NCBI GenBank assembly: GCA_001552015.1
Contig: CP010514.1
Location: forward strand, 330,001 to 362,000
DNA from: Candidatus Nanopusillus acidilobi
GTDB lineage: Archaea > Nanobdellota > Nanobdellia > Nanobdellales > Nanobdellaceae
DNA length: 32,000 bases
Reading direction: 5' to 3'
The notes beneath the pieces are model-generated. The model saw nothing but the letters and a program-made list of their open reading frames with translations. It did not search any database and was not told where the DNA came from. Within the stretch, counting starts at the first letter, position 1. Every line of letters starts with the position of its first letter. Positions 1 through 32,000 of this stretch are shown here, in pieces. The position numbers and the translations under genes are program-made.

Positions 1-1
1 A

Positions 2-280
2 TTATTTTTCTCTTTTTTCTCAGACAAAAAATTTAATATATTTAATTTATTAAAATTAGAACCTCTATACTTTTTTAAAGTTCCAAAAGATATTACAATA
101 AACATAGTTTATTCAAAATTACCTGATCAAAGTATAAATATAGATAAGAATAGTATTGAAAATATATTAAAGGATTTCTTTGAAGTAGATACTATACCTT
201 CATTATCAAAACCAATCCATATTTTAGAAAGTACAAACAGAGAATATAAAAGAAAATTTAGTAAAATTAAAAAATTATAA
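2..280 (+). CDS. 3' end of an unidentified protein gene (5' part lies outside the window)
   Basis: Frame 2 is open from the window edge to TAA at 278-280 (93 codons, ending ...KPIHILESTNREYKRKFSKIKKL). It is missing from the ORF track because no start codon lies in the window. It overlaps the convergent infB stop by 6 nt. No recognisable motif. Confidence 0.4.
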   Translation, partial: LFFSFFSDKKFNIFNLLKLEPLYFFKVPKDITINIVYSKLPDQSINIDKNSIENILKDFFEVDTIPSLSKPIHILESTNREYKRKFSKIKKL

Positions 281-2050
281 TCCCCAAGCAGGGTTTTCTT
301 TTCTTATTATATTTGCTATTTCTTTTAATATTTCCTTTTGCTCATCATTTAAAATATCTTTATTTTCCTTAAATTTCCTATAATCATTTTCAGATATAAA
401 AGTATATAATATATCATCTTCAAATATGTTTCTTCCAACTACTGCATCATCTATAGATATGGCAACTTTATCATTTTTTATAGCTACATCTATATTCTTC
501 TTTTCTTTTTGTATTGTCAAAATTCTTCCAATTATTTTTCCATCTAAATTAATTAAATATACATCTTTTCTTATTTCTCCTCCTAAAACTTCAATTCCAA
601 CAATTGCAGGATTTGATCTTCTAAATATATTTCCCTTTAATATTTTTATCTTTCCTATTGGTGGTAATTCTCTTAATATTTTTTCTTTATTATATTTTAT
701 ATCATTAATATATTTCTCAATTTTTTCAATCAAATCATATATAACACTTGATATTATTAAATTTATATTTGAAGATTTTACATATTCTTCATCATTCTTA
801 TTTATTCCAATATTAAATCCAACTATAACAGAATATTGAGGATATTTTTCTTTCATAGATAATGCAATATTTACATCTTCTTTATTTATATCCCCTATAT
901 CAGCTTTTTTTATTGGTATATTTCTATCTCTTAACATTTTTATTAATACTTCCAGTGATCCTAAAGTATCTGCTTTAACAATAATACCTTCCTTATCAGT
1001 TTGAAATATTATGTTTTCAATATCTTTTTTCAATTTTTCTTCTATTTCCTTTAATTCTTTTTCATCATTATATACATAGATTGTAGAACCTGGTAATGCA
1101 TTATCTAATCCATCTGCTGATATTCTTATCCCACATGCAGCATATGCAACATCTATTTCTTTAAATTTACTTCTACTAGTGAATCTAATATCTGTCAAAG
1201 GTGCTGGTTTTAATATTAATTTTACTTTTGCTGTTTTAATACCATCTCTTGATAAAAAAACAATTTTATCACCTTTCCTTATTTTACCATCATATAATAT
1301 TATATCTATTACACTACCTAAACCCTTTTCTTCTTTTACTTCTAAAATTACACCAACACCATTTCCTTCAACATTTATTTTTAATTTTTCTTCTAAATAT
1401 CTTTGAGAAAGTCCTGCAATTAATAATAATAAATCAGGAATACCTTCTCCAGTTTTTGAAGAAATTGGAACAATTGCAACTTGTCTTCTAAAATCCTTTA
1501 CTCTATCATATCTATCAGAATCAAATCCTAATTCATATAATTTAGTTACAATATTATATGTATATTCTTCTAATTTGTTTATTACTTTTTGATCTTGATA
1601 TTTTATACTTTCTAAAAATGGTTTATTTTCATAAGGTTTCCATCCATCTATTTTATCTATCTTATTTAATGCAATTAAAAATGGTACTTTTAATTGTTTA
1701 CATATTTCTATTGCTTCATATGTTTGCTTTTGAAACCCATCCAATATATCTACTACAATAATTGCTAAATCTGAAACAGATCCACCCCTTTTTCTTAAAT
1801 TACTAAATACTTCATGACCAGGAGTATCAATAAATAACAAAGAAGGAATTTTTAGATCAAATTTAAACATATTTAATAATGGTTTTGATATTTCCTTAAT
1901 TACATCAATCGATACTTCAGTAGCTCCAATATGCTGAGTCATTTCACCAGCTTCTTTTTTTGTATAAGATGTATTTCTAATCTTATCTAATAGAGAAGTT
2001 TTACCAGCTCCAACATGACCTAAAACAACAATTATTGGAGATCTTATCAT
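275..2050 (-). CDS. infB: Translation initiation factor aIF5B (IF-2 family GTPase)
   Basis: 591-aa ORF with an ATG start. G1 motif VLGHVGAGKTSLLD, G3 DTPGH and G4 NKID are present, followed by the beta-barrel and C-terminal domains typical of aIF5B. No intein-sized insertion. Confidence 0.95.
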   Translation of the reverse strand: MIRSPIIVVLGHVGAGKTSLLDKIRNTSYTKKEAGEMTQHIGATEVSIDVIKEISKPLLNMFKFDLKIPSLLFIDTPGHEVFSNLRKRGGSVSDLAIIVVDILDGFQKQTYEAIEICKQLKVPFLIALNKIDKIDGWKPYENKPFLESIKYQDQKVINKLEEYTYNIVTKLYELGFDSDRYDRVKDFRRQVAIVPISSKTGEGIPDLLLLIAGLSQRYLEEKLKINVEGNGVGVILEVKEEKGLGSVIDIILYDGKIRKGDKIVFLSRDGIKTAKVKLILKPAPLTDIRFTSRSKFKEIDVAYAACGIRISADGLDNALPGSTIYVYNDEKELKEIEEKLKKDIENIIFQTDKEGIIVKADTLGSLEVLIKMLRDRNIPIKKADIGDINKEDVNIALSMKEKYPQYSVIVGFNIGINKNDEEYVKSSNINLIISSVIYDLIEKIEKYINDIKYNKEKILRELPPIGKIKILKGNIFRRSNPAIVGIEVLGGEIRKDVYLINLDGKIIGRILTIQKEKKNIDVAIKNDKVAISIDDAVVGRNIFEDDILYTFISENDYRKFKENKDILNDEQKEILKEIANIIRKENPAWGL

Positions 2051-2080
2051 CTAAAAATAATTTATAAGAAAAACTTTTAT

Positions 2081-2875
2081 TTATGGCCATATCCATCTTC
2101 TATATAAACCTTTTTCATTTGCAAAATTATCTGCTTTTTGATATGATTCTATTGTACCAATATCAAACCAATATTCACTATTACCATCATATACATATCC
2201 ATATATTTTTTCTCCTCTTTTTATTAAATATTCGAAGAAATTTCCCATGGAATCTTTACTATAATTAGAATTCATATATTCATCTAATAAATGCAATTTT
2301 CCCTTTGGAATATAATATATTCCAGTGGATATTGTAGTATATAATGGATTTTGGGGCTTTTCATAAAATTCTTTTATTATATTATTTTCCATTTTTACTA
2401 CTCCATAATTTTTTGCATCATTATAATTTTTTATATCATATACTGCCAAAGCTATAGAATTATTTTCATTTCCCAATTTAATTATTTTATTTAAATTAAA
2501 GCTAAATAAATTATCTCCCAATAATATTAATAGATTATTATTTATGCTCATTTCTTTTATTGCATAATGTAAACCCCCAATTGATCCTAGCTTATTTTCT
2601 TCAGAATTTGATGGTTCAATTACTAATCTTATTTTTCCAATTTGAGAGTATTCATAAAAAGAATATAATGCTGCTAGAATATGTCTAAAATGATTTTCAT
2701 ATTTTTTATTTGTTGATATAATTATTTCATCCGAACCTGTTTCCAATGCTTTTTCTATTATATAATATATTAAAGGTACACCTCCTACTGGAAATAATGG
2801 CTTTGGTACATAATCTGATAATGGTTTAAATCTCTTTGCATAACCACCTGCTAATATTAAAGTATCTAAACTCAT
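2081..2875 (-). CDS. Sugar-phosphate nucleotidyltransferase (NDP-sugar pyrophosphorylase family)
   Basis: 264 aa. The N-terminal LILAGGYAKRFKPLSDYVPKPLFPVGG matches the G-x-G-x-R signature of glucose-1-P thymidylyl/uridylyltransferase-like enzymes. Substrate cannot be assigned. Confidence 0.8.
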   Translation of the reverse strand: MSLDTLILAGGYAKRFKPLSDYVPKPLFPVGGVPLIYYIIEKALETGSDEIIISTNKKYENHFRHILAALYSFYEYSQIGKIRLVIEPSNSEENKLGSIGGLHYAIKEMSINNNLLILLGDNLFSFNLNKIIKLGNENNSIALAVYDIKNYNDAKNYGVVKMENNIIKEFYEKPQNPLYTTISTGIYYIPKGKLHLLDEYMNSNYSKDSMGNFFEYLIKRGEKIYGYVYDGNSEYWFDIGTIESYQKADNFANEKGLYRRWIWP

Positions 2876-2897
2876 AAAGAAAAATTATCAAAAAAAT

Positions 2898-5800
2898 TTA
2901 TGAATAAAATAGTTCATAATTTCCAAATCCTTGTGGTATAAATGTATTATTTGTAGATATTATATTTCCATTACCTCCTACTATCTTTTCTACAATATAA
3001 CTAGTAGCAGATAATAGATTAATAAATGTAATATTTCCATTTATATTTCCTATTATTGATATTCCTTCATAATAATTATATAATGTGTTATTTACATTCG
3101 TACTAGATATTACACTACTTAAACTATTTATGAATCCTTGTGAATTATTATAATATACATTTACACTTCCTGTAGATGTTGTTAAATTATCTATATATCC
3201 ACTTCCATATATTTCAATACCTAATTGTGAATTATATAATGATATGTTTGTTGCATTACCTGTTAAATAATATCCAAATAATCCTCCATTTGTTGTTACA
3301 TTTATTATATTATTATAAGCAGTTTCATATAATCCAAATACCTGTCCTACTTTTATATAATCATTTTCTATATTATTTCCTGAAGATGTTAAATATATTC
3401 CAAATATATTTGATTCTATATTGTTATTTATTATATTATTATTATTTCCATTATTTATCTTTATTCCAAATATGTTAGATATTACATTACTATTTTCTAT
3501 TACATTATTTACTGCATTTCCATCAAAATCTATTCCAAATATTTGTCCATTTATATTTGAATTATTTATTATTACATTATATGGATTGTCATCATATATT
3601 CCCCATACTGATGATTGAATATTTGTATTTTCTATTGTTGAATTTTGTATATAACCATATATTCCTCCTATATTTCCATTTATTGTAGAATTATATACAT
3701 TTACTACTGATGGATTCTTTACATCTATTCCAAACAATCCTGAATTTATATTATCATTTATTAAATTAATAGTTCCATTTTCTACATTTATTGCAAATAG
3801 ATTTGTATTAATATTTATATTCTGTATTGTTACATTTGATGATAATACATCTATAACAGGTAATCCTGGATTTGCAGGTTCAAATATTGTATTTTGTCCT
3901 AATAATGTTATATTTTGACCTTGTGGGTTTATTATTAAGTTTACTAAATATACTCCTGGAGAGAATACTACTACAGGTATAGAACTATTAATTGCTGAAT
4001 CTATTATTCCTTGTATTTGTGTATTACTTAATGTTGGATTTATTACTGATACATTATATGCATTTTGTGATATATATATTACCTGGGGATTTGTATATTG
4101 ATTTAATCCATAATTATTATATGCATATACTTTATACCATATTGAATAATATCCATTACTATTTAATTTTGCATATTCTTGTAATATTCCATTATATAAT
4201 ATATCTGAACATGAATTAATTATTGTTACCCATTGATTACTTGTTTGATTTAATAATTGTATTTGACAATAATCTTGACCTAAAGTATTATCATATACAT
4301 TTGCACTAACTTCTAATAACCATATATTTTCTTGTGTACCATTTGATGGTGTAGGATATGTATATGATACATTAAATATTGGTGAAGGTAATGTATAAAC
4401 ATATATTCCTGTTGAATTTGTTATTCCCTCAGGATTCGATGTTGATAATTCTATTGTAATATTTCCTCCATTTGGTATAATATTATATAATCCTGGTAAA
4501 TTATATGATGAATTTTCATAATTTAATTGAATAATATTATTACCTGGTGTTACATTTATATTATATGTTTGTCCATTTATTGTTACATTTACATTTGGAT
4601 AATTTGTATAGAATGATATATTTAGTTGATAATAATTTGATACTGAATTATTAGATGGGGATATAATATATATTTGTGGATTAACTATAGGAATTATTGT
4701 AATTGTAGTAGAATTCGTAACTCCGTTTGATGCAACACCAGTTACTGTTACACTATAAGTACCTGGTTGTATATTACTATTTGCACTTACTGTTAATGTT
4801 ACTGATGCATTTGGAGTAACAGTAGTATTAGATAAGGAACATTGTAGATTTGAATTACTTGTTGAACAAGATAAAGTAATAGATGCAGGAGTTCCACCAC
4901 TTAGTTGGGTAATATTTATTATTGTAGAATTCGAAGAACCAGCATTTACATACATACTACTTGGTCCCTGTATTGAGAATGAATATGGCTGTACATTAAC
5001 TGTTATAGTAGTAGAATTCGTAACTCCATTTTGCGCTGTACCTGAAATTGTTACTGAATATGTTCCTGGAGTAATTGAAGATGAAGCAGTAACAGTTAAA
5101 GTTACTGATGCATTTGGAGTAGCTTGAGTACTTGATAGTGAACACGATAAATAACTACTATTTGTAGAACAAGATAAGCTAACTGGTAATGGAGATCCGC
5201 TATTTAATTGAGTAATATTAATTGTTGCCGAATTAGAAGAACCCACATATGTATTAATACTACTTGGTCCCTGTATTGAGAATGAATATGGCTGTACATT
5301 AACTGTTATAGTAGTAGAATTCGTAACTCCGTTTGATGCAACACCAGTTACTGTTACACTATAAGTACCTGGTTGTATATTACTATTTGCACTTACTGTT
5401 AATGTTACTGATGCATTTGGAGTAGCTTGAGTACTTGATAGTGAACACGATAAATAACTACTATTTGTAGAACAAGATAAAGTAATGGATAATGGGGACC
5501 CACTATTTAATTGATTTACATATATTGTTGTAGAATTACTATAATTTGTATAAACATCTATACTACTTGGTCCCTGTATTGAGAATGAATATGGCTGTAC
5601 ATTAACTGTTATAGTAGTAGAATTCGTAACTCCATTTTGCGCTGTACCTGAAATTGTTACTGAATATGTTCCTGGAGTAATTGAAGATGAAGCAGTAACA
5701 GTTAAAGTTACTGATGCATTTGGAGTAACAGTAGTATTAGATAAGGAACATTGTAGATTTGAATTACTTGTTGAACAAGAAAGAGTAACTGGCAAAGGTG

Positions 5801-6527
5801 TGTTTCCTGTTAATTGATTTACATATATTGTTGTAGAATTACTATAGTTTGTATAAACATCTATACTGCTTGGTCCTGTAATATCAAAAGTAAATACTGG
5901 AAATCCTAATACTAATGCAGAAACATATTCCGTTGATCCTGGACCAGGGCCAACGTTAAATGAAACACTATAAGTACCTGGAGCTAAATCTTTACATTCC
6001 GCAGCATATACACTTATTTGAGGTGAAGATGTTAAAAATAATTGAGAACATCCATTAGGTAATGTTACCCCACCAATATTACCTCCATTCTTTGTTCCTC
6101 CCGAGGATATTAATATTAATACTGTTTCATTTTGCCCTGAAACAGTATATGAAACTGTTACTGGACCTGGTCTATTATATGTATTTGTAAAAGTAGTTAA
6201 AATAACTGGAACAGAATAATTATTTATAGAAACTCCACCAATTGCATAATTATTAGCTGTAGTAGTAAATGAACAGGTATTTGTACTAGAATTTCCAATT
6301 ACTGCATAATTTCCATTATTTACCATTACATTAAAACTTGGAGTAAGGGTTGAACCTGCAGAAGAAGCAACACAATAATATATATTTGCTGTAGATAATG
6401 TTACACTCTTAGCTTGAGCACTATTACTTCCAACAACATCTGCTCCAACCTGTGAATATATATTAAATGTAGAAATTAACAATAGAAGGCTTACTATAGC
6501 AAAATATAATATTCTTTTTATTCCCAT
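2898..6527 (-). CDS. Large secreted surface protein: signal peptide, four 101-aa Ig-like tandem repeats and a C-terminal parallel beta-helix (candidate adhesin or S-layer-associated glycoprotein)
   Basis: 1209-aa ORF with an ATG start. N-terminus MGIKRILYFAIVSLLLLISTFNIYS is Sec-signal-like. Residues ~211-611 form 4 repeats. Residues ~905-1110 show a 20-23-aa periodicity (xFGIxx). Very many N-x-S/T sequons. Only 2 Arg, about 10 Lys and no His by my reading. Confidence 0.85.
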   Translation of the reverse strand: MGIKRILYFAIVSLLLLISTFNIYSQVGADVVGSNSAQAKSVTLSTANIYYCVASSAGSTLTPSFNVMVNNGNYAVIGNSSTNTCSFTTTANNYAIGGVSINNYSVPVILTTFTNTYNRPGPVTVSYTVSGQNETVLILISSGGTKNGGNIGGVTLPNGCSQLFLTSSPQISVYAAECKDLAPGTYSVSFNVGPGPGSTEYVSALVLGFPVFTFDITGPSSIDVYTNYSNSTTIYVNQLTGNTPLPVTLSCSTSNSNLQCSLSNTTVTPNASVTLTVTASSSITPGTYSVTISGTAQNGVTNSTTITVNVQPYSFSIQGPSSIDVYTNYSNSTTIYVNQLNSGSPLSITLSCSTNSSYLSCSLSSTQATPNASVTLTVSANSNIQPGTYSVTVTGVASNGVTNSTTITVNVQPYSFSIQGPSSINTYVGSSNSATINITQLNSGSPLPVSLSCSTNSSYLSCSLSSTQATPNASVTLTVTASSSITPGTYSVTISGTAQNGVTNSTTITVNVQPYSFSIQGPSSMYVNAGSSNSTIINITQLSGGTPASITLSCSTSNSNLQCSLSNTTVTPNASVTLTVSANSNIQPGTYSVTVTGVASNGVTNSTTITIIPIVNPQIYIISPSNNSVSNYYQLNISFYTNYPNVNVTINGQTYNINVTPGNNIIQLNYENSSYNLPGLYNIIPNGGNITIELSTSNPEGITNSTGIYVYTLPSPIFNVSYTYPTPSNGTQENIWLLEVSANVYDNTLGQDYCQIQLLNQTSNQWVTIINSCSDILYNGILQEYAKLNSNGYYSIWYKVYAYNNYGLNQYTNPQVIYISQNAYNVSVINPTLSNTQIQGIIDSAINSSIPVVVFSPGVYLVNLIINPQGQNITLLGQNTIFEPANPGLPVIDVLSSNVTIQNININTNLFAINVENGTINLINDNINSGLFGIDVKNPSVVNVYNSTINGNIGGIYGYIQNSTIENTNIQSSVWGIYDDNPYNVIINNSNINGQIFGIDFDGNAVNNVIENSNVISNIFGIKINNGNNNNIINNNIESNIFGIYLTSSGNNIENDYIKVGQVFGLYETAYNNIINVTTNGGLFGYYLTGNATNISLYNSQLGIEIYGSGYIDNLTTSTGSVNVYYNNSQGFINSLSSVISSTNVNNTLYNYYEGISIIGNINGNITFINLLSATSYIVEKIVGGNGNIISTNNTFIPQGFGNYELFYS
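3198..3815 (-). repeat. About ten degenerate 20-23-aa beta-helix coils (PbH1-like) in the surface protein
   Basis: Aromatic-Gly motifs recur every 20-23 residues: LFAINV, LFGIDV, IGGIYG, VWGIYD, IFGIDF, IFGIKI, IFGIYL, VFGLYE, LFGYYL, IEIYG. They are separated by Asn-rich turns. Confidence 0.6.
4695..5897 (-). repeat. Four tandem 303-bp (101-aa) coding repeats inside the surface-protein gene
   Basis: The string gaatatggctgtacattaac recurs at 4981, 5284 and 5587 (period 303). Stretch 4705-4818 is identical to 5311-5424 (114 nt, offset 606). About 70 nt from 4801 equals the stretch from 5710 (offset 909). Confidence 0.95.
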
Positions 6528-6600
6528 GAGATATTAGAAAACATTGCCCAATATAAAATTATGATTGTTAATAACCTTAATCATTTATGATAATCGAACC

Positions 6601-6674
6601 CGGGCCCGGGGGGATTCGAACCCCCGATCTTCGGGTTAAAAGCCCGACGCTTTACCAGACTAAGCTACGGGCCC
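6601..6674 (-). tRNA. tRNA-Lys (anticodon UUU)
   Basis: Folded by hand: GGGCCCG TA GCTT AGTCTGGTA AAGC G TCGGG CTTTTAA CCCGA AGATC GGGGG TTCGAAT CCCCC CGGGCCC G. Length 74 nt, no intron, no encoded CCA. Confidence 0.9.
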
Positions 6675-6718
6675 AACAATATTTAATTTATATTTATGAT
6701 TCTTATATAAATTTTTCA

Positions 6719-7405
6719 TTATCCATATAAAGATATATAGTTTATAGATCCATTGAAATATTGAAAATAATTTAAATATACTGTTGGATAAATATTCATT
6801 AATATGTTTGGAAGACCAACAATTTTATCCCCATTATACAAGTATAGTACTGTATTATAATTATTTATAATTAAGAATTTTTCATTTGTATTTATATAAA
6901 TACTAGAATTTCCAATTAAATTAAAATTACAATATAGGAAAGTTCTTGTATATACACTAAAAAATGAAGAACTTAAATAATTATCACAATTATAATATGC
7001 AGAATTGTTTGTTATATTAATATTTTGTGTTATTCCATATATATAAACTTGTAAAATAGATGATACATTTATATTAGAGTTCTGAATTATTTCTATATTG
7101 TTTGAACTCATATTATAAAAAAATTCTATACAATTATTACAAATGTATGAGTTTGTAGATAGAAATATAACATCTGGAGTATAATAATATGAAAAAGAAA
7201 AATTTGTATAATTATATACTATTTGTGGATCATAAAATTGAGAAAAATAAAAAGAACTGGTATATAATTTTTGATATTCAGATATTTTATATAATCCGGA
7301 AGAATATTGAGATAATCCATTGACTATATCTTGATACATATAAACTATAATGTATAAAAATACAGCAAGTGTAATCAATACCTCGATCCAGCTTTGAGAT
7401 TTCAT
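6719..7405 (-). CDS. Hypothetical pilin-like, N-anchored and sequon-rich extracellular protein
   Basis: 228 aa with an ATG start. The N-terminus [24 protein letters not shown] has a short basic leader, then a hydrophobic helix with Glu at +5 if cleaved after Ser3. At least 8 N-x-S/T sequons. ATGA overlap with the upstream platform gene (7402-7405). Confidence 0.6.
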
Positions 7406-8658
7406 ATTGTTACATTAATACTTTGTTTTTGTATATATTTTTTCCCATTATAATTTAATATTGCTTCTACAATATATGTACCAGTGCTATTTAATTCGAT
7501 AGACTGAGAATAATATCCATTCTGTAATATTTGAAAATTCTGGTAAACATAATTTCCAGCTGAATTTATTACATATATTGTTAATGGGGCATTTGTTATT
7601 GGTTGTGCATCAATATATCCATATACTTGTATATTTATTGGAGTATATACATAAGCAGTTGTTGGAAAAACTTGTAAATTAAATGATACAAAAGAGGGTA
7701 GAACAAAAATTACTATAGATAATAATCCTATTAAATTGTTTATTGCTAAATGTTTTACTGAAGATCTTAATTTTCCACTTTCAGCAATGCCCATTATAAT
7801 TGATGCTGAAATTCCTACCATAATTATTGATAAAGATGTAATAAACTTTAACCATGAATAATTTATTTGAGAAGAAAAGAAATTAAATGTTGTATGAATG
7901 GTAGAAACTGAAATTTGACTTATTATCAATGGTTTAATTGTATCTAATATAGAAATTGATAATCCAACAAATATAATGAATATAGCATATAAAACCAATA
8001 TTTGTTGTGATATATATGCTCTCTTTAGTCCATCCAATTCCTTTACGGACTCTAGATCATTATATAACCTTTTTAAAACCTTTGAAATATCACCCCCACC
8101 CTTATATGTTTCTAATATTACATAATTAATCATCTTTATATTTGGAAGTTCTTCAAAATACATATTAAATAGTGTAAATGCCTTTTCAAATGGCATACCC
8201 CAAGCAATCCAATTATATAATTTTTTAACTAAAATAGATAAATATCCTAAATCTACCGAAGATAGATATGCCAGAGCATCCAATAATGTCATTCCGGATG
8301 CTAAACTTTCAGATAAATAAGATAAAAAATATGTATAGTTATTAGATATATTTTCATATATTTTACTTTCAATATACTTGTAAAATAGGTATGGAACTCC
8401 TCCCACAAGATATATAACTATTATTAATATTGAAAGTGCTACATAATTTTCATATAATTTAAATATTATTCCAAATATTCCAATAATTGATGCAAACAAA
8501 ATAGATATATATAATATAAATCTATCTTCCTTAATATATGAACCAAAAACATTTATTTCTTTATAATGTAATGGATCCTTTATATTGAAAATTTGATCTA
8601 TAAATCTTTCAGTTAATCCTTTTTGATTTACCCCTTTATTATATGTATTAGTTATCAT
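7402..8658 (-). CDS. Single-domain T2SS-F/FlaJ/TadC-like polytopic membrane protein with an extra C-terminal beta-rich domain
   Basis: The ORF track starts it at 8682, but that codon is TTG; the first ATG is at 8658. Cytoplasmic helical domain LSESLASGMTLLDALAYLSS...ETYKGGGDISKVLKRLYNDLES is flanked by TM segments. The C-terminal ~90 aa (FPTTAYVYTPINIQVYGY...TYIVEAILNYNGKKY) look like a beta-sandwich. Confidence 0.7.
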   Translation of the reverse strand: MITNTYNKGVNQKGLTERFIDQIFNIKDPLHYKEINVFGSYIKEDRFILYISILFASIIGIFGIIFKLYENYVALSILIIVIYLVGGVPYLFYKYIESKIYENISNNYTYFLSYLSESLASGMTLLDALAYLSSVDLGYLSILVKKLYNWIAWGMPFEKAFTLFNMYFEELPNIKMINYVILETYKGGGDISKVLKRLYNDLESVKELDGLKRAYISQQILVLYAIFIIFVGLSISILDTIKPLIISQISVSTIHTTFNFFSSQINYSWLKFITSLSIIMVGISASIIMGIAESGKLRSSVKHLAINNLIGLLSIVIFVLPSFVSFNLQVFPTTAYVYTPINIQVYGYIDAQPITNAPLTIYVINSAGNYVYQNFQILQNGYYSQSIELNSTGTYIVEAILNYNGKKYIQKQSINVTI

Positions 8659-8675
8659 TATACTTTTAATTTTGG

Positions 8676-9542
8676 ATGTCAATATTTAAATATATGGTTA
8701 GTATATTTGATCAATTTTTTAGTGGTATAGAAAGGGATCTATTAATAATTAATTCTAAAGAAGATCCTTCTAAGTATATATATAAAGCTAAAATGTATTC
8801 AATAGGAATATCAATATCTGTATCAATATTAACATTCTTTTCCCTTTTAATGTATAATATAAAAGTATATGGATCTTTTAATCCAACTTTTCCAATAATA
8901 TTTGGAATACTTACTGGTATCGTAGGATTTTTTGGATCTTTATTTTTATTTAAAAAATATCCTTCAATAGAAAAACAAAATAGAGCTAAAAAAATAGATA
9001 ATTCTTTATATTATGCCGTATTATATATGGCTTCTTTAGTTTCTTCTGGTGCAACCCCAAAAGCATTATTCGAATTATTATCAAAATATAGCGAATTTTC
9101 AGAAATAAAAAAAGAAGCATCTGAAATAATATACTTAATAGATACTGTAGGGTTATCACTACCATTAGCATTAGAAAGAAAGGCGGAATATTCTCCATCA
9201 AAGAAATGGGCTTCAATATTAAATGGAATGAAATCAATAATAGTTGAGGGTGGAAATCTTGAGGAGTATTTATATAATGAAGCTGAGAAATTATTTGATG
9301 AATATAAAAGAAAAATAATAGAATATTCAAATAATATGCAAGTATTCTTAGAAATATATATAACATTAATAATTGTAGGAGTTATATTTGTAATTATATT
9401 AACTACATTGATGGGATCTATTTCTGGAACAAACTTTCAATACATAGAATTTATACAATTAATGAGTATATTAATAATATTGCCAATGGGTACAGTTATG
9501 TTTATTATATTACTAAAAGCAATTAGTCCATTTGAAACATAG
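8676..9542 (+). CDS. Single-domain T2SS-F/FlaJ/TadC-like polytopic membrane protein
   Basis: 288 aa with an ATG start. YYAVLYMASLVSSGATPKALFELLSKY...LPLALERKA...MKSIIVEGGNLEEYLYNEAEKL is the GspF/FlaJ-type cytoplasmic domain, flanked by TM helices. Confidence 0.75.
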   Translation: MSIFKYMVSIFDQFFSGIERDLLIINSKEDPSKYIYKAKMYSIGISISVSILTFFSLLMYNIKVYGSFNPTFPIIFGILTGIVGFFGSLFLFKKYPSIEKQNRAKKIDNSLYYAVLYMASLVSSGATPKALFELLSKYSEFSEIKKEASEIIYLIDTVGLSLPLALERKAEYSPSKKWASILNGMKSIIVEGGNLEEYLYNEAEKLFDEYKRKIIEYSNNMQVFLEIYITLIIVGVIFVIILTTLMGSISGTNFQYIEFIQLMSILIILPMGTVMFIILLKAISPFET

Positions 9543-9549
9543 TATAATT

Positions 9550-10212
9550 TTATCCTGCACTAATATTAAGATTATATATATTTAGAATATTCTGAATCAG
9601 TTGATTATCATTTATTACTTTAATTTCTCCATTTTCTAACCCATTTTTAATTATATCTACAAAATTTCCATTTTGATATTCTAAATAATTCAAAATTTTT
9701 TCAGATATTGAATATGAAAGATAGATTATCAATGTATTATTTATATTATTTATATATGAAATTGGTATGTTTGTAATTCCCTTACTAGTAAATACAAAGG
9801 CTCCACAAGAGTCATTTATACATAATATAAAAGAATATTGAGGATATATAATATTTAATTTTGTATAATATAATTCATAATTTTCCATATATAGAGAATT
9901 ATTTAATAAATAATCGTCTATTTCACTAATAAATTCTACAGAAGTATTTGAATTAGTAAAATTAAGATTTTTTTGATTAAGTACACCATTTATTGACATT
10001 TTAATTATATCATAAGTTGTTAAATTTAATCCATAATACCCAATTTCAGTTTCATTATCTGAAATATTATAAACATATGGTAATTTAAGAGAATATACTG
10101 GATAAAATAAATATCTATATATTATTGAAGCTAAAATCATAAAAATTGAAAATACTATTAAAAAAATCAAAATTTTATCTCTAATAGATGACTTCCTCAA
10201 TATTCCTCTCAT
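9550..10212 (-). CDS. Hypothetical N-terminally membrane-anchored protein
   Basis: 220 aa with an ATG start. MRGILRKSSIRDKILIFLIVFSIFMILASII is a signal anchor. The rest is Asn/Tyr/Ile-rich with several sequons. Its start overlaps the ndk 3' end by 32 nt. No family recognised. Confidence 0.55.
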   Translation of the reverse strand: MRGILRKSSIRDKILIFLIVFSIFMILASIIYRYLFYPVYSLKLPYVYNISDNETEIGYYGLNLTTYDIIKMSINGVLNQKNLNFTNSNTSVEFISEIDDYLLNNSLYMENYELYYTKLNIIYPQYSFILCINDSCGAFVFTSKGITNIPISYINNINNTLIIYLSYSISEKILNYLEYQNGNFVDIIKNGLENGEIKVINDNQLIQNILNIYNLNISAG

Positions 10213-10774
10213 AATTATAGATTTCTTCTGGCTTAAATATTACAAATATTTCTCTTTCTGCATCTTTTTCAGTTTCTGATGCATGAACAACATTCCTTAA
10301 AACAATCTTATTCCAATTTGCATAAGCTATTGATACATGAGCATAATCGCCTCTAATAGTACCTGGTGGAGCTTTTAAAGGTTCTGTTGGTCCAACTAAT
10401 TTTCTAACTTCTTCTACACAATTAACACCTTCTAATACCATAGCAACTACTGGACCTGATGTTATAAAATCTATTAGCCATCCTCTTATTATACTTCCAA
10501 TTTTCTTTGGATCATCAGTTCCAAATTCTTTTACAGGATCCAATCCCATCTCTTTATATCTTGTTATTGTCTTATTTCCAACACTTTCCAACCATTTTTC
10601 ATCTGCATAATAAAATTTTTCTGCTTGTTCTTTTGTTAATTTTATCATTTTTAATCCTATAATTTTTAAACCTGCTTTCTCAAATCTAGATATTATTTCT
10701 CCAACAATTCCTCTTTTAACACTATCTGGTTTTAATACTACCAATGTCTTCTGTATTAAATGCTTTCCATTCAT
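10181..10774 (-). CDS. ndk: Nucleoside diphosphate kinase (long form with insertions)
   Basis: Motifs TLVVLKPDSVKRGIVGEIISRFEKAG, GPVVAMVLEG, APPGTIRGDYA and NVVHASE (catalytic His). At 197 aa it is longer than the usual ~150 aa because of two internal insertions. Confidence 0.9.
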   Translation of the reverse strand: MNGKHLIQKTLVVLKPDSVKRGIVGEIISRFEKAGLKIIGLKMIKLTKEQAEKFYYADEKWLESVGNKTITRYKEMGLDPVKEFGTDDPKKIGSIIRGWLIDFITSGPVVAMVLEGVNCVEEVRKLVGPTEPLKAPPGTIRGDYAHVSIAYANWNKIVLRNVVHASETEKDAEREIFVIFKPEEIYNYERNIEEVIY

Positions 10775-10950
10775 ACTTTATTATAAAATACCGTCCATTT
10801 TAGCTTTTTATTGTCTCTCTTCATTTCCCAGTTTTTAATACACTTTCTTGAACAAAAATATAAAATAGTACCATTATTTAATGCATATATAATTCCAGTA
10901 CCTGGTTCTATTTCTCTCCCACAATATGAACACTTATTCTTAACAACCAT
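10771..10950 (-). CDS. rpl24e: Ribosomal protein L24e (eL24)
   Basis: Not in the ORF track (59 aa). My translation is MVVKNKCSYCGREIEPGTGIIYALNNGTILYFCSRKCIKNWEMKRDNKKLKWTVFYNKV, with the C-x2-C...C-x3-C zinc-ribbon pattern of L24e. Its TGA stop overlaps the ndk ATG. It starts 2 nt after the rps28e stop. Confidence 0.85.
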   Translation of the reverse strand: MVVKNKCSYCGREIEPGTGIIYALNNGTILYFCSRKCIKNWEMKRDNKKLKWTVFYNKV

Positions 10951-10952
10951 TT

Positions 10953-11246
10953 TTAATCTTTCTTTTCAATTGGCATAGCCGATATTTCTGTTTCCCTTAA
11001 TAATATTATATCCCCCTTTCTAACAGGTCCTATTACATTCCTTCTAAGAATTTTTCCGGAATCTGGACCATCAAGTATTCTTACAATAACATGCGTAGCT
11101 TCACCCCTCATACCAGTTCTTCCAACGACATCTAATACTTCTGCCTTGTATCCCTTAGTCCATGTTACAATATTTTCTTTTACAACATTTTCTTCAGCAT
11201 TTCTTATACCTTCTTCACCTGTTTTTGATACAACTTTTCTAGGCAT
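10953..11246 (-). CDS. rps28e: Ribosomal protein S28e (eS28) with an N-terminal extension
   Basis: The core [53 protein letters not shown] matches the S28e OB-fold signature. About 25-30 additional N-terminal residues. Confidence 0.9.
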
Positions 11247-11298
11247 ACTGTAAGTAATTGTAAAATAATTTTTAAATCTTTTATTAAAATATCTAAAA

Positions 11299-14200
11299 AT
11301 GACATCTGAAAATTCTAATTTAAATAATAATAAACAAGAAACAAAAGTTAATAGATTAAGAAAAATATTCTCATGGAATATACTAATAGATGTATTATTA
11401 ATTATATTTATATTCTTATTTACTTTGGGATCAAAAGGTTTATTACTTAATTTCTTAGGAAATTATTCTTTAGTAGGACCTGATGCATACTTAATGTTTA
11501 AATATTTTGAATCTTTAGTATTTAATCATACAGTAAATAGTTTTACATATAATTTAAATTATCCATTACCATTTTATTTATACAATAAAGATCTTGTATC
11601 ATATTTAGCATTTTTATCTTATTTGATGTTCCAAAACTTTGGTAATCAAATTATTGCATTATTAAATATTTTACAAATACATCCAGCATCAAATATTATT
11701 TTATGGTTAGCAGCAGACTTTACAAATGTATATGTTCCTGCAATTGCTTCAATTATATTTTATTTTTTAGCAAGGAATATATTCAAAGATAAATATTTAG
11801 CACTTTTTTCTTCTATGATTTTTGCTATAAATCCATTTTTGACAACAAGACTAATTTTATTTGATACTGAATTAGGAGCAATTATTTTCCTAGTATTATC
11901 TTTCTACCTTATAATTAAATACTTTAATGCAAAACCTGAGAATAATAAATACAAAAAATTATTCTTAATTCTTTATTCAATTATTAGCTTAATAATATTT
12001 TATAAAACATCTTTATTACCAAATCCAGATGTATATTTAACAATTGAATTATTTGTATTCTTCTTTATATTATTATTATTATATCCAGTATTCAAAGGAT
12101 CAAGAGCTTATTATTTAACATTATTAATATTTACTACTGCATTAACTAGAAAAGGATGGGGTGGATGGATAATAATACCAATTGTATTTGGTTTAACATT
12201 ATTAATTAGATATTTCTATGATAGAGATTATAAAGATATATATTTCTATTTACCATATATTGGATTTACTGGAATATTAGATAATTTATTAACACCTGGG
12301 GTTTTAGGAATTGGTTTATTTTTAAGTTATCACAATCTATTTTTAGAACTTTCAATGATTTTGATATTTTTATATGAAATATTAAAAGATAATAAAATAC
12401 TGGAAAAAATTACTGAAAGTAAAACATATCTGCTAATATTATCTATTTTGTCTGGATTAATCCCAGGAATACCTATATTCATTATAAATAAATATACTAA
12501 AGATAATAAATTACTAAAGAAATATACAATATTTCTAATAATCCTTATTATATCCTTACCATTTTTAATTGATAAATTAATTATATCTTTCTTATATAAT
12601 CCATTTACATATGCAAGAATGGGTTCTACAATTGCAGAATTTCAACCAACTACTGCAGGATATTATTTTGGTTTATTTGGACCAATTGGTTTAATATTAA
12701 CTTATTTGGGTCTTGGATATCTAATATTTGATAAAAATAAGTCTAAAAATCTTTTAATATCTGAATTTTTGTTTATATTTATATTAACTATATCGGAATT
12801 TCTTATTGGCCCATCTATATATCTTTTAACATTTTATCTATTAATTTATTCTATATTTATAATATCATATAATAAAGAAAGTAATATATATGATATTATA
12901 AAGACAATATTTGAAACATTTACATTATCAATTGCCATTCAATTTGTAATATTTTCAGATTTAGTAATTAATGGAATATATATAAGTATATTTATATCTT
13001 GGGTTACTTTTCTCATTTTAGCAGTCTATATTTCATTATTTAATAGAAATCTAAATGATGGAGAAATATTTGTATTATCATTATCATTTATAGCACTTAT
13101 TGTAGGAAAATATATATATGAATTAGTTTATTATAATGGTTTGGCTCTCCCATTATTATATATATTTGGTATAGAAATATTCAATTTATTTAAAGATGAA
13201 TTTTCCAAATTAAAGAATATTATAAAAGAAAATTTAATATTAATATTATTATTAATTTCATCTATTTCAGGAATATCTCTATTTATATCAACAAACATAT
13301 TCTTATTCTTAATTCCACTGATATTTTTAGCAATATATATTTTATATGAATATATATTAGATAAGAATTTGGACCTATTTAATTTATTTAAATATAGTTT
13401 AATTTTATTTACAATATTTGGTCCTTTATTTTCTATAAGCAATAAAATCTATGGATATCCTGGATATATAGCAAACTATTTTTCAAGTGCTGGTCAATAT
13501 GGAACTCCAGATTATGAAATAAATACTTTCTTATGGATAAGTCAAAATACTCCACAAAATTCTATTATAAATTCTTGGTGGGATTATGGATATTATATTT
13601 ATGTATTGGGAAATAGAACTGCATGGATAAATGGTGCAAATGCATATCCATATTGGAATCATTTAATGGGTAGATATGGTTTATCTTCAGATAATATAAC
13701 ACAAACATTACAATTATTCTATGTACATGCAGATTATAATTATCAAACATTTAAAACATTGGAATTATTCAATGAAAATTCAATATTCTATAATTATTTA
13801 TATAAATATTTGGGATTTAATGAAAGTGAAGTAAATGAAATTGAAGAATTAAAAGATTCCTTAGGATATAAAAATTGGATAAATCTATTATATCAATTTA
13901 ATGGATCTCCAGAATCAATTTCATCATATAACTTATCTCAACAAGATATAGAACTATTAGAAAAATTGTATAATATGAATTATTTGAAACCAGCATATTT
14001 ATATATAGATCCTACAGATATAGGAAAATCCTTTGCTTTCCAATTTTTAGGATCAAATGAAAGTTATGATAAAGAATCATGGATATCTCAATTTGCATCT
14101 GGAACAACAGAAAATCCGGGACCAACAATACCTTCAGTATATTATGATGGATATTATATATTTGCAACAAATAATAGTTTATTCTACTTTGGTCAAGAAC

Positions 14201-14877
14201 CATTGGATCAAGATTTGAATATTAATGGAACTATAATAAATAGATGCATATATGTACAGAACCAGGGTATAATTAACCAAAATAGTTGTGGAATAATAAC
14301 TGGAGTCCAATTATTATTTAATCAATCTATAGTAGAAAGATCTGGAATATATCAGACATTAAATATAGATAATATTAATCCAGATAATTTAATAGGGGCA
14401 TATGTATATATTTATTATCCATTAAATAATCAACAATATTCACTTTCATTAAAATATATAGATATTGATGGACAATTGATTACATTTAATAATTCTCAAT
14501 ATGATGGATTATTATATATAACCCCAGATTACTCATTATTACAGCAAAATAATCCATTAGGATTGTTCTTATATGCATATTTTATATCACAAAAAGCTAC
14601 CCAATATGATTGGGTACAATTATATTTCTTAAACAATGATTATAATGGAACATTTAATCCTGTATTTTATTCAAATGAATTATATAGCCTTCCTTCAATA
14701 ATATATTATGATATTCCTCCAGCAAAAGTATGGAAAATTAATTTCCCAGAGAACTTCACAGTTCCAGATTATTTATATTGTATCTATCTAGCAACAAATA
14801 TTCAACAAATAAATGAATGTGGAAAAATATATAATTTAGCCTATTATGAAAATATGAAAAATTATTATGATGTATGA
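11299..14877 (+). CDS. aglB: Archaeal oligosaccharyltransferase AglB (STT3 family), unusually long
   Basis: 1192 aa. WWDYG lies at residues 760-764 (nt 13576-13590). An acidic EL1-like motif [11 protein letters not shown] sits near residue 60. The polytopic N-terminal region is about 750 aa. Confidence 0.9.
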
Positions 14878-15877
14878 AGAAATTTTAATTGCTGTATTAC
14901 CACTAATATTGTCTTTTTTTGTTTCATATTATTTAATAAAAAAATGGATACCAATTGCTCATAAAGAAGGATATATAGGAAAAGATATGAATAAGTATAA
15001 TAAACCTGAAGTAGCAGAAATTGGTGGTTTATATGCAATAATTGGTACAATATTTGGAATATTATTATATATTGGATTAAAAGTATATATATTAGGAACT
15101 ACAGAAGATTTAGTAGAAGTATTTTCAATATTAACATTATTATCATTAACTACAATATTAGGATTATTTGACGATATATTAGGATGGAAAAAAGGATTGA
15201 AACCTTTACATAGAGTAATTCTATCATTTATATTAGCACTACCATTAATGATAATATCTGCAGGTAATTCATATATTAATTTACCATTTGTAGGAGAAGT
15301 AAATTTTGGAATATTATATCCACTATTAATAGTACCAATTGCAATAATGGGTACATCAAATGCATTTAATATGCTTGCTGGATATAATGGTTTGGAAGGA
15401 TCTATGGGTATTTTACTAATTGGTGCAATAGGATTAGAGTCATATTTAATTGGTAATTATTATTTAGCAGAAATATCATTAATAACAATATTTTCAATAA
15501 TAGCATTTCTAATATTTAACTGGTATCCAGCAAAAGTATTTCCTGGAAATGCATTTACATATGGTATTGGATCTCTATTTGGTGCAATAGTAATATTAGG
15601 AAACCTTGAAAAATTTGGACTAATTTTGTTTACATTATATTTCTTGGAATTGATATTATTTATAAGAGGACTATTAAATCATATATACAAAGAAAACTTT
15701 GGAATACCTGATGAAAATAATAATCTAAAAGAACCATATGATAAAACATATAGTGTTACTCATCTTGCAATTAAAATAAATAGAAAGATATTTAAGAAAG
15801 CAACAGAGAAAATGGTGGTATATACAATAATTTTACTACAAATAATAATAACAATAATAGCTTTTATATATGGATAA
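14867..15877 (+). CDS. Dolichyl-phosphate HexNAc-1-phosphate transferase (Alg7/AglH type, Glycos_transf_4 family)
   Basis: 336-aa polytopic protein. Motifs LFDDILGW and NAFNMLAGYNGLEGS (eukaryal/archaeal GPT-type N-x-x-N-x-L-A-G-x-N-G-L-E). Overlaps aglB by 11 nt. Confidence 0.8.
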   Translation: MMYEEILIAVLPLILSFFVSYYLIKKWIPIAHKEGYIGKDMNKYNKPEVAEIGGLYAIIGTIFGILLYIGLKVYILGTTEDLVEVFSILTLLSLTTILGLFDDILGWKKGLKPLHRVILSFILALPLMIISAGNSYINLPFVGEVNFGILYPLLIVPIAIMGTSNAFNMLAGYNGLEGSMGILLIGAIGLESYLIGNYYLAEISLITIFSIIAFLIFNWYPAKVFPGNAFTYGIGSLFGAIVILGNLEKFGLILFTLYFLELILFIRGLLNHIYKENFGIPDENNNLKEPYDKTYSVTHLAIKINRKIFKKATEKMVVYTIILLQIIITIIAFIYG

Positions 15878-17660
15878 CTTAATCTATATCTTTTTTAATA
15901 AAGATACAAGAAAATTAATTTACAATATTAAAATATTATATAATTTCTGCCAAAAAAATAATTTAAATCTAATTTGTATAACTTATAAGAAATATAAAGA
16001 TATAGCATTAAAAATAAAAGAAAATTATAATTTAACATTTTATCTATTAGAAAATAAAAAAGAAATTAGAAAATTAAAAATTGAAGGAAATAATATAATA
16101 ATATACAATAATATAAATAAAAATATATATGATATATATAGAAAAAGAAAATTTATAGATAATCTTATTGGTTTAATAAGAGAGAATTTCCTAATTTTCA
16201 ATTTAATAAACCCATATATAATATTTGGAAAAAACATTAGAATATATGAAAATTTTTTATTAACATATTTAGGAAATAAAAAATTCTATATAGATGAAAG
16301 ATATAAAATTAACAAATTTTTCTTAGAAGAATTATTTATTAATTTAATAATATATTATGATAAAATAATTAAGACTTTTAATAAAATATTGAATCTAAAA
16401 TATTTCAAAGATTATATACATGAAAAAATAGGATTAATAACATATAAAGCTATCACTTTTTTATTATTAGTAATTTTAGCTAGAATATTAACAGATACAT
16501 TCTATGGAGCATATGTATCAATATATAATTTTTTAGGATTGATTGCTGGAATAATAGGATCCTCAAATATAATATTAACAAAATATTTATCCGAATATAA
16601 AGATAATAAATATATTAAAATTGATATATATCTAAAAATTATTTTTTCATTATTTATCCTTCTAATTATTTTCATATTTCCAAATTATTTCTTATCTACA
16701 ACTTTCTATGGATATAATTTTATAGATGTTTTAATCATATACATAACTGCAATATTATTATCTTTAATCGGAGTTTATTTTTCTATATTTTATTCGCAAT
16801 TAAATATAGAATCTGCTAAAAATCTATACATATTAGAAGCTTTACTTAAATTTATTTTCATAGTTTCTTTAACAATCATAATAAGGAATACTGGTTTTAT
16901 ATTTGGTTTATTTTTAACCTATTTTATTTTAAGTTTTGTTTATCTTTATAAATTAAAGAAAAATAAAATTAATTTTGTATCAATATTAAAAGAAAAAATT
17001 AATTTTAATGATTTTAAAAAATATCTAAAATCTACCATACTTATTAGTCTGCCAGTAACTTTACTAGGTTTATATTCTTCAATAGATATACAAATATTAA
17101 GAACATTTACAAGCTATAATATAGTTGGAGAATTTTATTCTGCATTAGTAATTGTCTATACATTATCTGGAATATTCACTATAGGTAATATAACATTACC
17201 AAGAATATTAAGATGGGAAAAAGAAAAAGTTATTAGAAACATAAATAGATTAATATTAATACAATTTCTAATTAACATTATATTAACTGGATTAATAATA
17301 TTAATTGGTCCTTATATAATACTAATTATATTTGGAAAAAATTATCAATTATCAGCAAATATAATAAAATATCTTTCCATTATTTTAATAATAAATTCTT
17401 TGAATGTATATAACTTAATATTATATAGAAGGGATATGGAAAAATATTATCCAATATATGCAATAACAACTGCTCTACTTTCAATAATTACAGATATTAT
17501 ATTGATATCAAAATTTAAATTATCTGGAGCAATTGCTTCAGCAATATTAGCAAATACATATATTGGACTAATAAGTTATATTATATATGAAACAAAATTC
17601 AATAATATCCCTTCCAGATCTATTTTTAGATATAATTACAAAGAAAATAGATATAAATAA
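15870..17660 (+). CDS. Wzx/MOP-type oligosaccharide flippase-like membrane protein with an unknown ~190-aa soluble N-terminal domain
   Basis: 596 aa. Residues ~190-596 contain about 12 hydrophobic segments and start like polysaccharide-biosynthesis (Wzx) proteins (ITFLLLVILARILTDTFYGAYVSIYNFLGLI). The N-terminal part is Lys/Asn/Ile-rich with no motif I recognise. Confidence 0.55.
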   Translation: MDNLIYIFFNKDTRKLIYNIKILYNFCQKNNLNLICITYKKYKDIALKIKENYNLTFYLLENKKEIRKLKIEGNNIIIYNNINKNIYDIYRKRKFIDNLIGLIRENFLIFNLINPYIIFGKNIRIYENFLLTYLGNKKFYIDERYKINKFFLEELFINLIIYYDKIIKTFNKILNLKYFKDYIHEKIGLITYKAITFLLLVILARILTDTFYGAYVSIYNFLGLIAGIIGSSNIILTKYLSEYKDNKYIKIDIYLKIIFSLFILLIIFIFPNYFLSTTFYGYNFIDVLIIYITAILLSLIGVYFSIFYSQLNIESAKNLYILEALLKFIFIVSLTIIIRNTGFIFGLFLTYFILSFVYLYKLKKNKINFVSILKEKINFNDFKKYLKSTILISLPVTLLGLYSSIDIQILRTFTSYNIVGEFYSALVIVYTLSGIFTIGNITLPRILRWEKEKVIRNINRLILIQFLINIILTGLIILIGPYIILIIFGKNYQLSANIIKYLSIILIINSLNVYNLILYRRDMEKYYPIYAITTALLSIITDIILISKFKLSGAIASAILANTYIGLISYIIYETKFNNIPSRSIFRYNYKENRYK

Positions 17661-18459
17661 AAATACCGGAAACATAAATCAGGAGATCAAATTAAAAATC
17701 GGAGGAAATGCTGCAAATTTTTCAATTGCATTAAGTAAAATTGGAATTAAAAATAAATTAATAGCCGGATGTAATGAAATTTCAGAATTAATATTTAAAC
17801 AATATATAAAAGATAAAAAATTAAAGATAAGATTTTTACCAATATATACAGATATTTCTATTACTATTAGTTTAGAAGATGATGATAGAATTATGATAAC
17901 AGATCCAAAAGGAATTCAAATTGGAATTAATGAAATTAAAAAATATGAAAAAGTATTAAAGAAAAAAGAATATATATTCTTTGGAAATTGGAATAATAAT
18001 AAAAAGTCAAATGAATTATTAAAATATATAATTAATTTAAATAGAGATGCAAAAATATATTTGGATATAGGAGATCCTTCAATAAATATTGAAAATTTAA
18101 ATGAATTAATTAAAATATTAAAAGAAAAAAGAATATGGGTTTTAAGTTTAAATGAATATGAATTAGAATATTTAGGAAATTTTCTTAAATTAGATTATGA
18201 GAATCTATTAGATTTAGCAAATAAGTTATATAAAACATTAAATGTAGAACATTTAGATATTCATTCTCCAGATTTTGTTTATTCTTTACCATCAGAAGTA
18301 TATATAAAAATTGAGAAAGTTAAACCAATAATATTAACAGGCGCAGGAGATACATGGAATGCTGGAAATTTTTATGGATATTTAAATAATCTAGATAATA
18401 AAGATAGATTACTTTTTGCAAATGAAATTGCTAAGAAATATATATTAAATGAATTTTAA
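17587..18459 (+). CDS. PfkB-family carbohydrate/nucleoside kinase
   Basis: 290 aa. Motifs GGNAANFSIALSKIG and the C-terminal anion-hole motif TGAGDTWNAGNFYG. Its ATG start overlaps the flippase-like gene by 74 nt. Confidence 0.75.
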   Translation: MKQNSIISLPDLFLDIITKKIDINKNTGNINQEIKLKIGGNAANFSIALSKIGIKNKLIAGCNEISELIFKQYIKDKKLKIRFLPIYTDISITISLEDDDRIMITDPKGIQIGINEIKKYEKVLKKKEYIFFGNWNNNKKSNELLKYIINLNRDAKIYLDIGDPSINIENLNELIKILKEKRIWVLSLNEYELEYLGNFLKLDYENLLDLANKLYKTLNVEHLDIHSPDFVYSLPSEVYIKIEKVKPIILTGAGDTWNAGNFYGYLNNLDNKDRLLFANEIAKKYILNEF

Positions 18460-18475
18460 TATTTTTTTAATAAAA

Positions 18476-18546
18476 CGCCCCCGCCGGGATTTGAACCCGG
18501 GTCACGGGATCGACAGTCCCGTATGCTGCCGCTACACCACGGAGGC
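18476..18546 (-). tRNA. tRNA-Asp (anticodon GUC)
   Basis: Folded by hand: GCCTCCG TG GTGT AGCGGCA GCAT A CGGGA CTGTCGA TCCCG TGAC CCGGG TTCAAAT CCCGG CGGGGGC G. Length 71 nt, no CCA. The 5' end directly abuts the stop codon of the upstream CDS (18547). Confidence 0.85.
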
Positions 18547-19104
18547 TTAATATTCTCTATTATTTAATATACTTTTAATTTTTTCTTTAATTTTATTAAA
18601 TATTTCTTCAGAATAAAATTTCTTATATTCTTTTAATAAATTTATTAATTCTTGATCAATATCAATTATTTTATCATCTATTAAATATTGTATAAACTGT
18701 GTTAAATTTGAAGGATTGTTTTTTAATCTTGCCCTTTCCCAATCTATTAAATAAATTTTATCATCTTTAATAATTATATGTTCATAAGGTCTTCTCATTT
18801 CTTCTTTTTCAATTTTTAATTTATCTAATAAAAACAAAATATCTAAAATATTATCTAAATATTTTTTCTTTTCTTCTAAATCTAAATCTTCAAATTTCTT
18901 ACCATCAATATATTCCATTTCTATTTCCAAATTTTTATCATTATGAGAAATAATTCTTGGAACAAAACCATAATTACTTAAAAGATTTAAAAAATATTTT
19001 TCTTTTTCATAGTTTTTATATAATTTACCCTTAAATTTTTTTATTATTGTACCATTTTCTGTTAAAAAAATTTCAGAATGCCAACCTTCATCAATCTTTT
19101 TCAT
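18547..19104 (-). CDS. Small atypical protein-kinase-fold protein (Bud32/RIO-like superfamily, divergent catalytic loop)
   Basis: 185 aa. Glycine-loop-like GWHSEIF, Lys in IIKKF, hinge MEYIDG and metal-binding-like IYLIDWERA. The canonical HxD catalytic loop is replaced by EEMRRPYEHIII. ATGA overlap with thrS. Confidence 0.45.
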   Translation of the reverse strand: MKKIDEGWHSEIFLTENGTIIKKFKGKLYKNYEKEKYFLNLLSNYGFVPRIISHNDKNLEIEMEYIDGKKFEDLDLEEKKKYLDNILDILFLLDKLKIEKEEMRRPYEHIIIKDDKIYLIDWERARLKNNPSNLTQFIQYLIDDKIIDIDQELINLLKEYKKFYSEEIFNKIKEKIKSILNNREY

Positions 19105-20471
19105 TCAAATATAAAGTTAAAATCTTCAAATAATCTATATTTCTTATTATTTAATTCTTCTAATGGTTTTTCAAATTCCTCAATCAAATTATATAATTCT
19201 TCTTCTCTTATTTTCTTTTCTTCCATATTTTTACTATTTATATTATAATATCTTATTGAATATATATTATCATTTACCTCTTTTTCTCCAATATATATTA
19301 TAATATATGGTTTATATGTTGATTCTAATATTCTTGTCATATTACTCAATTGTGTTTTTGTAGTTTCAATATTTACAACCCTAATTTCTTTATTTTTCAA
19401 ATTATTATAGATTCTCATTGCATATTCTTTTATTTTATTATCTTTTTCTTTATCTCCAGTAAATATATCTAATATTGCAACCTGAATTGGTGTTAATACA
19501 AATGGTAATTTTCCTTTAAATGATTCTAAATATGCACCAATGAATCTTTCTATAGATCCTAAATATGCTCTATGAATTATATATAAATTATCTATTCCGA
19601 AATAATCTTTTACTAATTCAATAAGTTTAAAGTTCCTTGGCAAATTAAAATCTAATTGCATAGTACCCAATTGCCATTCTTTTTCCCCAATTTTCAATGT
19701 AAAATCATATTTAGGACCATAAAATGCAGCTTCTCCAACCCCTTCATAAATAGAGAAATTATATTTGCTTGATAATTTATTTATTACATTTCTCATTACA
19801 TCTTCGACATATTCCCAATCTTCTTTAGAACCAGAATATTCATTCATTTTATTTGGATCGTGTAAACTTAATCTTACCTTAAATTCTGATGACCTTAAAT
19901 TTATATTAAATACTTTTTCATATAATAAAATCATTTCATCCATTAATTTTTCAATCTCCTTTTCCAATAAATCTGGAGTAATAAATACATGAGAATCATC
20001 TTGTGTAAAAGATCTCACCCTTAATAATCCATAAACACTTCCAGAAGGTTCATATCTATGTACAGTACCCAATTCAAATATTCTAAATGGTAATTTTATT
20101 TTTCTATATTTTTCTAATAAATTAATGAAAATTAATATATGGTGTGGACAATTCATTGGTTTAATTGCAAATTCTTCATTTTCTATATTAAATATATACA
20201 TATTTTGTTTATAATATGAAAGATGACCTGAAATTTGATATAATAATGTATTTGTAATAAGTGGCGTTCTTACCAAGTAGTATCCCCTTTTAACATGAAA
20301 ATCTGTCAATATTTGGGATAATATATAATATGTTAATCCACCTCCTAAGGAAAATAATTGTAAACCCTTTCCCAGTAGATCACCAAAATTCCTATTTAAC
20401 TTTTCTACCCTCCTGTCATGTTTTACTAATATATCCATCTCATCTCCAATATCTATATGATCTTTTTCCAT
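19101..20471 (-). CDS. thrS: Threonyl-tRNA synthetase, catalytic plus anticodon-binding domains only (ThrRS-cat type, no editing domain)
   Basis: 456 aa. Class II motif 2 region RIFELGTVHRYEPSGSVYGLLRVRSFTQDDSHVF, then HRAYLGSIERFIGAYLE. The ORF begins right at the catalytic core (DHIDIGDEMDIL). Confidence 0.9.
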   Translation of the reverse strand: MEKDHIDIGDEMDILVKHDRRVEKLNRNFGDLLGKGLQLFSLGGGLTYYILSQILTDFHVKRGYYLVRTPLITNTLLYQISGHLSYYKQNMYIFNIENEEFAIKPMNCPHHILIFINLLEKYRKIKLPFRIFELGTVHRYEPSGSVYGLLRVRSFTQDDSHVFITPDLLEKEIEKLMDEMILLYEKVFNINLRSSEFKVRLSLHDPNKMNEYSGSKEDWEYVEDVMRNVINKLSSKYNFSIYEGVGEAAFYGPKYDFTLKIGEKEWQLGTMQLDFNLPRNFKLIELVKDYFGIDNLYIIHRAYLGSIERFIGAYLESFKGKLPFVLTPIQVAILDIFTGDKEKDNKIKEYAMRIYNNLKNKEIRVVNIETTKTQLSNMTRILESTYKPYIIIYIGEKEVNDNIYSIRYYNINSKNMEEKKIREEELYNLIEEFEKPLEELNNKKYRLFEDFNFIFE

Positions 20472-20494
20472 TAAAGAAAATGTGATTAAAAGTT

Positions 20495-20965
20495 TTATAA
20501 AAATAATTCATTTATTTCATAATAAACTATATCATTTTCTATATCAATTATTGCCAATAAAATTTTATTTAAATTCTTTGAATCCATGAAATTTAAAATA
20601 TCTTTAATGTATAGAAATTCATTTTCATATATTGGATAAACATAATATAATATCTTTTCTTTTTTATAATCTGTATATAAAATAATTGAGTCATTTTCTG
20701 TATCTAGATAATGTCCTTTATTTCTTAAATCTTCAAATACATAAAATTTCTTCATATTTAATATATTTTTATATTTTTTAATAAAATCTAAAAAATTATT
20801 TATTCCTTCTAATTTTATCCATCCTTTTTTTATACAATATAAAGCCTCTTCAGGTTCTAAAATAATGTAATCTTTATCCATCTTTCCAATTCTTCCTATT
20901 TTATCATAAAACTCTTTATTTAAAATAAATTTATTATTAAATTCTCTAACTAAAATTTTTTCCAT
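20495..20965 (-). CDS. tRNA splicing endonuclease, structural (beta) subunit
   Basis: 156 aa. EndA-like YVFEDLRNKGHYL and C-terminal ILLAIIDIENDIVYYEI, but no catalytic His/Lys pattern. Overlaps the alpha subunit gene by 16 nt. Confidence 0.65.
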   Translation of the reverse strand: MEKILVREFNNKFILNKEFYDKIGRIGKMDKDYIILEPEEALYCIKKGWIKLEGINNFLDFIKKYKNILNMKKFYVFEDLRNKGHYLDTENDSIILYTDYKKEKILYYVYPIYENEFLYIKDILNFMDSKNLNKILLAIIDIENDIVYYEINELFL

Positions 20966-21378
20966 CTTATTTCTAGAAATCTATAATTATTATTATCCTT
21001 TACACAATATAAAATTCTTTTTCTAGTGCTATGTGCAACTCTATTTTTTGCTAAAAAATCATATATATCTATTTTTTCATTAATATTTATTGGAATAGCA
21101 ACCCATTTTGAATGTTGCTTAATATCTTCATATATTCTAAATATACCACCAAATTTTAATCCTGTACCTAAATAATAACCTCTCTCTCTAAAATATTTAT
21201 ATATATCATAATATAACTTAATTTTTTCATCTTTTAAAAAATAATTTATATCTAATTTATTATTTTTCTCATCATAAACTTCAATTTCATTTTTTTCTAA
21301 TAAATATAAAACTTCATAGAAATATAAAATCTTATCTTCTGATAAAAATACATTATCTTTATATAATACTCTTTTCAT
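20950..21378 (-). CDS. endA: tRNA splicing endonuclease, catalytic (alpha) subunit
   Basis: 142 aa. YKYFRERGYYLGTGLKFGGIFRIYEDIKQHSKWVAIPI...RVAHSTRKR contains the Tyr/His/Lys catalytic pattern of EndA. Confidence 0.8.
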   Translation of the reverse strand: MKRVLYKDNVFLSEDKILYFYEVLYLLEKNEIEVYDEKNNKLDINYFLKDEKIKLYYDIYKYFRERGYYLGTGLKFGGIFRIYEDIKQHSKWVAIPININEKIDIYDFLAKNRVAHSTRKRILYCVKDNNNYRFLEIRWKKF

Positions 21379-21410
21379 CTAAATCTTAAATTATAAAAAA
21401 TACATAAAAA

Positions 21411-21482
21411 TGCCGCCGGTGGGACTTGAACCCACGACCTGTGGATTACAAGTCCACCGCTCTACCACTGAGCTACGGCGGC
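21411..21482 (-). tRNA. tRNA-Thr (anticodon UGU)
   Basis: Folded by hand: GCCGCCG TA GCTC AGTGGTA GAGC G GTGGA CTTGTAA TCCAC AGGTC GTGGG TTCAAGT CCCAC CGGCGGC A. Length 72 nt, no intron, no CCA. Confidence 0.9.
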
Positions 21483-21501
21483 GATAAAATATAATATAAT
21501 C

Positions 21502-21508
21502 AAAAAAA
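21502..21508 (-). terminator. Possible oligo-T terminator after the archaellin gene
   Basis: A T7 run on the minus strand lies 11 nt past the archaellin stop. Archaeal RNA polymerase terminates at oligo-T, but such runs are common in this AT-rich DNA. Confidence 0.3.
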
Positions 21509-21518
21509 GTTAAAATCT

Positions 21519-22370
21519 TTAGCTTCCCCCTAGAGAAACCACTGATTGAGATAGAACAGCTGGTATAGCCCCACCATATTGCGATGTATATCCATTTACT
21601 GGTGTTATTTGTATATTATAATTTTCATTTACTGATAATCCACTAGGTAGATAATACATTATCTCATATAATTCTCCAGTTGTTAAATATACATTTTCCT
21701 GACTTATAGATAATCCAATTATTGCATATGGATTTTGAATTCCAGCTTCATTCATTGATTGCAATATTTGGAATACTTGATTTATACTTAATGGATATCC
21801 AATTATTGAAGAATTTAATCCTATTGTACATGAAACTAAAGTTCCATTTACATATGTAAAGTTTGTATATATATACTGATTTGTGAAATTATTTAATGCA
21901 GAACATACCTGTGAATCATTTATTGTTACATTTTGTACATTTACTTGGTTATCAAACATAAATCCTGTTATTATAAAGCTTCCTCCTTGTAATACACCAT
22001 ATATTGCTGTAGGTTCATATTGGGAAGGTGCATATGAATATACATCTCCATTGCTATCTGTAATTAAAGTACTTACATATTCAAAATTAATTGGATTAGA
22101 ACCTGGCATTAATGATACAACAGGTCCTAAGGCGGTTATTTTTTGTAAATAATTATTTAGTTGACCACTTGATGGATCATATTGATATCCAAATACTTGT
22201 GTAATTTGCATACCTGTTGTTATTCTTTGTTCAGCTTGCGCACCTGTTTGTAATGCTTTTGATTGTAAAGAACTTGCTGTATATATTATTACACCAGCTG
22301 CTACTGCTGCCGTTACTATTATTGCTATTAATATAATTAATGTTGACAAACCAAACTGTGCCCTTACCAT
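21519..22370 (-). CDS. arlB: Archaellin (archaeal flagellin, FlaB/ArlB family)
   Basis: 283 aa. The N-terminus MVRAQFGLSTLIILIAIIVTAAVAAGVIIYTASSLQSKALQTGAQAEQRITTGMQITQVFG is the canonical archaellin class-III signal plus hydrophobic helix. Confidence 0.85.
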   Translation of the reverse strand: MVRAQFGLSTLIILIAIIVTAAVAAGVIIYTASSLQSKALQTGAQAEQRITTGMQITQVFGYQYDPSSGQLNNYLQKITALGPVVSLMPGSNPINFEYVSTLITDSNGDVYSYAPSQYEPTAIYGVLQGGSFIITGFMFDNQVNVQNVTINDSQVCSALNNFTNQYIYTNFTYVNGTLVSCTIGLNSSIIGYPLSINQVFQILQSMNEAGIQNPYAIIGLSISQENVYLTTGELYEIMYYLPSGLSVNENYNIQITPVNGYTSQYGGAIPAVLSQSVVSLGGS

Positions 22371-22418
22371 AATGAATTAAAAGATTTTAAACATTATAAA
22401 TTTTTACCTAAAAGGTAG

Positions 22419-23528
22419 TTATTTATTTAATAAAGCAATTGTTTCCATATGATATGTATGGGGAAATTGATCAACCAAAATTATGTTTTCCAATTTATAA
22501 TTTCCTTTATTTATTAGAATATCGATATCCCTCTTTTGTGTTTCTGGATAACAAGAAACATAAATAATTTTCTTTGCATTAGATTGTAATATTTTTCTTA
22601 TTACTTTTTTATGTAATCCAGGTCTTGGTGGATCTACAATTATTTTATCTGCATTTATTTTTTCTAAATCTTCTACATTAGATAATAAAAATTTCACACT
22701 TTTTACATTATTTATTTCTTTATTCAAATTAAACATTTCAAAATTTTCCTTATTATTATCTACAGCATATACATAATTAGAATATTTTCCAATTTCTATT
22801 GCATAAAAACCAGAACCAGAATATAAATCATAAATTATATCATTTTCTTTTGGATCTGTAAATTCTCTTACATATTTTAATAATATCTCTGCAGTATAAC
22901 TATTTGGTTGATAAAAACTATTTGGTGAAATATAATAAAAATTATCTAAAGCTTTTTCTTTAATATATTTTTCTCCAGATAATAAATAATTTATATTTCC
23001 ATATGAAACATCCGAAATTGTATCATTTATTGACCAATAAAATGAATTAATATAATTTTTAATCTCATTATAAAATTCTAAAAATATATTTTTATAATAT
23101 TCTAAATTATCTGTTTTATAAGTTATTATATTTATCATTCTATCATTTGTAAATTTTCCTTCTCTTATTACAATATATCTAATAAAACCTGTATAATTTT
23201 TTGTATCCCATGGTTTTAAATTTTTATTTATTATAAATTCCCTAAACTTATTTCTTATTATATTTGATTCTGGGGATTGTAAAAAACATTCATCGATATT
23301 TACATATGAATACCATTTTCCATATTCCTTTAACCCTACTTCATAATTGGGACCAACAGCATAATCCATTCTATTTCTATAATAAATTATTTTTGGTGAT
23401 TTTATAACTTCATCAGGTTCTCTTTTAAATATATCAATAAATTTCTTTATTTTATATTCTATTTGTTCATTATATGATAAATTTTGAATTTGACAACCAC
23501 CACATTTTGGAAAATGCTTACATAGCAT
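22419..23528 (-). CDS. RumA/TrmA-family RNA (uracil-C5)-methyltransferase, no TRAM domain
   Basis: 369 aa. N-terminal C-x5-C-x2-C (CKHFPKCGGC) plus a later Cys (IDECF) suggest a 4Fe-4S site. SAM-binding DLYSGSGFYA, nucleophile motif YVSCYPETQKRD and a DPPRPG motif. Confidence 0.8.
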   Translation of the reverse strand: MLCKHFPKCGGCQIQNLSYNEQIEYKIKKFIDIFKREPDEVIKSPKIIYYRNRMDYAVGPNYEVGLKEYGKWYSYVNIDECFLQSPESNIIRNKFREFIINKNLKPWDTKNYTGFIRYIVIREGKFTNDRMINIITYKTDNLEYYKNIFLEFYNEIKNYINSFYWSINDTISDVSYGNINYLLSGEKYIKEKALDNFYYISPNSFYQPNSYTAEILLKYVREFTDPKENDIIYDLYSGSGFYAIEIGKYSNYVYAVDNNKENFEMFNLNKEINNVKSVKFLLSNVEDLEKINADKIIVDPPRPGLHKKVIRKILQSNAKKIIYVSCYPETQKRDIDILINKGNYKLENIILVDQFPHTYHMETIALLNK

Positions 23529-23566
23529 TAAGAATATTTAAAAATAAAATTTTAAAGATCAAAAAT

Positions 23567-24184
23567 CTATTGATATGCTTGATAGCCTAAAGAACTACAT
23601 GATGAATAACCTGTATTTGGATTTACAGAACATTGCATTATATCATAATATTGAGTTGGTGGGATTACTACTCTAAATCCCATTTGTAAATTACTTACAG
23701 AATAATTTATTGTTGCATTTAAACATGGTCCTCCAATAATTGTTAAATTAACATTTGCTACCGATTGTGCTGGTATTGCTTGTCCATAACTTAATGTTTC
23801 ATTATATGTTGCATCATATACAGATTCTGCTATACCAATATTTGCAGCATCAGCTACACTTTCAAATACTGGAGTTGTACATATTACATCACCATTTGGA
23901 GTTGTAAAGTCAATAAACCATCCATTTAATGGTATATCTGTTGGTCCTAAATTATATAATGTAAATGTAACTGTTGCTACACTTCCATATTCAGAATATT
24001 CAACATCATGAATTGTAAATTGTGGTACTGCAGATTGTTGTTGATTTAATTGCAATTTTGTAATTGAATATCCAGCACTTTTTAAATAAACATCAACAAG
24101 GATATATGTACTTATTGCAGCTAATGCAACCAAAAATATAAACAAAAAAATTGATTGAAAGGCTTGTCCTTTCATTTTAGCCAT
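23567..24184 (-). CDS. Archaellum accessory (ArlF/ArlG-like) or minor pilin-like protein
   Basis: 205 aa. MAKMKGQAFQSIFLFIFLVALAAISTYIL is a class-III-like leader plus TM helix. It is followed by a beta-rich domain (VATVTFTLYNLGPTDIPLNGWFIDF) resembling FlaF/FlaG. An alternative start at Met4 (24175) would remove the 8-nt overlap. Confidence 0.45.
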   Translation of the reverse strand: MAKMKGQAFQSIFLFIFLVALAAISTYILVDVYLKSAGYSITKLQLNQQQSAVPQFTIHDVEYSEYGSVATVTFTLYNLGPTDIPLNGWFIDFTTPNGDVICTTPVFESVADAANIGIAESVYDATYNETLSYGQAIPAQSVANVNLTIIGGPCLNATINYSVSNLQMGFRVVIPPTQYYDIMQCSVNPNTGYSSCSSLGYQAYQ

Positions 24185-24770
24185 ATAATATTACTGTTGG
24201 ATATATCATTGCTGCCGGAGTTACACCTGATAGATCATATGGTTGTCCATTTGGTGGTATTACAGAGAATTCCCATGTTTGTGATGTTCCTAATGATACA
24301 TTAGCATATACTAATAGTGCTGCCAAATCATTTGGTCCCAATACTCCATTGTATAATAATCCTGAATTATCTACTGAATCATGTTGATCAATATAATAAT
24401 ATCCTGTATATCCTGTTACTAATGAAGAGTTTGCTACAGCTCCTCCATATGCAAATATTTCTCTACCAGCTGGAGAATAGAATATTACTGCTGTTTGATT
24501 GAATAATATTGGCTGTGATCCTGGTGCTAATCTTGTATATACTAAGAATTCTTGTACTGCTTGTGATGATGTATTAACATTTATACCTTCTACTCTTACA
24601 ATTTCTACAGTTGTACCAGATGTTTGTACTGTTTGTTGTGCTGCAGCTGCTGCATGTCCTTGTGCACTAGTTGTTGCTCCAATAATTACTAATGCTGCTA
24701 TTGCTGCTGTCAATGCTGCTGCTATAAATAATACCATTGCTGAAAAACCAGATCCTCCTTGACCTTTCAT
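24177..24770 (-). CDS. Short archaellin-family protein
   Basis: 197 aa. MKGQGGSGFSAMVLFIAAALTAAIAALVIIGATTSAQG...TVEIVRVEGINV...VYTRLAPGSQPILFNQTAVIFY follows the archaellin N-terminal helix and first beta-strands. Confidence 0.7.
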   Translation of the reverse strand: MKGQGGSGFSAMVLFIAAALTAAIAALVIIGATTSAQGHAAAAAQQTVQTSGTTVEIVRVEGINVNTSSQAVQEFLVYTRLAPGSQPILFNQTAVIFYSPAGREIFAYGGAVANSSLVTGYTGYYYIDQHDSVDNSGLLYNGVLGPNDLAALLVYANVSLGTSQTWEFSVIPPNGQPYDLSGVTPAAMIYPTVILYG

Positions 24771-24826
24771 ACCTTATTAAACACTCTTCCCATTTATAGG
24801 AATTTGTTAATCAATAATGATAACTT

Positions 24827-24901
24827 TGCCCCCGCCGGGATTTGAACCCGGGTCATAGGGACGAAAACCCTATATCCTAGACCAGACTAGACGACGGGGG
24901 C
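24827..24901 (-). tRNA. tRNA-Glu (anticodon UUC)
   Basis: Folded by hand: GCCCCCG TC GTCT AGTCTGGTCTA GGAT A TAGGG TTTTCGT CCCTA TGAC CCGGG TTCAAAT CCCGG CGGGGGC A. Length 75 nt, no CCA. Confidence 0.85.
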
Positions 24902-24926
24902 GTATTTATTTTACTTGTAAATAATA

Positions 24927-24934
24927 TTATAAAA
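24927..24934 (-). promoter_or_regulatory. Candidate TATA box for tRNA-Glu
   Basis: TTTTATAA lies at -33 to -26 relative to the mature tRNA 5' end. tRNA-Thr has TTTTAA at the same offset (-33 to -28, nt 21510-21515). Weak evidence, because TATA-like strings abound in this DNA. Confidence 0.3.
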
Positions 24935-24998
24935 GTTTTATTTAAATTTTATAACAATGTTATGAATTTAAAAATATAATATATAATTTATAGATAAT

Positions 24999-26342
24999 AT
25001 GCAAGAGATAACTATAAGGGGTCCTTTGAATGAGGAAAAAATCAAAAAAATATCTGAAATATTAAATGAACCAGATTGGATGACAGACATAAGATTAAAA
25101 GGATTAGATTATTTTAATAAATTAGATTTACCAAAATTTGGACCTGAAATAAAAAATATTGATTTTGATAATATGATATATTATAGAAGTATAACTAAAG
25201 AAAATAAACCAAAGAGGTGGGAAGATCTACCAGAAGATATAAGAAATAGAATAGAAAAATTGGGATTAAGAAAAGAATTTGAAAGAGAATTTTTATCTGG
25301 ATTATTATATCAACACGATTCTTCTTCAATATATAAGGAAATAAAGAAATATCTAGATCAAGAAGGTATTATTTTTATGCCCCTATCACAAGCAGTAAGA
25401 GATTATCCAGAAATTGTAAAAGAATATTTTGGAAAAGTTATCTCTTTTGGAGATAATAAATTCGCAGCATTAAATACAGCAGTTTGGAGTGGAGGTGTAT
25501 TTATTTATGTACCAGAAAATATTAAATTAGACTTCCCATTACAAGCATATTTTTGGATAGGAACAGAAAATCTTGGGCAATTTGAAAGAACTTTGATAAT
25601 AGCAGATAAAAATTCTAGAGTAACTTATATAGAAGGATGTACTGCTCCAATATATAATATATCTTCATTACATGCAGCAGTAGTAGAGGTTTTTGCAAAA
25701 GAAAATTCAGAAGTTACTTATGCTACAATACAAAACTGGTCTAGAAATATATATAACTTAGTAACAAAAAGAGCAAAGGTATATAAAAACGCTAAAATTA
25801 AATGGATATCTGCTGAATTTGGAAGTAAAGTAACAATGCTATATCCGGGATTAATTTTAGAAGAAAATTCTATAGGGGAAATTTATACAATATCAATTGC
25901 AAATGAAAATCAAATAATAGATACTGGTGGAAGAATATTGATAAATGGAAAAAATTCCAGAGGATATATTGTAACAAAATCCATATCAATAAATGGAAAG
26001 GCAGTAAATAGAATAGACATAAAAATATTTAGTAATTCTGAAAATTCAAAGATTATATCTAAATGCGACTCTTTAATAGAAGGAAATGGAATAGCAGAAT
26101 CTATACCAAGAATGGAAATTTACAATAATAAAAATTATTATAATCATGAAGCAAAAACTGAAAAAATAGATGATCAAAAAGTACTTTACTTACAAAGTTT
26201 AGGTATAGATAAAAAGAAAGCTAAAAGATTAATATATATGGGATTTGCAGACGATATTCTAAAAAACTTTCCACCCTCTTATCAAATGAGAATTAAAAAA
26301 CTTCTAGAAATAGAGTTAGAAGAAATTGGGGGATTTGGCTAA
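24999..26342 (+). CDS. sufB: Fe-S cluster assembly scaffold SufB
   Basis: 447 aa. RTLIIADKNSRVTYIEGCTAP...LHAAVVEV...TIQNWS...NLVTKRA...KCDSLIEG aligns with E. coli SufB from memory. No sufC or sufD adjacent in the window. Confidence 0.9.
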   Translation: MQEITIRGPLNEEKIKKISEILNEPDWMTDIRLKGLDYFNKLDLPKFGPEIKNIDFDNMIYYRSITKENKPKRWEDLPEDIRNRIEKLGLRKEFEREFLSGLLYQHDSSSIYKEIKKYLDQEGIIFMPLSQAVRDYPEIVKEYFGKVISFGDNKFAALNTAVWSGGVFIYVPENIKLDFPLQAYFWIGTENLGQFERTLIIADKNSRVTYIEGCTAPIYNISSLHAAVVEVFAKENSEVTYATIQNWSRNIYNLVTKRAKVYKNAKIKWISAEFGSKVTMLYPGLILEENSIGEIYTISIANENQIIDTGGRILINGKNSRGYIVTKSISINGKAVNRIDIKIFSNSENSKIISKCDSLIEGNGIAESIPRMEIYNNKNYYNHEAKTEKIDDQKVLYLQSLGIDKKKAKRLIYMGFADDILKNFPPSYQMRIKKLLEIELEEIGGFG

Positions 26343-28673
26343 TTACTTAAATAGCCAATTATATATTATTTTTATGTCTCTCTTTATTACTCTTCTAGCC
26401 TCAAACTTCTTTATTTTAAAATAATCGGATATTTTTGCAAAACTCCATGATAATAAAAATTTTCCAATCAATAATTCTTCTTTATCTATCTTTGGTTTAT
26501 CCTTTTCAGTATATAATAAATAATAGATATATAATAATTTTACAACATCTGCAGCAGCTTCATATGTCATAGGTGAAGATAAATAACCTTCCAATCTTTC
26601 TATTTGATTATCTGTCAAATTTAATTTATAATGTGGTTTAAACTTATATGGCGTTTCTAACATTTTTAATATTAGTTCTGGTGATAAATCAAAATATACA
26701 TCTGATATTTGATTTATTAATCTCCATCTAAATTCATAATTTAACTTTTTAACTATCTTTTCTGATTCTTCATTTAAAGGTTTTATTACTATACCAGAAT
26801 ATTCTCCAGAAACCTTATTTTTTTCTGGAGATAAATGAACTAATACAAAATTATTTTTTTGCCAAAAATTTAATAATTCATAAGTTATACCAAAACTAGA
26901 ACCAATCCAATCATAATTATTTTCCTTAGCCCAATTATATAGTTTATCTAATGATAAAGATCCCAAACCCATACTTTGGATTTCTGGTACTGTAGCAATT
27001 CTAACAATCCTTAATCCCTTTAATTTAGCAAATTCCTTTATTCTATAATGTTTAACTATTATATCTGGTATTATATTTCCCTTTGGTTTATAATCTTTCA
27101 ACATTTTATTAATTGTATCATCATCTATACCACCTTCATATGCAATGTGTATTCCATTTACAATTTTTCCATTTGATAATTCTAAAACAAAAGCATCATG
27201 ATGTGGTGCATCAGCAAGCATTGCTATATCATTTGGTTTATTTTGATAATGCGCTAAAATATATATTCCAACAAAATTCTTTAATTTTGAATCATCGTTA
27301 TAAAACCATTCTTTCATTGGTATTTTATAAAATCTTACATCTTTATTTTTTATTAACTCTTTATCATCCTCGTTAATTTCAGAAACTTCAGAATCTAATA
27401 ACAATGTATCATATAGCCATTTTTCAATTGGATCTTGTTCATTATATCTAATTGGCTCAACCATATTATATTTATATATCTTAAAATCCTTCAATGAATT
27501 TAGATATTTCAAAAATTTGACAGAAAAAGATCTACCAGCTCCCTCATATCCATGAATCGTAGAAGAAAATACAATTTTATCATATTTCTTAGTATATTTC
27601 AATAATATATTTATACCAATACCTGCAGCTTCATCAACAAACAAAATATCATATTTTTTTCTCAATATTTCAGATGGTTTTCTATATTCAATATATATCC
27701 TATTATTTATTACTATCTTCCTCTCACTTATTTCCTTATATTTTATATTATTCTTATTTAATCCCAACTTTAAGAATTCAAATAATGTTTCTACATTATT
27801 AAATTCTGGTGATGTTATACCTATATCATATACTTTTTTACTATTTAATAATATTTCAGAAATTCCAGAAATCGCTAAACCAAGAGATGCACTTTTTCCC
27901 CTTCCTCTATCTGCAATAATTAAATATATTGACTTTTCATTGCTTAATAAATTTTCTAAAAGAGAAAGAACATTTGCTTGATCTTGTGTTAAACATAATT
28001 TATATATTCTGTCTGAAAATTTTCTATTATCTGGCAATAATATTTTCTTTCTTCCAGGTGGATATGCTTCTTCTAATATGCATTCATCATTTATTCCCTT
28101 TATTAATCCTTTTTCTATATCATATATAATTATATTATCATATTGAAGTAATTTGTTCTTGAATCTATGTTCAAAATATTTTTTCACGTCTTCCAATTTA
28201 TATGGAGGCGTTAATAAATGTTCATGAAAAGTTGTATAATTTTCTTCAAAATGTTCAAAATCTTTAATTAAGAAAAATGCAATACCAATTCCAGATAAAG
28301 TTTCAACAATTCTACCTATATGATCTGGAGTTAAAGATTTATACATATCTAAAATTAATATATCGTATGTTTTTCCCAAAATTTTTTTAGAATCATTATA
28401 TTTAATTTTTTCTATATCTAAAAAATCTACTTTTTCTTTTAATTTTTGAAATCTATATAAATAATCCCCATTAAAATCTTCAGAGACATATAAAACTTTT
28501 ATTTTATCTTTAAAATTCCTAATTTTTTCATAATATATTTTTAACAAATTGGATAAAATATCAAAATAATCCTTACCCGATAAAACAACAATTCCTCTAT
28601 GATTATTTCTAATTATTTTGCATAATAATTTATTATAATCATTTAATATATCCATATATAAAATATCAACCAA
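26343..28673 (-). CDS. tmcA: tRNA(Met) cytidine acetyltransferase TmcA (Nat10/Kre33 homologue)
   Basis: 776 aa. Walker A IIADRGRGKSASLG, helicase-like domain, GNAT region (RIVRIATVPEIQSMGLGS) and C-terminal tRNA-binding helices. The track start at 28673 is TTG; the first ATG is at 28655 (Met7). Confidence 0.85.
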   Translation of the reverse strand: MVDILYMDILNDYNKLLCKIIRNNHRGIVVLSGKDYFDILSNLLKIYYEKIRNFKDKIKVLYVSEDFNGDYLYRFQKLKEKVDFLDIEKIKYNDSKKILGKTYDILILDMYKSLTPDHIGRIVETLSGIGIAFFLIKDFEHFEENYTTFHEHLLTPPYKLEDVKKYFEHRFKNKLLQYDNIIIYDIEKGLIKGINDECILEEAYPPGRKKILLPDNRKFSDRIYKLCLTQDQANVLSLLENLLSNEKSIYLIIADRGRGKSASLGLAISGISEILLNSKKVYDIGITSPEFNNVETLFEFLKLGLNKNNIKYKEISERKIVINNRIYIEYRKPSEILRKKYDILFVDEAAGIGINILLKYTKKYDKIVFSSTIHGYEGAGRSFSVKFLKYLNSLKDFKIYKYNMVEPIRYNEQDPIEKWLYDTLLLDSEVSEINEDDKELIKNKDVRFYKIPMKEWFYNDDSKLKNFVGIYILAHYQNKPNDIAMLADAPHHDAFVLELSNGKIVNGIHIAYEGGIDDDTINKMLKDYKPKGNIIPDIIVKHYRIKEFAKLKGLRIVRIATVPEIQSMGLGSLSLDKLYNWAKENNYDWIGSSFGITYELLNFWQKNNFVLVHLSPEKNKVSGEYSGIVIKPLNEESEKIVKKLNYEFRWRLINQISDVYFDLSPELILKMLETPYKFKPHYKLNLTDNQIERLEGYLSSPMTYEAAADVVKLLYIYYLLYTEKDKPKIDKEELLIGKFLLSWSFAKISDYFKIKKFEARRVIKRDIKIIYNWLFK

Positions 28674-28696
28674 TTACTTATAATCATTAAGAAATA

Positions 28697-28828
28697 TTAA
28701 CCTTTTGTTAAAGCTATATTAAAAGACGTTAAAACATTAAAACATTTTGTTAATAGAATATTAAACAATAAACAAACATTAGTTAAGTGACGTTAAATCA
28801 TTAACTAAACATGTTAAATATATGTTAA
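28697..28828. promoter_or_regulatory. GTTAA/TTAAC motif array in the tmcA upstream intergenic region
   Basis: GTTAA at 28707, 28728, 28749, 28782, 28792, 28813 and 28824. TTAAC at 28697 and 28801. The 16-mer gacgttaaaacattaa (28725-28740) is repeated with one mismatch at 28789-28804. Function unknown. Confidence 0.4.
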
Positions 28829-28829
28829 A

Positions 28830-30602
28830 CTAAAGTAAATAATATCTTAATTTCATATCAAGAGATTTCAATAATTTTTGATCATCCACAAAAACTATAG
28901 ATAGTCCCTTTGATATTCCTCCAGAATATAATCTAGAAGTTCTTCCAGAAGCTTGTAAATATGTTTTAAGATCTACAATATTTAAATATATATTTTTATT
29001 TTCATCTATTTCTACAGAAACATCTGGATTTTCTTTTAATTTATCTAATATTTCTGACTTATCAAGATAAATTTTTAAGATATTGTATAATGTTAATATA
29101 TCATCAGCAAAGGTTTTTATATATCCGACTAATTCAACTTTATTTCCATTTAAAAAATCAGAAATTAATTTCAGATCTCCAGAAGATAGCTTTTTCATAT
29201 TTTTTCTTAATCTTGTAAGAATTCTTGTTATTCTATTTTTTTCTATCTCAGATATATATGGTAAAATTAAATTAGATAAAATAATTATATTCGTTATATT
29301 TTTCTCAAGATTTGTAATATTTATTTTTATCTTTGGTATACCCAAAAATATTGCATATTTTATTCTTTCTGGCATATTAATCCCTCTAGTTAATATTCCA
29401 TATGGATCTGCGATACTAATTAAGAAATTTATTTTTCCCTCATAAAAATCATTTAATATATTCTCAATTTCTCTTGCCTTTGTTTTTGAATATATTAAAC
29501 CAACTTTTATATTATTTGATATTAAATAATTGTAAATTTCTATCATATATTCTACCCCTTTCTCTTTTGGAACAAATATTAATGCCCCATCTTCTAATTC
29601 TTTTAATAGATTCAATAATTCTTCTTTTATATCTCTCCTTGGAATATAATATACATCTACAACATTCCTAATTTTTGAACTTCCAGTTCCAATGGTAAAG
29701 TTAGCCAGCTCCCTATATAATCTAACTCTTTTTCCTCTTAAACTACCAGTAGCTGAAGATAAAACAATTATTCCATGATTTTTATTTTTAATTTCTAAAA
29801 ACTTTTTATATAAATCACTATTAAAATCTAATTTACCAGCTAATTTTAAATCTATTACTTTTTTAGCAACATTTATATCATCTTCGCTATAACCAATTAA
29901 AACAAATAATTTTTCAATATTTTTTGATCCTTTAAAAAAAGAATCTACATCATCTACAAAAGCAATATCAAATTTTTTATCTTTTAATATTTCAAAATTT
30001 TTAGTTAAAAATTGATTTGAAATAATTAATATATTAAATTCACCATTTTTTATTTTTTCCTTAATTTCTTTTTTATTACCACCATAATATGCTATAAACT
30101 TTATATTTAGATTTAGACTACTTATAAATTTATCAAACAAATCGCTAAATTGCTTTACAAGCAATCTTGTTGGTAATATTATTAGTATCTTTTTGTTGTA
30201 CTCACTAGAAAAGTAAATAGAAGAAACTATAATAAATGTTGATTTTCCAACACCTGTTGGCGCTATCATAGAAAAACTATTGTTTTTATATAATCTTTCA
30301 AACCACATTATTTGTACTTTCCATGGATTAGAATTTAATAATTTTTTAAAAAATTCAGAAAATTTAGTAATTTCTTTATATAAATTATAAATATTTGAAT
30401 AATCTTTTAATTTCCCCTTTTCAGATAATTTTTTATATAGAAGCTCTCTAAAAGTGTTTTCATCCTTTATATTTAATAATTCTAATATTTCTTTATCATC
30501 TAAATCATTTTCACAAGGAAGACCATTTGAAAGCCTATAGGAAGAAATTGTACCATTACAATTAAAGCATAAATTTTTTATATATAAAGGAATATATTCC
30601 AT
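28830..30602 (-). CDS. rgy: Reverse gyrase, helicase-like N-terminal part only (split reverse gyrase subunit)
   Basis: 590 aa. N-terminal Zn-finger-like CFNCNGTISSYRLSNGLPC, then motif I APTGVGKST, motif II FVDDVDSF, motif III SSATGS and motif VI QASGRTSRL. The ORF ends about 40 aa after motif VI, and no Toprim/topo IA domain follows. Confidence 0.85.
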   Translation of the reverse strand: MEYIPLYIKNLCFNCNGTISSYRLSNGLPCENDLDDKEILELLNIKDENTFRELLYKKLSEKGKLKDYSNIYNLYKEITKFSEFFKKLLNSNPWKVQIMWFERLYKNNSFSMIAPTGVGKSTFIIVSSIYFSSEYNKKILIILPTRLLVKQFSDLFDKFISSLNLNIKFIAYYGGNKKEIKEKIKNGEFNILIISNQFLTKNFEILKDKKFDIAFVDDVDSFFKGSKNIEKLFVLIGYSEDDINVAKKVIDLKLAGKLDFNSDLYKKFLEIKNKNHGIIVLSSATGSLRGKRVRLYRELANFTIGTGSSKIRNVVDVYYIPRRDIKEELLNLLKELEDGALIFVPKEKGVEYMIEIYNYLISNNIKVGLIYSKTKAREIENILNDFYEGKINFLISIADPYGILTRGINMPERIKYAIFLGIPKIKINITNLEKNITNIIILSNLILPYISEIEKNRITRILTRLRKNMKKLSSGDLKLISDFLNGNKVELVGYIKTFADDILTLYNILKIYLDKSEILDKLKENPDVSVEIDENKNIYLNIVDLKTYLQASGRTSRLYSGGISKGLSIVFVDDQKLLKSLDMKLRYYLL

Positions 30603-30643
30603 ATTTTCTTTTATTTTAAAAATTAATTTAAAAATATTCTATT

Positions 30644-31243
30644 ATGGATATATCAGATATAATCACTTACTTACAAAAAGAAAAAGAGAAAAAAACATTA
30701 CAAAATTTACAAAAAGATTTTTATGTTAAGGTATCTGAATTATTAAAAAAATACAAAAAACAATTAGAAGCATATAAATCTGATAGTAAAGAATATAGAG
30801 AAGTTATTGCAACAATAGATAGACTAAAAGAATCATTATCAGAATTAATTAATATAAGAATTAGCAAAATAATGAGTAATACAGTACTAGAAGTTAAAGA
30901 AGATCTAAATATAATATCAGAAGATACTTTGGGAGAAGAAGAAAAATTATTATATTCTCTTGTTAAAAAAATATTAAAATCATATAAAGAAAATATACAA
31001 AGCAAGATTATTAATGGAGAAGAAATAGATATCAATAAATTTTTTTCAGATATAAATATAGATGTTTCATTATATCAAAATAAAATAGATAAGAAAATTG
31101 TTGTTATTAAAAATCAATTACCAAAGATTGTTGGACCAAATGGAAAAATATATGGACCTTTTAAAGTTGGAGATATAATAATACTAAATAATAACTTCGC
31201 TGAAAAATTAGAAAATACTGGAATAGGAAAAACAGTTGATTAA
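30644..31243 (+). CDS. GINS subunit (Gins51/Gins15-like) of the replicative helicase complex
   Basis: 199 aa. N-terminal helical A-domain pattern (LQNLQKDFYVKVSELL...INIRISKI) and a small C-terminal B-domain (IVGPNGKIYGPFKVGDIIILNNNFAEKL). Similarity judged from memory of archaeal Gins51. Confidence 0.55.
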   Translation: MDISDIITYLQKEKEKKTLQNLQKDFYVKVSELLKKYKKQLEAYKSDSKEYREVIATIDRLKESLSELINIRISKIMSNTVLEVKEDLNIISEDTLGEEEKLLYSLVKKILKSYKENIQSKIINGEEIDINKFFSDINIDVSLYQNKIDKKIVVIKNQLPKIVGPNGKIYGPFKVGDIIILNNNFAEKLENTGIGKTVD

Positions 31244-31275
31244 ACTTATAAAATTATTTAATATTATTATCTTTA

Positions 31276-31590
31276 ATGAAATTACCAAAGACTATTAACA
31301 AATATTGCCCATATTGTAAAAAAGTTACTGAACATAAAGTAATCATTGTAAAAAGTATAAAAGCTAGGACTGGATTAGTTTGGGGTGCTAGAAGAGCTAG
31401 AGAAGGAAAAAAAGGTAGAGGAAATAAAGGAAAATATAGTAAGAGACCATTATCACAAAGAAAAAGAGGTGTTATAAAATCTTCTAAAGGTGTTGATATA
31501 AGATTAGAATGCAGCATATGCAAGAAACAAACTATATGGGAAATAAAAGGTAGATACAAAAAAGTAGAATTATCAACTGCTATAAAATGA
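31276..31590 (+). CDS. rpl44e: Ribosomal protein L44e (eL42)
   Basis: 104 aa. MKLPKTINKYCPYCKKVTEHKV...ECSICKKQT has the two CxxC pairs and basic loop typical of L44e. Confidence 0.9.
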   Translation: MKLPKTINKYCPYCKKVTEHKVIIVKSIKARTGLVWGARRAREGKKGRGNKGKYSKRPLSQRKRGVIKSSKGVDIRLECSICKKQTIWEIKGRYKKVELSTAIK

Positions 31591-32000
31591 AGTCAAAAAT
31601 ATATTTTGAAGCATTTTCTAACGATAAAGATAAATTAACTGAATTTTTAAATAAAACATTCGATGCTATATCAAAATTCAAAAATTTTCAAATAATAGAT
31701 AAAAAAATTGCTGATCCTATAACAAAAGATATAAAAACCCCGGACGGAAAAACTATAAATGGATGGTCATCCTATTTAGAAATATATGCAGATTTTAAAG
31801 ATTTCGATTCATTAATAGATTTTATACTATTTTATACACCATCAAGAATTGATATAGAAGATATAAAAGAAATGAGAATTATAACAAAAGATAATGAAAT
31901 AAAATATAACAAAGAAAAAGTTAATCTATTATTAAATCAAATACCACAAGCTATAAATATGAAAGTATCTGCATTGTTAAATATATATCTTGCACAAGTT
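31587..32000 (+). CDS. 5' part of an unidentified protein gene (runs off the window end)
   Basis: Its ATG at 31587 overlaps the rpl44e TGA stop (ATGA). The frame is open for 138 codons to the window edge (MKSKIYFEAFSNDKDKLTEFLNKTFDAISKF...). Not in the ORF track because it has no stop. No motif recognised. Confidence 0.5.
   Translation, partial: MKSKIYFEAFSNDKDKLTEFLNKTFDAISKFKNFQIIDKKIADPITKDIKTPDGKTINGWSSYLEIYADFKDFDSLIDFILFYTPSRIDIEDIKEMRIITKDNEIKYNKEKVNLLLNQIPQAINMKVSALLNIYLAQV

Follow-up and report, generated by a model that had tools for sequence, protein, structure and literature searches.

Split platform genes beside ndk in Nanopusillus as the probable platform end of a scrambled DPANN-wide type IV pilus operon

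Closest Described Systems

The Epd pilus of M. maripaludis requires two PilC paralogues, EpdJ and EpdK, both of which are reported to be essential, together with the EpdL ATPase, and its pilins carry K-G/Q processing sites (the slash marks the site), with Gln at +1 and Glu at +5, and are processed by EppA (PMC4371748). The Nanopusillus genes analyzed here appear similar in combining one ATPase with two separately encoded PilC-type proteins, which in this case are split halves, and the Q+1/E+5 motif is common to the pilin-like protein p228 (KS/QSWIE) and a pilin-like family encoded downstream of the platform genes in other DPANN archaea. However, the Nanopusillus ATPase is unlinked from the platform genes, the half-genes are divergent, the C-terminal half has an additional, predicted extracellular beta-sandwich, and an EppA/A24 peptidase is not known in nanoarchaea. 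In the supplementary tree of Makarova 2016, an Nst1 ATPase, whose GI was mapped to Nst1_088 in this analysis, is placed in a weakly supported group (0.51) alongside N. equitans and a Methanocaldococcus ATPase.

A second likeness is to the PilB3–PilC3 system of Haloferax volcanii, for which a role in adhesion is established. The DPANN and Nanopusillus ATPases contain its PilB3_C domain (PF23989), and the accessory pilin-like proteins match DUF7287/DUF7289 weakly, below the Pfam cutoffs. In contrast to the split halves found here, PilC3 unites both domains in one protein; Haloferax pilins lack Q+1 and are substrates of PibD. The bacterial Tad/Flp systems (TadA, TadB, TadC) also have two single-T2SSF-domain genes after an ATPase gene, and the N. 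acidilobi gene table already names both half-genes, Nps_01920 (4 TM) and Nps_01915 (5 TM), "Flp pilus assembly protein TadC" (arCOG01808). Nevertheless, all family matches of the half-genes are to archaeal models (ArlJ, BasF, UpsF) and the lineage is archaeal, within DPANN; general inspection of the data examined revealed no secretin or other Tad-specific genes. We consider it probable that the half-genes and p228 together make up the membrane-platform end of a type IV pilus operon that is found across DPANN, is of the Epd/Tad/PilB3–C3 kind, and has been scrambled in Nanopusillaceae. The set looks orphan, yet would be a scrambled copy of a known machine.

Organization of the Locus

The window, a 32,000-nt stretch of Nanopusillus DNA (Nanoarchaeota; GC ∼23%), contains all of the genes listed in a preliminary description made from the sequence alone, and the chaining of rps28e, rpl24e, and ndk, the position of infB, and the overlap of p220 with ndk were all confirmed (Table 1). 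Also borne out was its observation of a type-IV-filament platform and a pilin-like protein lacking a nearby ATPase in a host-attached, reduced-genome nanoarchaeon: a family-profile search found no T2SSE (PilB/ArlI-type) ATPase in the window, and neither ArlH nor an A24 prepilin peptidase was seen in the ORF lists and Pfam scans of the window. Two archaellins and a third class-III-signal protein, which the description had missed, lie in the same window.

Table 1. Features of the window discussed in the text
Feature	Coordinates	Strand	Remarks
infB/aIF5B	275-2050	-	
Sugar-1-phosphate nucleotidyltransferase (NTP_transferase)	2081-2875	-	PF00483, E=6.8e-41
Giant 1209-aa secreted protein	2898-6527	-	Repeats and beta-helix, PF13229
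tRNA-Lys(UUU)	6600-6675	-	ARAGORN and Rfam
p228 (228-aa, pilin-like)	6719-7405	-	Class-III-signal-like N terminus
Platform C-half	7402-8682	-	One T2SSF domain; PF00482, E=1.9e-13
Spacer between divergent half-genes	8659-8693	.	35 bp, AT-rich, read from sequence
Platform N-half	8676-9542	+	One T2SSF domain; PF00482, E=6.7e-16
p220 (220-aa N-anchored ORF)	9550-10212	-	Start overlaps ndk by 32 nt
ndk	10181-10774	-	
rpl24e	10771-10950	-	Overlaps ndk by 4 nt
rps28e	10953-11246	-	Chained with rpl24e, 2-nt gap
Archaellins, two	21519-22370 and 24177-24770		
Third class-III-signal protein	23567-24184		

The T2SSF Proteins Are Complementary Halves of One Platform

The preliminary description had presented the T2SSF pair as two single-domain platform proteins. 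Each does have one T2SSF domain, but they are not equivalent. Judged by their domain matches, which cover complementary parts of a single ArlJ model, they are the N-half and the C-half of one PilC/TadC/FlaJ-type platform, a relation that the description had missed. The N-half, with four hydrophobic segments, scores 58.8 bits against PF00482 (cutoff 25.2) and matches ArlJ models at positions 22-248 of 555 and, in NF004705, 2-173 of 465; the C-half, with five to six hydrophobic segments, scores 50.9 bits and matches NF004705 at 188-453 of 465. Likewise, against unsplit archaeal TadC proteins, the family profile of the N-half gives its best alignment in the first half and that of the C-half in the second. 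The C-half bears a C-terminal extension of ∼90 aa (residues about 335-426), predicted to be extracellular and beta-sandwich-like, with weak MG2/DUF3244 matches; L024 alone also has it, and it is missing in other DPANN, where the median length of the C-half is 312 aa.

The N-half measures 288 aa from its first ATG or 282 aa from ATG 8694, the start chosen by gene callers in relatives, and the C-half 426 aa from TTG 8682 or 418 aa from ATG 8658. With the upstream ATG and TTG starts the two ORFs overlap by 7 nt, while the likely ATG starts leave the 35-bp spacer, a spacing that is identical in the YN1 genome. This spacer is presumed to be a shared bidirectional promoter region.

The best NCBIfam matches of the pair are to ArlJ/FlaJ models of the same superfamily, gene splitting is common in Nanoarchaeota, and the archaellins stand 12-15 kb away, so that one could read the pair as the split ArlJ of an archaellum. 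This reading is exceedingly improbable. The half-genes score 55-93 bits against ArlJ cutoffs of 400-550, roughly a tenth of what these models require, and a separate, unsplit FlaJ is recorded in the published tables for both Nst1 (Nst1_461, 549 aa, arCOG01809), which also has five ATPases, and N. acidilobi (Nps_02340, 10 TM), whereas the window pair is assigned to arCOG01808, TadC. The pair is thus not the only arlJ of the archaellum. In addition, the DPANN orthologues follow a PilB3_C-type ATPase and are accompanied by pilin genes, and no ArlH, ArlF, or ArlG was found in the orthologous operons examined, nor any ArlH-like gene in the gene tables of these loci.

p228 Is a Predicted Pilin-Like Subunit

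The suggestion that the 228-aa protein is pilin-like is upheld. It begins with a class III signal peptide (M-K-S before the processing site, Gln at +1, Glu at +5), a motif kept in 15 orthologues, and hhalign aligns it to the downstream pilin-like family of DPANN with 88% and 80% probability (E 2.8e-6 and 1.4e-5), compared with ≤3% for the remaining operon families. This homology spans only the ∼36 N-terminal residues. Beyond the signal lies a Cys-containing, sequon-rich domain that is predicted to be beta-rich; the structure prediction has a pLDDT of 46, and a single-sequence AF2 model is confident only at helix 6-37. We regard p228 as a putative pilin-like subunit. Its gene shares an ATGA overlap of 4 nt with that of the C-half, through which the two would be translationally coupled.

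A DPANN-Wide Operon Is Rearranged in Nanopusillaceae

Outside Nanopusillaceae, the genes for the ATPase, N-half, and C-half stand in this order on one strand in all 57 complete DPANN loci, meaning those uncut by contig ends, drawn from Aenigmatarchaeota, Undinarchaeota, Nanohaloarchaeota, and Micrarchaeota, among other lineages; the N-half comes directly after the ATPase gene. Of the 34 loci with enough upstream sequence, 17 have a thermosome gene on that side, as do further metagenome loci. Often a KGQxxxE pilin-like gene lies 3′ of the C-half, at the position equivalent to p228, and in several loci it has the same 4-nt overlap. A different arrangement, p228(-), C-half(-), N-half(+), p220(-), ndk(-), is found in 18 of 18 Nanopusillaceae loci, among them the complete genomes of Nanobdella aerobiophila MJ1 and YN1. 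In every one the N-half is inverted relative to the C-half and p228, and there is no ATPase within 10 kb. The order is kept even though protein identity across genera is only 50-66%. The dN/dS values of the N-half (0.14-0.19), C-half (0.14-0.20), and p228 (0.09-0.17) are similar to those of ndk and infB and mark them as functional genes under purifying selection.

These comparisons are consistent with an ancestral order of thermosome, coiled-coil, pilin-like genes, T2SSE ATPase, N-half, C-half, and a Q+1/E+5 pilin-like gene. In Nanopusillaceae a break in this operon would have separated the ATPase from the platform genes, with the N-half inverted relative to the C-half and p228; the ATPase and upstream pilin-like genes would have stayed beside the thermosome (the Nps_01155-01185 region), and the platform genes would have come to lie beside ndk.

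An Orthologous ATPase Is Encoded Elsewhere in Nanopusillus

An ATPase orthologous, by sequence and synteny, to that of the DPANN operon is present in Nanopusillus. On contig L130 (23% GC, from the same sample as L003) the gene order is nucleotide kinase, thermosome, coiled-coil protein, a DUF7289-like 280-aa protein, a 126-aa protein, the 594-aa ATPase, an RPA-like protein, a 142-aa pilin-like protein, an RNA-binding protein, and SbcD, in agreement with Nps_01150-01195 of N. acidilobi. The ancestral upstream neighbors of the ATPase, namely the thermosome, the coiled-coil protein, and the DUF7289-like pilin-like protein, are thus kept, the locus corresponding to Nps_01155-01175, and no T2SSF gene follows the ATPase on L130. 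Outside the family, the top BLAST matches of this ATPase (45-52% identity, 460-505 bits) are to those DPANN ATPases whose genes stand before split platforms. The ATPase is itself intact and shows 96-97% conservation among strains.

In N. acidilobi there are five T2SSE ATPases as well as six arCOG01808 genes, not all of which are paired (other TadC/ATPase genes are Nps_03250/03255 with Nps_03260, Nps_03100/03105, Nps_02675, Nps_02245/02250, and Nps_00520), and, according to Makarova et al., duplicated ATPase/TadC sets may have pilins in common. In place of the thermosome-linked ATPase, the platform pair could therefore serve a paralogue of the Nps_03100 or Nps_03260 type, or else several ATPases. 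We regard this as distinctly unlikely: the Nps_03100 and Nps_03260 ATPases each already have adjoining TadC genes, and only the thermosome-linked ATPase shares both synteny and best matches with the ATPases preceding the orthologues of the window pair.

The proposal of an undescribed apparatus is not supported by these results. The pair is part of an operon common across DPANN (ATPase, N-half, C-half, and pilin-like genes), the orthologous ATPase and further pilin-like genes are encoded elsewhere in Nanopusillus, the half-genes already carried TadC annotations, and the literature already discusses more than one type IV pilus system in Nanoarchaeota. The gene set is better described as a real, fragmented but probably functional Epd/Tad-like pilus than as a new apparatus.

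Proposed Assembly and Function

In such a fragmented pilus, the N-half and C-half would be co-expressed from the shared 35-bp divergent spacer and form a membrane heterodimer equivalent to one two-domain PilC, to EpdJ plus EpdK, or to TadB plus TadC. A hexameric ATPase, encoded in trans, would dock on the cytoplasmic domains of the half-proteins and drive processed class-III-signal pilins out of the membrane into a filament, with p228 serving as a minor or priming pilin-like subunit held at a fixed ratio to the C-half by the ATGA overlap. The likely role would be adhesion, plausibly to the host cell. One point against this explanation is that it leaves pilin processing unaccounted for, because the N. 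acidilobi annotation includes no A24 prepilin peptidase; Makarova et al. 2016 likewise did not find one in two nanoarchaea.

That missing peptidase, the fragmentation of the operon, and the absence of any Nps_01900-01925 product from the N. acidilobi proteome would also fit a pilus operon that, having lost its ATPase, is now a decaying, nonfunctional relic. The proteome result is weak evidence, because membrane and K/R-poor proteins are hard for tryptic proteomics. A relic is very unlikely given the intact ORFs, kept in order across genera in all 18 loci, the dN/dS of 0.09-0.20, and the conservation of the ATPase orthologue.

Neighboring Genes

The giant glycoprotein, tRNA-Lys, nucleotidyltransferase, and p220 are neighbors of the fragmented pilus genes and not demonstrated parts. 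p220 has a single hydrophobic segment at residues 14-32 and nine sequons, and is convergent with the N-half across a 7-nt gap. It has no Pfam or NCBIfam match, scores <2% probability in hhalign against every pilus accessory family, and is represented by only 10 clusters among 1.84 billion proteins; its dN/dS is 0.21-0.36 and its structure prediction has a pLDDT of 43. It is predicted to be an N-anchored extracytoplasmic orphan limited to Nanopusillaceae and appears to be co-transcribed with S28e-L24e-ndk.

The giant (Nps_01900, annotated as an "uncharacterized secreted protein") has four Ig-like repeats of 101 aa each (residues 218-621; 303-bp period) and a right-handed beta-helix, in addition to a signal or anchor sequence, with 48 N-X-S/T sequons and only 12 K+R. 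Its repeat copy number in five strains is 4, 4, 1, 1, and 0; the gene is broken into fragments in L012, only a 342-bp remnant is left in one Nanopusillus strain (L015), and YN1, Nanobdella, L006, and L018 lack it altogether. Between strains it is 70-74% identical, compared with 90-94% for the neighboring genes. It is thus a candidate secreted glycoprotein, a fast-evolving, variable accessory found only in the Nanopusillus/Nanobsidianus group, and lies outside the conserved module. The predicted S-layer gene is a different one, Nps_00760.

The preliminary description had treated all seven items as one module, and p220, the platform pair, p228, the giant, and the nucleotidyltransferase might accordingly form an autonomous, undescribed attachment organelle that works without a PilB/ArlI ATPase. 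Such an organelle would fit the clustering of membrane and secreted proteins within 8 kb beside an N-glycosylation cluster, the lack of a recognizable family for p220 and the giant, and the conserved core order of p228, C-half, N-half, and p220 across Nanopusillaceae. It is nonetheless quite unlikely. Close relatives either lack the giant or keep it in a decayed form, other genera do not have it, p220 has no detectable link to any pilus component, and the nucleotidyltransferase is an ordinary ndk/aIF5B neighbor, these three genes being contiguous in the gene table of the crenarchaeal host Acidilobus too. Moreover, the ancestry of the platform is clearly tied to an ATPase, whose orthologue is kept under the same synteny. 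In type IV filament systems no T2SSF protein is known that works in the absence of a T2SSE ATPase, and this also disfavors an autonomous organelle.

The nucleotidyltransferase, a conserved neighbor, probably goes with surface glycosylation and not with the pilus. In other genera it directly adjoins p228, with a gap of 9-30 bp in L001, L006, L016, and L018, and the tRNA-Lys gene, which in the window stands between the giant and p228, lies on its far side. An N-glycosylation cluster (AglB/STT3, GT4, flippase), which the preliminary description had overlooked, comes after ndk-L24e-S28e.

Gene Content of the ndk–infB Interval

The preliminary description read the genes between ndk and infB as an orphan set, plausibly an undescribed surface filament or attachment apparatus, with no ATPase encoded in the window. 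The gene set is real and was rightly described: all of its listed members are present in the window, and a T2SSE family-profile search of the window ORFs found no PilB/ArlI-type ATPase. The core, however, is by sequence comparison of a known kind: it is the platform end of an archaeal type IV pilus of the Epd/Tad-like sort, in which two genes encode the platform, and was probably split from its ATPase by operon scrambling. The window (G+C ~23%) has the gene order of Nps_01890-01955 in the published N. acidilobi gene table (PMC4935971), and four tRNAs are its sole Rfam matches. The genes of interest encode a 288-aa and a 426-aa T2SSF protein (N-half and C-half), a 228-aa pilin-like protein (p228), a 220-aa N-anchored protein (p220) and a 1209-aa secreted protein (giant). 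The N-half is 94% identical to its counterparts in Candidatus Nanopusillus MAGs, 92% in Nanobsidianus stetteri Nst1, 66% in YN1 and 60% in Nanobdella aerobiophila; looking up its exact sequence gave no record. The dN/dS values reveal purifying selection and indicate that the genes are maintained and not decaying. The published table enters the giant as an "uncharacterized secreted protein" and gives "uncharacterized protein, 1 TM" for both p228 and p220; none of these, nor either half, was detected in the N. acidilobi proteome (PMC4935971).

Features of the window, with dN/dS computed against four Nanopusillus strains
Feature	Position	Strand	dN/dS	Remarks
aIF5B (infB)	275-2050	-	0.09	
NTP_transferase (NDP-sugar pyrophosphorylase)	2081-2875	-		Far side of pilus genes from AglB cluster
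Giant secreted protein, 1209 aa	2898-6527	-		
tRNA-Lys	6600-6675	-		
p228, 228 aa	6719-7405	-	0.09-0.17	
C-half, T2SSF, 426 aa	7402-8682	-	0.14-0.20	
C-half extension, residues ~335-426	7402-7680	-		
N-half, T2SSF, 288 aa	8676-9542	+	0.14-0.19	
p220, N-anchored, 220 aa	9550-10212	-	0.21-0.36	Start overlaps ndk by 32 nt
NDK (ndk)	10181-10774	-	0.10-0.17	
L24e	10771-10950	-		4-nt overlap with NDK
S28e	10953-11246	-		2-nt gap to L24e
AglB candidate, 1192 aa, multi-TM	11299-14877	+		WWDYG motif; STT3/AglB PDB matches confined to motif region
GT4, AglH-like	14867-15877	+		
Flippase, Wzx-like	15870-17660	+		
ThrRS	19101-20471			
Archaellin, 283 aa	21519-22370	-		PF01917
Class-III-signal protein, 205 aa	23567-24184	-		MAKMKG/QAFQ...
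Archaellin, 197 aa	24177-24770	-		PF01917
Reverse gyrase, helicase half alone, 590 aa	28830-30602	-		zf_Rg, DEAD, Helicase_C

Two Putative Halves of One Platform

T2SSF platforms contain two T2SSF repeats, either on one chain or on two (TadB/TadC, EpdJ/EpdK). The N-half and C-half both match PF00482 (58.8 and 50.9 bits, respectively; gathering cutoff 25.2) and they are complementary: on the 465 positions of the ArlJ model NF004705 the N-half spans 2-173 and the C-half 188-453. The same complementarity is seen when the family profiles of the two proteins are aligned to the unsplit 480-610-aa TadC proteins encoded after ATPase genes in other archaea: the N-half profile fits best on the first half of these proteins and the C-half profile on the second. 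In one such unsplit TadC, at locus L111, the alignments run over residues 60-329 for the N-half (118 bits) and residues 339-605 for the C-half (128 bits). Collectively, these alignments indicate that the two proteins are halves of one platform, and they would form a heterodimer in the membrane. Four hydrophobic 19-mers (Kyte-Doolittle) are present in the N-half and five to six in the C-half, and Wurch et al. 2016 (PMC4935971, Suppl. file 2) assign them four and five TM segments, naming both "Flp pilus assembly protein TadC" (arCOG01808). Searches of PDB sequences with the N-half profile and the C-half returned nothing meaningful. The likely ATG starts of the C-half (8658) and N-half (8694) genes are 35 bp apart, as in YN1, and a divergent promoter may be shared between them.

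That the pair is simply the only arlJ of an archaellum was also considered in the preliminary description. Both halves do score 55-93 bits against the ArlJ equivalogs NF004703-5, about one-tenth of the curated cutoffs (400-570), which points to superfamily membership and not to archaellar identity. The published tables contradict the archaellar reading, as they list a separate, unsplit FlaJ (Nps_02340/Nst1_461) as well as FlaI and FlaH at Nps_00925/00930, and the pair was rejected as the sole FlaJ linked to arlH/arlI. In N. acidilobi, FlaI, FlaH and FlaD/E are at Nps_00925-00940, FlaJ at Nps_02340 and FlaG at Nps_03420 (PMC4935971), while the entries for Nst1 comprise an unsplit 549-aa FlaJ (arCOG01809), a 283-aa and a 197-aa archaellin, and five ATPases, of which one is archaellar (Makarova et al. 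2016; PMC4858521, supplements). The two archaellins in the window have the same sizes as those of Nst1, a third class-III-signal protein is encoded with them, and this stretch (21.5-24.8 kb) is locally richer in G+C (0.33 versus 0.23); the window holds the filament genes of the archaellum, while the published tables place FlaI, FlaH and FlaJ elsewhere in the genome. N. acidilobi also encodes a second split TadC pair with an ATPase (Nps_03250-03260), an ATPase with TadC (Nps_03100/03105), a lone TadC (Nps_02675) and a T2SSF protein with an ATPase (Nps_02245/02250) (PMC4935971), and Jarett et al. 2018 describe an archaellum alongside two type IV pilus systems, with four FlaJ/TadC homologues.

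The Platform Genes in Other DPANN Archaea and in Nanopusillaceae

Scanning one genome per GTDB species with the N-half alignment yielded 72 loci, whose ORFs were classed by jackhmmer. A T2SSE ATPase gene, the N-half gene and the C-half gene follow one another on one strand in every non-Nanopusillaceae locus that a contig end does not truncate (57/57), these loci being from Aenigmatarchaeota, Undinarchaeota, Nanohaloarchaeota, Naiadarchaeum, Micrarchaeota and other DPANN. In these operons the ATPase has a PilB3_C domain, the N-half is ~283 aa and the C-half ~312 aa. Small class-III-signal proteins, including a DUF7289-like family (52 ORF matches) and a ~145-aa family (49), are encoded 5′ of the ATPase, and a same-strand thermosome gene is found upstream in 17 of the 34 loci with enough upstream sequence. 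The C-half gene is followed on its 3′ side, often with a 4-nt overlap, by a gene for a 150-276-aa protein that starts ...[KR][GA]-Q-x-x-x-E, and this Q+1/E+5 combination is the signature of the EppA-type pilins in the Epd pilus of M. maripaludis (PMC4371748). The Epd pilus likewise has two PilC paralogues (EpdJ and EpdK) per one ATPase (EpdL) (PMC4371748), comparable to TadB/TadC in Tad. The window pair gives platform family matches to archaeal models alone, and no component of a bacterial Tad system (such as the secretin RcpA, TadZ or Flp pilin) was noticed in passing in the 80 loci. Across more than 60 DPANN loci, a platform divided between two genes, the arrangement of Epd and Tad, is the rule; a limited literature search found no explicit published statement of it as a DPANN rule.

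In contrast to these operons, the 18 Nanopusillaceae loci, which include the complete Nanobdella MJ1 and YN1 genomes, have no ATPase within 10 kb of the platform genes. All 18 show the order p228(-), C-half(-), N-half(+), p220(-), ndk(-), L24e(-), S28e(-), AglB(+), although one ends before the C-half and one is without ndk. Comparison of gene orders indicates that the C-half and p228 genes have kept the ancestral linkage, with the N-half gene inverted relative to both. The C-half also harbors a ~90-aa extracellular C-terminal extension, predicted to be beta-sandwich-like and with weak MG2/DUF3244 matches, which is found only in Nanopusillaceae and in a hot-spring Nanoarchaeia MAG, L024 (4276-5433); other DPANN C-halves instead have a loop with Cys inserted between TM segments. 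Because L024 has the extension yet retains the canonical operon, the extension predates operon scrambling.

The position of p228 corresponds to that of the DPANN downstream protein, and its gene overlaps the C-half stop by ATGA, as in several DPANN operons. Class III signals consist of a short charged N terminus, [KR][GAS] at −2/−1 and then a ~20-aa hydrophobic helix. The N terminus of p228 is M-K-S/ (the slash precedes position +1), M-[KR]-[SG]/Q-S-W-I-E-[VF]-L is kept in most of 15 orthologues, and a hydrophobic segment spans residues 5-23, so that p228 has a class III signal, including the EppA-type Gln +1 and Glu +5. By hhalign, the p228 family matches the DPANN downstream pilin-like family at 88% (E 2.8e-6) and 80% (E 1.4e-5) versus ≤3% for other accessory families. 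In addition, jackhmmer started from L024_276, the positional orthologue of p228 in L024, reaches p228 at E ~3e-4. L024_276 itself hits DUF7287 at E=9e-4, below cutoff, and p228 has no match to the curated pilin families (such as Class_IIIsignal and DUF7287; Pfam, NCBIfam). Single-sequence AF2 modeling of p228 gave a pLDDT of 46, with helix 6-37 alone confident.

A Candidate Partner ATPase Next to the Thermosome Gene

A homology search with the L024 ATPase was swamped by other DPANN sequences (the best 120 of 7870 matches were all from other DPANN, none from Nanopusillaceae), and metagenome contigs were therefore scanned with a DNA pattern for RKF...RxRPD...GE[VI]RGxEA in window-type AT-rich codons, which retrieved 120 loci. 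One of them, L130, is a Nanopusillus contig of 23% G+C from the same Yellowstone sample as locus L003. It encodes, in order, a nucleotide kinase, the thermosome, a coiled-coil protein (183 aa), a DUF7289-like protein (280 aa), a 1-TM protein (126 aa) and an ATPase (594 aa), and past the ATPase, on the opposite strand, an RPA-like protein, a pilin-like protein (142 aa), an RNA-binding protein and SbcD. This order is that of Nps_01150-01195 in N. acidilobi. The ATPase is an orthologue of the DPANN operon ATPases: it matches their profile at E=1.6e-205, and its best non-family matches are ATPases preceding split platforms (45-52% identity, 460-505 bits). In L130, L103 and L147 the ATPase gene is not followed by any T2SSF gene; L164, with only ~1 kb past the ATPase, is uninformative in this respect. 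The synteny and the ATPase matches together indicate that the ATPase half of the operon is beside the thermosome gene and the platform half beside ndk, and the platform would pair with this ATPase encoded elsewhere. The 142-aa pilin candidate (9784-10212(-) in L130) begins MVKRTQG/LPINTIVLAIIAIVV and has a weak Flp1_like match. A 186-aa exosortase/archaeosortase-like protein (PF09721, E=8e-10) is encoded at L130 848-1408(-), 6 kb upstream of the pilin candidate/ATPase region.

On this reading the window genes only look like orphans, an artefact of the extreme scrambling that operons typically show in Nanoarchaeota, and a partner missing within 30 kb means little in such genomes. Few DPANN symbionts are in culture, Nanopusillus acidilobi and Nanobdella aerobiophila among them. 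The thermosome-linked ATPase, the pilin-like proteins (DUF7289-like and others), the platform in two halves and p228 make up a parts list for one candidate adhesion pilus, with a likely role in adhesion, plausibly to the host.

In nine Aenigmatarchaeota loci (L032, L045, L046, L050, L053, L057, L063, L064 and L067) ndk is encoded on the opposite strand, 4-8 kb 3′ of the pilus operon; these are a different set from the loci with the thermosome gene upstream. In L057, ndk (16138-16611) is followed by adenylate kinase and ThrRS, and the window too has ThrRS near ndk. The ndk neighborhood may thus be old and the platform genes may never have moved; either the platform or the ATPase part may have been the one to move.

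Flanking Surface-Protein and Glycosylation Genes

The preliminary description placed the giant and p220 in the same module as the platform, and neither assignment is borne out. The giant has 48 sequons and 1% K+R; it contains four 101-aa repeats and a beta-helix that scores at the Pfam cutoff, and gave nothing meaningful against PDB sequences. Across strains its repeat number is 4, 4, 1, 1 and 0, and it is 70-74% identical between strains versus 90-94% for neighboring genes. It is fragmented in one strain and absent from other genera, where the nucleotidyltransferase gene abuts p228. In a further strain (MAG RHS.bin.5, L015 7542-8043) it is cut to a 342-bp 3′-end remnant, 77.5% identical to window 2876-3235, which represents a recent deletion of a surface-protein gene adjacent to tRNA-Lys. 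These features suggest a variable surface protein, plausibly an adhesin. It was rejected as the S-layer protein, being absent, fragmented or deleted in close relatives and matching no S-layer domain; the predicted S-layer protein is Nps_00760. The nucleotidyltransferase gene adjoins those for NDK and aIF2/5B in the Acidilobus host as well (published gene table).

The overlap of the p220 start with ndk makes co-transcription of the two genes probable. Its family comprises 10 representative clusters in 1.84 billion proteins, with no match in Pfam or NCBIfam, its hhalign values against every pilus accessory family are all <2%, and its single-sequence AF2 model has a pLDDT of 43. On the other side of S28e, the AglB candidate, which has no Pfam or NCBIfam match, the GT4 and the flippase form, with the NDP-sugar pyrophosphorylase, an N-glycosylation cluster.

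No A24 prepilin peptidase (PibD/FlaK/EppA) is annotated in N. acidilobi, and Makarova et al. 2016 (PMC4858521) found none in nanoarchaea, yet the T2SSE ATPases number five and there are archaellins as well as many proteins with class III signals, some of the EppA type (Q+1/E+5).

The genes might alternatively specify a specialised, glycosylated host-contact organelle, whose platform may, beyond pilus assembly, anchor or export an adhesin and which might use an unrecognised, non-A24 prepilin peptidase. The beta-sandwich of the C-half, p220, the AglB/GT4/flippase/NDP-sugar cluster and the hypervariable Ig-repeat/beta-helix adhesin of Nanopusillus may all be elements of such an organelle, in which case the break-up of the operon may be non-neutral. 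We regard this as quite improbable, and favor the scrambled type IV pilus.

Additional Loci and Observations

A low-GC (24-29%) metagenome locus recurs in many assemblies (L084, L094-L098, L104, L118-L120, L125, L134, L135, L152, L155, L160, L176 and L200), with a gene for a ~442-aa ATPase followed by two single-domain T2SSF genes (~333 and ~232 aa); it looks Tad-like, and the ATPase score is near-identical among these loci. The compact operon of L126 (Ga0326760_1000001, 650,731 bp, 26% GC), encoding an ATPase (497 aa), an N-half (292 aa) and a C-half (279 aa), was rejected as a Nanopusillaceae paralogue locus, its flanks being unlike N. acidilobi and the genome-sized contig that of another small-genome archaeon. 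Likewise, P0023, tried as a Nanopusillus paralogue, belongs to another DPANN lineage. The window contains the helicase half alone of reverse gyrase, and a split reverse gyrase is a nanoarchaeal hallmark common to N. equitans and Nst1. Finally, the 97-aa S28e has an N-terminal extension of ~30 aa preceding the Pfam domain (residues 31-90), and the length of this extension is kept across the family loci.

Follow-up and report, generated by a model that had tools for sequence, protein, structure and literature searches.

A mosaic array of four Ig-like repeat units in a probably secreted protein of Candidatus Nanopusillus acidilobi

Organization of the gene and its product

The window, that is, the whole stretch of 32,000 nucleotides of the Candidatus Nanopusillus acidilobi genome that was analysed, contains a minus-strand gene for an all-beta protein of 1209 aa (Table 1). 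This protein is probably secreted and heavily N-glycosylated. Its composition comprises 12 lysine and arginine residues, 48 N-X-S/T sequons and 14 cysteines, and its gene adjoins FlaJ/TadC-like pilus platform genes. Judging from the translation, the hydrophobic first 26 residues may either be cleaved or anchor the protein in the membrane, and no C-terminal anchor motif was found in the 1209-aa translation. Exposure at the cell surface would be expected. In N. acidilobi, surface glycosylation has been demonstrated and a role in host recognition suggested (PMC4935971). Because there are only 12 lysines and arginines, tryptic proteomics would be expected to detect the protein poorly; the same argument has been made in PMC4935971 for another protein only, Nps760. 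Identity with an S-layer protein was considered and rejected, as the proteins proposed for this role in Nanobdellota are MJ1_0160 and MJ1_0707 (PMC11420986), whereas the homologue in Nanobdella aerobiophila is MJ1_0451 (P0018, 51% identity).

Table 1. Features of the locus, in window coordinates
Feature	Position	Strand	Description or basis
Gene of the probably secreted protein	2898..6527	-	1209 aa, all-beta; ORF translation, composition, syntenic orthologues in Nanopusillus and Nanobsidianus
Putative N-terminal hydrophobic signal/anchor sequence MGIKRILYFAIVSLLLLISTFNIYSQ, aa 1-26	6450..6527	-	From translation
N-terminal domain, aa 27-217	5877..6449	-	Low pLDDT in full-length model
Unit R1, aa 218-318	5574..5876	-	Head H1, middle A, tail a
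Unit R2, aa 319-419	5271..5573	-	Head H1, middle B, tail b
Unit R3, aa 420-520	4968..5270	-	Head H3, middle B, tail a
Unit R4, aa 521-621	4665..4967	-	Head H4, middle A, tail b
Middle module, version A, unit nt 105-149	R1 5728..5772; R4 4819-4863	-	Identical in R1 and R4
Middle module, version B	R2 5425..5469; R3 5122-5166	-	Identical in R2 and R3
21-nt block, unit nt 150-170	5707..5727; 5404-5424; 5101-5121; 4798-4818	-	Identical in all 4 units
Tail module, version a, unit nt 171-243	R1 5634..5706; R3 5028-5100	-	Identical in R1 and R3
Tail module, version b	R2 5331..5403; R4 4725-4797	-	Identical in R2 and R4
74-nt inter-domain linker block, unit nt 244-317	5560..5633; 5257-5330; 4954-5027	-	Identical at R1/R2, R2/R3 and R3/R4
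Middle region, aa 622-891, beta-rich	3855..4664	-	Low-confidence model
Probable right-handed beta-helix region	3117..3854	-	DNA periodicity, regular strands in model, PF13229 in orthologues

The core of the gene is a tandem array of four in-frame units of 303 nt (101 aa), here called R1 to R4, whose boundaries were phased on the protein domain. The periodicity was recovered both by TRF (period 303 nt, 3.6 copies, 4792-5880) and by a repeat search, which found 4 copies, one every 303 nt, at 4698-5906 with 70-84% identity to the reference copy. R4 is closed by an array-terminal linker, IIPIVNPQIYI. Further towards the C terminus, the probable beta-helix region consists of coils of 22-23 aa with the pattern N-x-x-I-x-x-N-I-F-G-I. 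At the DNA level, a repeat family is found at 3393-3827, most successive copies of which lie 63-69 nt apart, and the full-length model places long regular strands here with a pLDDT of about 70-90. PF13229 (Beta_helix) is precomputed for the orthologues P0007, P0009 and P0012; in the window protein it gave no match at E <= 0.1. A sequence search of the PDB with the N-terminal and C-terminal parts returned nothing useful.

Predicted fold of the repeat units

An AF2 model of a single unit reached a pLDDT of 95.3, and DSSP assigned 8 strands to it. With this model, Foldseek matched the Ig-like linker domain of the M. viridifaciens sialidase (TM 0.69-0.71, E about 1e-5) and also SbsC S-layer domains (TM about 0.7). 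Each unit can thus be predicted with confidence to be an Ig-like (E-set type) beta-sandwich domain. Family databases gave weak Pfam matches only for the window protein (Wzt_C, NPCBM_assoc and others), together with a sub-threshold CopC-like Ig match, the only one in NCBIfam. The full-length AF2 model (pLDDT 60.9, pTM 0.38) is usable for the repeats and the beta-helix region only. Its Foldseek matches are generic strings of Ig domains, including the tandem repeats of titin and RTX adhesins, and these are only suggestive of a rod-like array, as inter-domain geometry is unreliable at a pTM of 0.38.

Mosaic structure of the array

The units are built from a head, a middle and a tail module. On the unit alignment, the four peptide versions that the first-pass annotation had described, and their assignment as Aa, Bb, Ba and Ab, proved correct, as did the sharing of one head by R1 and R2 and the different heads of R3 and R4. 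Middle A, which spans the Cys34-Cys43 hairpin and the loop after it, differs from middle B at 19 of 45 nt, and tail a differs from tail b at 33 of 73 nt. The 21-nt block forms the junction of the middle and tail modules. The 74-nt block between domains is likely to be the substrate of unequal crossover.

Non-adjacent units share exact, in-register runs of 74-168 nt. The longest of these covers 168 nt (5560-5727 = 4954-5121), and the 114-nt identity reported earlier between 4705-4818 and 5311-5424 is exact. Such runs of 74-168 nt are found in the non-allelic pairs R1/R3, R2/R4, R1/R4 and R2/R3, the heads of which differ at about 20 of 60 nt.

The 68 parsimony-informative sites support mutually incompatible groupings of the units: 11 sites group R1R2|R3R4, 22 group R1R4|R2R3 and 35 group R1R3|R2R4. 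Along the unit, these sites fall into five contiguous blocks with 4 switches, while every one of 100,000 random shuffles had at least 25 switches (permutation test, p < 1e-5). This block structure is the significant feature of the array, and not the presence of all four combinations of middle and tail, which was set aside as evidence by itself since, given two copies per version, 4 of the 6 arrangements would show it.

Divergence in the window is sharply divided. Within versions, pS and pN are both 0 among the window units, whereas between versions pS is 0.60-0.68, which is saturated, and pN is 0.33-0.35. The module versions are ancient and have not newly arisen. Positive selection between the versions finds no support here, the pN/pS ratio being about 0.5 with pS saturated.

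An assembly artefact, in which the assembler invented how many units there are, how they are ordered or what they contain, is very improbable. Identical runs of 74-168 nt are indeed hard for short reads, and the MAG contig L008 stops inside the array, which bears out the earlier warning that the locus is a hazard for short-read assembly. Nevertheless, the genome in which the array lies was closed at 605,887 nt by hybrid assembly of PacBio RS II libraries of 8-10 kb and 2x300 MiSeq reads (PMC4935971). At 21 nt, the junctions between modules are short enough for single reads to span each combination, and two independent assemblies (L003, L010) also show four units, with heads H1, H1, H3, H4 and tails a, b, a, b in the same order.

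Variation among related strains

The comparison covered 36 units from 16 related loci, found mostly through exact-protein look-ups; a metagenome scan contributed 2 partial loci. Arrays contain 1, 2, 3 or 4 units, and syntenic orthologues of 909, 1008, 1109 and 1209 aa correspond to these numbers. Related strains do not carry one repeat order: they differ in both unit number and module combination. In their unit composition, the orthologues resemble fusion products of the four-unit array; in L011 and L012, for instance, the array reads H1-b, H3-a, H4-b.

All 36 units have a tail of one of strictly two states, with at most 11 of 73 differences from its own type, at least 29 of 73 from the other type, and no intermediates. 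Versions a and b diverged long before the strains radiated. In this wider set, the middle module resolves into two independently assorting sub-modules, mid1 and mid2, and all 8 combinations of mid1, mid2 and tail are present across strains. Each module has two versions, apart from a rare third version of mid1, and these versions are common to the whole clade. The predicted sequons are distributed as follows: N37 belongs to mid1-B and N47 to mid2-A, while N53 and N85 are invariant. As N37 and N47 follow the module version, 0, 1 or 2 glycans are predicted on that face.

Tails of the same type evolve in concert within genomes. Within a genome they differ at 0, 3, 0 and 0 positions for version a and at 0, 0, 0, 2, 1, 4 and 0 for version b, compared with means of 7.7 and 4.5, respectively, between genomes, although outside the window such identity is weaker evidence because short-read assembly can collapse near-identical repeats. 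Short-read metagenomes or MAGs are the source of most loci in the comparison, and there assemblers can falsely homogenise repeat segments or mis-order units. The ends of identical runs recur in independent genomes at unit nt 170 (six times), 93-100, 148-150 and 242-263. Between strains, modules of the same type diverge by 6-11%, and gene-wide identity is 85-95%.

Both tail versions are kept in 9 of 11 multi-unit arrays, a persistence that exceeds what neutral conversion alone explains. Of 19 pairs of neighbouring units, 16 have different tails, although these counts are not phylogenetically independent. Tails b,b are nevertheless found in L015 and L017 and a,a in L008, and single-unit genes have either a or b alone.

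Proposed mechanism and alternatives

The mosaic most probably results from patchy gene conversion and unequal crossover between repeats, carried out by ordinary homologous recombination. Each unit alternates blocks that are identical in all units (21 nt and 74 nt) with blocks that exist in two versions (mid1, mid2 and tail), and misaligned units could recombine homologously with two outcomes. In the first, short non-reciprocal conversion tracts would move a module version from one unit to another, with the result that copies of the same version stay identical within a genome while versions re-assort. In the second, unequal crossover or slippage would add or remove whole units, which would produce the 1-4 copies seen among strains. 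Tracts may end in the identical blocks because modules that are 40-45% diverged cannot form a stable heteroduplex, and the breakpoints would look sharp because the tract ends fall in those blocks. Recent intragenic conversion or recombination had already been proposed from the window alone, and the proposal is supported: segments of one version match even at synonymous sites, at which the alternatives are saturated, the groupings of units along the unit are incompatible, and same-version tails in other genomes are identical or nearly so.

The shuffling might instead come mainly from recombination of alleles between co-occurring strains, through lateral DNA exchange in a hot-spring population, and not from conversion between units. 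The occurrence of all 8 module combinations across strains is in line with this explanation, as are two distinct two-unit alleles (L014, L015) found together in one metagenome, 3300034404. Moreover, the divergence of same-type modules (6-11%) equals that of the whole gene, so that the versions behave like ordinary alleles. However, exchange between strains leaves unexplained why non-allelic units are identical over 74-168 nt with heads about 20 of 60 nt apart, and tail copies already tend to group by genome and not by position in the array. As the main source of the mosaic, it is therefore rather improbable. Exchange between strains and intragenic conversion can operate together, and the former could account for part of the re-assortment even if no intragenic event took place.

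It is highly unlikely that the mosaic comes from a system dedicated to diversification, whether antigenic variation that draws cassettes from silent donors or a diversity-generating retroelement (DGR). Cassette antigenic variation by segmental gene conversion is known from pilE/pilS of Neisseria, vlsE of Borrelia and tprK of Treponema, which the segmental mosaicism of an exposed protein recalls, and DGRs are known in DPANN archaea. In the 32-kb window, however, the tail versions occur only in their own two array units when up to 3 mismatches are allowed, and no reverse transcriptase, integrase, recombinase or transposase was found among the window ORFs scanned. Of the differences between tails a and b, 27 are transversions and 6 are transitions; A occurs in either version, and most changes are T/A transversions in both directions. 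Substitutions of all types are thus present and are not specific to template adenines, which argues against a DGR. The small repertoire of two versions per module, shared across the clade, likewise speaks against variation of the pilE/pilS type. The suggestion of the first-pass annotation that the array is a surface-variation mechanism stands only at the population level, and nothing suggests a programmed or high-frequency system.

Conversion and crossover between repeats may be accompanied by selection that maintains both versions of each module, the mosaic then being a combinatorial functional code. Candidate reasons are the avoidance of misfolding between identical neighbour domains, or the provision of alternative glycan surfaces or of alternative surfaces that face the host. 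The old a/b split without intermediates, the alternation of neighbouring tails, the 0, 1 or 2 predicted glycans per face and the proposed host-recognition role of surface glycosylation in N. acidilobi (PMC4935971) would all agree with such selection. Against it, the pN/pS between versions gives no sign of positive selection, tail alternation would be automatic if an ancestral a-b-a-b array had lost sequence by deletion upstream of the tail, arrays with b,b or a,a tails and single-unit genes with one version exist, and the supporting counts lack phylogenetic independence. Such a code is accordingly unlikely, although less so than exchange between strains as the main source.

Significance

In population genomics, "hypothetical cell surface proteins" have stood out by their unusual variability in Nanoarchaeota (PMC6142677), and the gene described here is a concrete and well-resolved case of such a candidate. 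It encodes a glycoprotein-like protein with an Ig stalk, whose length and domain make-up vary among co-occurring strains through what is probably ordinary recombination, and it is a good candidate for tests of host specificity. The array also calls for caution where DPANN genomes are assembled from short reads. Conversion and unequal crossover between tandem repeats are textbook processes; what gives the case its value is the organism together with so clean a mosaic, and no new principle is involved.

A larger role is doubtful: selection would keep both versions, and recombination would act as a combinatorial dial on a stalk that this archaeon, an obligate ectosymbiont, would turn towards its host or viruses. 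If so, the dial would set the length of the stalk (1-4 Ig domains) and the exposed loops and N-glycans of each domain, with N37 and N47 toggling. In that case, host range or the evasion of viruses in Nanoarchaeota would depend in part on this protein, which would also be the first counterpart of the bacterial Periscope Proteins from an archaeon, with an added combinatorial layer.

Comparison with known systems

In the pilE/pilS, vlsE and tprK systems, which are reviewed in reference 4 of PMC8201768, an expressed gene for a surface protein receives short segments non-reciprocally, as is probable for the array, and the mosaic boundaries are sharp in both. They differ in that the donors here would be neighbouring expressed repeats, with two versions per segment and no silent donor in the window. 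Another parallel is MSP1 of Plasmodium falciparum, a sexual eukaryote; this single-copy gene consists of conserved, semi-conserved and dimorphic blocks, and its dimorphism lies between alleles. There, too, two ancient versions of each block without intermediates are recombined with breakpoints in conserved blocks. In the array, by contrast, both versions lie side by side in the repeats of one gene as well as differing between strains.

Concerted evolution of tandem repeats by conversion and unequal crossover shares with the array the homogenisation within genomes, the gain and loss of units and the length polymorphism among strains; repeat deletion in alpha C, a protein of group B streptococci, is an example cited in PMC9704523. 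Here, however, the process appears patchy and would halt at blocks kept in two saturated versions, resulting in a combinatorial mosaic and not in uniform repeats.

The closest known concept is that of the Periscope Proteins, which carry variable-length tandem-repeat stalks on bacterial surfaces; SasG, Aap, Rib and Sgo_0707 are examples (PMC8201768, PMC9704523). This class was defined in bacteria, and archaea are not mentioned in either PMC8201768 or PMC9704523. In contrast to the Periscope Proteins, the organism here is an archaeon, the protein has a putative N-terminal hydrophobic signal/anchor only and no recognised surface anchor, and the repeats are mosaic and not near-identical, being 70-84% identical overall with identical runs of 74-168 nt amid blocks that are 40-45% diverged. 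In common with them, it would combine tandem folded beta-sandwich domains of about 100 residues (more than 50 residues in that class, 101 aa in each of the four units here) with probable secretion and with distinct non-repeat domains that flank the array on both sides. Close strains likewise differ in the number of repeats, from 1 to 4 here, and long identical DNA runs are the presumed substrate of intragenic homologous recombination. By this analogy, the array may be seen as a new archaeal case of a known type of repeat protein.

Mosaic structure of the repeat array

The repeat-bearing ORF (2898–6527, minus strand) encodes a protein of 1209 aa, in which aa 218–621 are made up of four repeat units, R1–R4. 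TRF, run on the window, reports a period of 303 nt, and a separate repeat search finds four copies at 303-nt spacing. The first-pass annotation gave each unit a middle module in version A or B and a tail module in version a or b. In the unit alignment, its peptide versions of both modules are all right, as are the assignment of Aa, Bb, Ba and Ab to R1–R4 and the head common to R1 and R2. The 114-nt identity that it quoted (4705–4818 with 5311–5424) is exact and is exceeded by a run of 168 nt between R1 and R3 (5560–5727 = 4954–5121); over the middle module, exact runs reach 74 nt (R1/R4) and 77 nt (R2/R3). All four combinations are indeed present, but this carries no weight alone and is not significant, as four of the six possible arrangements would yield them.

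The order of the sites along the unit is more telling. In unit nt 1–263, 68 informative sites fall into three mutually incompatible partitions, with 11 (R1R2/R3R4), 22 (R1R4/R2R3) and 35 (R1R3/R2R4) sites, and a mixed region at nt 61–104 holds a few extra ones. These partitions switch only 4 times along the unit, while no shuffle out of 100,000 had fewer than 25. Thus, the mosaic is real and far beyond chance.

Repeat units, unit segments and neighbouring genes (window positions unless marked as unit nt)
Feature	Position	Strand	Remark
R1	5574–5876	-	phased on protein
R2	5271–5573	-	phased on protein
R3	4968–5270	-	phased on protein
R4	4665–4967	-	phased on protein
Unit segment	unit nt 21–59		R1R2 vs R3R4; 11 sites
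Unit segment	unit nt 105–149		R1R4 vs R2R3, no exceptions; 19 sites
Unit segment	unit nt 171–243		R1R3 vs R2R4, no exceptions; 33 sites
Unit segment	unit nt 244–303		R1 = R2 = R3; no variable sites
FlaJ/TadC-like (T2SSF) gene	7402–8682	-	immediately upstream of repeat gene, with next
FlaJ/TadC-like (T2SSF) gene	8676–9542	+
Orphan ORF, 1192 aa	11299–14877	+
GT4 glycosyltransferase	14867–15877		directly after 1192-aa ORF, with next
Polysacc_synt flippase-like gene	15870–17660
tRNA-intron endonuclease subunit genes, adjoining	20495–20965, 20950–21378	-
Archaellin genes	21519–22370, 24177–24770	-
Split reverse gyrase, helicase half	28830–30602	-

Same-version copies in the window show pS and pN of 0. 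Between A and B, or a and b, pS lies at 0.60–0.68, virtually at saturation, with pN at 0.33–0.35. Consequently, the alternative versions are ancient and do not stem from recent mutation; their differences cover all substitution types, TCA/AGT serine switches included. To judge from the sequences, the identical same-version copies are the outcome of recent copying.

Variation among relatives

A protein search recovered syntenic orthologues from Nanopusillus and Nanobsidianus MAGs, single cells and metagenomes. They have a common gene order (two FlaJ/TadC-like genes, a 228-aa ORF, the repeat gene, a nucleotidyltransferase and aIF5B), from which the nucleotidyltransferase gene is absent at one locus (L015). 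The orthologues measure 909, 1008, 1109 or 1209 aa, corresponding to 1, 2, 3 or 4 units, and one metagenome holds two distinct two-unit alleles. Together, 16 loci and the window supply 36 complete units, although long reads underlie the window only and most comparison loci are short-read assemblies, prone to homogenise or mis-order repeats. The tails of all 36 are two-state, with at most 11/73 differences to their own type, at least 29/73 to the other and no intermediates; this holds as well for genes of one unit and for a family of paralogues that bear an additional domain at the N-terminus. The middle module consists of two sub-modules, mid1 and mid2, that assort independently, and all eight mid1 x mid2 x tail combinations are seen. 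The comparison of strains suggested by the first-pass annotation thus bears out variation in both unit number and module combination. Heads follow position (types H1, H1, H3, H4), and shorter arrays, for instance H1-b, H3-a, H4-b, look like fusions of a four-unit array, as unequal crossover predicts.

Tail pairs from the same genome differ at 0, 3, 0 and 0 sites per 73 nt for version a and at 0, 0, 0, 2, 1, 4 and 0 for version b. Across genomes, same-type tails differ on average by 7.7/73 nt (a) and 4.5/73 nt (b), comparable to the gene-wide divergence of 5–15%. Taken at the level of sequence, this likeness within genomes and difference between them is the signature of concerted evolution in several lineages. 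Long in-register identical runs also end at recurrent unit positions in independent genomes: six times at nt 170, and further at nt 93–100, 148–150 and 242–263. Together with the zero within-version pS and pN and the incompatible blocks, concerted evolution in relatives upholds the proposal of recent intragenic conversion or recombination. The warning of a short-read assembly hazard was also well founded: the contig of the short-read MAG DS.bin.8 ends within the third unit (L008, 3312–3570), direct evidence that the array breaks such assemblies.

Two array-terminal junctions, '...VIPIVNP(Q/E)IYI' and '...NVQQLYNNPQIYI', are seen when L001, L004, L006, L007 and L009 are compared with window 4665–4700. 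The latter opens like the internal linker, which suggests independent deletions with differing end points. Nanobsidianus stetteri Nst1 (L005, L007; P0013–P0017) has two paralogues of one unit each, with either tail version, one of them carrying an additional N-terminal domain of ~360 aa; the protein search did not yield a further member of the family from the 605,887-nt N. acidilobi genome. In Nanobdella aerobiophila, MJ1_0451 (P0018, aa 243–542) has one unit with an a-like tail, followed by Ig-like domains strongly diverged from one another. This suggests that repeats which are homogenised and vary in copy number are particular to the Nanopusillus/Nanobsidianus lineage.

Proposed mechanism and possible maintenance of the versions

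Misaligned units undergoing homologous recombination would explain the pattern most simply: a module version would pass from one unit to another in short conversion tracts, and 303-nt units would be gained or lost by unequal crossover. Exchanges would begin and finish in blocks identical in all units, of 21 nt (unit nt 150–170) and 74 nt (spanning the linker). Modules that are 40–45% diverged would be unable to pair, which would explain the sharp breakpoints and the lack of blending.

Both versions may, in addition, be maintained by selection. The dimorphism far predates the strains, and neighbouring tails are unlike in 16 of 19 adjacent pairs, although arrays that all descend from an a-b-a-b ancestor would show such alternation anyway. 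Predicted N-glycan sites shift with version (N37 with mid1-B, N47 with mid2-A) and heads switch N10, N13 and N18, N53 and N85 being present throughout; a host recognition role has been proposed for N. acidilobi surface glycosylation (PMC4935971). Nevertheless, between-version pN/pS is ~0.5, and single-version arrays and single-version one-unit genes occur. Overall, the array is a clear and well-documented example of concerted evolution that acts patchily, along with variation in copy number, in a surface-type protein of an archaeal symbiont.

Predicted protein

A single unit with flanks, modelled from 39 sequences that include ~30%-identical domains of other archaeal and bacterial surface proteins, is predicted as an eight-strand beta-sandwich (pLDDT 95.3). 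In structure searches, it comes closest to the Ig-like linker domain of a Micromonospora sialidase (TM ~0.7) and to SbsC S-layer domains. In the model, mid1 is the hairpin joining strands 30–36 and 41–45, flanked by Cys34 and Cys43; mid2 is the loop after it, and the tail comprises the end of strand 54–62, loop 63–68 and strand 69–79. The C-terminal region, with 22–23-aa coils, looks like a right-handed beta-helix; the full-length model (pLDDT 60.9, pTM 0.38) is trustworthy for the four repeats and this region only.

Over its full length, the protein contains 48 N-X-S/T sequons and just 12 K+R, and its N-terminus is hydrophobic. With so few K+R in 1209 residues, it is expected to escape tryptic shotgun proteomics, an argument that the N. 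acidilobi authors gave solely for the predicted S-layer protein Nps760 (PMC4935971). An S-layer identity was rejected through the Nanobdella homologue, MJ1_0451, which lies outside the set of S-layer proteins proposed there.

Genomic setting

Ca. Nanopusillus acidilobi is an obligate ectosymbiont of Acidilobus, with a closed genome of 605,887 nt assembled from PacBio RS II 8–10 kb libraries and MiSeq 2x300 reads (PMC4935971). The window is archaeal and strongly AT-rich (~23% GC). It encodes aIF5B, as well as a split tRNA endonuclease, the helicase half of a split reverse gyrase and archaellins, which are usual Nanoarchaeota traits. The two FlaJ/TadC-like genes are divergent, their 5′ ends sharing a few bases, and this layout is kept at every orthologous locus; in Nanoarchaeota populations, a FlaJ/TadC homologue and hypothetical surface proteins show high non-synonymous SNP density (PMC6142677). 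The 1192-aa ORF has no match in Pfam or NCBIfam and may encode a further surface glycoprotein or the S-layer protein.

Comparison with known systems

The window gives no sign of a dedicated diversification system. Cassette-type antigenic variation was rejected on its defining feature, as neither tail version has a further copy within the 32 kb. A DGR was likewise rejected, as the presence of all substitution types excludes DGR-like adenine mutagenesis and the window ORFs scanned revealed no reverse transcriptase; they showed no integrase or recombinase either. Literature searches on N. acidilobi yielded no account of the repeat mosaic. Plasmodium MSP1 is a mosaic of dimorphic blocks, which the array appears to resemble. 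The closest in behaviour are the bacterial Periscope Proteins, in which tandem, highly similar folded domains differ in number between strains via intragenic recombination (PMC8201768, PMC9704523). The N. acidilobi protein seems to work like one rather than being firmly classed as one: it is archaeal, its repeats are mosaic instead of near-identical, and its surface anchor and rod shape are putative.

Follow-up and report, generated by a model that had tools for sequence, protein, structure and literature searches.

Probable two-gene type IV pilus-like platform of Candidatus Nanopusillus acidilobi, with its halves facing each other across a 35-bp spacer

Two divergently oriented genes, here called A and B, lie within a 32,000-nucleotide stretch of a Candidatus Nanopusillus acidilobi-type genome (~23% GC; the whole stretch analysed is referred to as the window) and probably each encode one half of a type IV pilus-like inner-membrane platform, not that of an archaellum, the present layout of which would go back to one inversion in the ancestor of the Nanopusillaceae. 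Both ORFs, 7402..8682 on the minus strand and 8676..9542 on the plus strand, are present and diverge from one point, as in the original prediction, and each carries one Pfam T2SSF (PF00482) domain, scoring 50.9 bits in A and 58.8 bits in B against a gathering cut-off of 25.2 bits. By domain score, A and B are members of the T2SSF / GspF-PilC-TadBC platform superfamily. Gene B (8694..9542, plus strand), counted from a conserved ATG at 8694, would encode the 282-aa N-terminal-half, TadC-like platform protein, with the best Pfam stretch at 9021..9401 (plus strand; residues 116-242 of the 288-aa ORF). Gene A (7402..8658, minus strand), counted from a conserved ATG at 8658, would encode the 418-aa C-terminal-half, TadB-like protein, with the best Pfam stretch at 7948..8328 (minus strand; residues 119-245 of the 426-aa ORF, equal to 111-237 of the 418-aa protein), followed by a C-terminal domain predicted to be all-beta (7408..7689, minus strand; residues ~324-417). 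Both genes are under purifying selection (dN/dS ~0.1-0.2 for B and ~0.09-0.2 for A); a population study has flagged a FlaJ/TadC homologue as fast-evolving (PMC6142677).

Structure modelling suggests an EpsF/PilC-like helical-bundle fold for gene B, a fold that for gene A is only predicted. When the cytoplasmic domain of the AF2 model of B (pLDDT 86) was compared with the PDB, the top ten matches were EpsF, the PilC N-domain and OutF, with TMt values of 0.64-0.74. The AF2 model of A (pLDDT 80) is helical through residues 44-319 and forms strands over residues 324-417 (pLDDT 85-92), for which Foldseek returned the alpha2-macroglobulin MG domain 2p9r (TMt 0.73) and also CARDB domains (3idu/2kl6). 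T2SSF structures were absent from the fold search with the A model, the matches of which were dominated by the beta-sandwich. This C-terminal beta-sandwich is thus predicted to be macroglobulin/CARDB-like and, by the number of helices and the positive-inside rule, extracellular; the extension can be aligned in the A-like genes of loci L021, L023, L024, L028 and L033.

Which half of a platform each gene represents was assessed using NCBIfam models of the two-domain proteins. Gene B matched the N-half of five ArlJ/UpsF/BasF models, including positions 22-248 of 555 in ArlJ NF004704, 2-173 of 465 in NF004705 and 21-241 of 484 in UpsF, whilst A matched positions 188-453 of 465 in NF004705, the only ArlJ model that it matched. 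The co-oriented gene pair of locus L005 is split in the same way, between the N- and C-halves of the ArlJ and UpsF models, and BLASTP aligned A with the second T2SSF gene of that pair at 1e-27. The assignment of A to the C-half therefore combines its one ArlJ-model match with the C-half matches of its L005 orthologue to ArlJ and UpsF, and with collinearity. Direct comparison of A with B gave no significant similarity, and PDB sequence searches with the single proteins gave no matches. In a PDB profile search the profile of A weakly matched the first domain of bacterial PilC (E = 3.5e-4); profile searches otherwise returned composition-driven coiled-coil matches to coronavirus spike, and these PDB searches are uninformative on halves. 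The expectation that each gene corresponds to a different half of the platform was thus borne out, and A and B appear to be complementary halves, B the N-half and A the C-half, and not paralogues.

Two adjacent single-T2SSF genes are common to the window pair and 82 related loci, and this adjacency, taken with the different halves matched, points to A and B as a two-gene (TadC/TadB-type) archaeal type IV pilus platform. The 32-kb window contains no T2SSE or KaiC-like gene, and no ATPase, prepilin peptidase or obvious major pilin was found next to the pair; the system that A and B would serve was assigned only by orthology. As in the bacterial Tad system (TadB/TadC) and in the Methanococcus Epd pili, whose two-gene platform we take to be EpdJ/EpdK, the platform would be made of two single-T2SSF proteins, one per half, but the Tad and Epd genes are in tandem and co-oriented with the ATPase whereas the window pair is divergent. 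NCBIfam TadB/TadC-type models gave no match to A or B at E <= 1. A platform fission in which TadC corresponds to the N-half and TadB to the C-half is already on record (Denise et al. 2019, PMC6668835), and many archaeal type IV pilus loci contain two tadC-like genes; the assumption that a single chain is the norm for archaeal platforms is valid only for ArlJ. The best-scoring named models for A and B were those of ArlJ/FlaJ, and the two proteins together span the ArlJ model end to end, but ArlJ is one ~550-aa two-domain chain whereas A and B are two chains, lack arlI/arlH neighbours and score far below the ArlJ equivalog cut-offs (55.1 versus 400 bits and 93 versus 550 bits). We rejected the proposed split ArlJ/FlaJ on these scores, on the presence of one domain per protein and on the separate, intact 549-aa FlaJ kept by the sister organism Nst1 (PMC4858521 supplement). 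Three clade-2 ATPases are also listed for Nst1 (PMC4858521 supplement, Makarova), and the Nanoarchaeota have two type IV pilus systems and an archaellum.

Comparison of gene order across DPANN archaea separates the Nanopusillaceae from all other loci. All 67 of these other loci, from Aenigmatarchaeota, Woesearchaeota/Nanoarchaeia, Undinarchaeota, Nanohalarchaeota and Micrarchaeota, have two separate co-oriented genes, N-half then C-half, and in 61 the ATPase is immediately upstream, giving the order ATPase, N-half, C-half; the ATPases carry T2SSE and PilB3_C, and the loci resemble PilB3-type clade 2 archaeal type IV pilus loci (Makarova et al. 2016, PMC4858521). A fused two-domain T2SSF ORF, sought in the fetched loci as an independent reference, was found in none. 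In the Nanopusillaceae, A and B are divergent in 15 of the 15 loci examined (the window and its relatives, some of them overlapping stretches of a single contig), none of which has an ATPase less than 8 kb away, and the tandem operon with the assembly ATPase is absent from all 15, a result of a pattern-based genome scan that a paralogous co-oriented locus could have escaped. The divergent arrangement is not due to chance since it recurs in all 15 loci; it is limited to the Nanopusillaceae among the loci compared and appears to be a lineage-specific gene-order change. The window pair otherwise shares with the co-oriented DPANN loci its orthologous halves (30-40% identity for B and 23-32% for A) and a pilin-like gene directly after the C-half, and with the Nanoarchaeia/Woesearchaeota loci the C-terminal beta-sandwich on the C-half; unlike those loci, in which all genes lie on one strand behind the ATPase, the N-half is here inverted. 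The pilin-like gene after the C-half keeps its position and therefore one in-place inversion would explain the layout, in agreement with the earlier suggestion that one half had been inverted relative to the other.

This pilin-like gene (6719..7405, minus strand; 228 aa) lies directly downstream of A and is probably co-transcribed with it, since the two overlap by 4 nt. Its N-terminus resembles a class III (prepilin-type) signal peptide. The gene directly follows A in 14 of the 15 Nanopusillaceae loci, that is, in every locus extending that far. In L023, L024 and L033 the gene immediately following the A-like one has the same N-terminal motif, K(G/S)Q(S/T)WIE(F/V) with a hydrophobic stretch, whilst KGQxxxEF was found in many Aenigmatarchaeota and other DPANN loci. 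With the outgroup genes the N-terminus alone could be aligned, and iterative searches with the 228-aa and 220-aa neighbours returned homologues within the Nanopusillaceae only; the 228-aa protein would thus be linked to the outgroup genes by its N-terminal motif and position only.

Two other accounts of the origin of the pair were weighed against these data. That A and B are paralogous TadC duplicates of one unit, perhaps serving two pilus systems, would fit the identical Pfam domain in both, the several ATPases of Nst1 and the weak match of the A profile to the first domain of bacterial PilC, but we consider it very unlikely, given that the best matches differ (N-half versus C-half, likewise for the co-oriented orthologues), that pairwise similarity between A and B is nil and that the genes form an adjacent pair of fixed order in 67 loci. 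The original prediction had instead taken the pair for the product of a gene split followed by inversion of one half; for this lineage it would mean that a two-domain ArlJ/PilC-type gene was divided in the Nanoarchaeota, as reverse gyrase and the other known split genes of the group were. The halves are indeed complementary, the Nanoarchaeota are known for split genes and a reverse-gyrase half lies inside the same window, yet such a split is highly improbable when the platform is already encoded by two genes in 67/67 outgroup DPANN loci and fused in none, when the pair is absent from published lists of nanoarchaeal split genes, when Nst1 has an intact FlaJ and when the ArlJ equivalog scores are so low. 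The pair does resemble the split genes of Nanoarchaeota (reverse gyrase, GatE; Podar et al. 2013, PMC3655853) in that two polypeptides would assemble after translation, in a genome tolerating scattered gene halves; those genes, however, are whole in other archaea, their split being confined entirely or largely to the Nanoarchaeota, whereas A and B are split throughout the DPANN archaea and still adjacent. A Nanoarchaeota-specific split gene was accordingly rejected as a candidate, on the 67 two-gene loci outside the Nanopusillaceae and the published split-gene table, and the split appears to be neither local nor recent, the platform being already two genes across related archaea.

ATGs equivalent to 8658 and 8694 are kept in all family members compared, whilst the alternative starts, TTG 8682 for A and ATG 8676 for B, are usable only in the genus Nanopusillus/Nanobsidianus, where ATG 8676 is kept in 8/8 loci (the window and seven relatives). 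No counterpart of either codon was found in five other family members (YN1, Nanobdella, KM4331 MAGs and a JGI contig), in which no start codon occurs from the upstream in-frame stop to the conserved ATG, except for one non-homologous TTG in Nanobdella. Homologues of B are nearly all 281-282 aa long and those of A 418-421 aa, and the extra N-terminal residues of the longest ORFs are not conserved. The actual starts are therefore likely to be ATG 8658 for A and ATG 8694 for B, separated by a 35-bp spacer, and the (nearly) overlapping starts that had been described arose because the longest ORFs were taken, though within the genus a 288-aa form of B may conceivably be made.

The spacer (8659..8693) would be a compact divergent promoter region, judging from its conserved length and boxes. 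It measures 35 bp in 11 loci and 37-38 bp in two, and follows the pattern CAT-TATAYTTTTAWTTT-variable-AATATTTAAATAT-ATG, with columns invariant at both boxes; within the genus it differs at 0-2 of its 35 bp, compared with 9-21% at third codon positions. On the plus strand the TATA-like box TTTTAATT (8664..8671), centred 26.5 nt upstream of ATG 8694, is the putative promoter of B, from which a leaderless mRNA would start, and on the minus strand the TATA-like box TTTAAATA (8683..8690), centred 28.5 nt upstream of ATG 8658, is that of A. The latter forms the core of the palindrome ATATTTAAATAT (8682-8693), an element nearly invariant across the family, which was correctly placed at the TATA-box position for A; given ATG 8694, it lies in the spacer and not within codons 3-6 of B. 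Perfect 12-nt palindromes number 45 in the window versus 33.8 +/- 6.4 in shuffles, and palindromy as evidence was dropped as showing no enrichment beyond composition in AT-rich DNA. Window-wide, TATA-like boxes peak at -32 to -25 from ATGs, and box A (TTTAAA) of N. equitans lies at -26/-27 of mapped starts (PMC3491384); both boxes of the spacer may thus be promoters of leaderless mRNAs. Both fit the 35-bp spacer, contrary to the earlier view that each promoter must sit inside the coding sequence of the partner. Rfam searches of the window returned four tRNAs only, and nothing in the spacer. At two other divergent pairs in the window the boxes are likewise crossed or shared and the spacers measure 41 and 52 bp, so the 35-bp layout is normal spacing for this genome and not special to the pair.

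Two further readings concern the spacer itself. A true 5' overlap of the genes, from ATG 8676 together with TTG 8682 or ATG 8658 and with promoters inside the coding sequence of the partner, would account for ORFs that are open to those codons, for the retention of ATG 8676 throughout the genus and for the 288 aa given by some gene callers (P0001-P0003). We regard it as improbable, however, since neither ATG 8676 nor TTG 8682 is matched in the five other family members and the extra residues are unconserved, whilst the conserved TATA-like boxes lie ~27 nt upstream of 8658 and 8694, as is usual for this genome, and ATG 8676 would sit only 5-12 nt after its box. It is also doubtful, if conceivable, that the spacer acts as a minimal quasi-symmetric bidirectional unit, CAT-TATA(C)-TTTTAATT ... 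TATTTAAA-TAT-ATG, in which transcription of the N-half and of the C-half with the pilin-like gene would be mutually exclusive at any moment; each pre-initiation complex would then occupy the start site of the partner, and a single factor could switch or balance the two transcripts. It is no less doubtful that, once separated from the ATPase operon, a single N-half might work with several ATPase/C-half modules; Nst1 has five secretion ATPases, whilst only four FlaJ/TadC homologues have been reported for Nanoarchaeota (from a different population).

The favoured explanation is a single inversion within a two-gene platform locus. In the DPANN relatives the operon runs from pilin genes through a PilB3-type ATPase, the N-half and the C-half to pilin-like genes; the platform is there already encoded by two genes, from an ancient fission such as has been reported for Epd/Tad and for numerous archaeal pilus loci. 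An in-place inversion in the Nanopusillaceae ancestor would have turned B to face A, with A retaining the downstream pilin-like gene and the ATPase gene becoming separated from the locus, as expected in heavily rearranged genomes. Expression would be driven by the two crossed TATA boxes in the 35-bp spacer, each ~27 nt upstream of its own ATG, giving two leaderless mRNAs, one for B alone and one for A and the pilin-like gene. After translation, A and B would assemble into a pseudo-symmetric heterodimer equivalent to two-domain PilC/ArlJ and linking pilin assembly to an ATPase whose gene lies elsewhere.

The pair is an ordinary member of a known system, its only local novelty being a half flipped across a putative 35-base shared promoter region, and the finding matters little beyond tidy annotation, in which the likely start codons are corrected to 8658 and 8694. 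The two-gene T2SSF platform, N-half plus C-half, is the rule across DPANN archaea, and in the Nanopusillaceae each half would have its own transcription unit, the two facing one another at a distance from the ATPase. These organisms may thus serve as natural cases of a platform whose halves can do without co-translation from a single operon, and the spacer, with its compact, conserved and putatively crossed archaeal promoters, offers a setting in which to study the sharing of 35 bp by divergent leaderless genes. Type IV pili may be the means by which these obligate symbionts attach to their hosts, and the identity of the platform genes would therefore provide useful background.

Each of the two open reading frames of the original prediction is present and carries exactly one above-threshold Pfam T2SSF domain, the longest frames being gene A (TadB-like; minus strand, 7402..8682) and gene B (TadC-like; plus strand, 8676..9542). 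Among the NCBIfam models, gene B aligned to the N-terminal half of ArlJ NF004704 (positions 22–248 of 555), NF004705 (2–173 of 465), NF004703 (27–207 of 525) and UpsF (21–241 of 484), and gene A to the C-terminal half of NF004705 (188–453 of 465). The co-oriented orthologous pair of the reference locus L005 gave the same pattern, its second gene also matching UpsF at 259–408 of 484. These alignments argue that A and B are complementary halves of a two-domain platform, as had been proposed, rather than copies of the same half, and direct comparison of the two proteins gave no significant similarity. The identification of either gene as ArlJ was rejected because every score fell far under the ArlJ equivalog cut-offs. 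When the cytoplasmic bundle in the AlphaFold model of gene B (pLDDT 86) is compared with the PDB, the ten top hits are all domains of EpsF, PilC and OutF. Within the genus, dN/dS values of ~0.09–0.2 show purifying selection on both genes. The nearest relatives of both T2SSF proteins come from Nanopusillus, Nanobsidianus stetteri Nst1, Nanobdella aerobiophila and Nanopusillaceae.

Gene order was compared by placing A-like, B-like and ATPase genes with tblastn in 77 loci retrieved by scanning a single genome of each species, six earlier context loci and the window. A and B are divergent, with no ATPase within 8 kb, in 15 loci, all from Nanopusillaceae, a count that takes in the window and some fetches that overlap on the same contig. 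They are co-oriented in 67 loci from Aenigmatarchaeota, Woesearchaeota and other Nanoarchaeia, Undinarchaeota, Naiadarchaeum, Nanohalarchaeota and Micrarchaeota, 61 of which have the order T2SSE ATPase, N-half, C-half. A PilB3_C domain is present in the outgroup ATPases, and the outgroup cluster has small pilin-like genes on its flanks. In two Aenigmatarchaeota loci (L037 ~3236–4564; L079 ~5987–7315) the pilus ATPase gene is broken by ~1.3 kb, probably an intein, at the position corresponding to L005 ATPase residue 433, after which homology continues in register. A fused two-half gene occurred in none of the loci compared, which, with the 67 co-oriented pairs, argues that the two-gene state is older than the divergence of these DPANN lineages. 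The proposal of a gene split followed by inversion of one half thus survives in its second part and fails in its first: the lineage-specific change is the inversion alone, and both genes are absent from the published list of nanoarchaeal split genes.

Directly after A, with a 4-nt overlap, lies a pilin-like gene of 228 aa (6719–7405, minus strand), kept there in every Nanopusillaceae locus reaching that far. The N-terminus of its product, where a short run of charged residues precedes a hydrophobic stretch, looks like a prepilin-type signal peptide in which cleavage after G/S would place a glutamate at +5; the protein is a candidate minor pilin. In three other loci (L023, L024 and L033) the gene that immediately follows the A-like one starts MKGQTWIEFI..., and KGQxxxEF stands at the same position in many Aenigmatarchaeota and other DPANN loci. 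A and the pilin-like gene therefore form a retained block, beside which one in-place inversion of B yields the head-to-head layout; loss of ATPase adjacency is a further, separate event.

The overlapping or nearly overlapping starts that had been described result from choosing the longest ORFs. ATGs equivalent to those at 8658 (A) and 8694 (B) are present throughout the eight Nanopusillaceae species-level loci, whilst ATG 8676 and TTG 8682 are confined to the genus Nanopusillus/Nanobsidianus. Counterparts of the latter two are absent from YN1, Nanobdella, two KM4331 MAGs and a JGI contig. In these, apart from one non-homologous TTG in Nanobdella, no start codon occurs after the preceding in-frame stop until the conserved ATG is reached. 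Given these conserved ATGs and the lengths of the homologues (418–421 aa for A, nearly all 281–282 aa for B), the true spacer is 35 bp (8659–8693); it measures 35 bp in 11 loci and 37–38 bp in two.

In an alignment of eight species the spacer has the form CAT-TATAYTTTTAWTTT, ~8 variable bases and AATATTTAAATAT-ATG, with invariant columns in both A/T boxes and variation in the adjacent codons; within the genus it shows 0–2 differences per 35 bp vs 9–21% at third codon positions. One TATA-like box, TTTTAATT (8664–8671), has its centre 26.5 nt upstream of ATG 8694, and the other, TTTAAATA (8683–8690, minus strand), 28.5 nt upstream of ATG 8658. The latter is the core of a palindrome, ATATTTAAATAT (8682–8693), which had been taken for the TATA box of A within codons of B; conservation and spacing favour the TATA role, but the palindrome lies in the spacer and not in coding sequence. 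Perfect 12-nt palindromes number 45 in the window against 33.8 ± 6.4 in shuffles, hence its symmetry is not unusual. TATA-like 8-mers across the window peak at −32 to −25 from ATGs, and box A of N. equitans, TTTAAA, lies 26–27 nt upstream of mapped transcription starts (PMC3491384). The simplest reading would be two leaderless mRNAs from crossed promoters, each box lying beside the partner's start codon. That the invariant, quasi-symmetric 35-bp unit is instead a dedicated switch balancing the two halves seems improbable. The layout is not special to A and B. The window has two further divergent pairs: S28e and a 1192-aa protein (52-bp spacer, 11247–11298), where one TTTAAAAA/TTTTTAAA box in the middle, ~26 nt from each ATG, apparently serves both genes as a shared bidirectional TATA box, and the reverse-gyrase helicase half and GINS (41 bp, 30603–30643), with crossed boxes at −30 to −23.

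Gene A also encodes a confidently predicted C-terminal beta-sandwich (residues ~324–417; 7408–7689, minus strand) resembling macroglobulin MG and CARDB domains. The extension is common to A-like genes of Nanoarchaeia/Woesearchaeota (377–388 aa) and missing from those of Aenigmatarchaeota (~305–320 aa). By helix count the modelled sandwich should face outward, and a pilus platform protein with an extracellular domain is unusual.

The window (GC ~23%) encodes the archaeal markers aIF5B, S28e, L24e and L44e. By domain matches it also encodes a two-gene tRNA-splicing endonuclease (adjoining genes, 20495–21378, minus strand) and a helicase with a zf_Rg reverse-gyrase zinc finger and no topoisomerase part (28830–30602, minus strand), the latter being the split reverse gyrase already known from Nanoarchaeota. 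Beyond B, and convergent with it, a 220-aa protein with a single membrane helix at its N-terminus (9550–10212, minus strand), found in Nanopusillaceae only, ends 7 bp from the B stop codon; its gene overlaps the NDK gene end by 32 nt and is last in an S28e–L24e–NDK string. The 1192-aa multi-pass membrane protein (11299–14877, plus strand) had no Pfam match at E ≤ 0.001 and contains SWWDYGYYI, which we take to be the WWDYG motif of AglB/STT3 oligosaccharyltransferases. With the GT4 glycosyltransferase and Polysacc_synt flippase-like genes that follow (14867–17660), it probably forms an N-glycosylation cluster (11299–17660). On the other side, just beyond tRNA-Lys (6600–6675), lies the gene (2898–6527, minus strand) of a 1209-aa protein rich in serine, threonine and asparagine that has a signal-like N-terminus, ~100-aa tandem Ig-like repeats (PYSFSIQGPSS at residues 312, 413 and 514) and a beta-helix-like C-terminal repeat region. 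It occurs only in Nanopusillus/Nanobsidianus loci, with varying repeat content; YN1 and locus L003 have no such gene between the pilin-like gene and NTP-transferase.

Two archaellin-family genes (21519–22370, 283 aa; 24177–24770, 197 aa; both minus strand) match in length the archaellins listed for Nst1 (PMC4858521). They are interspersed with tRNA and unrelated genes and so do not form a classical arl cluster; the end of the second is overlapped by 8 nt by a 205-aa gene without family match (23567–24184, minus strand). Nst1 has an intact 549-aa FlaJ and three clade-2, one clade-3 and one clade-4 ATPases (Makarova et al., PMC4858521). The A/B pilus is distinct from the archaellum.

The two-gene state in DPANN agrees with the two tadC-like genes of many archaeal type IV pilus loci (PMC4858521) and with Epd-like and Tad systems, whose two single-domain genes derive from an old fission, TadC corresponding to the N-half and TadB to the C-half (PMC6668835). 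Our literature search found no paper on the divergent arrangement of A and B; its promoter architecture is the genome's usual one. The pair is the ordinary two-gene T2SSF platform of archaeal type IV pili with a lineage-specific change of gene order. A and B are produced separately and would associate in the membrane into a unit equivalent to a two-domain PilC/ArlJ, and this platform would couple an ATPase encoded elsewhere to pilin assembly; such pili are thought to mediate host attachment in obligate ectosymbionts (PMC6142677).
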